From the NCBI GenBank assembly GCA_964106915.2, contig OZ066915.1: a stretch of 64,000 bases of DNA, one strand, 5' to 3'. Position numbers and translations under genes: made by a program. This document shows positions 1 to 64,000 of the stretch, piece by piece (position 1 is the stretch's first letter; each line of letters begins with the position of its first letter). Origin of the DNA: Podarcis gaigeae. Taxonomy: Eukaryota. Under the pieces are notes generated by a model, which saw nothing but the letters and a program-made list of their open reading frames with translations, did no database searches and was not told the origin of the DNA.

Positions 1-2923
1 CGTGGACATGGAGAAGGCTGTCCTCCAAGCTGCCACAAAATGAACCTCTGCAAGCCGTGGCATAACTAATGGGGTCTTCCCCTGAAAATCCTACATGTAC
101 AGGAAGGTCTATATGGGAGAAAGTGTTATTTCAGATAATCCACACCTGGGGTGGATGGCCTTTCACATGGTGGTCCCCAGCCTATGAAATAAAGTTTCCA
201 CTGAAAGACAGTATACTGTAATGAGCTTCTAATTGCTCTTCAAAACATAATCTAATTATTTAAATTTTCCATGGCCTCCAAATCCAATCGAATGATTCCC
301 AGTTACTTTACAGTAATTCTGATAGGTTTCTTTTACTGGATCGTATTAATTGTATACTCCATTTTTTGTTTCGCATTGGATTGCTTTATTGTAATGTCTA
401 GCACCTTGGTATAAATGCTTTCCATAAATATTACAGGCATGGTCATTTTAAGACACAAAGTTGTTTCAGACAACACAGTTTGCCAGTCTCCAATTCGGTG
501 GGTCACCTCAAAAAACGAGCAGAGGGTCTAGGGCAAGTTGTGCAGATGCTGGTGAGAGTATCCCAACACATTGGGGATGGGTAAAAAAGTTGGGTCTTAA
601 AGCTCAGTTTCAGGTCATCTGCAAAATTATTTGGGGCTTCTTGATATTTCTTCTTGGTTTTGCTCAGGTTGCAATAGCAATTTTCCTCCAAGAAACCATT
701 CTGCTTCTTTGCAACTCTCCATCATCCAGTCCAGGCTTTGAGCAACTGACCCACTGTATGTAGAGTAAAAGGGCAAGGTGGATGGGGGCAGAGAAAGGCC
801 ACAAACATTCTTTTACACATTTAATTGCAGAATCCTATATACTCAGAAGATAAGTCTAACTGAATTCAATACAGCTTAGCTTCAGATAAATGGGTATAGG
901 ATTGCAGCCTAAGAGAATGCTACCTGTGCATAAATAAAAGAAAACTTCCACAATATGCAGGCTAACTGGTTCTTCTAGACATCCTGCACAAGAAAAACTG
1001 GAATACATGAAGCAAATCAGCTCCTTCTATTGTAAACAAAGTTTTTAGAAAATAAAAATGTATCAGTTTGCCTCAGCCCCTCTACTATTCTTTATTATTG
1101 GGGGGGGGCACAGAAAGATTTTTATTTGTTTGCCAAAATGAGGCAGGCACTTCATACAGAAGAGGAGGAGACTGACAGATCCAGCCCGCAGGTTTGCTCA
1201 GGAGAATTAGATTGTGCCCTAAATGGAATAAACAACAGCTTTTCAAGAGCTGAAACAAACAAAATCCCTGGTGGATTGGGCCCCATGCCACATTCAGCAT
1301 GTGCTTGCAATAAAATACAACCCTGCCTTACAATTTTAAAGATTTTCAAAAACAGCTTGCAAATAAATTCTAGGAACAAACTAAGATTAACATGATTCAT
1401 ATAAAATACAATCCAGTGGAACATCAGCAACAGAAAAACAGTGCCAGCATTAAATAAGATCTAAAACAGAACCAACAAATTTACTGTTGGTTAAAAAAGA
1501 TAAAAGTTGGGCCAGGGAGGGAGGGGACAACTATTGGCGTGGCACCAAACATTCCAGTCTAGGCACTAATGCCTAACACAGCATGAGGCAACATTGCAAG
1601 TTGGGGTGCCACCACCAGCTAGTCCCCTTCCACAGTCACCATCCACCACTTAAGACCCTTTGGACATGATCTAAGCTTAAGGGGAGCTACCTGGATTTCC
1701 TGCCCAACACATGAACCAAGACTTTGGCTTTTAGTAAACTACTGAGCTAGTCTAGAATCATTTTCCTTAAAAGGGGTTGCTTTCTACACCAGAGGTATTT
1801 GGTCTCACATGTTTGTTACACAGCAGAGCATTAAAAAACAAATTTGTACTTTCCTTAACTTAAGAAAGCTTTTTATCACATAATTTTGCTGAACATGAAG
1901 TTCTTTGCTATGCGGCCAGCTGGAATGAAAATGGCTTATTCTCCCCCACTGCGCCCCCACACTAAAATCAGCAAGACCTAAAAATATTTAGCCACGATGA
2001 GCTCTTTATCCTCGCCCTTTCCCAATAACCACCTCAAATGTAAAGAGGAATGTGGGTTTCGAATTAGCAATAGGTCATTTCTGCAAAAGCTTTAAAAGGC
2101 TCTAGCCTCATCTTTTAAGCCAACCACTCAATCTCATATATATGTATGTCTTACTATTGCATATCCCTTGTATTATAGAAATAAATAATTCAAAGTATTA
2201 TCAGGTCTGTGAGCGCTAAGGAATCAAATCATGAGGATTACATCCACTGGCCTCACCACTGGCTAATCAGAAAGCAGTTCCAAACAGGAGGAACCAGTTT
2301 CAGTTTCAGTTTCCAGCAAGCTATAAATCTTGAAGACATCACTTAATACAGATCAAAGCACTAGGCAAAGGAGATAACCTCTTTTGAAGTCGGGGATTGT
2401 AAGCCTTTGCTGCCCCCAGTCCCCACCAAATGAATTGTCAAGACTGCAGATGATTAGGCTCTGCATACAATCCCTCTTTCAAGTCAAAGTTGACTCTTGC
2501 AAAACCTCAGAGAAGTAACCCTGATTTGTATGTAGCTATCTCACATTGGACTGGATGCTTTTTCCCCTCCAACCAAAAGCAAAGGTTAAAAGGTGCAGCT
2601 AAATCCTGGATTTACTTGGTTGCTCTTAGTGTTACTAACTTTCATGGTTGTACCAACAAGACACGAGTTAAAGAGGGGAGTACCACATAGCTCTAGTAAG
2701 CACAGAATGAGGTTCCACTCATGCAACAAAACTCCCCCCCCTCCCCACTGTGTGCCCCTAAACTTGTTCTGGAGGTTCCACCAACCAGCCAGAGCAGACT
2801 TAGGGTTGCATGAGTGGACCTCACACCATGCACACAACAACTTAGTGGAATCCCACCCAAAGAATCAAGGACAGAAGAGGCTAGGACAAAGGTCCACATC
2901 AGGAAAAATAGCACATGGGTCTT

Positions 2924-3170
2924 AGTGTGGTGTAGTGGTTAAGAGCGGTAGTCTCGTAATCTGGGGAACCGGGTTCGCGTCTCCGCTCCTCCACATGCAG
3001 CTGCTGGGTGACCTTGGGCCAGTCACACTTCTCTGAAGTCTCTCAGCCCCACTCACCTCACAGAGTGCTTGTTGTGGGGGAGGAAGGGAAAGGAGAATGT
3101 TAGCCGCTTTGAGACTCCTTAAAGGGAGTGAAAGGCGGGATATCAAATCCAAACTCTTCTTCTTCTTCTT
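2924..3170 (+). mobile_element. tRNA-derived SINE, Squam3-like, young copy with (CTT)n tail
   Basis: A box (tggtgtagtgg), B-box-like ggttcgcgtc and (CTT)n tail; near-identical to 47678-47925. Confidence 0.85.
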
Positions 3171-4138
3171 GCAGAACCTCTCCAGTGCTCCCAACTCCAC
3201 TGCTGGCCCTAACTGTCCCCCCCCCATAATATCTTCTCTCTTCCTTGCTCTCTGCCAATCTAGTTCAACATTTATTGCAAATGCCTACTTGTTATCCTGT
3301 TTTGCAATTTACATTCACAGCAAATGGGTTGGGGGCATTTAAAGCAGAATTTGGATCTGGCTATCCAACAAATCAATATGGCAAATGAGTCAAATCTTAT
3401 TAGATAGCAAGTCCACACCTGACATTTTTCCTGCAAATGTTACATTTTGTTTCACACAATATTTGCACTGCTGCTAATTATAAGATGAGGTAAGCAAAGA
3501 ATTCCTGAATCTAAAGCAGAATCCCTTTAATGGAGAAAAATGAGAAACCACATCAATTGAAGAATACATTTCCACAAGTAAGTGAGACATTCTTTGTGTG
3601 GAAATAAGGGCAGTCCTTCTACAAAGACCAGATGAGGATAAGCACAGAATCACCTTATCTCATGAATGGCTCTGGAAGTAAGGTGATTCAGCTAAAAGCT
3701 AGCTGGGAGAATTTCACACTTTATCATTCCTCCATGGAAGTGATGGACGTCATTTACAGATCTTCATGCACTGTAGCAAGTTTCTGCACCAAACATGTTT
3801 TTGCATGCAAACCTAGCCCAGCACACACATGGCAAAACAGATGGTCTGTGCTGTCAAAAGTCTCTAAGATAGGGTATAGATTCCCTTAAACTTAATGTCG
3901 GGAAATGTGCATATGTATCTAGTTAAGTCACTAGCTGCAGAAATTTTTTACCCTGCACAAAGAAAACAATGTGATAACTGTACAAGTTCTAGCTACATAC
4001 TTTCTTCCTCAGAGGAAATAATACACATTTTCACAGGATGTTTCCATCTCTACTAATAACTGGATGAGGGCACATAAAATTCCAGGATGTAAAGCAGAGG
4101 CAAATAGAGAGACAAAGAAAGAAAGAGAAATTACATTA

Positions 4139-4369
4139 CAGTGGAACCTCGGGTTATGTACCGTCCTCCTTACGAATGCTTTGGGTAATGAGCTCCGCTA
4201 ACCCTGAGGTATATGCTCCTAGTTATGAACTTTGCTCCAGGATGCGAATGGAAGTCGCACGGCGGCAGTGGGAGGCTCCATTAGCGAAAGCACACCTCAT
4301 GTTAAGAACGGTTTCAGGTTAAAAACGAACCTCTGGAACGAATTAAGTTCGTAACCAGAGGTACCACTG
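4139..4369. mobile_element. Tc1/mariner (Tigger/pogo-like) MITE
   Basis: TA|CAGTGGAACCTC...GAGGTACCACTG|TA terminal inverted repeats with TA target duplication. Confidence 0.85.
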
Positions 4370-4619
4370 TACAGACCTACCTTTCAACCATTAAATAACA
4401 TGAGGACAAGGAATAGAGGAGGAATTTGATTCAGTACACATTTAAAGCCAAATCTATCAAATTCCCTCTTTCTGAAACAGAGATATCCTTCTAAATTTAT
4501 ACTCAGTCATATTTTGTTGTGAAGTTCTCCAACCAAGGTTTACAAAAATGCATATATGAAGGGAAAGCATGCACAAAAATGAAAATATTAATTAAAAGAA
4601 CATGTGATGTTGTTTAACA

Positions 4620-5645
4620 TCTACATGAAATTGCTGGTAGGGATCATCTGAAGTCTTTGAGTACATTGTCAACAATATGCTGATGATGCACAGCTCTGCT
4701 TCTCATTTACGTCTACAGGAGTGGCAGTGGATGAGCTGGACCAATGTCTTGCTTTGGTAATGAAATGGATGTGTGTCAGTATACTGAAGCTCAATCCAGA
4801 TAAAAATGAGACACTGTTAGTGTCTGTTTCCCTAGACCAGATGGATGGGAGGTGGCCTGTTCTTGATGTGGTTATACTACTTCTGAAAGAGCAGATACAT
4901 GGGAGGTCTTCTGGATCCATCACTGTTGCTTGAGTCTTAAGTGGCATGGCAGGCTTTTCATCAACTCTGGCTCCTTTCTGGACAGGAATAGCCTAACTTC
5001 TGTTGTCAACACTCTGGTAACCTCTAGGTTAAATTACTGCAATGAGTTATATGTGGGGCTGCCTTTGAAGATTGTTTGTAAATTACAGTTAGCCCAGAAT
5101 TCAGTGGCCAGGTTGTTCACTGAGACAAGATAGTCAAAGCACAAAACACCAATCTTGGCCAGATTGCACTGGCTACCAATGAGTTTCTGAGCCCAATTCA
5201 ACGTACTGGTTTTAACTATAAAGCCTTATGCAGCTCAGGAGCCCAAGACTTCAAAGACCTCCTCACCGACCCTGACCAGAATCTAGGCTGCTCTCCGTGT
5301 GCCCGCTCCATACGAGTTCTGGAGGGAGACAACACAAGAACGGGTATTTTCAGTCTCCCCACTTGTGGAATGCTCTCCCCATAGAGGGTCACCTGGTACC
5401 ATTCTTACATATTTTTAGGCATCACACAAACATACTTTGTTTCCCAACAGGCCTTTGGCTTTTAACCATCCATGGCATCTTTTAGTGGGTGGGATGTTTC
5501 AATCCTGCTTTCTAAAAATATAGATGTATTTTAGATTTTTCTGTTTTATTTGATTTGGCTTTTAACCTGAATGCCATTTAATTATTGTTGCAAGTGGCTT
5601 TGAGTTGCTTTTGTAAAAAAGGGCAACTAATGATTTAAATAAATA
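4620..5645 (+). mobile_element. Old degenerate L2 LINE 3' fragment
   Basis: Broken frames with QYADDAQL, LKLNPDKNETL, LVTSRLNYCNELYVGLPL, LQLAQNSVARL and LHWLP. Confidence 0.85.
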
Positions 5646-6391
5646 AGTGAAGAGAATTGATTTTAAGACTGGGAAAAATGAGAAATGGGGGCAACCAGAA
5701 TGGACAGATCCTTCCATCCCTAGTAAGGTCAATGATCATTTCAGCATAAGCATTATTATGCAAGTGGATGAGAACAACGAAGTGTTGCAGCGTGGAGTGA
5801 TCCTGTTCACTGTGCTAGTCAGCCAGGCCCTCATCTACAATTCTCCATTCCTCCTCTCACTGATTTTTCTGTTTTTCCTCCCTCAACATTCAGTCAGCAT
5901 ACTATAGTCACTGACTGTTGGAGTTGGGATTCCCATCCTAAGTTTTCTTCTTTAAAAATTTAGTACTTCTCCAAGCCAGCTGATACACCCCCTCCCCCAT
6001 CTTGTGCGTGGGTGGTACTTTCTTGGCCACATAAGCAATGACACTCATGCTGGAGCATAATAAATAGATAGAATAACAAAACTAACATGGATGTCTTCAC
6101 AAAAGGTCTGCTTCATTTTGTTTAATGACCCTGTACTTCTTTTTAAAATGTACTTGGCTGCCAAAGTCTGAAGAACCTGATTTGTATGACAATCTCAAAT
6201 TAGCAGAGTTATTGGATCTGACAATCTCCATAAATGGTCTGCTTGTTTCTACAAAAAATGCTGAGATGAATGGCTGCAGGGCCCACTTTTTCTTTTTTAA
6301 AAAGAAGGGATACTCCTAATTATATTGGCTCCATCCTACAGAAGTTCCACAGCCATCAGTTTTCAGTGTATGGTATTGATGCCTTCAGAGG

Positions 6392-6785
6392 TCTGGTTCT
6401 CACATAATACTAAACCAAACCATGGCTTAGCATAAACAAGCAACCATGCCGGCTTCTGGAGGAGACTGTGACTGTGTTTTGCTCCTCCTCCAGACATTCT
6501 GCTGTTGTGCTGTGCTGAACTAAGCATGGTTTGGTTTATAGCCTGAACCTAGGTTTGTGGTTTAGAACTCTCCAAAACAACCACAAGCTTGTCCATTGTT
6601 TTACAGCTCATGGATTGTTAGAGAGAGTTAAACCATGAGCTTGGGTTCAGATGACATGCTAAGCCAAACCATGACTTAGTGCAGCATCAGAACAACGAGG
6701 GAGGAGAAAAGTGTCTGTGATCTTCTCTCCAAGAGGCTGCATGTTTGTGGTAAACCATGGTTTCACTTAGCATTGTGTGAAAATG
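6392..6785. repeat. About 390-bp imperfect palindrome (fold-back MITE)
   Basis: Left and right arms are reverse-complementary around about 6590-6605, with repeated aaaccatgg/ccatggttt units. Confidence 0.7.
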
Positions 6786-8358
6786 AGGACAGAGTGATCA
6801 GATTTCACTGTATGACTACATCACCATGCCATGTGTGGTGAGGACAACCTAAATACTGTCATTCAGGTTGAGTTTGGAAACCAAAGTGAATAAGGTTCTC
6901 TACCTCATACCCTCAGCAACTTCTATGGTGGAATATTTGCAACCTCTACAGCCAACACTCCTGTGGAGCAACCTGAATACACAGCACAGAACTGTAGCCT
7001 ATCAATCCCCAATATGATCAGGCAAACTTACTTCTGTGTAAAGATATAAAGGGATAAGACTAAAAATCTTCTATGTAAACTTACACACAAAAAAAAGGTT
7101 CGGGGGTGGTGGGCATGGCCATTAAATAGGTTTCCTCCCACCCACCCCAAAAGCCTATTCAGCATACATCTGTTAAAGATTTAGTCAATCTCTAATGAGA
7201 TCCAGATTCCTCCATAACATCACAAAGGTCTAAAGAACTATAATTTTCCCTATATCAGCCCATAGACAATCAGTCCAATACTGTGTACTGTATATACTTC
7301 AGGTTTTTAAAAATGCTGCAGAAACAAAAACTGAATTCTGTCAATCATGCAAATTGAGAGCATGTGCTTATAATCTGCTTATTTTTGTGTAACATATTCC
7401 AGTTCTAGTAGTCAGATGAAAGGGCAAAGAGCTAAGAAAGGGATGCTGTATTCCTATGCTTTGATCACTGAAATCCCTCTTCCCCTCCTCCTATCAAGCC
7501 ACAAAAAGTCCTCACATCTGTGCTCATGTTAATGGATGCAGATGCTCCATTAGCACAAGGTACAGAATAGAAGGGGTGGAGAACAGAGAGCAAAGAGAGA
7601 TTAAACTGTTTTGACACATACAAACGCATTCCCTGTATAATAACTTTCCCCATGATTCCATATTAGCATTTCCAGACATACCCACGAGTCCACAGACATG
7701 CATTTCCAGCAATGTAAAAATATTTGAAAACATGTACAGCTTTAAATGCGTCCTGAAAGACACCCTGCTTTAATTAATGTGGACAATATTAAGCACATTG
7801 CTATAAATCAGGTTTCATTACGAAACTGCATCAGCACAGGGATTTGCAGTATCTAATTAAATCAACACTAATTTTGCTCTCTTAAGGAGAAATTTAAGTT
7901 GGCCCTGCATTGCTGCCCTCACTACTGCCAGATTTCAGGGAATCTTTGGTATGGGGCCACATGACCACAACCATAGAGCGGGGTTGTTTTTTTCTGCTGC
8001 CACATCAGCAAGGAGCATTGCACGTTAAGGTAAATCAAGACTGTAGGTGGCCACCACCGACGGGAGTTCAGCATTGCTCCCATTCAAAATCAGCACTGTC
8101 TGTCCGCCACTAAAATGCATTTAGTGGCAGCATGAATAGTTCAAGTTAGTGAGAAGAGTTTCAAAGTTTCTATGGCTCTCAGCTGGTACCAGTGTTAGAA
8201 ACTCAGATATATAAGCTAAACACCAAATGGCACTTTAAAACTGGGTCACAGTCACCACAATTGTCACAGTCACCACAACTGAATGTGTAGGTACCTTTCT
8301 TTTGCAATGAAATATGATGTTGTTATTGTTGTTGTCATTCATTTCCTTTCTATACCAA

Positions 8359-8590
8359 TAGTCATACCTCGGGTTGAATGTGCTTCAGGTTGAGCGCTTT
8401 CAGGTTGCGCTCCGCGGCAACCCGGAAGTAACAGAGCGCATGCGCAGACACTTAAATGACGTCACATGCATGCGTGGAAGTGGCAAAACATGATCCGCGC
8501 ACGCACCGATGCGCCATCACATCTTACGTTCTATTCAGGATGCAAACGGAGCTCCAGAATAGATCCCATTCACATCCCGAGGTACCACTG
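8359..8590. mobile_element. Tc1/mariner MITE, related family
   Basis: Degenerate left TIR (tagtcatacctcggg) and intact right TIR cccgaggtaccactg|ta. Confidence 0.75.
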
Positions 8591-8762
8591 TATATCAAAG
8601 TGGTTGACAACATATTAAAACATCAAATAAAACAATTCAGAAGAAACGAATTCAAGCTTCAAGGAAAATATTTCAGAACCTTCTCTAAGGGACATTTTGA
8701 TTTTCCCATATTTATTTACCTACTTAATTTACTGAGCTGTCCCATAGCAGAAATACTCTAGG

Positions 8763-8958
8763 AAGCCAGTGTGGTGTAGTGGTTACAGTATCAGACTAGA
8801 GCCTGGAAGATCAGGGTTCAAATCCCCACTCACGAAGCTCACATGGGCCAGTCACAGCCTCCTAACCTACCTCAGAGGGTTGTTGTAGAGATTAAATGAG
8901 AAGGGGGAGAACCATGTATTCCTTGGATGAAAAGGTGCGATAAAAAATGTAATAAACA
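8763..8958 (+). mobile_element. Older Squam3-like SINE
   Basis: gccagtgtggtgtagtggtt...gggttcaaatcccc...gggttgttgt; head shared with the young copies, body diverged. Confidence 0.7.
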
Positions 8959-9087
8959 ATCCCTTCTGCTTATCTTCTCAAGAAAGCTGGAGGAGCCAGC
9001 CAGATAGAAATGTCAGTTGCTAACTTGGCATCCAGAGATCTCCATGTGGTCGCCATTGGCACAGGGACCGATTGATACCTACCAAGA

Positions 9088-9498
9088 AGGAAGAACTATA
9101 TTTGGTCGCACAAAAAATGTCAAAGCACAACTAACTTACTGAAAGCATGTCGTGCCAGAGCAAAAAGGTCTGTTCTCTGAATCCCTCAAATACACCCCTA
9201 TAAGTTTTTTCTAGTTGGCCACTTCCAAACCACATCCAAGAGATAAGTCTCCCCCTTCCTGATTCACCACTCCACACAACTGAGATAACAAAGAAAACAG
9301 TCAGAATTTGTGTATCATGCCATCCCAATATGAATCTTTGCAGTCTTTCCCCTAATCTTTCCTCCTTCCTATCATGTTGTTGAGTGGAACAGAGAAAAAT
9401 GAAGCTACTTTTATTCATCAGCCCCAACCACAGTGTCTCCAACAGGATGGGAGGAAGAACTACATTTGGTCACACAAAAAATGTCAAAGCACAACTAA
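9088..9498 (+). repeat. 47-bp direct repeat (9088-9134 and 9452-9498)
   Basis: 45/47 identical by eye. Confidence 0.9.
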
Positions 9499-11020
9499 AA
9501 AGTTAAACAACTGATGTCCCGGAGTTGAAAACCTAGCACCTAATAAAACAACACACAAAACACTATAACCCATAGGCACCCACTCTTCCATTACAGTTTG
9601 CGATTACAAAAATGAACTGAGAACAGTGGAGAGGCAAGGAGCTGCACGAGAGGCCTTAACTGCTTCTGTGAAACAGACGTTTGGTAAAAAGCATGTATTA
9701 TATAACTAGAAGCATACAATGGGCCAGCACTAGAAAAACAATATTTCAGATTCTTAGGGGCCAGGCTTGCACAGAGCCAAACAGTATTTGTAGGCTGATT
9801 CTCGAAGTGCCCAAGCAATCAAGATAGCAGGCTTTCTGGCGCCTTCTGAATTTACTCAGTGATCTCTGATCAGTTTATGCTGGCACATGCAATAGGCCTA
9901 ATATTAATTATTCAAATATTAACGTTACAGCCTCTGAGCAAAGAAAACTTATCTAATGAACTCTTAACTGAGCCATTTAAGATTCAGATTCGTTTCTGCA
10001 CAAATGTCAAGCAATATCGTTAATCCTGCAAATTCATGCTTTCAAAACATCAAAACTCTACATCAGCCAGTTGACGTGGGCAGAAATAATTTAATTCCCT
10101 CCAGGTCTGGCAGAGGCCTATCCTACGTTCCCTCCCATTATATGGCAGAAGGAGACAGGGGATCTTCACCAAGAAGGCAGGCACGAGAGATCCCTGCAAG
10201 TGGGGGAAAGAGAGAAAACGACGGTCTCTGGTGGACAGATGTCACCCGAGCCCAAGAGTATTAATCTCATAGTATCCTCTGTCCGGCACATTTCACGGCA
10301 GTGCAAGAAGATACAGCAGATGTCACGGGAAGGACACGGTGCATTAGAGAGGCGCAGACCTTCCCGAGCTGCCCCTTTAAGGGGGCTGCAAGGCGTGACG
10401 CCAGCAAAAGGGGAGGGCCAAAGGCTCTGGATCGGCTTCGTTCTGTGACACTCACTGCATCGCGGGGGCCGAGAGAAGGCTGGTGCGCCTCCCGCGAGCT
10501 GGGCGAATCCAAAAGGCGAGGCTGCCTTGCGCGGAGAGCTGCGCACCCGCAGAGCTTCCCAAGCCAGGGGGAGGGTTTGCAAGGCGCTGCATTCGCCACG
10601 CGCCCGGCACGCACTGGCGAGCCAGGCCCAGCTGGCCTTTGCGCTCGTGGGAACGGGGCTGCTCGGGAAGCCTTTACGCCTAGGCGCGCGCGCGCGCGCT
10701 CCCCGTAACACCCACCACCGCCCCCTGAAAGCGTTAATCCACAGAATGCACACGTCTCCACAAGCTAGCAGGCAGGCAGGGGAGCCTTGTGCGCTGGAGT
10801 CTCGATTGTGAGCTAACCATTAGCCCATGCTGCCTGTCTGCCTGCTATATTTATTCCCGCCCCTTCCCGCAAAAAAGCAGCCGGCGTTCAGCACAGTCCC
10901 CCTCTCCCCTGCATGGCGCACCGCCTCCTCGCGCCCGCTAAAGCCCATTAGATCCGCCGCCGCCGCCGCAGCTGTTGCTGCCGCACGCCCCCCGCAAAAT
11001 GAAGAAAGCGCCGCCCTCAC

Positions 11021-11260
11021 CTCCTTCAGCTGCTCCATCTCGGTGCGGATGGTCTCGTACTCCAGCTCCAGCTCCTCATACTGCTGCTTGAGCTGCTGCT
11101 TCTCCTCCAGCACTGCCAGCCCGTACTCGGCAGCCTGGATCTTCTCGCGGGTGGTTTCGCCCAGCTCCTGGAAGAGCCGCTTGATCTCGGTGCGGAGCCA
11201 CTCGGGGCCCGACTCCATCACCAGCTTAGCGTAGTCCTCTTCTTCGACGGCCAGAGACAT
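11021..11260 (-). CDS. BICD2: Protein bicaudal D homolog 2, coding exon 1 (80 aa); rest of gene lies beyond the left edge of the window
   Basis: [80 protein letters not shown] closely matches the recalled human BICD2 N-terminus ([29 protein letters not shown]...[16 protein letters not shown]). Kozak context gccaagATG. Donor GAG|GTGAG at 11021/11020 after exactly 240 nt. Confidence 0.93.
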
Positions 11261-11636
11261 CTTGGCGGGGGCTGGTGCGGCTCCAGACGGGAGTGAGGAG
11301 AAGGGAGGAAATGCGGCAGAGCGCGAGAGCAGCAGGATGGACCCGGCGGTGGCGGCAGCAGCAGCAACGCCGCCCCGCTCGCTCCCTGCAGCCTTTAAGA
11401 CCAGGCGACCCCCCGAGCTGCCATGCCCCCCTCTTCTCCAGCGCCCCTAGTCCTGGCTGCCATGAAACGGGCAGGTTCCTCGCGCCCCTGGTCCCCCGCG
11501 CCAGTGAACCGGCGACTCCTTTACACCATGATTCCTGCGCCCTCCTCCTCCTGCTGCTGCTGCTCGTCTAGCTTAGGGAATGTGGGGAAACCGCAGTGAA
11601 ATCATTCAAAAGGAACGGCCAGTCAGTCGCCCCGAG

Positions 11637-11717
11637 GCATTGTAGGGCTTGTAGTCCCGGCTCCACCGAGGCCGAGCCGATCGCTTCGCCCCAAAGACTA
11701 CGAGTCCCACAATGCAT
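11637..11717. promoter_or_regulatory. Divergent pair of ZNF143 (SBS)/ACTACA-type motifs
   Basis: Plus strand ACTACGAGTCCCACAATGCAT (11697-11717) and minus strand GACTACAAGCCCTACAATGC (11637-11656) both resemble ACTACAnnTCCCAnAATGC; about 380-450 bp upstream of the BICD2 ATG. Confidence 0.6.
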
Positions 11718-12870
11718 AGGGAGGAGAGCCCCAGATGGAAGCCTAGCCCTGCCCTCTTGAAGGAATTCTTGGAGAAGGGGAAGAACCTGGCAGCGAGCGC
11801 TGTTGTTCGTCATCGGCTGCGCTGGAAGCCGCTTGAGCGCTGCCTCCTGCAGGCCGTGCCCAGAACTACCTGGCGTTTGGGCTACATTGCTGGCGGATGG
11901 CCTCTTGTCTTGCAGCAAATACATACTCTGTTCTGTTTAGACATCCTTCCTTCCGTCCTTCCTTCCCCACAGTGGCTACCGGCATTGTTCATGGCACAAT
12001 AACACTGAAATCCTGCGGGCGTTGCCCGTGGGCTTTTTGCCTAGCCAGGTTGCAGAGCATAGCTGGGCCAGAGCTAGGCGGCAGGGCCAGAGCTGCCCAC
12101 AAATGAGGCAGCTTCCCGCGTACCCAGAGAAGCTTGGCAAGAGGGAAACCCGGTGAGAGGAAGGTATTCTGGCGTTCCGCTTTGCCGCTGCTCTCCCACT
12201 GCCCCTAGGTACAGAGAGGCCAGTGGCAAAGCCGTCTGGAACACCCTCTCTCACTGAGTTTCCATTCTGGATGCCCTGGTGGAGTTTGTCCCCTGGCAAG
12301 GCTTTGCAAGCACTTTTCCTTGAAGCATTTGCAAAGGCTCATGCCCCCCCCCCCAACACACCATTTCAGGGGTGGCAGTGGGATTCAGGTGCAAACATGC
12401 CTCATTCCACCCCTGGGCAGGGCTGAAGCCTGGATTTAACTGGGGCCTGAGCAAGGTGCCTCCTGGACTCCCCTCCCCAGCCACACCATGATATCCTGCC
12501 TTCCTTCCCCCACCCCCAGTTTATCAGGCAACTGGGACAGGACAGGCTTCCCCTTTTCAGCATTTTTGCTGGGAAGGCAGAGCTCAGCTTGGCATTGTGA
12601 AATGATCCAAACCATCCCACCAGGAGAGGTGGCAGCAGCTCAAGAATGCCTCTGGGTTCTGCTACATCAGGCCAAATGGAAGTAAATGGCATTATCACAT
12701 TGGCATTGCACTACACTGGGGGCCAGAGGCATTCTGAGGAAATGGCGGTGTCAGGGGCTGTCAGGCTTTCCCACAGCTCCATAATGTTGGCTTGTGCACC
12801 ACCACCCCTCCACTTTAGTAAAAAGAAGAAAAAGCAGCGTCAATGACTCCAGCAATCTACTCTTGCGAAG

Positions 12871-13167
12871 GACTATGGGGTTGCGGCACTCATCTTACTG
12901 GCCGAGGGAGCTGACGTTTGTCTGCAGTCAGCTTCCGGGTCATGTGGCCAGCATGACTAAGCCGCTTCTGGCAAAACCAGAGCAGCGCACAGAAACACCA
13001 TTTACCTTCCTGCCGGAGCGGTACCTATTTATCTACTTGCACTTTGACGTGCTTTCAGACTGCTAGGTTGGCAAGAGCTGGGACCGAACAACGGGAGCTC
13101 ACCCCGTCACGGGGATTCGAACCGCCGACCTTCTGATCGGCAAGTCCTAGGCTCTGTAGTTTACACA
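12871..13167 (-). mobile_element. Sauria SINE (Squam1), truncated
   Basis: ggtcatgtggccagcatgact...ggtacctatttatctacttgcac...ggattcgaaccgccgaccttc; similar to 16077-16433. Confidence 0.85.
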
Positions 13168-13584
13168 TAAGACCTTTCAATTTACCCAGGACTTTTTTTG
13201 AATGGAAAAAAGTTGTTATCTGCTAATGACGTTTTCGTCATAGTCTATTATTATTATACTTGCTTTGGGGGGGGGGTTGTACACCACATTGATATGGAGT
13301 GGCTTATAGGTTTTTAATATAAATAAATACATAAACTTTTCTATCACAAAACGGGTGCTGATGCCAGATCTGTGGGAGTAAAGTTATTTGTCAGTTGTAT
13401 CCCAAATTCCCTCCAAGAAGCTTGGAGCGGCAGCATTGCAACCCCACAAAAACTTTTTGAGAGGGGTCAGGCTGAGTGAGAAAGCTCTAGGCAACCCAGT
13501 GGGCCTCACAGAGAAACAGAGCATTTAATCAGAGTTTCCCATAAAACCCTATATTCTGCTCACTGCCTTTCCAAGTGCTACTTG

Positions 13585-14030
13585 GCCTGCATTAGACTTT
13601 CAAATATTGTTTGACAAAGTCCCTCACCATGGGATAAGAGGACAGGTCTTCATAAGAGGATTGGTAACTTGTTAAAGAACAGGAAGCAGGGAGTAGGAAC
13701 AGAGGAACTATTCTGCCAGTGGAGAAACATAAGAAGTGAGGTCCCCTGATGATGCTTTTTAACTTGTTCATAAATGTTATAGAGTTAGGGGTCAGTGGTA
13801 AGGAGGCTAGGTTTGCTTACAACACCAGGATAGTGAAACCGCTAAAAAGATTGTGAAGAACTCCAACAGGATTTTTGGAATTCATTCCCACAAGGTAGCA
13901 ATGGCCACCAAGTTGGATGGCTTCGGTATAAAATTGGATAAATCATACTGTCAAAAGCAGTAAGCTTCTCAATACCAGTTACTGGAAACCACAAGAGGGG
14001 AGAGTGCTGTTGAACTCAGTTCCTGCCTTC
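13585..14030 (+). mobile_element. Degenerate CR1 LINE fragment with internal deletions
   Basis: LDFQxxFDKVPH-like coding remnant and a CR1-type 3' segment (atggccaccaagttggatggctt). Confidence 0.65.
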
Positions 14031-14057
14031 CCATGGGCATATGGTCGGCCACTGGAC

Positions 14058-14086
14058 TACATACATACATACATACATACATACAT
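14058..14086. repeat. (TACA)n microsatellite
   Basis: Seen directly. Confidence 0.95.
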
Positions 14087-14984
14087 TTGTATGCAGCCTT
14101 TCCACAGTTCAAACCATGCTCAAAGCAGATTACAGCATATATATTTTTTTGCAAAACTACAGCATAACAAAAGTAGATGGGCAACTGGTCAGATCTGTTG
14201 GGGCTATTCTAATGTTCTTACCTCTCCAAACTGAATGAATGGGCATTAAAGTGGCAAAATAGTTTACTGAAGCAAATGCAACTCACCATTTTTCTTCTCA
14301 TCAGAAATAATAGGCAGTGAACAGAAAAGTGCCAACCAAAACAAAAGAAAATAAAAAAAAACAATTATCCATTCTGAACACACCTGAAAATTAGATCACT
14401 CATCATTTGCCCCACCTACTGCCAGGGGCTTTATAAAATGCTTTAATCATCTTCCTTTCAATTATTTTAATCCTCTTTGGCACATATAAAACATCGCCCT
14501 TTTAATAAAAGGACTCATCAGTGGAAGTTTATCAGCAGAATCAGCGCAAGTTTATCACGTGGAACCCTAGCTAATTTTTTTATTATGGATTTTTATGCAA
14601 ACTCAGTAATTCACACCGTGCATATAGCGAGGCTGGATTTATCATGTGAAAAAAAGTGGAGGCAACACCCTCCTTTGCTGCTTTGTTATAAAACTTGCCT
14701 GAAAGCAAAATATTAATGGTTTGACGTAATCCGTTCTGATGGAGCTAATGAACGTTTGTTTTCTTTCTCTTCAGCCCTCATTCTTCTTTGTTAATTGGCT
14801 CAAACATGAAAATTCTCACATGTCCTTGAACACTCTAGCATGTATTCAGTTCAGTATTCCATCTGTTCCTGTTAGGTCCACGTGCCCAGGAATGAATTAT
14901 ACTCTTAATGGCTTTCGTTTTAATGTCTCATGAGCTTAATGGGAGTGAGCAACAAGAAGCATGCAATGCTGCAGAATTTATTTT

Positions 14985-15155
14985 TGCATTTATATCCCAC
15001 TTTCCATCCCAGGAGCTCATGGTTCTCCCCCTCCCTGTTTTAACCTCACAACAACCCTGTGAGGTTGGTTAGATTGAGAGATGGTGACTGGCCCAAGGAA
15101 TCTGAATGCTGATTTCCCAGCTCCTCCTCCAACACTCTGAGCACCACACTACACC
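14985..15155 (-). mobile_element. Older Squam3-like SINE
   Basis: cctcacaacaaccctgtgagg...gactggcccaagg...accacactacacc is the reverse complement of the same family. Confidence 0.6.
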
Positions 15156-15473
15156 AAATAATGTTCTTGTTTTAGTTGGATACTGCCCATGCAACCATAT
15201 TTTCTGAGCAGCTTACAGAGACAGTACAATACAATTCACACAAAAATACTGAAACAAAAATAAATAAGCAAAAAGCCCATGAGGAAAAAAGCTTCAAGTG
15301 CAGCTAAACTCAGCATAAAACCTAGCAAGAGGGAATGATCCCAAAACTAAAGCACCCTATAGATTGTCATTAAAAGGTCTGGGAAACCAAGAAGGTTTCT
15401 CCACCTAGCACCTAAAAGACTAGGACATTCCATAAGCAGGGCACCATGATCGCAGAGGCCGTCTCCTTAGTAC

Positions 15474-16599
15474 GAGGTGGGTTCTGCCCCTTCTCACCTG
15501 CCCTGCATTGAAGCTGATTATCTTGTCCCATAGAATTCACTGGAAGCCATCAAGAACCCACCTAAGAACTCTAAGGAGCCAAAACTAAAAGATCAACAAG
15601 AAGAGCTACCTCTGCAAGTTGGTACCCTCACCACCAGCAGCCAGTGCCTATCTGCTGCATCTTCTGCTTCCTTCCTGTTTCCTTGAATCCTCTCAGTTCT
15701 AATCTGAAGTTTAAACTCTTCATTTCCCACTGACTCAGTGAAGCTACATTGTAGGAGAGAGAACATTACTGTCAAGGGGGACACGTTCAAGTTTCGTGAG
15801 CAATCTGGGACCTAGCCTACTTTCCCTGCAGTAAATATGCTGCAGAGATTACAGCTGCAGTTTTATACCCCAAAGCGGGCTTTATTAAAGCATAAATTTA
15901 TAACAAATCCTGCACTTTATGGTTAGAAGTTGAAATTGTTGTGTTGATAAGCAGCTGTAAAGGTGATCCCCTGACTCTGTCTCTAACTGAAAACAAATAG
16001 CTTAAAGGAGCCTGTGTAAACTGCAGCATGGTAACTCTCGAGCTGATGAGTCAAGTAGGAAAAATACTAAGGTGTAAAGGAAAAAGGTAAAGGGACCCCT
16101 GACCATTAGGTCCAGTCGTGGCCGACTCTGGGGTTGCAGTGCTCATCTCTCTTTATTGGCTGAGGGAGCCGGCGTGCAGCTTCTGGGTCATGTGGCCAGC
16201 ATGACTAAGCCGCTTCTGGCGAACCAGAGCAGCGCACGGAAACGCCGTTTACCTTCCCGCCAGAGTGGTACCTATTTATCTACTTGCACTTTGACCTGCT
16301 TTCAAACTGCTAGGTTGGCAGGAGCAGGGACCAAGCAACGGGAGCTCACCCTGTTGCGGGGATTCGAACCGCCGACCTTCTGATTGGCAAGTCCTAGGCT
16401 CTGTGGTTTAACCCACAGTGCCACCCACGTCCCATACTAAGATGTAGTAAGTCACAACTGTGGAAAGCAAAGGAATGCTTCAGGCACCTTCCTCTAGCCA
16501 CTTCAATCTCTGTGGTAAGAGGTGGGTTCTGCCCCTTCTAACCTGCCCTACATTGAAGCTGATTATCTTGTCCCATAGAATTCACTGGAAGCCATCAAG
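15474..16599 (+). repeat. 81-bp dispersed direct repeat (15474-15554 and 16519-16599)
   Basis: 79/81 identical by eye. Confidence 0.9.
16077..16433 (-). mobile_element. Full-length Sauria SINE with 13-bp TSD
   Basis: tRNA-like head and (ACCTTT)-type tail; TSD atactaaggtgta (16064-16076) / atactaagatgta (16434-16446). Confidence 0.92.
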
Positions 16600-17604
16600 T
16601 ACACAGCTAGCCACAGCTGCATTTCCCAGCTGGGTTCAGCTTCTTGGTGGTACAACAAAAGACTCTGTGCTGACTGTCATCTTTTGTATGGATGTATCAT
16701 GTACCAGGGCTGTTGCCTGTCACTCTATGAAGAATTGTGTCAGTAGCCTTGACACAAATTAAGCCTTACTTGCACCAAAACAGGGGCATATATGCCTGCA
16801 ACTCTGGAAACAACATCATGTTTTTCCATGTTGCACTGGCACTGCCGTGGGTACATTGCATTCTGACTCCTGACTTGTGCATTCATGCAGGGACAAGCCA
16901 GGCAATAAATCTCCCCTTCGGGTTGCATCCAAACAAGGGCTTTGAAAGAGTGAGCAGTGCCTGTGGTTGAAACCAAATTCCCAGTTCCAGCAAAGCACTG
17001 AAGAGGCATCCATTTACTAACATTCCTAAATTCGGTGGAGACAATCATGTTTTGATCTATTTTCTCTCTCCTTTCATGTTCTTCCCTCTGTCTCACAGCC
17101 TCTACTCCAGCCTCTCTTCATTTAGTTCAGAAAGAACCACAGCTTTATTTGAAAAGGCTGGGGAAGAAAATGTTTCACAGCATCCTCCACCCATTCAGTA
17201 CATGCACACAAAAAACTTCCGAGTATTCTCAGAAGCTGCATTAAGCAAATTAACATAAGAAGCTCTGCCATGTGACAGAAGAAAAGTAATGACATTCATT
17301 GCTCTGGGCATCAAAAGCCCCACGTTTTGTTACACCAACAGATGTCAATTTTTTGATTGTGCCTTTCTGAAAATAGCCCTTGTTTACAGGCTACTGAGTA
17401 TAATAACTTTTAAGTATGCCTCTTCCTCCCTGCTCCATGCCTATTCCAACATGCATTTAGCAAGTAAAAGACCTACAAGGCAGAGAGCAGGCCTTCCAGG
17501 ACTCACAGCCCAATATGTTCTCTGAAATGCAAGATATTGCTTCTATTTTCTCCAATAATTCAGATGTTCAGACTTTAATGTGAACAATTTCTCCCTTGTT
17601 CTAG

Positions 17605-17710
17605 ATTCAGGTAAGTAGCCATGTTGGTCTGACGTTGGTCTGAAGAAGTATGCATGCACACGAAAGTTTGTAACAAGAACAAACTTAGTCTCTAAGGTGC
17701 TACTGGACAT
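17605..17710 (+). mobile_element. Penelope-like element terminal remnant with a decayed minimal hammerhead motif
   Basis: gtagccatgttggtctga...CTGAAGAagtatgcatgcacacGAAAg...ctctaaggtgctactgga, followed by (TA)n. Confidence 0.65.
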
Positions 17711-18493
17711 TTATATATATATATATATATATAAATTTCTCCATTATTTGTTAACCAAAATCCAAAGTCCTATGAAGAGAAGCCTTTCCAGAAAATTCGC
17801 AGAATATTTTGGTATGCAGTCCATCAATGATTTCCTATGAACCCTGTAAACAGCATAGGCACACTGAATGTCCACTGATGTGTAACCAGTCAGGCAAGTA
17901 AGCAAGAAACATTTATGCAGAGTGTTGGAGCACTAAGCAGTATGGTATTATACTTCAGAAAGCTATAGAACCATCCATACATCAGAGCCAGCCAACCTCC
18001 AAAGAACAGAGAAGATGAATTTCCATATGTGAACAAAATGGTTTTTTGCTATGGATTATCGGTGAATCTGTGTGTTTTCACATATGCATTTGCCTTCCAA
18101 AATCTCTTTTGATAGCACTATCATCCCAAAACATGACAGACAATGTTCAGCAGCAAGCAGGAGCCTCTATTTCACAGGCACATCTGGTTGCTTTTCAGAA
18201 ATGGCAGATTGCCAAGGACAGAGCTCGTGCGGGAGGATGAGGCTATGTGATTAGCATAATAAAAGCTTGTAATGACAGTTATGTCCAGACTGGCATGAGT
18301 CCAGAACCACCACACCTGCATCAAGGCATAATTATCTTAACATTGCTTTTGGGAATTCTGTCTCCACTAGGCAGGAAATGGCTGGCCTCTGCAATCCACC
18401 CATTTTTCTCTTTTAACCTACTGACTACATTATGGAAGTCATGATGAGAGACACAATCATGCTTAGCATCATTTCTATTGTCTATTTCAAATA

Positions 18494-18704
18494 CAGTGGT
18501 AACCTCGGGTTACAGACGCTTCAGCTTACAGACTCCACTAACCCAGAAATAGTACCTCAGGTTAAGAACTTCAGGATGAGAACAGAAATCGCATGGTGGC
18601 AGCAGGAGGGCCCATTAGCTAAAGTGGTACCTCAGGTTAAGAACAGTTTCAGGTTAAGAACGGATGTCCAGAATGAATTAAGTTCTTAACCCAAGGTACC
18701 ACTG
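18494..18704. mobile_element. Tc1/mariner MITE
   Basis: TA|CAGTGGTAACCTCGGGTT...AACCCAAGGTACCACTG|TA; homologous to 4139 and 24239. Confidence 0.85.
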
Positions 18705-20952
18705 TATTCAGAGTTTGTGTGCGTTATATCATCAGGCCTTCCAACAGCCTTTGATGGTAGAACTATTTTTGCATTGCATATGATGAAGGCTGAGGAAGAT
18801 AATAAATAAATATGGCTTGCCTAAAGATGTTCAGTTAGTTTGTTGCAACGGTAGGATTTTGGGGGTGTGGGGGTGTGGAAGGCGGCCAAAGTCACATTTC
18901 ACTAAATTGGCATCTTTTGTCAGGCAAAATAAACGACAGGTCAGGCAAAATACAGGACAGGTATTGGGAAGGCCCTGCAAACCCCCTCTCTCCTGCTCTT
19001 TGACTCAGAGTCTCTTTCTCCAACCCACCTGCCTCTGCCCACACAAAAACTCCCCCCCCCCCCGGTTATGCAAACCGCCTCTCTCACTGTTCACCCTGCT
19101 CCTGCTGCCACCAAAATGTTCCCCCAAAAAGCCCAACAACTTTGGCTGATCTCCTTAAAAAAGGCTGATCACGTTTTTCTAGGGATGGTTGGCAACCCTT
19201 CATTTCACACTCTTAGGCTGCAAAGCTCCACCCACTTACCTGCGAGTAAGCACAACTGAACTCAATGGGAGTTACTTTTGACTAGATTCATATAGGATTG
19301 CACTGAGCTTTATGGCGGAGTGGGAATTATTTGAACCCTAACCTCCTAGGTCCTAGTACAACATTCTAATCAACGCCCCACACTGGCTCCCAATATAAAA
19401 CGCCATTTGTTAATATTGCATTGTACTGGTGGTACTATTTATATTACAATGTTACATTGTAGCATTATAATTTTATGTGTGCTAATCTTGCATTAATGTT
19501 GTCTATGAATGCCATAAATAAACAGAGCAATTTGCTTTCCTCTGTTGAACACCATGTATTAACTGTGGGAAATGTGGTATGTAAATACAGATATAACAAT
19601 ATGTACTAGAAATGGGATGTGTTTCTAAAAAAAAGAAAAAAGCTGAAATAGCAGCAGACAGAGAATTAAGGTATTTTAATCCAAAATCCGAGCGGACTGG
19701 TTTGACTGAATTTCAAGAAAGTAGCTCTAAATGGGGAGGAGAGGGGGGCTGCCTATCTTTTGCTGACAGCTTTGTCTTGGCTCATTGCAGAGGGGAGAGA
19801 CACAGGGGGGAAGATGAGCAGAGCCCAAATTCTGGGATGTCTGGCATGCCATCTGCCAGTGTGTATTGCAAACTGGATACTGGGTGTGCTCACTCAGCAA
19901 GAAACTACAAATCCAGGCAAGGCAGGAATGGAATGGTTGCGTGTAGGAGGAGGGAAATATTTAATCTTCAGCTGTTCACCTAGAGACACACACAGCCCCT
20001 TTGTTTAAAGCCTGCTAAGGCACCACTCAGGGACTGGTAATTATCCTTCCTTCCAAATCCCGCCCCTAATCTTCATTTATGTATTTATTTTCTTCCCTTG
20101 CATTGGTTACTTTGCATTGCCTCTGACTTTTAGCGGAGAGAGAAACTGTACGAGATTATTTATTTCTGAAAATTCTCGCTCTCTAAGAATTCTTTTGAAA
20201 AGCTGCAAATTCAGAATTGAACTAATATCTGGATACTAGCATCACATCTGAATTTGGGAACTGTAGCATGTGATGTGTGCTGACTCCAAAGACCTAGTTT
20301 TTGCAGCACCCTTCACAAACTACAGTTCCCAGGATTCATCATAGCTATTAAAGTGGTGTCAGAGTGCTTTAAATGTATGGTCTATATTCCAAGCCCCCAT
20401 GAGGTTACTGATACATATTTGGTCATCACACACCACAGGGGATTAATCATTCCTGGGTGGCAGTGCAAGCCTAACCATGCCTATTCAGAAGTCAGTCCTA
20501 TTGCATTCAGTGGGGTTTACTTAGATTGCAGCTTTAAAGCAGACCTCCACCTTGTAGAAGCCTTGCATTGCAATGGGCCTTCCTGGATGACATTATTTGG
20601 TGCCTGTGAACCTGGTCGGTGCTTGGAGGAGGTGTGAAACAGATACTGTCTTGGTTTTGCTCCAGCTGTTTAAAGGGAGACTGTTTCCTACTGCTAGCTT
20701 TCTTGATCAGATCAAGGCAGAATTAGTAGAGGTCATCCTATTAATTAGAAAGGTTATTTTGCTAAACAATGCACACCCAATCTGATTTCATTCTTTTGAG
20801 CTCCCAGGAACCAGAACTGTACGTGGTATTCCAAGTGTGGTAACAAAATAGATCAGTTTAAAGCTACATCTTATCTGACATTTACTTATTCAAAATTACT
20901 TTCAAATGATGTTTACTTTTTAAAAATAAAATCCCAAGGTGGTGTACCCTAT

Positions 20953-21544
20953 TGACATGGACTGGTTGGATGCAGGAAAATGGTGGGAGGAACTAGCTGG
21001 GGAACCATCAAGGGAAGGAGGCTCAGAGCCTAGGGAGTGGTGGTGGGACAATGATGAGTGGTCAGAGGGAGAAGACTGGGAAGAGGTGGTGTCAGGAGCT
21101 GTGGAGGTAACAAGGCTTAGTGAGCTGGGAGAGTCTGTGGCAGAGAGAAGTTCAGAATTGGAAGCAGAAGCTAAAGCAGGAGAATGGAAGGAGGGAGGCC
21201 AAGAGGCAGAGATGAGTCAGGCTGCTGCAGATTCACGGGTGTCTCCTCCTGCTGCTGCGACAAGCTCCCCCTCCCATCTCCCAGAACCAGAAGAGGGCTG
21301 AAAAGGACAGAGCAGTGACAAACTGTATGCAGGTGCAGTCTCCGATTGCTTGGGAAATGCCCTGGAGAGAAGGAGACTTAGACAGCTGTGGAGAGGCAGG
21401 GACTTTCAGCAACTGATTTCATGGAGGAAAACCCACAGGGAATGAGCTCATTAGGCCTGAAACTTAACCCAGTCTGTGGAGGTCCTGGTTTTGCTAATGA
21501 AGAGTTACCTCAGAGAGAAGATGTTAACTTCTGCAAAGGAGACA
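20953..21544 (+). mobile_element. Probable solo LTR (Gypsy-like) or similar interspersed repeat
   Basis: Sharp-edged purine-rich block starting TG and ending CA, carrying a Glu/Trp-rich ORF; resembles a repeat I recall as common in lacertids. Class assignment is inference. Confidence 0.45.
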
Positions 21545-24238
21545 TATTGTGAGAGAATGCTCAGCCCCCAAATCATTTTTTAAATCTTAAAACACAACAA
21601 AAAAGAATAAATCATATTAACAGTGGAATATAGTGTAGGTGCCTGCCCCCTCTACTATTCAACAATTTTAACTGTGTTTCTAGGCAGAAGATGAATTAGC
21701 AGGAGAGTATACAACTGACAAAAATTACATTTAAAAAAATGGCATAGGAAACAAAATCCCTCAAAGAAAAGAACTAAAACAAAATGTTCGTAAAATGATC
21801 CTGGAATGAAGGTTGGACTAGTATCACTGACCACTAATTACAACACGAATTGTATGACTTAAGTTCCCATTATATAAATAACTACATACTGCACATTGCA
21901 ATTAGATGTCCATTGCACACATGTGTGTACTGACACACACACACCCCTCTACCCCACAACTTTCCATGCAATGTCTGTGATGTCCTGTTTGAAGGAAACA
22001 GCTCATTATTTCAGGGAGAAAATATTGCAAAATATTGTGTGTGTGTTTTTTAAGGGCTATTGATTCAACAAAAGCACAACACTGAGACAATGTGGACTGG
22101 ACACAAGACTGAAAACAGTATTGTCTTTTTTTAAGGTACATGGTTGTTAATGCCCAACTAGAGTGTTGTTTTGTAAACAGGTGGGATATAAATGTACAAA
22201 ATAAATACTAAACTGGCAAACAAATACACATTTCTTAAATGTTAAAAAAGAAGTGTGTATAGATACTCCATGAGTAAGAAGCAATTCCTTTTTACTTAAG
22301 AGGTACCGTAAGAATATTGCTTTGTAGCAAAGGAGTAGAACACATTCCACAGTGCTCATACAAAAACTACACACACACACAAATCCAGTTCTGTTTCATT
22401 CTCCCTGTTTGCCATAACCATATCTCCACAAGCTGCTGTCCTTCAGATTTATGGCATTCCCAGCAAGAGTATTTCTGCCTGGAAGTGCCGAATATGCTCT
22501 CTGCTAATGCCAGCAAACTGTATGGAAATTATGGTCCATTGTACTACACAAAAGACGCTCACAGCCAAGGTGATAATTACCATTAAGTCAAAACATGCAT
22601 GTTGTGCTGGTAAGAGCATAAAAACCAGCCAGCTCTCGTATATTACTTAAAAACACATCTGTGACGCACAATGCTATTTGCTTGACTGAACCTATTCTGG
22701 GATGGGGTGCAGCTTCAAGATACAGCTTTATAACGACAGCCCAAGACTTGCATTTGCAATATGTCCACATATACCCAGACTGATTCGAAATCTATCAGTT
22801 TTTGTTAAGTGAGATTTAGAATGTAAAGATGCAGGAACTGCGTTAGTAGATCAGGTCGAACTCCAGCAGGGCCAGCCGTTCCATTAGGCAAAGCAAGATG
22901 GCCACCTCAAGCACCCACCTTTGGCTGTCATGAAAGGAGAGCAAGTTGTTAGTTGTTGCATCTTTTTTAAGACTGCTAGTGCCTCTAGGGGACTTGGGTA
23001 CTATCCACCTTGACTTGTGGGAGAAGGTGCTATTCAGTGGCGGAGCCAGGTGGTCGTGCACCTCGGGACTCAAGAATGTAATTTGAGTGTTTCTGCAACG
23101 TTTTGTCTGTTGTGGGGCGACTAGAGTAGGAGGACTCACAAAAATTCACCGTTGCAGCTTGCACAACAGTGTTTTCTGTTAGCACAGAGGCATCACTGGA
23201 TAAAACCCATTTTATTTTTATTTTTTTTAAAGGGAGAAGAGTGTGTTGTTGTACAGCTATAGCCACACGTTTCCTTCCTAGAATAAACAGTCTAAAATAT
23301 TCCTTCCAGGCTTTGAAGAAAATGCATAATTTGATTACTATCGCTTTCAAGATCTTTTATAAAGTGCAATGCAAATGTATAATCTCTTCATCTAGTCATT
23401 ATCTGGTAAACTTTCTTTTTGCTTCATGTTAGTCCAAGGAATATGCAGCTACTTACATTTGGGCCTGACAAGTTTTGACTCTGTTGATTAATGCTAATTA
23501 TGGAATTTAGCAAAAGCAGGTAAAGGCATGCTAACAATATGTATCAGTATCTTGGCAGGATTATGGGTGCATAAATAATATGAATTAAATAAGGTAACAT
23601 CACTGCTATCTATTCCCAGAGTCTTGTGGCACTTTGAAGACTAATTTCAGCAACCACAAGCCACATCAAATGCTTGACAGTAAAAGAATAATATACTGAA
23701 CAGATTTCTTCAAAAAGGAAATTCATAATCAAATAATTCTTATATATTGTTATGATCTCTACCTGGTATCTAATGACATGATTTTCCATCACTGTAAGAA
23801 TCATTTAATGAACAATGCATCCTGCAAACTTTCTGGGCAACTTAGTGGATGGCTTCAAAACATTCTAAATGCAGTAGTACTCCTTTCAGGCTCTTTGCAG
23901 TTTACTATTTTCTGGAATGTGAGAAAATGACAAGTACTCAAGAAGCCTCTCTGAAATGATACAGGATGCCTGCAGGCTGTCAGGAATTGCACTTTTGAGT
24001 AGGCACCAAAGCCCTGACCTGATACGTTCTTGCCCTGCATTTGTTGAAGCTTAATCAAAAATAGAGAGATGTATGCAAATCACATCTGAATCATATGCTG
24101 AGAAGTTGGAATTTAAAGTTTAAACTAAACTAACAAAGCCATGCAGAATTTGGAAGGAACCAAAGAAAAAGTACTTTGCGTGTGGCAGAACGGTCAACAG
24201 AACAAACATGCACTATACAAGCTGGATGGTTAGTAGTA

Positions 24239-24453
24239 CAGTGGTACCTCGGGCTACAAACACATCAGGTTACAGATTCCGCTAATCCAGAAGTAGTACC
24301 TCGGGTAAAAAACTTTACCTCAGGATGAGAACAGAAATCGCATGTTGGCAGCGGGAGGCCCCATTAGCTAAAGTGGTACCTCAGGTTAAGACCGATTTCA
24401 GGTTAAGAACGGACCTCTGGAATGAATTAAGTTTGTAACCAGAGGTACCACTG
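24239..24453. mobile_element. Tc1/mariner MITE
   Basis: TA|CAGTGGTACCTC...GAGGTACCACTG|TA with perfect 12-bp TIRs. Confidence 0.88.
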
Positions 24454-24773
24454 TATTGGAAAAAAGAGGTTAAAGATCATGCCTATTTTTCCATATCTGA
24501 GGACTCATCCAGACTTCTCCTTGCCTTGCTGCTTTCTCCCAGGGAAACCCAAGCCTTACCACTGAATCGGAGCAAATGTAATTGGGTTTTCTGCACATTG
24601 GCACGTGCTCCAAATCAGTGCTAAAGAGTGGGTTGTCTTGGGGAAAACAGTGGGACAAACAGAAAACCACTCAAACCCATGCCTAGAAAACATGAGACAA
24701 GCAGAAAACCATTTGGACCCATGCTTTCTAGGCACAGGAAAGCAGAAGTGTGAATGAGCCCTGAGTCACCCAC

Positions 24774-24920
24774 ACCATACATTTGAAGCACATGCCCGCT
24801 CCGCAAAGAATCCTGGGAACTGTAGTTTTTAAAGGTTGCCTTGAATTGCAGCTCTTAAGTGGTAAACTACAATTCCCAGGATTCTTTAGGGAAGGGAACC
24901 ATGTCCTTTAAATGTAGGTA
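24774..24920. mobile_element. Palindromic MITE (tcctgggaactgtagtt / aactacaattcccagga)
   Basis: Inverted arms visible; related degenerate copies at about 20255-20385 and 36830-36960. Confidence 0.65.
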
Positions 24921-26385
24921 GCAGCTGCAGAAATAATGGGTCATCAGCCAGTTTTTGCAAGCACATGAGACTGAAGATTCTAGAATAGGAAAAGAAAGTG
25001 GAGTTCTAAAAAGGGGACCAAAAATGGAAGGTAAGTACGGTAAGTGGTTTCACAGACAACAGTTCTGAATGCAGGTGGGAGTTCCCCATGATTTCCTTAG
25101 GAAAAAAACATTACTTCATCCTTTTCCTAAATTCTTCCCTTCTGTTCCAATCCTCTCTGCTTGTAATCTGCCTGCTGTTCACCCCTTGCTTACTCCTCTT
25201 TCTTCTGTAATCTGTTCCCTTTTCTGCACAGGCATTAAAAAATAGTCCAAATAGCTGCCAACCAAATAAAGAGCTTTAACTTACAGTCACAGATGCAGGA
25301 AGCAAAATGCAGGTTTCTTCTCCTGCAATACCAAAATCCATTAGTAGAACAGGTGTGCATACACCCCTTTTTATGATTAACTTAAAAATAGAAGCTGTTT
25401 TACACTCAACCTATGAAACAGATCATTTCACTTCTAAAAGCAGACTGTAGAATAGTCTAGGAACAAGGAGATGCTCTTGAATTCCTTTGTTACCATTCTG
25501 TGTCAAGTTGACAGCCAGGGCACTCCTATAGCATAGTGAGGCAATCTCAGGCCTTGTGGCTGGTACAGACAATGCTGAACTGAATAATTATTCAGTGACA
25601 CCATTCAATAACAGAAAGTGACGGAGAAGTTATAGTTTGTTATTTTTTTATTATACCTCTGTGTGTTTGCTCAAAAAGCCTCCGCAGATGGAAATATATC
25701 CAACAAAGGGAAGTCTATCAGCAGCAATTTAAGGATCTATGTGAAGCATTTGGGAGACAACTGGGGGAAATTAACTCACTGAGAGAAGAGAATCTCTCTT
25801 CTGAAATGTTATTGTAACCTTTATTGTTTTTTTCTACATTTGACTTTTCTGTATAAAGCAGCATATATTTTTTTCATCTGTCCCCCTGCCCCCAATCTGT
25901 AACAAGCAAGTTTTTAAATCGGTGTTTATAATCCCTGTCCTCCTACTTGGTCTGTTTCCTGAGGAAATCCCAGAGGCCAGCTCCTAAAGAGTTTTTGTTA
26001 ATAGGTAATCTGGGTGTTTGGCATATGTCCACTGCCCCATATAAGTATTGTCCCTTGGACGGACAATGTGCCTCCTTAAGCCTTTAAGAGCTTAGACAAA
26101 TGCTTTCGTGTTGATGCTTTGTCTCCCCAAAAGGTCACCCCACACCCACGGGGCACAAGACTGATTGCTTCTTGCTGTGATGCAGTCTTTTTACAGGAGA
26201 AAATCAAACCTTAACACATGTAACAAATTCTACCACCCAGGTCTGAAAATTCATAGCCTGCCAAATCCTGCAGTCCTTATATTTAATTGAGGAGCTCAGT
26301 TCTATAGCAGTGCAGTCTCTTACCATGAGTGGGTGGGTAGAAAACCACTTCCATCCACTCCCAACTGCATAATCGTAACATGCAT

Positions 26386-26737
26386 AAAAAGGTAAGGTAA
26401 AGGTACCCCTGCCCGTACGGGCCAGTCTTGCCAGACTCTAGGGTTGTGCGCCCATCTCACTCAAGAGGCCAGGGGCCAGTGCTGTCCGGAGACACTTCCG
26501 GGTCACGTGGCCAGCGTGAGAAAGCTGCATCTGGCGAGCCAGAGCCACACACGGAAACGCCGTTTACCTTCCCGCTAGTAAGCGGTCCCTATTTATCTAC
26601 TTGCACCCGGGGGTGCTTTCGAACTGCTAGGTTAGCAGGCGCTGGGACTGAACGACGGGAGCGTACCCCGCCGCAGGGATTCGAACCGCTGACCTTTCGA
26701 TCGGCAAGCCCTACCCACAGCGCCACCTGCGTCCCTC
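26386..26737 (-). mobile_element. Sauria SINE, different subfamily, with perfect 12-bp TSD
   Basis: Same architecture; TSD cgtaacatgcat at 26374-26385 and 26738-26749. Confidence 0.92.
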
Positions 26738-29354
26738 CGTAACATGCATGGGCAAACGTAATTACAGGACCGAAGTTAGTTATGACCATGAATTTCAGTG
26801 GGTCAGGTATGACTAACATTGGAAATAGCCCAATGGCTAATAGTATGCAAAAGCAGTATCCCTTTTGCTGTGGTTTGTGATGACTGTAGCTGCTGCTTAT
26901 GAAGCTCTGTTTTACTGGATTTCTAGCAGTGATGTAATTGTTCTTACTAGGGGAGTTCTCTTTGACTAATGTCAATAGCACACATGAGTGACTAATAGAT
27001 TGTTTGTGAGGATTTGAAGTTTCCCACAATCAGCCCAGTGCAAGCCAATGCATGTTTAGACAGAAATAAATCCCTTTATCCTCAATGGGACCTTACTCCC
27101 AGGTGTGTGCTTAGGGTTGCAGCCCAGCAGCCCAAACTTATAAATACTCAGAGATAAATCCCACTTAACAAAATGGGACTTATACCCTGGTAAGTGGGTA
27201 TAGGATTACAGCTGCAATGACCCAGAGTGACATGAAAAAAATGGCTAGATCTTGAGAATCAGTTAGTCAAGCTTTTCTCACCTACTGAACCCCAGGTAAG
27301 GGCATTTTGAAGTGGTATATAGTACTATTTGCAACGTTAATATGGATAACTTTTAGGAAGGCAAACCTTATTACATACATTATGCTAACGGAACTGAAAA
27401 ATCCATTACCAGCAAAACCCTCATAAATGTGGATTTTATGTAGTCCTTCAATTAGTTACCAGTAAATTTCAGTGTGGCTATTGTCACACTGCTTTATATT
27501 GGAATACTGTAGGGCAAAGCACACCACTGTGGATCTATGTATGTAGTGTGTGTTGGTTGCTACTTCTAGGTTGTTGTGGTGGTGGTTATGGGATGACTGT
27601 TTTTCCTGCTTGTATCCCATCTCCCCTTTTCAGGAATATACTTACAAGGAATCCTGGTGGTGTGCCTTTGAGGAGAAGATGTGGCATGAGCTCCTTAGCA
27701 CGAATGCTTAATCAGGGAAATTACTCCAGGCTCACCAGTAAGAGGAGCCAGCATGCTTCCCAAGCCCTGCAGGTATGTCACTTTAGATTAGAAGATGGAT
27801 TGAGAAAAGAGATATTTTTAATACAGTCTGGGGAGTTTTGTGCCAACTCTGAAATACTGCATTGGAGTGCATAATTTAATTGTGTAACAAGCAAAGCCGC
27901 ATGATTTTAAGCCTGGTTCCTTTAAAGGCCAGATTCCTCTTGGCTCGTCAGCTGAAATCTGATCAAATGATCATTGACCTTTCTGCAGACCTTCTAATGC
28001 ACTGATGCAGAAACAGAAGAGTAGTTTGGAGTCATATATGCTTAGGTAAATAGATGTGCACCAACATGCATGATTTCCACATGGAATTCATGTCATCTTT
28101 CAAGGCTGCTGTGTTGTGAGTCTGAATTGCATGTTGTAAATTCAGATATAAGGATACCTGGATTCTTTTTAATTTCAGATTCTTTTATATTTCTCTTGCA
28201 CAAAGGAAGCCCTGTGTGACTTTAAAAAACCCCCAATATATTCTATGGCATTGGATGAAGTTATTTTAATAGCATTTGGTGATGAATTTCATCATGCAGT
28301 TTAAACAGTGTTAGAAACTAAGATATGAAAACATGAAGCTAAATGGCACCTTAAACCTATGGGTTATGGGTGCAACAACGGAATGTCTCTAGGCACACTT
28401 TTTTATAACAAGAATACAAAGCTGAAAATGAACAAACTGCAGCTAAAATACGTTCATTTTTCACATGGTCTAGTCGTCCTTCCCCTGCCCACCCCCCTAA
28501 TATTCTTAAGAGGGTCTCTTCTCTCCAGTCTTCAGAGAGTAGCTGCAAGTGGGGAGGCAGAAAAATGTCTTCCTTTCCCTCCATTTTGCAGTTTTAATCT
28601 GAAATCTTCGGGGCTGTACTGCATCCAGAGCTCAGAATGTGCTCACGCTAATGAAATTCACTGTCGTAAAATGTGCCTAGAACAATGGGAGTTTCGAACA
28701 CTGAGTTTAAGTGGCTGAGAGATAAAGTAAGTGGCAACATTTTGTGAAGTGTAAACTTTGGAGAACAGCAAAGCAAGTTGAAATTGCATGGAGTAAGTGG
28801 ACTTTTTTGAGTTGGGGTGTTAAAGACTCAGAATAAACATTTACACTTGATTTTCAAACACATGCAGAGGTAAATCTGGTTCTTTCTTCATCTGCCCAGA
28901 AAGGGAATTGTAGCTTTGGATTATTACTTTTGTTTTGTCATGCCACATGGCCTAAAATTATTTCCATTTGTAAATTTACAAAAGTTCCACAGCTTATGTA
29001 CAAATTATAACAAGCATAGAGGGTTTCCTAAATCTTGTCAGTGATGTATTCTGTAACTGAGCCAAGCCATCATCTCTGTGGATGAAATATTATACAGTTA
29101 TAATTCCTTCCTTCTGCCTTTCCACAAGGAGCTCTTGATTTGGCTCCTTGACGTTAGGTAATTAGTATATCAGTAATAATGTAGGCTCCCTGATGATTCT
29201 TATATCCACAAAGGGTTGGACCAGCGCTGGCACTGAGAGAGCAGAATGGAGTAGCAGCATACAAATGAATTAAACTCCAGTAAGACGTGTGTTTCTCACC
29301 ACAGCTATCTGCCCCAAAGTCTGATTGCCATATTGCATTATTATCTTTATCCTT

Positions 29355-29552
29355 ATCACATTTATATCCCACTTTTCTTCCAAGTCTCTCCCCCTCCCCA
29401 TTTTATCCCTATGACAACCTTGTGAGGCACATTAGCCTGAGAGACAATGATTGGCCCAAGGCCACCCAGTGATCTTTATGGCAGAGTCAAGATTTTAACC
29501 TGGGCCTCCCAGATCCCTAGTCCAGCAATCTAACCACTACATCACACTGGCT
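29355..29552 (-). mobile_element. Older Squam3-like SINE
   Basis: acaaccttgtgagg...tggcccaaggccacccagtga...taaccactacatcacactggc. Confidence 0.65.
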
Positions 29553-30732
29553 TCTACATACTTAAAACATATATGTATACATAGCTTAGGCTTCAGTTCT
29601 GTAAATGATTACCTTAGGACTCAACAGGACTTACTTCTGAGGATACATGTAAAGGATTGCAGTAGGATGGCACTATTAACTAGTTTCAGGTGTCTTAAAC
29701 TGAGCCAATCAAGGACAACTTAATGACATGCAAAAGTGACCAAACTGGATGACTGGATTCTAAAGGTAAGGATGGATCAAGGTGAAAAAGCAACTCTTTG
29801 AAGGCTGTTACAGTTCCCATCCGTTCTTGACACCTGCTGGCCGAACGCCACCAGAAACAGGACTGAAAAGATTCTTGCAAGATGAAGCTTTGAAAAGTGA
29901 TCTGAGGCATGAACACAATGAATCCTAGGCATTGTGAACTGAGAAAAAAAAGAAGAAAAAATTGAAAGCAGTGTGAAGTAGCCCTTGGACCAATGTAAGA
30001 AGAACAGCAGCTATTATGTTCAAATTACATTAAGTTTTCTCTTCTGTGTAACAATAAGGAACACCCTGTGAAAATATTTGAAGTGCATTATATTGAAAAT
30101 TCTAATGCAATAACACAGCTATGCTTTTATAAGAGAAGTTATAAAAGAGAAGTTAGGACCTACTTTCGAAGGAAAGCTAATAAATTCACCACCAATTTCT
30201 TTTTCTTTTTAAAAAAAAACTAATTTAAAAACAAACAAACCTGAGAGATAAATAGCGAGTAGAACCCAATGGCTGTTACTCAGGGGCTGACTGAAGGCAC
30301 TTTGCAGCAGGATTGGGGGGGGGGGGGAGAGATTTTTCATGATTCTTCTCAATGTAGCCTTCTGCCCTCCCACTCCCTCCCCTTCCCCAAATCTGCTCCA
30401 ACGGGTTGGAGGATTCTCTAGTGCAGAGTTTTTAAGGGTGGAGGCATTGAAGAGGAATGACAAACACAGCCTTTCTCACTGTTCCACACAGGTAGATGCC
30501 TTCGAACAATACAGCAACATTCATTGGATGCCATCCCCGTTTTTCAGAATATAGGAGAAGATCCTTACTTTATTTTAATTTTATTTCAAGATACCAGGAT
30601 ATCTACATATTTTCCTACTGCAGAGAAAAAGCAGACTGGAGAAATTTTGAGCAGAAAAAAAAAGGGCCCTAAGAGAGAAGGGATGAAACAGCTCCTCCCT
30701 GCTATCACTCTCCTTAAATTTGTAGCCTTCTC

Positions 30733-30779
30733 CAGGCCAAATTAGATGTGATAACAGGCCAAATTAGATGTGATAACAG
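30733..30779 (+). repeat. 22-bp perfect tandem duplication
   Basis: caggccaaattagatgtgataa x2 plus cag. Confidence 0.9.
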
Positions 30780-31292
30780 AGTTGCATTCATGTGTCCCTA
30801 ATCTCTCACCCCCAAATAGCAGCTGGGAGTGGGGGCATGAGCTGAATCAGAAGTGTGGTCTGAGGTAAAGGTGTTAACCCCCCCTCCGTGCCCCTACCCC
30901 ATTTTCCTAATGAAAATCTCACACCAAGAGCCACTATTTGCCCTGGTGTCTTGTTTTGTTTTTTAAAAACCCAAATAAACTACCTGCGTAGATTTATAGG
31001 CAAACAGCGGTCTCAGGTGGCAATTTTCATAAGAGAAAAGTCTAAAAGACACACATCTCTGTGCTGTGATCCAAATCCAGATTTAGCCCTCCTCCATTTT
31101 CTATTTGGAGGGGGTGGATATAAAAGGGGGATGATTCATTCACACATCTCGGCTATCATTTGCAGTTTTGCCCTCTGAGAATGCTTTTGGTTACTTTTAA
31201 AAAAACACCTGCCAGGTAAAAGTTACATGGAGAGTTTAGCATTATATAAAAGAAACACTGTTCAACATATTCCTCGTTATAAAAAGATTATA

Positions 31293-31317
31293 TGCAGCAC
31301 TAGGCCACAAGGTGGTG
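31293..31317 (+). promoter_or_regulatory. Candidate CTCF site with upstream TGCAG module
   Basis: TGCAGcactagGCCACAAGGTGGTG. Confidence 0.4.
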
Positions 31318-32753
31318 ATAATTCTTCACAAAATACCTCAGTCCTTCAGGAAGTGGAATACAGACAACCAAAGAGGCCGCCTTCTTTTTCTTTTATGCGG
31401 TGTTTTTTATGCGGTGTTTTTTATAAGCTTGTAGCATCAGATGTAGCTTTCACTGCAGCCACAGGGAAGAAATTACACTTCTTTTTCCTGAAGATATTGA
31501 TGCTACTCTCAGGTTACCAGATTTTTTTCAATGAATCCAGGGACACTTTTCAACTTCCTACTAAATAGATGGATTTTGTCAGGGGGCTGATTTGCAAATC
31601 CAGGGACTGTCCCCGGGAAACGGGGACGTCTGGTAACCTTATCTACTCCTCAATATCTACATTGAGGTTTATTAGAGGGGCAAGTTGGCATAATGTTCTG
31701 AAAACATAATAAATGAAATGGTGGGAAGAGGTCCATGTATCTTGCCCCAACTCCTCAGAGAAATGATGGGATGAAAATGCCATTAATGATGATGATGACG
31801 ACGATGACACAGAATCCTGCTTTAGAACATGGGTAGAGAACCTGCTTCCCAATATTGTTGGACCACAGTCCACCCCTCATTCCTTGACAGGGGCTGATGG
31901 GAATTGGAGTCCAACTAAATCTGGAGGGCTACAGGTTGCTCCATCCCTGCTTTAGGAGAACTTTTTCATTCCTTCACCAACCTGGTCCTCCAGGTGAGGA
32001 TCACACTTCCCATCACCATGGGCCAACAGTCATTCTGGTTGAGGCAGATGAGAGTTGTTGTGCGGAGGGCACCAAGTATATCCTCTAAATTCTCATTGCA
32101 TGAATGTTCACGAACTGTCCCAAAGCTGCCTGCCACCCATGAATGGCTCAGTATGTGGGGTACTCAACATAAAGATTACTGGCTCAATTGTAATGCTCTT
32201 ACATGTGAAGAATGCCTTTGAGAATATCACTCCAGCAACAGAGGCAGATTTAGGGGAGCACAACCAGTTTGGGCGTGAAGCCTTCGTGGTGCTGCAGAGG
32301 GATCCACAACTGTTATGTAGAATGGAAAGGGGAGCAAATTTTGGCATCACAAAGGGCACCACTGAAATTTGAGACCCTAAGGCCCGCATTTACTGGCAGA
32401 GTTTGATGAATTAAAGGAACGAAGCAGAAAGTTGTCTCTAAAAACGCTCTATTGAACTGTTAAACATACAAAAAAATCTTAAAAATTAATTTGCAGAAAG
32501 GTCAATGTGCAAAACAAAAGCCATTGTTATTATTCTGGTTTGTCCACAGGAGCCTACTTCCTGGAGATGACGTTTTGCTGCCTTTCCAACAAATCCTCTG
32601 GAATAAGGAACTGATTTTGCTTCCCATTCCATAAGAGTGCCTATGACACTGGGATTTTGCAAAACTCCTGTTCCTAGGTAAATGAAATAATATTGGGTAG
32701 GGATGTGCCCCCTCTTTTATGATGTTATTGTCTAAATTATGACAGTAAAGGCT

Positions 32754-32792
32754 GAATGAATGAATGAATGAATGAATGAATGAATGAATGAA
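32754..32792. repeat. (TGAA)n microsatellite
   Basis: Seen directly. Confidence 0.95.
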
Positions 32793-33510
32793 TAACGACT
32801 TCATTGTTGCCTTTAGCCAGTACATTTTTCTGGGGGTACTCAAAGGTATGCAGTACCAGCACCTTTTAAATGTTAAAAGTGTGGCACTTACTGTAACAAC
32901 TTCATGGTGATTACCAGCACCACTTTTTCTATATAAAAAGCACTGCCTTTAGTTATTCTATTTTTGCCTTACCAGTCTCTGTTCTTCTTTTTAGCTAGTC
33001 TCCTTTTCCTGTTTGGGTTCTTTCCTGCCATCTGTCTTCACTTTAGCAGTCTTGGTGTAAGTATAAGAAATATTCATATTTCTTTTATGCTTTAAAATAT
33101 TTTGCTATCCTCTCCCTGATTCAATATAACGTTTGGGCAATTGAGTTGTTCCCAGGTATGTAATCTGATTCTCAATCTTTTTCGTTTTTATGTGACAAAG
33201 TCTCTACTTGATCGTCTTTACTTTCTGAATCCAACAGCCCATTACTGAATCTGAGTACCAGAAGTCTGGTGCCTCAGGGCTGGTAAAATAGAGCACTAAG
33301 AATACCTGCAGCTATGCACATTAAGCAGTGCAAATAATGGAAACCAATCTCTCCATGCTGGCTCATGGAACTATAAAAATTGTCTATGGAAGCTAGCCAT
33401 CTTTTTGAATATTGGTAGGGCAATGGTTTGTAGCTCTGGGAAGCAGTACAGCAAAATGATGCCACTGTTAGCAGAATGTTCAAAGAGCCCTGCATTCTAA
33501 AAAGAAAATA

Positions 33511-33931
33511 CCGAATTTTTCCATGTATGAGACTGTTTTTTTACTATAAAAATTTTAAACAATTGGGGGCCATCTTATACATGGGTAGTGCGGGGCGGGT
33601 GGGCAATTGGTGGCAGCCGCGAGCAGGAAATTGTCAGTCGTGATTGGGGGGCGTGATTAGCGGCTGCAGCAAGGCCTGCTGGTGATTGGCTGCTGATGCA
33701 GCAATTGGATGTGCTATTGGCTGGGCAGACGATCATTGACTTAGGCGAGGTGTGCGATTAGCAGCGGTGGTCATCAGGCGGGTGAGAGATTGTTGGCAAT
33801 CCCCCCCCCCCAAAAAAAGCTCAACAACTCTGGGCTCAACAACTCTCATTTCCCCCCCCCCATTTTCTTAATTTGGGATCCCCCAAAAGAGGGGTCTTAT
33901 ACACGGGGCGTGTTATACACAGAAAATACAG
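33511..33931. mobile_element. Tc2/pogo-like non-autonomous DNA transposon
   Basis: TA|CCGAATTTTTCCATGTATGA...TTATACACAGAAAATACAG|TA imperfect TIRs; internal repeats of tcttatac. Confidence 0.65.
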
Positions 33932-36900
33932 TATAACCTTCTTATCTTTAAAGTATTTTTAATGAGTAACTTCATGCAAAGATATAAAATATAACATAAA
34001 AAAAAGAAAAAACATAGAACAAAACTATGAAAAAATGGAAGAAATAAAGGTGAGATTTTCTCCAATTTTCCAGACTACAGAACTGCTAAATTATGCAAAT
34101 TTGTTATCCAGCTGGTTTTCCTTAATGTGTCAGGCATTCATACGATATATTGTTAAAAACTTAGGCATAGAGTTTTTGGTAACCACATCACTAAAGGTTG
34201 AAGCCTGTATAGAATGCTTGCATGGCTGCACTGAACACCTTGCAGAATAAAATAGAGAGTATTTCGGTGATGGAATGATTGAATATTAAAGAGAGGTTGA
34301 AAAGGTCATTTAATATTAACATTAAATGAAGTATTTAATTTTTCTCTTCCAGGTGTATCTATGCTGTCTTCAAGCCACCCCGTGTATTTACAAGCCACTG
34401 AGTGTTTACCCATGGTATGTCAGCCGTATATGGGCAGCAGCAGAAGGGAGGTAAGAGTGAGAGAGGAAGCTGGCAGGAAGAGGAAGAACAGAGAGAGCTA
34501 CTGACTAACATCAGGCCTCTGGTAGAAGCAGCTGAGTCTAAGAGGCTGTGGTGTGTGTAGGTTTTTCAGTTTTACAAGCCAAGGATCAAAAGAAAAGCAG
34601 AATGGTAAGTAGCTGATAACAAATGTCCCCCAATCTCCCCATCCCCTCTTCTTCCAGCCCCCATGCTTGGTGCGTATGTGTGTAGCTGTGTTTTTGAGGT
34701 CTCATCTGCCTATTCCTCTGTTGACACTCATACAAAACCAGGCAGGATTCTTCCACCTGTCTCAATGTGAGATAAGCAAAACACGCCCACTCTAGTCATG
34801 TGCCAAAAGAGTGCAAATCAAGTGCTAAGCACACTATAGAACCATAGAAATGAACAGAGGTCAAAAGGTAGGGCAGCCTTTGCCAACCTGGTGTCCTAAT
34901 GGGTGTTGTAGTCCAAGCTTCTGGGGGGCATCAGTCTGGCAAAGACTGCCCTAGAGATATGGTGGGCACTTGTGGTGATGGTTTCCCACCTGTTGAAGAT
35001 ACAAGTATTTATGAGGATTTTCCCAAGCAGATTTTTTGGACCAGCTCTATCGGTATTCCTAGGTATCAGTGGTTTTTTATGTTCTAAATATCTGATTGTT
35101 TTATTGCAATGATTGTACAATGAAAGGTGGTTTATAAATATTTTAGGTAAAGAAAGTAAAATGGACAAATTCCCTGTAATTTGACTGGGAACTCAGCTAC
35201 ACTGGCAAAGAAAAAGCACTTTATATGTGGTGTATATGCATTATAACACGGTGATACCAGATGGCACTGTGGAGTTCTGTTTTTGCCAACCCAATTTCTC
35301 ATACAAAGTACACACTGTGTTTAACTGAAATGCTTCTTTGATGTGTCTAGATCAAGCTTGGGTTCCTTTTGGAGGGAGGGAAGGGTAGAAGTTTTGCAAG
35401 TAAGTACTGGTAAGGAGCAAAATCCCCCAGAGTTGTGGATAAATGCCCTTGTGGTAAAGATGTCTGCTATCTGTAACCCTACCTATTTTGTTGAAAGGCG
35501 TCTCCCAATTAAGGGCACGTTGCATAAACTTGACACACATGATAGATAATTGGCTAGAGTTGCTACCTGCTATTTTGAAGTTGCAAACCACTGAATGTTG
35601 TAAACACTGAAGCCTTTGAAGTAATTGTGTTTGTCACAGAGAATGAGACTCAGCATGGAGCAATATGCTGGACTAGAATGCAGTACCCAATTCTGACATC
35701 AAATTGTCCTGGGCTGGCCCACCTATGAGGCAAGATGAGGCAACTGCCTCAGGCAGTAAGATCCGCAGGGGCAGCAGATCAAAATGTAGATCTCACTCCT
35801 TCTTCCCTGGCAGGGTGTGTAAGTGTGTGCCATTTTGTGGTTCTCCTTAGGTTGCAAAATGTCTCAGGCCGGCCCTGGTCCTGAATATTCTGCTGATGCT
35901 GAGGGAGAGACAAGGAAGGACTCTTATTAATGTTGCCTGATATGAAATGCAGCCTCAAAAGGCTCCCAACTTCCTCCTGGCTTCAGGAGGAGAACAGGTT
36001 GTGCTCTAAATACAATCTTCTCTACCAGCTGCAAAGAAAAGCATTCTTAAACAAACTTTTAAACAATTATGTAAATATCTGATCTGAGATTGATTTTAGA
36101 CAGATGGGAAATATCTTCTAGTGTCTGCATTTCCAGACAACAGAAGGATCAGAATTAGCCTTGCACAAACCCCTAAACTCCAGTTCAGTTCATTTAAAAA
36201 TGTCTCAGATGTGGCCTTTAGCTTCTGAGTACAATTTTTTGGAGGAAGTCACATTTTCTTGTGCAAGATCACTCTGAGTGCAAGCAGGAATGGGTTGTTG
36301 CAATGTGTCAACACATTATGAAACCTCTAGGTTTAAATACAATTAGCATGAGCCATTAGCGTATAGCTTTTGCAATTGGTAATGAACTCAATGAGTAACA
36401 ATCAAACCTTATAGGATGTTTTGTAGCAGGAGGGAGGAGCGTAGCTAAACTAACTAGAAAGTCTTGTTCCTGAGAATACAGAGAGGTGTTGTCTTCCATG
36501 AATTTTGTTATCCTTCTTTGTTACTATTTCAGCAAAGTGCTAATTTTGCTGTGGTTAGCTGAGAACACACTGCTTGAAACCAAGAATATTTTGCTGGTAA
36601 GTGATTTGTTTGGTGTTCTGTCTAACCTGATCAAAGTTTTAGAATTTTACTGTCTGGCTGTATGTAGTAAACCTTACTTGGCTGGTGATTTTTGTATTAT
36701 ATATGAAATGTGATTTCTCATTGTGTGGTTAAGAAAGGTTTCAAATCCATCTGTTCTGGTTTCTAATTAATGGATAGTTCACAACCACTATAAGGTATCA
36801 GTTCACATTTAACTGAACTTTAAATCTGTTTAATGCTAAATGCTCTCAAGCAAGAGACTATGGGGATTGTAGTTCTGGGAGAAATAGGGGAATGATCTTT

Positions 36901-38055
36901 AGCCCTCTACTACCTACAACTAAACCTCTTTCAGCTAGTTTAAACATGTAATGTAGATTTACCATAAATCAACAGTTCAGTGAGTACTTCAAAGGAAAAG
37001 ATGAGAAGTTTCGTCCAGGTTACCTCTGCATCTGACACCATACGGTCTGATTCCACACTTATCATGACACATTTCTTGGTATCTCTGAGAATTTTTACAA
37101 ATCTTCTCTTCTTCCTCTTCCTCTGCTCTTCCTTCAGCTCTTGCCTGCCCTACACCTTAAGGTGCCAATGGGAGTTACAACATTATTATAAGAAGTTTTA
37201 TTGATTTTCAGTGTATAAACACAATTACAAAGAGCCCCCCATACTAACTAACATTAAAACAAATAAGGTGGCTCCTAAAAATATACACCTCAGCTATTGA
37301 AAGCCAGGGTAAAGGGGTGTGTCTCCATCATCCTCTGTATAATGAAGACATCCAGCTGTCTCTCTCCTTTTAATCTAATTCAGTTCAAGTGGTAAATGTG
37401 CTAAAGAGATGTCTGGTGCCAGGGACTGGATTAGGGCTCATAAACTGAAGCTCAATTTATTAGATGGCTAGGCAGGGGTATTGTTGTTAGTTGGCTCTAT
37501 GGGAGTGACTATAGCTCATGACAAAGCACAGGCAGAAGGTCTTAGGCTCAGTTCCTAGCATCTCTAGTTAAAAGGATGAGGTGTGTTGCTCAAGTACATC
37601 TCCCACGAATCCTTGCCTTTGGCCATGTTGGCTGGAGCTGATGGGAGTTCATCAACATCAGCGAGGGGCACAGGTTCCCAAGTCAGGCCAGACAGATGAA
37701 CAAATAGTCTAAGACAACTTCCTGTATTGCTGATCAATGAGGTGGGGTTTCCTCTTCTGGACGGTGTTGTATTTCCTCTTAAAAATCAAGTTTGCAATTG
37801 GGAAGGACTGTTGGATCTCTCCATTACCTGGGAAGTCCAGGTGGTATCTGTGGCATGAAGAGCTAGCATTGTTCGCAGGGCACACATGGTTACAGCAGTC
37901 AGAATCCCTCCTCCTCCTATTCCTTAAGTCACCAACAGAGAGAGCAACTTTTAAACAGTTTAAAACAAGGATGGGTGACCCCTGTTGCTCTGGAAGTTGT
38001 TGGACTCCTAGTTTCCCCTGGGAGTTGGAATCTAGCAACATTGGAAAGGCTACAG

Positions 38056-38191
38056 CAGGCTTCCTCAACCTCAGCCCTCCAGATGTTTTTGGCCTACAAC
38101 TCCCATGATCCCTAGCTAGCAGGACGAGTGGTCAGGGATGATGGGAATTGTAGTCTCAAAACATCTGGAGGGTCGAGGTTGAGGAAGCCTG
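38056..38191. mobile_element. Palindromic hAT (Charlie-like) MITE with 8-bp TSD
   Basis: TIR CAGGCTTCCTCAACCTC; perfect TSD ggctacag at 38048-38055 and 38192-38199. Confidence 0.9.
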
Positions 38192-38452
38192 GGCTACAGG
38201 TACACTGCTCCTGCCTTAAAGGAGGAAGCAGCAAAATTAGAGGCAGCTGCCACTACATGGTAAATGCCAGATCCCCTCCAAAAAAAGCCCCAAATTCATC
38301 CCCTAGCCCTCACAATTTGGGAGAGGGAAGTCAAAATGACACTCCCACATAAAGCAAACCATTTTTAAAAAGAAATGTTCAATGGAACCCATGTTGTAAA
38401 TGGGTCTGTCTTTTTGAAGACTTCATGGCAATTGGTGCCAGAATACAGCCAC

Positions 38453-38627
38453 ACAAGTAGTAAACAGTGTTTCCATGCACTCTGTCTTCCACCACAGTGT
38501 TTAATTGCACCAGAAGCGGTTTAGTCATGCTGACCACATGACTGTCTGTGGACAGCAAGATGAACACCACATCCCTTAGTCGCCTTTGACTGGACTTAAC
38601 CATCCAGGGGTCCTTTACCTTACCTTA
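38453..38627 (+). mobile_element. Sauria SINE 3' fragment
   Basis: agaagcggtttagtcatgctgaccacatgac...ggggtcctttaccttaccttac tail. Confidence 0.7.
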
Positions 38628-41559
38628 CAGGAGTAGTGACTGGAACTGGCCAGTCAAAACATGCTTCCTCAGCTTTACTGGCTTTCTGTTTCTGGACACA
38701 ATTCAAAGAGCTGATTATAATATTTAAAGCCAATCACAGCCTGGGGCCTGGGACTCAAAGGACCCACAAACCAGTCTCCTGGATGTTAAGATCTGCATTC
38801 ATATCTCTTCTCTGCATATCCCACCTGTGAAAGCTTAGGCTTAAGCTACAGTTCTCATGAGTTTTTTGAGGAAGTCATGTGCTTTAGATGAATGCTGTGG
38901 ACCAGAGTTTTTCTTTTAAGTTGTTTTCCATTTGTTTCACTGCTAAGTTCCAGCAAGTTCTGGCTGGGAAAAAGCCCTGATAATGGGCCTAGTGTTTGTG
39001 GTGTTTTCTTTTTTTTTTTGAAAATTGGTTTAGAAATTTCAGTTTAAAAGTTGGCCCATTTGAATTTGAACGCATGAAACTGCTGAAGCACACAAAGCTT
39101 CTTCCTCTCTGGCCCATTATCAGGGCTTTTCCCCAGACAAAACTCGCTGGAACTCAGTTCTGGCACCTCTCAGGTAGGCACCATTGCTATTCTAAGAGAA
39201 TAAGGATGGTGTTCATGGTGACTTCTGGCACATCTTTCTCTGGAAAAATAGCATGGCCCACTCTACTTTCTCTTGGGAGCACATCTCTGATAACCACTCT
39301 TCCCAATTTCCCCATATGATCTGGACATGAATATGTAGTAGCAGTAGAGTCAGAAGATATATTTGCATGCCATCTCCTAAGGCACTGAAAACAGGAAATA
39401 AACTCAGTATCATTGTAAGAGCTAATAACTAGGTACCTCCCAGCCTTTCACTGTAAAAGAGACATGCAATAACGTGCTGCCCTTATGTGTCATTTTATCC
39501 AGTTCTCAACATTTGGCGTGTTAGGAAGACTAGATGCAAACAAAACCACAATCTCCTGCCACCCCATTTGCGTTTCCTTCTTTGATATCTCCTAAGAGCT
39601 TTTGTGTCTAAGAAGGGATATAAAGCTATTATTGGCTGGCTGTACATGAAGTGGTGTGCATTAATGGTAGTCCAATGTCTGGGAGTTCCTAGAGTTGCTA
39701 TCTCAGTGGTTCTGTAATGTAATGAGATTTACTTCACTTAAATTTGAATCGATACTCCTGATGTTGTCAGCTGACTGGTCTCCTGAGGCTCAGACCTCAA
39801 GAGTCTCGGGCACTAAATAGCAGTGGGGACTTGTCCTTAGGAAGAAAATGGTCAGTGCCCCATGACCACTGGCAGACTGTGGCCAATCTTGCAGAGCCTG
39901 AGCCCACTCCTTCTCTCCTCTTCCTCCATACTATCAGCGTTCACTTTCCATTGTCTGTCTTCTTGCTTGGAGTCTGCGTCACTGTGGTGTGACTCCACGC
40001 CCATAGCACCAGAAAAAAGAACACATTTTCCCCAAACAATTCCCATTGAAAATGGTTTTCTGGAAAAGCAAGGACGCTTACCAACTTTTTCTTGTGACTG
40101 GCAACACCTAGCCAGTTATTTGCATACAATCAGCCTCAAGCACTGTAACTGCTGGTTCCCATGAGCCAGTTTTAGACTGCCACTGAAAGCAACAGGGATG
40201 GCAGTGGAGAGCACTCAGAGCCAGGCCAGCAGCAGTTGCTCGATAGCTTCAGTCTCTCTCCCCCCACCCCACCCCTGCTCTCATGCCCTGTGCTCCCAAT
40301 GATAGCAAAATCACAACAGTCTTGCCCACTCAGATCATGCTGAACTGAAACTGCACCAGCTGCTGTGAGTCAGGTGGTTGCCTACAACAGCTGATCTCAG
40401 ATTACTCGACACAGAGTTATGATTTGTCACACCCAACTCAGGATGCACAGTGACATCCTGCATGAGATACACACCCAGTTATCCCTGCTCTAGCAAAGAA
40501 TTATTCCTTGGCCATTTACAGTTCTCTCTTTTCTTTCAAGAAGTTCATCTCTGAAATAGCAAGACCAACCGAATAGCACTTACTTAGAGTGACCAAAGAG
40601 ACAATTATACATAGTAACATCACAGGTTAGTTGATTATTTTTTTCTATGCCTATGTTGTTTTCTTTTGGTAGTGGTTTTACTATAAGCACATGGCTGTTA
40701 TTTTACTTCCATGTGAGGAATTTAAGGCTCATTGATTGGATTCAGATAAATAGTTTCCGACAATAACATTTTTTCGGGCACCATAGAGTGGGGATTGAAT
40801 AGCAGTATGTTGTGTGAAGCAGGTGTATGTTGGATTCACAGTCAACACTTGCTGAAGAAACTGTAGCCTACCATGTCTAACAAACCACAGAAACCTTAAT
40901 GCACTGGGCCTCTTCAGTCTGTGACCATTTGATTCCATAGTCAAAAGCCAGTAAAAAAGAAAGTCTGAATCTGCCTACTATCAAATTGATAAGGCACCAG
41001 AAGTTTGAACAAAGAGAAATGTAGAAAGAAATTATTCAAAATGTTCTAAGTCAGACTTTACCAACCTGGAGCCTTCCAGATGGTGTTGGACTACAACTCC
41101 CATCAGCCCCAGCCAGCACAGCCTGATGGAATTTGTAGGTAACAATATCTGGAGAGCACCAGGTTGGCAGAGGCTGGTCTGGGTCTTTAATATAATTCAA
41201 TACAACGTTGAGCCAAAAAAAATATTTTTTTTATTTTCCACTTTGTGCCTTTGATGAAATAGGCTTTTGGCTATGAAAGGTTAGCAATCCACATGTTGCT
41301 TCAATGATAAGCAGTGTCCTCTTTCTGGAGTTCTGTTTTTAAAATAATGCAGTGTAGGCAGAGATTATTTTTCACTCTCTACTTCTATAAGAGCTATAAG
41401 CCTAAATTATTATTAAACTTCAAACTATTTTTAATTAAGCAATTATCGCTAACTTAATTAATGATAATGCTTAGATATTACTACTAATTACTAGGCACAC
41501 AGGAAGCTGACATATTCTGAGTCAGACCATTGGTCCCACTGGATCAGTACTGTCTACAG

Positions 41560-41695
41560 CAGGCTTCCTCAAACTCAGCCCTCCAGATGTTTTGAGACTA
41601 CAGTTCCCATCCTCCCTGACCACTGGTCCTGTTAGCTAGGGATCATGGGAGTTGTAGGCCGAAAATATCTGGAGGACCAAGTTTGAGGAAGCCTG
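41560..41695. mobile_element. Same hAT MITE family, nested in an older Squam2-like SINE (about 41490-41822, minus)
   Basis: TIR CAGGCTTCCTCAAACT; perfect TSD gtctacag at 41552-41559 and 41696-41703; the flanks rejoin into a tRNA-SINE. Confidence 0.9.
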
Positions 41696-43129
41696 GTCTA
41701 CAGTGACTGGTAGTGACTTCCCAGGATTTCAGTCAGAGAACATTTCCAGCCCTTCTTGGAGATGCCAAGGATTGAAACTGGCACCTTCTGTGTGTAAAAC
41801 TGTGACTCTACCACTGAGCTACTGTACTTACTTTTCATGTAAATAAGATAATGCAATTCCCTGTCCCTTTCTCGGTGGAATTGCAATACTTGATATGCTG
41901 CTTCAACCAATATCACCTAACCACTTGATCTGCTGTGCATCGACTTCATTCATGATGTATTTGTTAGACAAATATATTATAATTACTATTCATGCATTTC
42001 AAGCTTAATTGTGTCTTGTTAGCAATGTATGTATCAGAGAAGCCAAGGCACACCCAGGCTTCTCCCCCCCCCCCCGCCCTTTCTCATGGTATGTTGCCTA
42101 TAGCAGCATTCTTTCAAACCTGTAGGATTCCTATGTGAAATCAAGAAATATTATAAAATACAAGTGTTGCAGGTATATATAGTTCTCACAGCTATTTGGG
42201 CCTTTTTTGTTTCATTGGGTTGGAAACGAGCAAGTAGATTCCAGTGGCTTAGGAAAAGCATAATGATTAAAATGAATTCCATTTCTGAAGCTCAGCACAA
42301 TTCACAGCAACTCATCCAAGCATAAAGCCATTTCATTGGCTCCTCTTCTTCACTGCAGGCCACTTGTCAGATCAAGCTATTTATATATATATATAAAAAG
42401 AGGCTCGTCTGGAGTCTATTTTCATTACTTCAGTAAAGAGCTGTGAGGCTCAGAAATGAAGGAAATGCAGGACAGTCCTGTAGAATAAGAAATATCCCTT
42501 CAAATGTGAGACAGTTGATCACTCTAGGGCCAACAGTCAGGCTGTGTTCCAGTGAGGGAAAATAACCCCAAAATTATCTGAACAAACTGAATGATGTGAA
42601 TTTCCAAGTGGTTCCAGCATCACTGAAATGGTACATTACATTTGAGGGCAGTTTGTAAGCTTGTCGTCATTACATGGTTTTGATTATTTGTGTTGTTACC
42701 CTGCTTGTTGACCGCTTCTAAAGTCACTGCCGCACTGATTCTAAGGATTGACAATAGGGAACCAGCCTCTAGCCATTTGTTTGTCTGCTGAAAACATTTC
42801 TGTCTCCATCATTCAGAATAAATCTTTCAAGGCAGATAACAAGAAGAATGGCAAAATATGGAACAGAGTAAAATATTGAAACAATACATGATAAACTATT
42901 GAAAGAAAACCATACAATGCTATGCTAGAAAACTAAAAGTAAAAATAGTGAAGGAAGAGGTAGTTCATAATTAATTAAATTGGGGGAGGGGGTCAATTGT
43001 TGGACTCCAACTCCCATCAGCCTACTGACCAGAAGACAGAGATGAGGGAAGTTGTAGCGCAACAGCATCTGAAATCCCATAGGATCCCCACCTATTAAAA
43101 GCATGAGAGCAAAATGTTTTATTTAGCCG

Positions 43130-43790
43130 GTGCCTAAATGCTAGCAGATTAGGGATATCATTCTGAAACCTGACCATGATCACAAAAAGAAGCCCTAACT
43201 TTAGTCACTACCTGCACCATTTCTGGGAGTCGTGGGAGCTGGAACAGAGCATCTGAGAATTATCTCAACTCATGGGCAGATTTATAAAGGAATAAGCAGT
43301 TCTTCAGATACCCTGGTTCCAAGCTCTATAGGGCTTAAAAGGCCAAAATCAGTATCCCCAATTGTCCCCAGAAACAAACTGGAAGGGAGTGAAGCTATTT
43401 TAATACCGGTGAAGTGTTCTGACCAGTTGGTTTTGGCTAATTTTCTGGTGGCTACTATATGTTGAAATGAAGTTTCTGAGTAGTCTTCAGCTCATTGCAG
43501 GTTCTTCAGCACTTCTTCTACCTCACCTGATGATGGCATCCCATATTGATGGCATCACATGCCAAATCCCTGAGCGACCTTTCTGAGTAGTTGCATGTAG
43601 CATGAGATGCAGCATAGAGCTCTATGGACCTCCTGGCCCTAAAGCTGTGGGGAAGAGGAAACATTATCCAGCATTATCTTCCGAAACCAATCGGTCGGGT
43701 AGGGACAGAAATGCCACAGCATGATGCCCCCAAATCCCAACATAGATAATGTAGATGAACACCATGGTCGATGGCAAAAAGTGCCACTGA
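43130..43790 (-). mobile_element. Old L2-like fragment
   Basis: Diverged resemblance to the reverse complement of the L2 RT C-terminal region (agggcttaaaaggccaaaatcagtatc...). Confidence 0.45.
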
Positions 43791-44385
43791 AAGCTCCAGG
43801 ATAAGTCATGTGACCAGAATGCCACTATAACATCCTGTTTTGTGACTTTGCATTGCTATAGCTGACAATAAAACCTGTTCCTCAGAAATATGCTCTCATT
43901 GCAAGTCATGTGACTGCTTCATGTGTTTCTCTTGTATCATTCAGTGCAATCTTAGGTACTCATAAATGTCTCAATGTGTTACCAGGATTTCAAAGGCGGA
44001 ATTGGTACCGGTTGTGCGTGTGTGTGTTTCCAAAAGGTTGTGCTGTGTCCTGGATTTTAGGCAAGCCAGTTGGAAAACCATAACAACTTTCAGGGTGTCC
44101 TATTTTTTACTTTTTGAAATATGTGTTAACTGGGCTTACTCCCTGTTAAGCATGCTTAGAGTTGCAGCCTTACTGCAGTAAATAAAATGTCATGTCACAT
44201 GACTCATGCGTGAAGCAGTTCTTTCTCAAGGAACTCTCAGGTTTTCTTATTTGCTTTCCCCACCTTATTTTTTAACGGTTGTTAACACTATCTGCCTGTA
44301 CAGATTTGAAATGGATTATGAAAGATCTGAAGGACTTAACCAGATTTACAATCTCTTTCTCCATCTCTTTTAAACAGACACAACA

Positions 44386-44434
44386 ATGAGTAACTCAAAT
44401 TCTGCTGATTTAGTTCATACAGGAGGAAAACAAG
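44386..44434 (+). CDS. TMEM40: TMEM40-like putative first coding exon (MSNSNSADLVHTGGKQ); exon 44378-44434
   Basis: Acceptor ctcttttaaacag at 44377, ATG with A at -3, donor AAG|GTAATG, phase-1 end in frame with downstream exons. No recognisable homology, so the start is tentative. Confidence 0.5.
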
Positions 44435-44912
44435 GTAATGAAAAGATGGGGAAACTAAGCCTGGGGGCACATTATTGGCTTAAAAGACAACTGGGCAACC
44501 AAGTATAATATATTTTTGTGTGCTTGGCTGTACTAAAGCGACATTTTTCAGAAGGCAGACATCCATGTGTTTTGTGTCAGCTTATTCTTCTGTAATATTT
44601 TGAGTCAAACGCATAAAATAGTTGGATACCAAAGTCTGCATGTTCACATCCTGATTTTGGGCTTGGAATGGGATATGTGAATTGGTGAGATCTCTCTTTC
44701 AGTTTTAACAGTACCACTGTCTGTAATTTAGCCTTTCCTGATTAAGGTAAATTTTATTTTTATGAAAATTACTCTCCGATTAGATTATTCTTATTCTAAT
44801 TATTAGTATTCACCTTCTATAGAATTGTCTCAAGGCAATGTACAATAAAAACACTATCTGCTTATACTGAACACTCATTTTAAAATGGGTAGCTATGGCT
44901 GTCAGTACTAAC

Positions 44913-45056
44913 ACCGAGGGCCTTCTCGGTAGTGGCACCCGCACTGTGGAATGTCCTCCCATCAGATGTCAAGGAAATAAACAACTATCTGACTTTTAGA
45001 AGACACCTGAAGGCATCCCTGTTTAGGGAAGTTTTTAATGTTTGATGTTTTATCAC

Positions 45057-45103
<47 letters not shown>

Positions 45104-45218
45104 GTTGGGAGCTGCCCAGAGTGGCTAGGGAAACCCAGCCAGATGGGCGGCATATGTATAAACAAACAAACAAATAAACAAATTATTATTATTATTATTA
45201 TTATTACTACTACTACTA
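44913..45218 (+). mobile_element. L2 3'-end fragment (same family as the 48.3-51.9 kb copy) with (ATT)n microsatellites
   Basis: gggccttctcggtagtggcaccc...cctcccatcagatgtcaag...gggaagtttttaatg is nearly the reverse complement of 48385-48600. Confidence 0.88.
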
Positions 45219-45390
45219 CAGTATGTAAGGCTAACTCTGTTTAGATATGTAAATAATACATGAGTAGATATGTAAATAATCTAATACATGTTTAGACATG
45301 TAAATAATACATGTAAATAATACTGATGGCTTTACCATCAGTAGTACATCAAGAAAATCTTCGATGTTTTTCCTCGTATACTTTGAACAG

Positions 45391-45435
45391 GTGGGAAACC
45401 AAAACGAGGCAAGAAATTAAAACCGCAAAAAGAAA
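45391..45435 (+). CDS. TMEM40: TMEM40-like putative exon (GGKPKRGKKLKPQKE)
   Basis: Acceptor ctttgaacag, donor AAA|GTGAGG, 45 nt, phase 1-1, open frame; no recognisable homology. Confidence 0.5.
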
Positions 45436-46080
45436 GTGAGGGTGAAAGTTCTTCTGAGGAGCTTAGAACAGAGAGTCCATCACAAGGTAACTCCAAAAGA
45501 TTGTATGATGCTTTGTCTGTGTGCAGGGAGAACAGATCTTCACTTGGGAGCTAGCACTTGCAAATCAATATTCAGATAAGCCCAGCAGCCAAGTTCAGAC
45601 TAGTGCTGAGCTGAAACAGGGTGGACCTTCGCAAACCTTTCTCTCACCCACTCATTCTGCACAAAACCTGCAGAATGCCCCCTCTGAGATATGGCTGCCA
45701 CTGAGGAACTTTTGGCATCAGCTGTAGACCCATCTACAGTATTTCATCTATTTCCACCCTGGGTTTTTTGTTTTTTTTTGAGAGAACGGGTAGGATATGA
45801 ATTCAATAAATCAGTAACAATAAATGCACAGGACTTTGTAATGCCTTGTCAAGTTTTGTTGTTGCCTTTCACTATGTTAGTATTTGTTTGTAGATGCTGT
45901 GTCAAATTATTAAAGATATGGAAATGATAACCTGCCTTTCAGTTGAAAAGGGCACAAAAAGAAAAATTAAACCACAAAAACAAACTATAACAGGAGTTTC
46001 TATATTTTGACAGCAACATAAGCTGGAAAGTTTTACCTTAACCATGCTTTTATCTGTTCTATATTTGTGCACTATTTTAG

Positions 46081-46116
46081 ATTCACCCAGAGAAGTCGTT
46101 CCATATGGTGAATCAG
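46081..46116 (+). CDS. TMEM40: TMEM40-like exon (SPREVVPYGES)
   Basis: Acceptor ctattttag, donor CAG|GTAAGT, 36 nt phase 1-1; matches recalled human TMEM40 DAPGEVVPSGESG. Confidence 0.85.
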
Positions 46117-46245
46117 GTAAGTTGACTAAAATCCTGAGCAGCACAGTTTTTAGGTTTGAGAGGCCCTTGGGTAATACCCCACACTCTGCATCTGTGAGTG
46201 GACCAGCTGCTTCCTCCTTCATGTTGCTGCTGCTGTTGACTTCAC

Positions 46246-47021
46246 CAGGGACGTCTTTACCATTGGGCATAGTGGCATGGCAACCAGGGCGCCAAGCTGT
46301 GGAGGGCGCCTGGCGGAGAGTCCAGGGAGGGGAGAGCGGGGAGGTAAGTGAGGTGGAGCTGGGGCTTGGTGCCTGCGCGCTTACAGCCCCCTTCAGAGGC
46401 ACTTGGACCCTGTTCCGCTCTGCAGCACCAGGTCCAAAGAATGAGGCGGGGGGGCGGGGAGAAGGCGTGGAAAAAGCCGCCTCAAAGAGCTGTGTGAGAA
46501 CTTACAGTGGTACAGTTTTGTAATTTAGGCTCAAGGCTCAATGATCTTGCAGCAACAGCCCCAAAATCTGCCCCGAAGTCCTGCCTTGTAACCTCTCCAC
46601 CCCCCTTGCCACTGTGTGTTTGTGTGTGCTTCACTGCTTTAATCTGGAAACAGTGTTTTTTTTTCCTGTCAGCTGGAGATTGTCTACTGTGATTGGTCCT
46701 TTTGCAACTGGCTGCATCAGTGGCTGTTACTGATTGGTTGTAACAGCTTTTGTTGTTGTTCTGTATTTTTTTCGGCGCTTTGGCTGACAAAAGCTGTTTT
46801 TGGTGCTGCGTGCTAGTTCCAGCGAAGGTATTATTTGTCATTTATTACCGATCTGCCCCTCCTTTAAAAAAGCGCAGAGGCCCCCTAGAAAAAGCTCACT
46901 AAATATTGGGAGGCCCCCTAAAAAAAGCTTAACAACTTTGGGGAGCCCCCCAAAAAACTAAATTTGGGGGCGCTGGGCGGATCTTTGCACCAGGGTGCTG
47001 TATATGCTAAAGATGGCCCTG
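46246..47021. mobile_element. GC-rich non-autonomous hAT-like element in a TMEM40 intron
   Basis: TIRs CAGGGACGTCTTTA / TAAAGATGGCCCTG (12/14); TSD poorly preserved. Confidence 0.65.
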
Positions 47022-47240
47022 GACCTTTTCTTCTCTTTCTTTGCTTCTCTTCTGGGCCAAATTGGCACGCCTCTCTCTCCTGGGAGAGACACACGTATTG
47101 GTAAACCCTATTTGCTGCCACAAAATGTATGAATTCTTCCTTAAACAAAAGGCTCCACATGGAAAGAAATGGGTTATATCGAGCTTGAACAAAGCAGCTA
47201 GAATTTTCTAGCTTTGGGGTGTTTCAAGACAAGTCTTCAT

Positions 47241-47256
47241 TGCTCCCTCTAGTGGT
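47241..47256 (-). promoter_or_regulatory. Candidate CTCF site
   Basis: Minus strand ACCACTAGAGGGAGCA is close to the CTCF core consensus. Confidence 0.45.
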
Positions 47257-47677
47257 AGCTTCACTCAATGGCTTTTGTGCATGGGTTTTATTGTTGTGAA
47301 CCACCTGACCTTAGGATGAAGGGTGGCATACAAATTTAATAAAATAAGTAAAAATAAATAAAACAATACTGTTATTTGGGTTGATGAGTTGCAGTCAGAG
47401 AAGCATGGTGAGCAAGGCAAGGAGCTGTTACAATACATAGAGGTTTATTTTTGGCCAGGTAGGAAGAATCTTCATATATATCCACTTCCTAGTATTGTAA
47501 TGTGGTTTGTTTCTGGTTTGTTTTGCAAAAGGAGATGCTTGTTTGCTTTGGTCCCCTCCAGACGACCTATTTATTGAACATTCATTCTGATTTGTTTCCA
47601 CAAAGATAGATTAGGTAATGTCAACTGTTTGTTGAACATTCGCTCTGATTTGTTTGCAGGGAGATTTATACATCACT

Positions 47678-47925
47678 GCCAGTGTGGTGTAGTGGTTAAG
47701 AGCGGTAGTCTCGTAATCTGGGGAACCGGGTTCGCGTCTCCGCTCCTCCACATGCAGCTGCTGGGTGACCTTGGGCCAGTCACACTTCTCTGAAGTCTCT
47801 CAGCCCCACTCACCTCACAGAGTGTTTGTTGTGGGGGAGGAAGGAAAAGGAGAATGTTAGCCGCTTTGAGACTCCTTAGGGTAGTGATAAAGCGGGATAT
47901 CAAATCCAAACTCTTCTTCTCTTCT
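47678..47925 (+). mobile_element. tRNA-derived SINE, Squam3-like, second young copy (TMEM40 intron)
   Basis: Near-identical to 2924-3170. Confidence 0.85.
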
Positions 47926-48164
47926 ACTGTATTAAGTAATTATCCCATGTTTTCCAATGCATTTCCCCATCACTTTAATTCTAGCAAAACAATTTCTATT
48001 TTTGGGTGGGGGGGAGGAGGAGGAAGAAGAGGCAGGCTTGTTGCACAAGATTGCCAGATTAACTTTAATTGCACACCCTGAATTTTTCACTATGTGACTG
48101 AATCCCACCACAAAATCGTGAAAGACTGAAAACACCTTTTATATCAGTCTGTGTTATTTTTCAG

Positions 48165-48197
48165 AAGTTGTGTGCAGAGACGGGGAACTTGCAACTG
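48165..48197 (+). CDS. TMEM40: TMEM40-like putative 33-nt microexon (EVVCRDGELAT)
   Basis: Acceptor ttatttttcag, donor CTG|GTAAAT, phase 1-1; sits where human TMEM40 has the 11-aa segment GLRRRGSDPAS, but the sequence is diverged. Confidence 0.55.
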
Positions 48198-48345
48198 GTA
48201 AATATAAATTGTTCTTTTATATGTTGTTCTTTTCTATATAACCCCTTTTAAGTCTTTTAATGCCTTTTAAGTCTCATACAAGTACCATGTTATCTGCCTG
48301 GCCTATGAAAGCTTCAACATTGCATGATCTGCCATATCATACAAA

Positions 48346-48346
48346 C

Positions 48347-48383
<37 letters not shown>

Positions 48384-51300
48384 TTATTATTTATACCCCG
48401 CCGATCTGGCTGAGTTTTCCCCAGCCACTCTGGGCGGCTCCCAATCAGTGTTAAAAACCGTACAGCATTACACATTAAAAACTTCCCTGAACAGGGCTGC
48501 CTTAAGATGTCTTCTGAACGTCAGGTAATTCTTTATCTCTTTGACATCTGATGGGAGGGCGTTCCACAGGGCGGGCGCCGCTACCGAGAAGGCCCTCTGT
48601 CTGGTTCCCTGTAGCCTCACTTCTCGCAATGAGGGAACCGCCAGAAGGCCCTCGGCGCTGGATCTCAGAGTCCGGGCTGAATGATGGGGGTGGAGACGCT
48701 CCTTCAGGTATACAGGACCGAGGCCGTTTAGGGCTTTAAAGGTCAGCACCAACACTTTGCTCGGAAACGTACTGGGAGCCAATGCAGATCTCTCAGAACC
48801 GGTGTTATGTGGTCCCGGCGGCCACTCCCAGTCACCAGTCTCGCTGCCGCATTCTGGATTAATTGCAGTTTCCGGGTCACCTTCAAAGGTAGCCCCACGT
48901 AGAGCGCGTTGCAGTAGTCCAAGCGTGAGATAACTAGAGCATGCACCACTCTGGCGAGACAGTCCGCGGGGAGGTAGGGTCTTAGCCTGCGTACCAGGTG
49001 GAGCTGGTAGACAGCTGCCCTGGACACAGAGTTAATCTGCGCCTCCATGGACAGCTGTGAGTCCAAAATGACTCCCAGGCTGCGCACCTGGTCCTTCAGG
49101 GGCACAGTTACCCCATTCAGGACCAGGGAATCCTCCACACCTGCCCACCTCCTGTCCCCCAAAAACAGTACTTCTGTCTTGTCAGGATTCAACCTCAATC
49201 TGTTAGCCGCCATCCAACCTCCAACCGCCTCCAGGCACTCACACAGGACCTTCACCGCCTTCACTGGTTCTGATTTAAAGGAGAGGTAGAGCTGGGTGTC
49301 ATCTGCATACTGATGAACACCCAGTCCAAACCCCCTGATGATCTCTCCCAGCGGCTTCATATAGATATTAAAAAGCATGGGGGAGAGGACAGAACCCTGA
49401 GGCACCCCACAAGTGAGAGCCATGGGGTCTGAACACTCACCCCCCACCACCACTTTCTGGACACGGCCCAGGAGGAAGGAGCGGAACCACTGTATGACAG
49501 TGCCCCCAGCTCCCAGCCCCTCTAGACGGTCCAGAAGGATGTTATGGTCGATGGTGTCGAAGGCCGCTGAGAGATCCAGCAGAACAAGGAAACAGCTCTC
49601 ACCTTTGTCCCTAGCCCGCCGGAGATCATCAACCAGCGCGACCAAGGCAGTTTCAGTCCCATGGTGAGGCCTGAATCCCGATTGGAAGGGATCCAAATGG
49701 TCCGTTTCCTCCGGGCGTGCTTGGAGTTGTTCAGCAACCACCCGCTCAATCACCTTGCCCAAGAATGGCAGATTTGAGACTGGGCGATAGTTGGCCAAAT
49801 TGGCCGGGTCTAAAGATGTTTTTTTAAGAAGCGGTTTAATGACCGCCTCTTTCAGCGGGTCTGGGAAGGCTCCCTCACAGAGGGAAGCATTCACCACCCC
49901 GCAGAGCCCATCGCCCAGCCCTTCCCGGCTCGCTTTTATCAGCCAGGATGGGCAAGGATCAAGGAGACAGGTGGTCGGTTTCACTCGTCCAAGCAGCCTG
50001 TCCACATCCTCGGAGGTAACAGATTGGAATTGATCCCATGTAACAGGACCAGACAGAACTCTAGCACTCTCCCGCCCTGGCCCTGCTCCCACAGTGGAGT
50101 CTACCTCCTTCTGAATCTGAGCGATTTTATCTGCAAAAAACTTTGCAAAAGCATTGCAGGAGATCTTGGGGTCCCTACCAGGCCCCGGTGGTACAGGTGG
50201 TTCTGATAGATTGCGAACCACCTGAAAAAGTCTCCTGCTGCTGTTTTCTGCAGATGCAATGGAGGCGGCGAAGAAGGCCCTCTTCGCCGTCGCCATTGCC
50301 ACTTGGTAGGCTCGACGTTGAGCTCTAACCCATGTCCGGTCTGATTCAGAATGAGTTTTCCGCCACCGGCGCTCTAGCCGTCTCAACGATTGTTTCATCA
50401 CCCTCAGCTCCGGGGAAAACCACGGGGCTGTCCGGGCTCCATGCAATCGGAGAGGGTGCTTCGGAGCCAGACAGTCAATAGCCCTGGTTAACTCCGCATT
50501 CCAGCGGGCCACCAGGGAATCAGCTGAAAGGCCATCAACTTGGGATAAAGCATCCCCTACCACTCTCTGGAAGCCAATTGGATCCATTAAGTGGCGGGGG
50601 CGGACCATCCGAATCGGTCCCACCTCCCTGCGGAGGGGAAGGGTTGCGGAGAAGTCCAGTTGCACCAGGAAGTGATCTGACCATGGCACTTCTTTTGTTT
50701 CGCTTTTAGTTAATGTCAGATCACCAACATCCGTAGAGGTAAACACCAAGTCTAAGGCATGTCCGTGGCTATGAGTTGGGCCAGACTTATTCAGGGACAG
50801 CCCCATGGAGGCCATGCTTTCCACGAAGTCCCGAGCGGCCCCTTGTAAGGTCGTGTCGGCATGGATGTTAAAATCCCCCAGGACAACCAAGCTAGGTGTC
50901 TCCAGGAGCATATCCGCCACGACCTGAAGCAGCTCGGGCAGGGAATCCTTGGTGCAGCGGGGAGGTAGGAATCCTGTACTGCCCCTATTGCCCAACTTCC
51001 AGAACATGCACTCAGAAAACTGGGTCTTCCCAATAGGACGCCTGGTGCAGACTAATGACTTCCTAAAAATCACTGCAACCCCCCCTCCCCGCCCACATGA
51101 CCTGGGTTGCTGTGCGTAAGAGAAACCTGGTGGGCAAGCAGCGGCAAGGACAGGTCCATCTGCTTCATCCAACCAGGTCTCTGTCACACATGCCAGATCA
51201 AATCCTCCATCCACAATCAGGTCGTGGATGGCAGTGGTTTTATTAATCATTGACCTGGCATTGCACAGCAACACTTTCAGGTCATGTGGGTTTCCCTTGC

Positions 51301-51947
51301 TGATTACTGTATCCTTTCGGTCAGGACCAGACCTGGAGGCAGGGATAGTCCTCAAACAACGACTAAACCTGCCTCCTCGGTAATGACATGGTCTGGTCTT
51401 AGCATAACTCCTCCTCCTGCCCGTGATCACTGAGATTGGGTGTCCCAATACATCTCCCCCTGTGGAACCTGCCCCACCCAATCTATTGGCTGAGGCCCAC
51501 TCCCAGGCAGCCATGACCCTTCCCCTTAAAAGGCAAAATACAAACTATATAATAATTTAACAGAATAATAATAAAACAAAACAGAACAAAACAGAACAAA
51601 ACAAAGCAAGAAGCAATAGCCCTGACTAAATGCTTATCCCACCCCAAGCAAAAATAAAATAATGAAATAATATATTATAAAAAACAACAACCACCATTTA
51701 AAGTGCTGCAAATTAAAAGCGATTAAAACATTTAAAACCATTGTGTCCATTGCTGCCGGTAGCTGCTCAGGCCTCTAAACTGTAGTGGTAGTGCAGGCCC
51801 CGCCCCCTAGGCCGGATGGAGTTGGCAGGAGAGGGAGCGGTCTTCCCACACTCACGCAAGCAGCAGCAGCAGCAGCCGTGTCCCGGAGGCCTCTCTCAGG
51901 CCTCTTATGCTGTGGCAGTGAGCGCAGGCCCCGCCCCCTAGGCCGGA
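48346..51947 (-). mobile_element. Near full-length L2-clade LINE (APE endonuclease + RT), antisense in a TMEM40 intron
   Basis: 923-aa ORF 48743..51514 with APE motifs (CNARS, TETWL, GDFN, SDH), RT motifs (LDLSAAFDT, GVPQGSVLSP, YADD) and the L2-type C-terminus (SRLDYCNAL, HITPVLRDLHWLP). Continues after a frameshift in ORF 48468..48782. (ATT)n 3' tail at about 48346-48383. 5' end approximate. Confidence 0.93.
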
Positions 51948-52770
51948 CTTACAATCATGGAATGGTCCAACCCCCTGCAATGCAGGAATCTCAACTAAAA
52001 ACACCCATGACAGATGACCATCCAACCTCTGCTTAAAAACCTAAAAGGAAGGAGAATGTTTGCTTTTACTTACAAAGTGTTCTAAGATATTTTGTGAAAT
52101 AGATTTGTATTTTAAAGCATTTTGGGCCACTCAATGGCAGATTTCCTAAAACAAAACAAAAACAAAACAAAAAACAGAGCATACTGATCCAATTTTCAAA
52201 CTCGTCCTTGCTTGTGGCCACAGGTGCAGCTCGGTGTTTGGCTTCCTATGCCCCCCTCAATATTGTGGGGGCTGAGCCCCCTGTTAAACAATATAGAGGG
52301 CTCAGCCCATAGGAGTTGGCGCCTATGCTAGGTGGGCAGGAGACAAGCAGAACTGGCCAGGCGGAAGACCCCCAGGCCACAGAGCCTGCAACAGTTGATC
52401 CTATTCCCTGCTCCCAGGGATAGCCTTTTAAGAAATGCTGCCTTTGATGACTACCTCCACTGTCGGAGGCAGTGAAACTGAATTGCTGGGAATCACAGGT
52501 GGGGAGGTTGCTTTTATGCTCAGGTGTGCTTGCAAGCCTCCCTTAGGCATCTGGCTGGCCAGTGTGAGAGCAGAGTGTTGGATTGGATGGGTCTTATTTT
52601 GTCCTTAGGTATTGCAAAATGCCCTGAGGTCCATTGACCAATGCACCAAGTAGAGAAATAGCAACAATAATAATAAAGAATAGAATTCAGTGGCTAATAT
52701 GATGTGGCTCAGCTTCAGTTTGTGTACCTGGGATTGACTTTTACTTTAACTATAATTTCATTTCCCATAG

Positions 52771-52839
52771 CATATGAAAATGTTCCCTGCCACCCACCTC
52801 ACCACCCAAGATGGTGGCTACCAGGCATACGAAAAGATG
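52771..52839 (+). CDS. TMEM40: TMEM40-like exon (AYENVPCHPPHHPRWWLPGIRKD)
   Basis: Acceptor tttcatttcccatag, donor ATG|GTAAGA, 69 nt phase 1-1; splicing gives GIRKDDEFFHF versus human NIKKDDEFFHF. Confidence 0.85.
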
Positions 52840-53895
52840 GTAAGAGTTTTACTGACCCTCAGACTCAGGCTGTGGGCACATTACCATTTACTCTGGCTCC
52901 AATGCACTCCTGCCCCTGAGTACACGTGACATTAGCCAGAATCCATATGTATGTTGTGGTTTCTTGAATAATGCTGCTGTTTCATGTGTTTTCCCTCAGA
53001 CATGTGTTTCCATCCTATTTGAAAATGTAAGCCATGGTTAAGCTGAGACGTGTATGTTTCGGACATCCATTGTGCATGCACAACTCTGTTGAATAGGACT
53101 TGGCAGCAAGGTTGCAGGCACAGAGAAACAAATCAGGTCATAGCACGTACAGCATTTTAGAATGCAACTTGAAATGCACGAGGGGAAAAGCCTCTCTGTG
53201 TTTTCAAGCCATTAACATGCACATGCCCTTAATTGCAAAACTGCTCAGTGTGAACCAGAAGTTCTCGCATGTGCAGGTACCTGATAAAAATGCTAGAATT
53301 CTATCCTAGAATTGTGAATAAACAGTGTAGTGGTGGTTTAATTATGGATGTTTAGATTATAATACTTGTGTAATTATACAATTATGCAAACAGCTTCAAA
53401 GACCATTTTGTCATTAAATAGTATATAAGTAAATAAATACTGCATGTGAGCACATGAAGGACAGAGTGCCTTTTCCACAACATTGCATAATCATAGACTT
53501 CACGTCTTGGACTTCCATATATAAAGTTCCTTGTAATTAATCAGTAAACTTAATTGCTGATTCTTGGCATTTTTAGCTGTGTGGGAATAAAGCATAGTTC
53601 CATATTTTAAATAATGTATATGGCTAAGAAGGTTGCTGACTTAAGTTCTTCACTTGAGTTGATGCCTCTGGAAAGTATACATAAATTATATATATGTACA
53701 GTGCAGTTAGTGAAAGTACTGGCTGTTGGTCTAAAGTATGTGAGTAATCATCACCTTACCCCCCTCCACAAACATATGTGTTCCAAAAGGACACAACCTT
53801 CACTAGTAGAAGAAAATTTCAAATTGCAGCCAGTAGGGGCATTGAGTTGGATTTTGTGATATCCCTTAAGAACTGTCTCTTCTCTCTCATTTCAG

Positions 53896-53967
53896 ATGAA
53901 TTCTTCCATTTTGTCATTCTTTGTTTTGCCATTGGAACCTTGTTGGTTTGCTATTACAGATATAAAG
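53896..53967 (+). CDS. TMEM40: TMEM40 exon, first TM helix (DEFFHFVILCFAIGTLLVCYYRYK)
   Basis: Near-identical to recalled human DEFFHFVLLCFAIGALLVCYHYYA; acceptor ctcatttcag, donor AAG|GTACAT. Confidence 0.93.
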
Positions 53968-54050
53968 GTACATCAAAACTGGAATGCACTGCTTTCATTT
54001 GGGTAACACAGAACATAATGTAATAGAAACATATATATGTATATTTTTAG

Positions 54051-54125
54051 ACTGGACAGTTTCCCTCGGTATTGGTTTGATGACCTTCGCAGGCTTAGAA
54101 ACAACTGGAATATATTTCGGTCTAG
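54051..54125 (+). CDS. TMEM40: TMEM40 exon, second TM helix (DWTVSLGIGLMTFAGLETTGIYFGL)
   Basis: Matches human DWFMSLGVGLLTFASLETVGIYFGL; acceptor tatttttag, donor TAG|GTAAGT; follows an 83-nt intron. Confidence 0.93.
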
Positions 54126-54314
54126 GTAAGTGTTTCGCATGTACCACTTGAGACAGCGAAATAAGCTGCTTCGTATTTATACCTAGGTATAAACTTTAAA
54201 ATATACCAACATTCATTTGATGTTTGTATTACAGTTTGAGTTGTAGTGGAGCTATTAGCTTGTACAGTTTTCTTTGCTTTGCATATAACCATTTGTCTTT
54301 CATTTCCCTAATAG

Positions 54315-54377
54315 TGCACCGCATTAGAAGTATCCTGGAAAGTTTTATCCCCCTGCTTCAGAGCGTCAGGACACCTG
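54315..54377 (+). CDS. TMEM40: TMEM40 exon (VHRIRSILESFIPLLQSVRTP)
   Basis: Matches human VYRIHSVLQGFIPLFQKFRLT; acceptor tttccctaatag, donor CTG|GTAATA. Confidence 0.9.
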
Positions 54378-54821
54378 GTAATACCTACTGCCCTCTTGAT
54401 GTGTCTTTATATACCCCTGTGGAATCATTTGGGTACAGCACATAGATAATAGTTGTAGTTTTGCCATTTTTTAACAGAAAAACTCTATTCATCCCAGGAA
54501 AAAGGGCTCAGGATTAAGAGATTGTGTGTCAGTTCCAAAGATTGTCATGGTTCCAGGTTTTGAGGGGAGACCTATGTAAACTTCCCTGAGGGTCCTTAGA
54601 GACAGAGTACTAAAAGCACAGACTTCTTTGTGCTTTTAACCAGCAGGCTTGTGCCTATTGGGACTGCCTCTCTCTAAAATCCCTTCTTCTTTCAAACTTC
54701 TAAATTAAATGCTCATGAAAGTGACATCGAAGTGCTATCTTTTCTGCCCCTCAGATCAATGTGCGGTATTTTGAAATAATCATACTGACGAGTTTCTCTC
54801 TCTCACTTTGTCATTGTGTAG

Positions 54822-54841
54822 GTTTGAAAAAGATTAACTAA
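54822..54841 (+). CDS. TMEM40: TMEM40 last coding exon (GLKKIN*)
   Basis: Polypyrimidine tract and acceptor tgtgtag at 54821; GLKKIN-stop parallels the human C-terminus GFRKTD-stop. Confidence 0.8.
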
Positions 54842-55711
54842 ATCGGAGGTGTCAACAGAGCTGGGTGGATCCTGTTAATATTGACAAGATGTTTACAGGG
54901 CTATTACGGCCAATGTAAAATAACATGTTAACTATACAAATGTGAAATTTCCACAGTTGGAGAAAAGAATCATGCTTACAGTGAATCCTTTGCTTCCTTG
55001 GTGTATGTTGTGCCACATGAGAGATCTATTCGCAGCCTTTTCGTATTCATTGGGTCTGCGGCTGTATGCTGCAACCCCATTTTGTGAAGGAATATCAGCT
55101 ATTTCCACTCTGTCTTGTATTCTACCATGCACCAAGTCTCACCAACACTGAACATTGCTGCTCTTATCTATGGCTGAAATCGCCTTCAGGACAGAGGACT
55201 GTGTATAGATAGCCCATGGCTACGTCATGGGAAGTTCTTTACATATTCCGTGAGCCAACTCATATGATGAGACACATTTCTCAAGTCATTTGTGATTGTG
55301 TGGGAAAAGCTAGTTCACATGGTAATCACTGTGCATGACCACAGCTGGCCTGTGGAACAATTTGGAAGTGGCAGCCATGAGCCATTACTGTGGGACAGCT
55401 TCTATTCATTGTGGTGGAACTTCTACAGATGTCCTTGGCTGGTTCTTGCTCTTTGTTGTCCTGTCATCTATTTGCTTATGCAGCAACACTGCAAGGCTTG
55501 CCATTGTCACAGGAACGATACCCCATTTCTCACTAACACGTGGGATACGCTTTAGAAAAAAGTTATGCTACATAATGCAAGCAATGGGCAATCCTAATGC
55601 CCTTATCTTGAGCATTATTTCAAAGATGTAATTTTGCATGCAGTATTTCTCCATCTCTTCAAAGAGCAGCCTTCTGTTGCTCCTCCCTTTATCTGGATCA
55701 TGGGGCATCAA

Positions 55712-55851
55712 CAGTGGCGTAGCATGGGTTGTCAGCACCCGGGGCAAGGCAAGTAATTTGCGCCCCCTAACCCGTGGATTTGCGCCGCTAACCCCCAGAT
55801 GTTGCGCCTGGTGCGGCCGGCCCCCCCTGCACCCCCCACACTACGCCACTG
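55712..55851. mobile_element. hAT MITE with perfect 8-bp TSD
   Basis: TIR CAGTGGCGTAG / CTACGCCACTG; TSD ggcatcaa at 55704-55711 and 55852-55859. Confidence 0.9.
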
Positions 55852-57121
55852 GGCATCAAGCACAATGCTATGCATTACATTCAGGTGAGAAATTTTACTG
55901 TACCTTTATCAGGATACTGTTTGTTTTGGTAAGGCATGGTAAGATAAGGTAATGAAAAGGCTGGGCAGTGTAAATGTACAGTAGGGAACAAAGTCTTTAT
56001 TGTTTGATGAAAGTAGTAAGAACTCTGATGTGAACATACCTGATTTGCTTTAGTTCATTAATGTTTAATACCTTTGGGCAGGTCTTATTTTCTCTCTTGG
56101 CCATTTGACCAAGAATTCAGCTTCAATACCTCTTCCAATCTTCAATCTTGGCAACTTCAAATTTTAAAAAAACTTGCTTTTGTGGGGTGGGGAGGAACTG
56201 TGGCAAGGAATTTTCTGAAAAGTGAATACAAGCTCAAATGGTAAACTTGGAAGATCTGGTAATATTGGTACTTCCAGTTTGTAAAAAAAAAAAACCCACA
56301 CAAAATGTAGCTGAAACTCATAAGCCCATTGTATTGAAATATTCCTACTAAATCTGGGGAAATATTTTGAAATGCCCTGTATCAAAAGCATAGGGGAAGA
56401 GCAAGTATTTTTAAAATTAGGAGGTGGGAGGAAGTTCCTAACATTCTTCTTAACTGTATTAATGTAATCCAGCTATTTCACAAATAACAATTTATGCTTA
56501 ACTAAAAATATCTGTCAAAAGAACAATGGCTTAAATGACTGGAATTTATGTCACCTTTGCTTCATTTCATGCTGGCTTGAATGATGTCTGAGTTGTGTCC
56601 TTAAAAAAATGCATTGATGCTGTGTCGTTACATTGATATACATATGAAAGGCTACTGTTGATGTTGACAAGCTATAGATTTTCCGTTTTGTTATTTGTGC
56701 GTGGTCCTACCTCTGTATCATAACTTAATTTAGAATCACGAAAGTCCAGTTGAGAAGTAAGGATTGCTGTAGATGCAGAAGGTCAGTGTATCCAAATGCA
56801 CTTGATGGCTACACACATCTAGTCAGATCGGGCACCACACTTTCATGCGAGGCCCTGAAATGTCATTTGTAGAAGACAGCAGAATAATATTTCAATGTAA
56901 AATAGTTGCATACGTCCTTTGGCTTCCAAAGGCAAGCCAGATCTTGCTACCAAACGGACACATGCCTGGGAAGGGATGCAGCTTAGAGGCAGAGTAGTTG
57001 CTTTTATGCAGAAGACCTCCTTATCATCCCTGGCATCACCAGGCAAGGCTGAGAATGATCTGCCTGGTTTCCTGGGAAGCTGGTGTAGCCAAAGTTAAGC
57101 TAAACCAAAGTTAAGCTAAAC

Positions 57122-57368
57122 CATGGGTAGGCAAACTAAGGCCCGGGGGCTGGATCCGGCCCAATCACCTTCTAAATCTGGCCCGCAGACAGTCCAGGAA
57201 TCGTCTTATTACATGAGTAGAATGTGCCCTTTTATTTAAAATGCATCTCTGGGTTATTTGTGGGGCATAGGAATTTGTTTAATTTCCCCCAAAAAGTATA
57301 GGCCAGCCCCCCACAAGGTCTGAGGGACAGTGGACTGGCCTCCTGCTGAAAAGGTTTGCTGTCCCCTG
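57122..57368. mobile_element. hAT-Charlie (OC1/OposCharlie-like) non-autonomous element nested in a Squam2-like SINE
   Basis: Imperfect TIRs CATGGGTAGGCAAAC / GTTTGCTGTCCCCTG; minus-strand subterminal ggccagtccactgtccctcagacc...aacaaattcctatgc resembles the recalled OC1 sequence; degenerate TSD agctaaac/agttacat. Confidence 0.7.
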
Positions 57369-58517
57369 AGTTACATGGACCAATGATCTGATTCCCTAAC
57401 AAGGGAGTTTACCATGCTGGTTCAGGAGCACTGCTTTGGTGAACTGCACTGGGAGCCATGTACACACTTACAGGCACAAACATGCTGCAGCTAAGTAGTT
57501 CTGCCCCAAGATGGGAGACCATCTGGGAGCAATCTGCAAGCTTCTCTGAACTCTGCAGCTGAAGAACAGGATACAAATAATGAATAAATAATAAGAAGCT
57601 GCTGTTTCCTCCTCTACTCCCTTAACCTCTGTTTGATTTCCCCATACACTCGAGATGGCATGCTCCACCTTGCTCCAAGCGCAGATGGTTGAACAGGCTA
57701 ATAATAGATCATAAACCTCAGAGAAGCCCAAGGACATGTTGTCTGTGGTTACTTGTTTGTTTTAAATCAGTGATGGGTGAGCCAGAGACTCAGTCCAGAT
57801 ATTCCAGCTCAGTCAGCACTGATCTCAAGCAGACAGTACCGAGGGACAGAAAATCGGGCTCTTGGCCTTCCTAAACCGATAGGAGATGTCGTTTTCTTCT
57901 CTCAGCACATGCACAAGAAGTGTGTTTGGTCAGTATTTAAGACAGGGATGAGTAACCAAGTCCCATCAGTCTCCAGCCAGTTTGCAGAGAGAGAGGCTGA
58001 CAGCAAGTAGGAAAGGGACACCAGAAAATATGAGCAGAAGCAGCTGGCGATAGAGGAAGAGGAGGATGGAAGAAATAACAGCCCCACTACTCTTGGTTGA
58101 AAATACAGTGCATGGAAATGTTTCACCTGAACACAGGAAGCAGGTAGTTGAAGTGAAATGTTTGCTTCTGTATATCGTATTTCACTACTGTGCCAAATGG
58201 GAAATATTTCTGGACAAGCTAGCAGTTATGTGAGAGAGAAATGTTTCTCGGGGCTAGTAGTACAATGGAAACGGAAGAAGCGACTGAGATGTCACAGTGC
58301 TACATTCAAAGCCCTATGGTCAGCCATAAAATTCACAATCCCACAAGTGTTTGGAGAAGAGAGAAGCATCATAAATAATTTTGGTACATTAAATTACAGC
58401 AATTTACTTGGATCTTTCTGTTTTACGTTATGTGCTATTGCCTTATCAGCATCTAGGTTTCCAGAAATCCTAACAGTTCAAAACAGCAAACATGATTTTT
58501 CTCCCAAAACTTTTACT

Positions 58518-58523
58518 TTTATT
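58518..58523 (-). terminator. Candidate TKT polyadenylation signal AATAAA
   Basis: tttatt on the plus strand, about 130 nt past the TKT stop, followed on the minus strand by GT/T-rich sequence. Confidence 0.55.
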
Positions 58524-58649
58524 AGAATTCTTCCATTAAAACTCTGCATATAATTTCAACCCTGTTTGAAAGCTACAGTGTTTGGTGTTTTTTTTAACCA
58601 TCCTTATCCCAAAACCCTGTCCCAGAACACAATGGGTATACAACACAAA

Positions 58650-58837
58650 CTACTCTGCATTCCTTGATTTGGACACTGCCACCTTAACAGCCTGGATGAT
58701 GCCATCCTTATCGATGCCAAACATCCTAAGCAGCTCAGCTGATTTTCCACTTCTTGGTATGTGGGACACAGCCAAGCGAGTGACTGTGATCCCTGGCTCC
58801 CCAACCACAGCCGCAGCGACGGCTTCTCCAATGCCAC
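58650..58837 (-). CDS. TKT: Transketolase last coding exon ([16 protein letters not shown]...VSKSRNAE*)
   Basis: Inside ORF 58650..58883; matches the TKT C-terminus; acceptor tctttccctag at 58838. Confidence 0.95.
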
Positions 58838-59929
58838 CTAGGGAAAGATAATATACAAATGGATGATAAGTCAAGGCTAACAAGCTTTATTTCTTTGTAA
58901 GCAGCTTAATCCAGCTATTTAAAAAGAAAACAATTGGATAGTTCAGAGGGATTGGAAAGGTTGCAAAGTTGTTTGTCCCATGAGAGGCTTTTGCCTAAAC
59001 AGTTTTTCTTCTAAGAAGATTAATGCTTTGATGCCCAATCAAGACAGCTGATCTCCAAGAGTCCACACAAGCCATCCAAGTAGAGTACGTAGTTGGATCA
59101 TGAAGACACAGCAGATACAAAAATGCTATTTTATAAATGTCTAAAGGAGGACCTGTGGTAAAACGTTGCAGTGTGGAGTGCTCCTTTTTAGTGTTCCAGC
59201 CAGCCAGTTAGCTATGCTTTCCTCCACAAAATTCCATTCCACTATATCATTCCCCTGCCCCTCCACAGCAAACAGTCAGCATTCTGAGCACAATGAGCTT
59301 GTTCATTCCTCAATGGACATCTTTGAGGTTCCTTAGCTATTTCCCCCAAAATATTTTTTTTCTAGGAATGTTGGGGTTCACCCCAAGCCTGCTGATACCT
59401 CCCCATTCTGCGAGGATGGTGCCATTTTGGCTATATAACTAATGGCGCTCATACCCTGAATATCTGAAATAGAGGAAACAATGTTTTAGATATGTAGCTT
59501 ATTAGATTATGTTGGACCCCCATCAGCCCCAACCAACTAATGGTCAGGGATAACAGAGTAATATCTGGAGAGCCAGCAGCTCCACTACAGCAGCAGGAAA
59601 TGCAACTCCAACACAACAATTTTTAACTGTTGCAAGAGCACACCCAAGCTAGGAATGTCATGAGAGAAATCTGTACCATGTATAGGTAGAGCTGAAACAC
59701 AGGAACTAGAAAATAATCAGTGTCCATGTATTTCTCATCATTGTTATTTCTCATCATTGTTATACCTTCCATGTATGTCCAATGCAATATACAAAATATA
59801 AAAAACCCTCCAAAGTTAGGAAACAGCACAGAAGAGGAATTTAAAAACAAACAAAAAATGGACACCCACGGCAGAGAAGTATATACAGTACTGAATTTTT
59901 CCCCTTTGTTATCATGTGTGTGGACCTAC

Positions 59930-60052
59930 CTTCATAGTAATGGTCTTCCACAGTGATAATTCTGCCTTTGGTTGCTCTTGCATTTTCAAGTATAGTTTTC
60001 TTATCCAGAGGTTTTATAGTGAAAGGGTCAATCACTCTGATGGGAACTTTTT
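59930..60052 (-). CDS. TKT: Transketolase exon ([41 protein letters not shown]), 123 nt
   Basis: Inside ORF 59841..60125; acceptor tttctcag, donor AAG|GTAGGT. Confidence 0.95.
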
Positions 60053-60980
60053 CTGAGAAAAAGAATGGGAACAGAATTATGCACCAGAGCATGTGGCTCA
60101 ACAAAACAGAGGACAGGGGACTCACTAATGTTTAATGTTTCATACACATTTATTAAAGCATCCCAATGGAGTCTTTGAAACCACTAAGTATTTGGGTTCT
60201 AAGAATGGCCAGAATACGGTCAAAAACAAGCTGACTGATAACTAAACGTTGCCTTACTTTCTCGTTTCGTCATTCCCTAGAATGAGGACACTCATGACCC
60301 ACTTCCAAGGACCTTGAAATTGATCCCCAGAAGAATTAAGACACTCAGAAGCTATCTTATGGAATATCTAAAGAACTAGATAGCACAAGGTCATCATTCA
60401 GCTTCAGTCTTCTTAAAGCACAGCTGCCTGCTCATTTATCCAATGGCTATAACTGCATTAACTTATTAGTACTATCATCTTGTGGACTTCTCAATAGTGA
60501 GATTTCCTTTATTCCACCAAAGGTGATCTTGGATAATGCCAATAGTCTTGGATAAAATGATGATATCTGGAGTGAAATGAGTAGCAACACATGTGTTTCA
60601 AGGAGCAAAATGAGGATGGGAATATGTGAACTACTGCCAGTTAGGTAGCCTGTAACTGAAAGTGTTCAGGTATGGTGCAACCTGTATGTTTCAGGAAAGG
60701 TGACATTTCATCTACTGTGAAGCAAACCATGGTTTACTTATCCAGGACTATCCATCTAGTAAGATCTTGTGCAGATGCAATATTCCTAATCAATATACCA
60801 CATGCTCACTGACTTCTCCTTTCCCTCCTTCCCTTTCATCCATGGTTCATCTTGCACATGCACTGCACTGAGGCTGATCATAGTTCTAAAGAATTTCCTA
60901 CCCCCCCCCCTTTATAGCCCTCATGTTCTTCCCTACAAGATGGCTGGTGTGCATTTCTCAAAAGAGTTTGGTGTAATCAC

Positions 60981-61074
60981 CTCTCTTCAGTTGCTCAGCT
61001 GCAGCCAGTGCCTCATGCAGAGTTACTCCTGCTCCAATAACCGTGACCTGGTCATCTTTGCTCTTGAATACCAC
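60981..61074 (-). CDS. TKT: Transketolase exon ([31 protein letters not shown]), 94 nt
   Basis: Matches human [31 protein letters not shown]; canonical AG/GT boundaries. Confidence 0.95.
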
Positions 61075-61206
61075 CTGATAACAACAGTAAAACAAAGAAT
61101 TAGAGAAAGTTCTAGATTTACTGGAAAAAGCTAGTAAAAATCACAATGTTCAATGACTACGTTCTTGTAGTTCAAGTCTTTTAGCAACTTTCAAAATGGC
61201 GCTCAC

Positions 61207-61290
61207 CTTGGCTTGTCCAACATGGAAATCCTCATTGCTGCCATAGATCACGGCATTTTCTGGACGACTGGTTCGTATGAAACAGATGCC
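61207..61290 (-). CDS. TKT: Transketolase exon ([28 protein letters not shown]), 84 nt
   Basis: Hand translation matches human [28 protein letters not shown]; acceptor aaaacag, donor AAG|GTGAGC. Confidence 0.95.
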
Positions 61291-61920
61291 CTGTTTTCAA
61301 AATGAACACAGGAGAGATTGTAACACCCACAATATCCCATGGAATTAAACTTCAAAACGGAAAAAAGCATTTAAAAGTCCAAACACCAAAATTAGTCTTT
61401 TTAAAGCTGAGTGTGTCTAGTTCTGGATGGGTGACCACCCAGGTATTATAAGCATGACACCTTGGGTTCCATGACAGAAGAAAAGTGAGGTATAAATGGA
61501 ATGAAATAAACAGCCAACCAACAATGAAACTCTAACAAATTCACAGCAATGGGCACCCTTTCCTATATGCCTCTGCAACAGAAGTGAGCAAACTTCAAAT
61601 TTGGAGGCAGTAATGGGCCAGATCCTTATCTTTCCTCCATCCCTATGCAGCAACTGTCAATCATTTGAGGTCATGAGGATGCCAGGCGATTGACCCCTGC
61701 CAAAGGTCTCTTGCACATTTACTTCCTAATGCCCACTGCACTTGGGAAGAGCTGCACAATGAGGAGTCCCAATGCTACCTATCCTCCATCTGATGTCATA
61801 TATGATATCAGGTGTAAGGCTTGCCTGAAATGAACTTGCAAGCCAAATGGGGAGGGCCAGCAGGTTCCCCACCCTTGATCTAAAACTCCCAAGCAAGCAC
61901 CCTGCGGAAGAGTTGCAGAC

Positions 61921-62051
61921 CTTTGTATTTGCAGCCAATTCCACTGCCTTTTCAGTGGATACAGCATCACTAGGGTAAAATACAGTTGAATTAGGAATGG
62001 CACGGAACATGCACAGATCTTCCAGCCCCATCTGTGAAGGTCCATCTTCAC
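61921..62051 (-). CDS. TKT: Transketolase exon ([44 protein letters not shown]), 131 nt
   Basis: GEDGPSQM transketolase motif; acceptor cttttctag, donor AAG|GTCTGC; size agrees with recalled human exon 10. Confidence 0.95.
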
Positions 62052-63351
62052 CTAGAAAAGAGATGGTTTAGGGGCGGGGGGGGGGGTGAAAGAAAAATAT
62101 CAGTGTCGAAAAGTGAACAAACTTCTCTGTATACTTCTTAAAACAAAAGGCATCCAAAATAAATATAAGGCACTCACAGGACATGGAAGGCTACCTACCC
62201 TCTTCTGCTTAAACTTGGAAATAGCAAAGAAAGAAGATAGAAGGAAACTAAAAAGAAAGAAAACTAGGGTTATAAAGAAAAATCATGGAAAAATGCAGAC
62301 GTAAATGGTAACTAAAACAATAAAGCAGAAACTAAATCACCACAACCCACAGAGGCAAAAGGAGAAGGAAAAGGGATATAGGGCTACATACATGAGTAAA
62401 GAAATGAAAGGAAATAAATACACGATTTTAGCCAACTGGCAAAAGAAAAATGTACAAGGTGACAGTAGGCATGTCTCAATTATTTGTGGAACACAGAAGA
62501 ATTCATGATTCTATCAGAATGTCCCATCCTGGGAGGGGGCACTTGAAGCTCATAAGAAGCTTACTTTTCAGTGAAGATTGGCTTAATGAAACCCAGAGAG
62601 AGATGCATTATAATTAGGGATATATTTGGGTGTGTGGGTGTGTAGAGCAGTGAATGGCACAGTTCTAATTCCTCCAGGGCCAGCAGTAGGAAAAGCTGTG
62701 GATGCACTTGTGCCCTTCTGGTAGAAAAGTATTTACAGGAAACCAGTTAGAAGAACTGAGTGCATTTTTTCCAACTTCTACTTGGTTGAACTGACTTGTG
62801 AACACTGTCTGCCTTAAAAAGCAGCCAGAGGGCCACTCCAAAGTCATTTTTTAAAAATGTGTTTGCTTCCTGTTTCAGTACAATTGCCACACAGGATGCA
62901 GTAAGAGTTACGGAAATGGCACTACCACATCCTTTATATATATACCTATTTAGTCAAGGACACCAAAAAGCCCCAGTCGGTTGTGCATCTCTGCATTTTA
63001 ATAAACTTGAGGGGGTAGAGGTTTCTCTCATCATTGGAACTTAAGATCCCATTCCTGATAAGGGCAAGGATTGAACCTGCAGCCTTCTACATACAAACAC
63101 ACACTTCAGAAGTAGGCGAAGCTTTTATCCTGATGGCTGTGAGAGTTCTACTGAAATAAGATCTTGGCATGTGCAAAAAACAAAAGCACATGTCTCACCC
63201 TACAAACAGTAATAGAATGTGTGCACTGAAATATACACCGGCACCTGTACTTAAAAGAGGGCTTCACTGTACTGTCAAAGAAGCAACTGGAAATTCTTTG
63301 AAGAGAAGCACAAGTGGCAAGTGGTGTTAGAAAGAAACTGAGGCTAATTAG

Positions 63352-64000
63352 GTCGGAGTGAAACAATATAAATTGAAAGCATTTGCAGATGACCTGGTAT
63401 TAACATTACAGGAGCCAGTCTCCAGTACTAAAAGAGTGTTAGAATTAATTTCTGACTTTGGTCGGGTGGCGGGATTTAAGCTGAACAAACAAAAAACTAA
63501 GGTTCTAGCAAAAAATTTGACAACTACAGAAACAGATGAGTTCATGAAAGAAACAGAACTAAATGTGGTTAAAAAAGTAAAATACCTAGGGGTGTATCTG
63601 ACCTCCAAAAATTTGAATTTGTTTAAAGATAACTACGAGAAATGTTGGTCAGAAATCAAAAGAGATTTGGAAACATGGTCAAGATTGAAACTTTCCTTGT
63701 TGGGCCGAATAGCAGCTATAAAGATGAATGTATTGCCGAAAATGTTATTTTTGTTTCAGGCCCTACAGATCGTGGACAAGGTGGAATGTTTTGGAAAGTG
63801 GCAGAAGGATATTTCCAAGTTTGTTTGGCAGGGCAAAAAGCCCCGAATAAAGTTTAAAATATTAACTGATGCGAAAGAAAGAGGGGGATTTGCCCTGCCA
63901 GACTTGAGGTTATATTACGAATCTGCAGCCTTCTGCTGGTTGAAAGATTGGATCTTACTGGAAAACACTGATGTCCTAGATCTGGAAGGGTTTGACAATG
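63352..64000 (+). mobile_element. 5'-truncated L1-clade LINE ORF2 fragment in a TKT intron, running off the window
   Basis: Open frame KQYKLKAFADDLVLTLQEP...GFKLNKQKT...KYLGVYLT...LSLLGRIAAIKMNVLPKMLFLFQ...GGFALPDLRLYY, typical of the L1 RT C-terminal region. Confidence 0.9.

What the first reader, a model, noticed from the sequence alone, without database searches (positions are those of the whole stretch)
44378..54841. Hidden TMEM40-family gene built from short phase-1 exons
Seen in sequence: nine GT-AG exons (49+45+36+33+69+72+75+63+20 = 462 nt), all introns phase 1, splice into a 153-aa protein MSNSNSADLVHTGGKQGGKPKRGKKLKPQKENSPREVVPYGESEVVCRDGELATAYENVPCHPPHHPRWWLPGIRKDDEFFHFVILCFAIGTLLVCYYRYKDWTVSLGIGLMTFAGLETTGIYFGLVHRIRSILESFIPLLQSVRTPGLKKIN. 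Established: the C-terminal two-TM region matches mammalian TMEM40, a poorly understood protein. Inference: the N-terminus seems to lack the mammalian poly-Ser tract and has a Lys-rich patch and a CHPPHHPRWW insert instead. Every internal exon is frame-neutral, so modular exon skipping is possible.
Basis: partly seen in the sequence, partly recalled or inferred. Interest (0 to 1): 0.7.

Follow-up and report, generated by a model that had tools for sequence, protein, structure and literature searches.

The report
Lizard TMEM40 lost its CARD domain
This is the ordinary, already annotated lizard TMEM40 gene (170 amino acids, not 153), but its relatives in frogs, turtles, crocodiles and birds carry an unannotated stretch predicted to fold as a CARD cell-death signalling domain, which lizards and mammals likely lost by dropping two frame-neutral exons.

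Summary
The gene is real and not hidden. It is lacertid TMEM40: the corrected model is 169/170 identical to annotated Podarcis raffonei TMEM40. The protein is therefore 170 aa and keeps a Ser/Glu tract, so 'lacks the Ser tract' is wrong; the His/Trp 'insert' is a shared sauropsid exon.

The new result is comparative. TMEM40 of frogs, a caecilian, turtles, crocodilians and birds has about 98 extra residues at the position of intron 1. They fold as a CARD (Z 12.8, rmsd about 2 A). Among this genome's CARDs they best match CARD19, 377 kb away (37.8 bits against at most 14.0), with the same 1-0-1 intron phases and 140/154 against 143/154-nt exons. 0 of 45 lepidosaur and 0 of 7 mammal proteins have it. 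Function remains untested.

The parts
40560..40625 (+). 5' non-coding exon (start approximate)
   Evidence: Joint 40625>44378 in 4 of 4 runs. No ATG in 40500-40625.
44378..44434 (+). Coding exon 1 (ATG at 44386, 49 coding nt, phase 1)
   Evidence: equals residues 1-17 of annotated Podarcis TMEM40.
44435..45390 (+). Intron 1 (956 nt): the position at which frog, turtle, crocodilian and bird TMEM40 carry the roughly 98-residue CARD insert; no relic detected here
   Evidence: Alignment. Domain profile against the six frames of the window: best i-E 2.4, outside the gene. Turtle TMEM40 against the genome finds only the membrane exons.
45391..45486 (+). Exon 2, 96 nt (reader: 45 nt): Lys patch followed by Ser/Glu tract
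Evidence: Joint 45486>46081 in 4 of 4 runs.
46081..46116 (+). Exon 3, 36 nt
48165..48197 (+). Exon 4, 33 nt; tandem acceptor with a second AG ending at 48167
   Evidence: The 169-aa Zootoca isoform X2 and the P. lilfordi model lack exactly this one residue.
52771..52839 (+). Exon 5, 69 nt: His/Pro/Trp-rich juxtamembrane segment
53896..53967 (+). Exon 6, 72 nt: transmembrane helix 1
   Evidence: PF15817 37.1 bits; hydropathy peak 2.1; joints.
54051..54125 (+). Exon 7, 75 nt: second, weaker hydrophobic helix
   Evidence: PF15817 37.7 bits; hydropathy peak 1.34; helix in the alligator model.
54315..54377 (+). Exon 8, 63 nt: amphipathic helix
   Evidence: Highest hydrophobic moment of the protein, 1.96 at residues 144-161; PF15817 E 0.004.
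54822..54841 (+). Exon 9, coding part (20 nt): C-terminal KKxx-type ending and stop; the 3' UTR continues to at least 56171
   Evidence: Joint in 4 of 4 runs and contig 21 of run X4. [K/R]K-x-x ending in 41 of 41 lepidosaur proteins with a canonical end.

Best explanation
The stretch is the single TMEM40 gene of a Podarcis-type lizard, spliced into a 170-residue membrane protein that lacks the predicted CARD domain found in frog, turtle, crocodilian and bird TMEM40, likely because two frame-neutral CARD exons were deleted in the lizard-snake-tuatara ancestor. SHOWN: exon structure, splicing in a relative, orthology to annotated TMEM40, and presence or absence of the N-terminal insert in database proteins. 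PREDICTED: the insert is a six-helix CARD. INFERRED: the CARD descends from the same two-exon (phase 1-0-1) module as neighbouring CARD19; it was present in the tetrapod ancestor and was lost separately in lepidosaurs and mammals, the phase-1 flanks keeping the frame. MECHANISM (inferred, about 55%): the lizard protein is a two-helix hairpin with both ends in the cytosol, kept in the ER/cis-Golgi by its C-terminal KKxx ending, with a disordered charged N-tail as a docking arm. In the long forms that arm displays a CARD, making TMEM40 a membrane-tethered death-fold adaptor that exon skipping can switch to a CARD-less form; the lizard gene is fixed in the CARD-less state.
For: Splicing and 170-aa length. 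One locus per genome over the Pfam cut-off. Fold: AlphaFold models of alligator and turtle TMEM40 have pLDDT block means of 76-91 and 82-94 over residues 11-130. VIA-align gives Z 12.8 with rmsd 1.9 and 2.1 A over 88 and 94 residues to caspase-1 CARD and BinCARD/CARD19 CARD; 28 of the 31 rows shown with Z>=8 name a CARD or a CARD-bearing protein. The turtle model ranks BinCARD first (Z 10.5), and Foldseek's top 4 rows are BinCARD (TM-score by target 0.82-0.84). Sequence bridge: a bird/alligator TMEM40 profile finds three shark tandem-domain proteins at E 3e-17, 1.9e-14 and 5.3e-8. These pass Pfam's CARD cut-off (40-54 bits against 23.9); P0258 matches only BinCARD in the PDB (E 7.6e-12) and in this genome only two exons at C2:81.565-81.569 Mb, beside a Ninjurin gene, as Card19 is in mouse (PMC8547626). 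A profile built from tetrapod TMEM40 alone scores that lizard CARD at 37.8 bits over 87 ungapped residues (0 of 500 shuffles reach it, best 10.4), against at most 14.0 bits for the 29 Pfam-CARD loci of the genome. Exon geometry: CARD19 143 nt (phase 1>0) + 154 nt (phase 0>1) from DNA; bird TMEM40 140 + 154 nt with the same phases, deduced from 6 and 3 unspliced fragments. Distribution: domain in 3/3 turtle, 4/4 crocodilian, 147/151 bird, 10/19 frog and 1/1 caecilian proteins, and in 0/45 lepidosaur and 0/7 mammal proteins; the 18 TMEM40 domains form one clade (100/99). Tail: Lys at -3 in 125 of 127 canonical endings (32 of 33 distinct), [K/R]K in 115 of 127.
Against: No single full-library sequence search makes the CARD significant by itself: Pfam CARD gives E 0.008-0.1 for individual TMEM40s, below cut-off; PDB profile searches give E 0.14-0.19 or nothing relevant; Foldseek E is 0.018; and the tool warns that Z under about 13 can be generic for helical bundles. 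Bird intron positions come from translated unspliced fragments, not DNA. Absence in lepidosaurs, mammals, axolotl (0/2), Pyxicephalus (0/4) and sturgeon/bichir (0/8) rests on database gene models; only this genome was searched directly, and monotremes were not seen. Only 120 of 296 hits were listed. The membrane part of both models has low confidence (pLDDT mostly 45-76 and 43-62) and helix 2 is only moderately hydrophobic. Strict KK occurs in only 38 of 127 endings (30 of 41 lepidosaur). No localisation or binding was tested. The RNA status of the runs is the tool's guess and they are from a relative.
Confidence: 0.8

Rival explanations
1. The reader's 153-aa form (donor 45435) is the main or a real alternative product, giving a lizard-specific N-terminus without a Ser tract.
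For: 45435 is a GT in the same phase and scores 7/9 against a crude donor consensus. Only 15 of 286 joints were displayed.
Against: 4 of 4 runs use 45486, which scores 8/9. All lacertid cluster members printed contain the 17 residues, and all 13 homologues compared score as high or higher with the 170-aa model except the poorly aligned P0002.
Confidence: 0.04
2. TMEM40 is a whole-gene paralogue of CARD19 (CARD, linker and membrane helix all duplicated together) and works like it at the outer mitochondrial membrane, where the basic tail would serve targeting rather than ER retrieval.
For: The lizard CARD19 locus has one hydrophobic phase-1/1 exon in the roughly 25 kb downstream of the CARD; its longer form is 72 nt, as is TMEM40 exon 6. 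The genes are 377 kb apart. CARD19 needs its membrane helix and distal C-terminus, not its CARD, for mitochondrial targeting (PMC8997538, passages).
Against: A TMEM40 membrane-block profile gives that exon only i-E 5 in 40 kb, and the helix-1 profile does not list it in its top 8. TMEM40 has a second hydrophobic exon and an amphipathic exon. Sturgeon and bichir TMEM40-like proteins lack the CARD (0/8), which fits a CARD cassette added to an existing membrane gene.
Confidence: 0.3
3. The N-terminal insert is only a generic helical bundle, or a CARD gained separately in amphibians and archelosaurs, so lizards never lost anything.
For: Sub-threshold Pfam and Foldseek E-values; patchy presence among amphibian models.
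Against: Amphibian and archelosaur domains align end to end and form one clade. The ungapped 37.8-bit match to CARD19, the shared exon sizes and the shark CARD bridge (hhalign probability 97.2, E 3e-11) are not explained by a generic bundle.
Confidence: 0.07

Closest known systems
TMEM40 (Pfam PF15817); Podarcis raffonei XP_053233781.1 and P. muralis XP_028574857
   Same: 169/170 and 163/170 identical, same length, no gaps. Human TMEM40 is described as a 233-aa multi-pass protein with two isoforms (PMC5775579, PMC8227547; passages) and as keratinocyte-enriched and uncharacterised there (10.1101/2020.06.22.163717; passages).
   Different: Nothing substantial against lacertid orthologues. It has a shorter N-tail and a shorter Ser tract than mammals, and lacks about 98 residues (the CARD) plus one or two linker blocks present in birds, crocodilians and turtles.
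CARD19 / BinCARD (PDB 4dwn, 4fh0)
   Same: Long TMEM40 forms have a CARD that best matches CARD19's by profile score and shares its two-exon 1-0-1 layout; both put a CARD before a linker and a membrane helix; the genes are 377 kb apart in this genome.
   Different: The window's protein has no CARD. TMEM40 has two hydrophobic exons, an amphipathic helix and a [K/R]Kxx end, whereas CARD19 is single-pass and on the outer mitochondrial membrane (PMC8997538). Homology of the membrane parts is unresolved.
Uncharacterised shark tandem-CARD proteins (Callorhinchus milii LOC103185066; Pristiophorus and Heptranchias equivalents)
   Same: Closest non-TMEM40 hits of the TMEM40 profile; CARD19-like.
   Different: Two CARDs and no TMEM40 membrane domain in the 216-232-aa models; they group with lizard CARD19 rather than with TMEM40 in an unrooted tree with long branches.

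Membership tests
TMEM40 (PF15817) | C-terminal TMEM40 domain over the curated cut-off | tested here: met
   Exons 6 and 7 score 37.1 and 37.7 bits separately (cut-off 27); the 96%-identical P0003 scores 131.5 bits.
TMEM40 (PF15817) | Full-length orthology and single copy | tested here: met
   169/170 identity to annotated TMEM40; only this locus is over the cut-off in the genome.
TMEM40 (PF15817) | Spliced transcript | tested here: met
   All 8 coding introns of the corrected model are joined in contigs of a relative: 7 in 4 of 4 runs, 1 in 3 of 4. RNA status is guessed by the tool.
TMEM40 (PF15817) | Mammalian gene neighbourhood RAF1-TMEM40-CAND2 (recalled, from no call) | tested here: not met
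   Nearest Raf RBD match is 2.5 Mb away and nearest TIP120/CAND match 8.2 Mb away on the same contig. Direct neighbours are a BicD gene and transketolase. This indicates rearrangement, not loss of orthology.
TMEM40 (PF15817) | Two membrane-spanning helices | tested here: inconclusive
   Helix 1 hydropathy 2.1, helix 2 only 1.34; low-confidence models.
CARD proteins: the window's protein | Contains a CARD | tested here: not met
   TMEM40-CARD profile scores at most -0.8 bits on 45 lepidosaur proteins; no relic in the window or the genome.
CARD proteins: long TMEM40 forms of frogs, turtles, crocodilians and birds | Six-helix death fold closest to CARDs | tested here: met
   Two independent predicted models: Z 12.8 and 10.5, rmsd 1.9-2.1 A over 88-94 residues to solved CARDs. 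Prediction, not a solved structure.
CARD proteins: long TMEM40 forms of frogs, turtles, crocodilians and birds | Pfam CARD (PF00619) over cut-off | tested here: not met
   Best 16.5 bits against 23.9. Lizard CARD19 is also absent from the genome's 29 Pfam-CARD matches, so this model misses the subfamily when its exons are split.
CARD19/BinCARD subfamily | Closest CARD by sequence and shared intron positions and phases | tested here: met
   37.8 bits against at most 14.0; 143/154 against 140/154 nt, phases 1-0-1 (bird side deduced from protein fragments).
CARD19/BinCARD subfamily | Homologous single membrane helix | tested here: inconclusive
   Both have a 72-nt phase-1/1 hydrophobic exon, but the profile score is not significant.
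CARD19/BinCARD subfamily | Outer mitochondrial membrane localisation; CARD-mediated binding | not testable with these tools
   Needs cell imaging and interaction assays.
KKxx ER-retrieval proteins (motif recalled, from no call) | Lys at -3 and -4 of a cytosolic C-terminus | tested here: inconclusive
   The window's protein has KK at -4/-3; the family has Lys at -3 in 125 of 127 and KK in 38 of 127. Topology and COPI binding are untested.

The most novel reading that the evidence does not exclude
TMEM40 is an unrecognised member of the CARD19 branch of death-fold proteins: a CARD19-type two-exon cassette sat on TMEM40 in the tetrapod ancestor, making a membrane-tethered CARD adaptor that is still present in amphibians, turtles, crocodilians and birds, is switchable by in-frame exon skipping, and was permanently deleted at least twice (lepidosaurs, mammals). 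Human TMEM40 would be the anchor half of a former CARD signalling protein.
Probability: 0.75. Interest if true: 0.6.

Novelty: new variant of a known kind. Interest (0 to 1): 0.45.

Why it matters
The gene in the window is already known, and the novelty class refers to the family architecture it led to. TMEM40 has no known molecular function; the papers read describe knock-down effects on proliferation and apoptosis and keratinocyte enrichment. A CARD19-type CARD in chicken and Xenopus TMEM40 gives a concrete, testable starting point in standard models (partners, oligomerisation, organelle), adds a candidate third membrane-anchored CARD protein beside MAVS and CARD19 in non-mammalian tetrapods, and is a clean case of repeated domain loss made possible by symmetric phase-1 exons. 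A structure-based death-fold atlas covered only human, mouse, rat and zebrafish among chordates (PMC11874512, section 10), which would explain why it was missed.

Tried and rejected
1) Second read-laying on four other runs (X7, X10, X11, X13): the 15 of 193 joints shown were all repeat artefacts, so it gave no information on junctions or isoforms. No listed holder is on record as RNA.
2) A look-alike of exon 2 inside intron 2 (about 45959-45984): local score 29, reached by 3 of 300 shuffles, A-rich; not claimed as a duplicated exon.
3) A YEN (SH2-type, recalled) motif in exon 5: a YxN pattern is present in only 3 of 20 lepidosaur proteins checked; dropped.
4) The long N-terminal extension of the P. 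lilfordi 257-aa model: its frame has a stop in the window's 5' exon; rejected for this genome.
5) Search for CARD relics in the window and genome: nothing.
6) ESM Atlas: no usable hit for the turtle domain with TMEM40 clusters skipped, and only TMEM40 clusters for the turkey protein.
7) PDB sequence search with the bird-heavy alignment A1: one chance hit, E 9.7.
8) Mammalian-type synteny: not kept.
9) Rfam: 0 matches in the window.
10) My first count of tail endings mis-sorted 16 intron read-through endings; one search is the corrected count, which sets aside 39 non-canonical and 83 read-through endings of 249 proteins.
11) Literature: TMEM40 alone gave 184 papers (40 listed); TMEM40+CARD gave 2, unrelated by title; TMEM40+CARD19 gave 1, both names in separate gene lists. 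Broader searches listed no paper linking TMEM40 to a death fold; these show only the top 10-30 of each. The atlas PMC11874512 has 0 occurrences of TMEM40 in its main text and in the one supplementary file held; dataset files not held could bear on this. Automatic database labels (InterPro, AlphaFold-derived domain sets) could not be checked.
12) Earlier scan notes: none on TMEM40.
13) No complex prediction was run, as no binding is claimed.


Full report
OBSERVATION. Pfam TMEM40 passes its cut-off at exons 6 and 7, the only 2 of 6 matches in the 1.5-Gb genome that do. Pfam accessions used in genome searches were recalled and confirmed by the tool's family names.

CORRECTION FROM TRANSCRIPTS. 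They splice exon 2 at 45486, not 45435, in 4 of 4 runs, and add an upstream exon ending at 40625 (15 of 286 joints shown). The corrected CDS is 513 nt, 170 aa. It is 169/170 identical to P. raffonei TMEM40 and 160-163/170 to five other lacertid entries. So the gene is annotated in close relatives, and the window is Podarcis-type. The 17 restored residues are a Ser/Glu tract, and exon 5 is shared with snakes, birds and alligator. The 5' exon has no ATG and a stop in the frame leading to the start. Neighbours are a BicD gene upstream and transketolase tail-to-tail downstream.

PROTEIN ANATOMY. Residues 1-95 are polar and charged (14 K/R, 16 D/E). Exon 6 is a strong hydrophobic helix (2.1), exon 7 a weaker one (1.34), exon 8 an amphipathic helix (moment 1.96), and exon 9 encodes only the last six residues. 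Among 249 family proteins with the membrane block, 127 have a canonical terminal-exon ending (39 other endings and 83 intron read-throughs set aside); 125 have Lys at -3, 115 have [K/R]K at -4/-3 and 38 have KK; all 41 lepidosaur endings are KK (30) or RK (11). This resembles the KKxx ER-retrieval signal (recalled) and fits a hairpin with both ends cytosolic; that is inference.

WHAT THE HOMOLOGUES SHOW. Bird, crocodilian and turtle TMEM40s are mostly 260-330 aa and carry an insert of about 98 residues exactly between the equivalents of window exons 1 and 2. Frogs and a caecilian have it too. AlphaFold models of the alligator and turtle proteins are confident over this region only. Structure searches return CARDs: Z 12.8 with rmsd 1.9 and 2.1 A to caspase-1 and BinCARD/CARD19 CARDs, BinCARD first for the turtle model (Z 10.5), and BinCARD in Foldseek's top four rows, though at E 0.018-0.023. 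Pfam CARD is sub-threshold on single TMEM40s. A bird/alligator TMEM40 profile against 1.84 billion representatives recovered three shark tandem-domain proteins that are CARDs by Pfam's cut-off; one of them matches only BinCARD in the PDB, and hhalign links the two alignments at probability 97.2.

LINK TO CARD19. The shark protein's only matches in this genome are two exons at C2:81.565-81.569 Mb, 377 kb from TMEM40 and next to a Ninjurin gene, as Card19 and Ninj1 are in mouse (PMC8547626, passages). A profile made only from tetrapod TMEM40 inserts scores this CARD at 37.8 bits over 87 ungapped residues; 0 of 500 shuffles reach that, and the 29 Pfam-CARD loci of the genome score at most 14.0, while the two CARD19 half-exons alone score 16.0 and 13.7. 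CARD19's CARD is encoded by 143 nt (phase 1>0) and 154 nt (phase 0>1). Nine unspliced bird-like fragments imply 140 and 154 nt with the same phases and the middle intron at the aligned residue. Such a cassette is flanked by phase-1 introns, so removing both exons keeps the frame. Unnamed bird-like proteins P0018, P0045, P0047 and a canary model lack it in frame, as do frog entries P0231 and P0242. Whether the membrane parts are also homologous is open: both genes have a 72-nt phase-1/1 hydrophobic exon, but the profile score is not significant.

DISTRIBUTION. The domain scores at least 25 bits in 3/3 turtle, 4/4 crocodilian, 147/151 bird, 10/19 frog and 1/1 caecilian proteins, and in 0/45 lepidosaur (tuatara included), 0/7 mammal, 0/2 axolotl and 0/8 sturgeon/bichir proteins (isoforms and fragments are counted, so these are not species counts). 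The 18 TMEM40 domains form one clade (100/99) apart from CARD19 and the shark domains, in a midpoint-rooted tree with three long branches. With the accepted tetrapod tree (established knowledge), this means presence in the tetrapod ancestor and separate losses in lepidosaurs and mammals. No relic remains in the window's 956-nt intron 1 or elsewhere in the genome by the searches run. Absences elsewhere rest on database models.

MECHANISM. Most likely the lizard protein is a CARD-less hairpin membrane adaptor retained in the early secretory pathway (about 55%, inferred). The main rival is a CARD19-like mitochondrial outer-membrane protein, since CARD19's targeting needs its helix and distal tail but not its CARD (PMC8997538, passages). 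Nothing here tests localisation or partners.

LITERATURE SEEN. PMC11874512: abstract, section 10, and a term search of its one held supplement. PMC8997538, PMC8547626, PMC8227547, PMC5775579, 10.1101/2020.06.22.163717 and PMC9868882: passages only. All others: search listings. Nine searches showed no paper that links TMEM40 to a CARD; subscription journals and automatic database labels were not searchable.

VERDICT. The finding as written is an ordinary, already annotated gene with one wrong splice donor. Its value lies in the family comparison: an apparently undescribed CARD19-type CARD in most tetrapod TMEM40s, lost in the lineage of this window. Interest 0.45.

Noticed in passing
window 48746-51544, minus strand (intron 4): A 933-codon open frame with endonuclease and reverse-transcriptase domains (Pfam Exo_endo_phos, RVT_1): a recent-looking LINE insertion that makes up most of the 4.6-kb intron.
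   Followed up: partly
window about 11000-11260, minus strand, in the GC-rich 10001-12000 block: Probable first coding exon of the BicD-family gene whose other exons lie at C2:81.837-81.863 Mb; the exon itself has no Pfam hit and the BICD2 name is recalled.
   Followed up: partly
window 58600-62070, minus strand: Last exons of transketolase, tail-to-tail with TMEM40; contigs cover 57311-58700, so the two 3' UTRs lie close or overlap.
   Followed up: partly
window 39862-40071, plus strand: A 70-codon open frame 81% identical to the N-terminal extension of the P. lilfordi 257-aa model; possibly an upstream ORF or alternative first exon, but not in frame with TMEM40 here.
   Followed up: partly
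L010-L011 (G000:C2:81557777-81569120, minus strand): CARD19 orthologue: two CARD exons and a 72-nt hydrophobic exon, next to a Ninjurin gene.
   Followed up: yes
proteins P0258, P0259, P0270: Uncharacterised shark proteins made of two CARD19-type CARDs in tandem.
   Followed up: partly
G000:C25:16.35-16.81 Mb (L015-L019, L021, L023, L025, L029, L032, L039-L041): 13 of the genome's 29 Pfam-CARD matches cluster in 0.46 Mb, probably a caspase-1-like gene array (identity recalled, not tested).
   Followed up: no
proteins P0033, P0154, P0044, P0018: Database isoforms that repeat the exon 3 block (snake P0033) or lack the exon 4, exon 7 or exon 5 block in frame: single-exon modularity in relatives.
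   Followed up: partly
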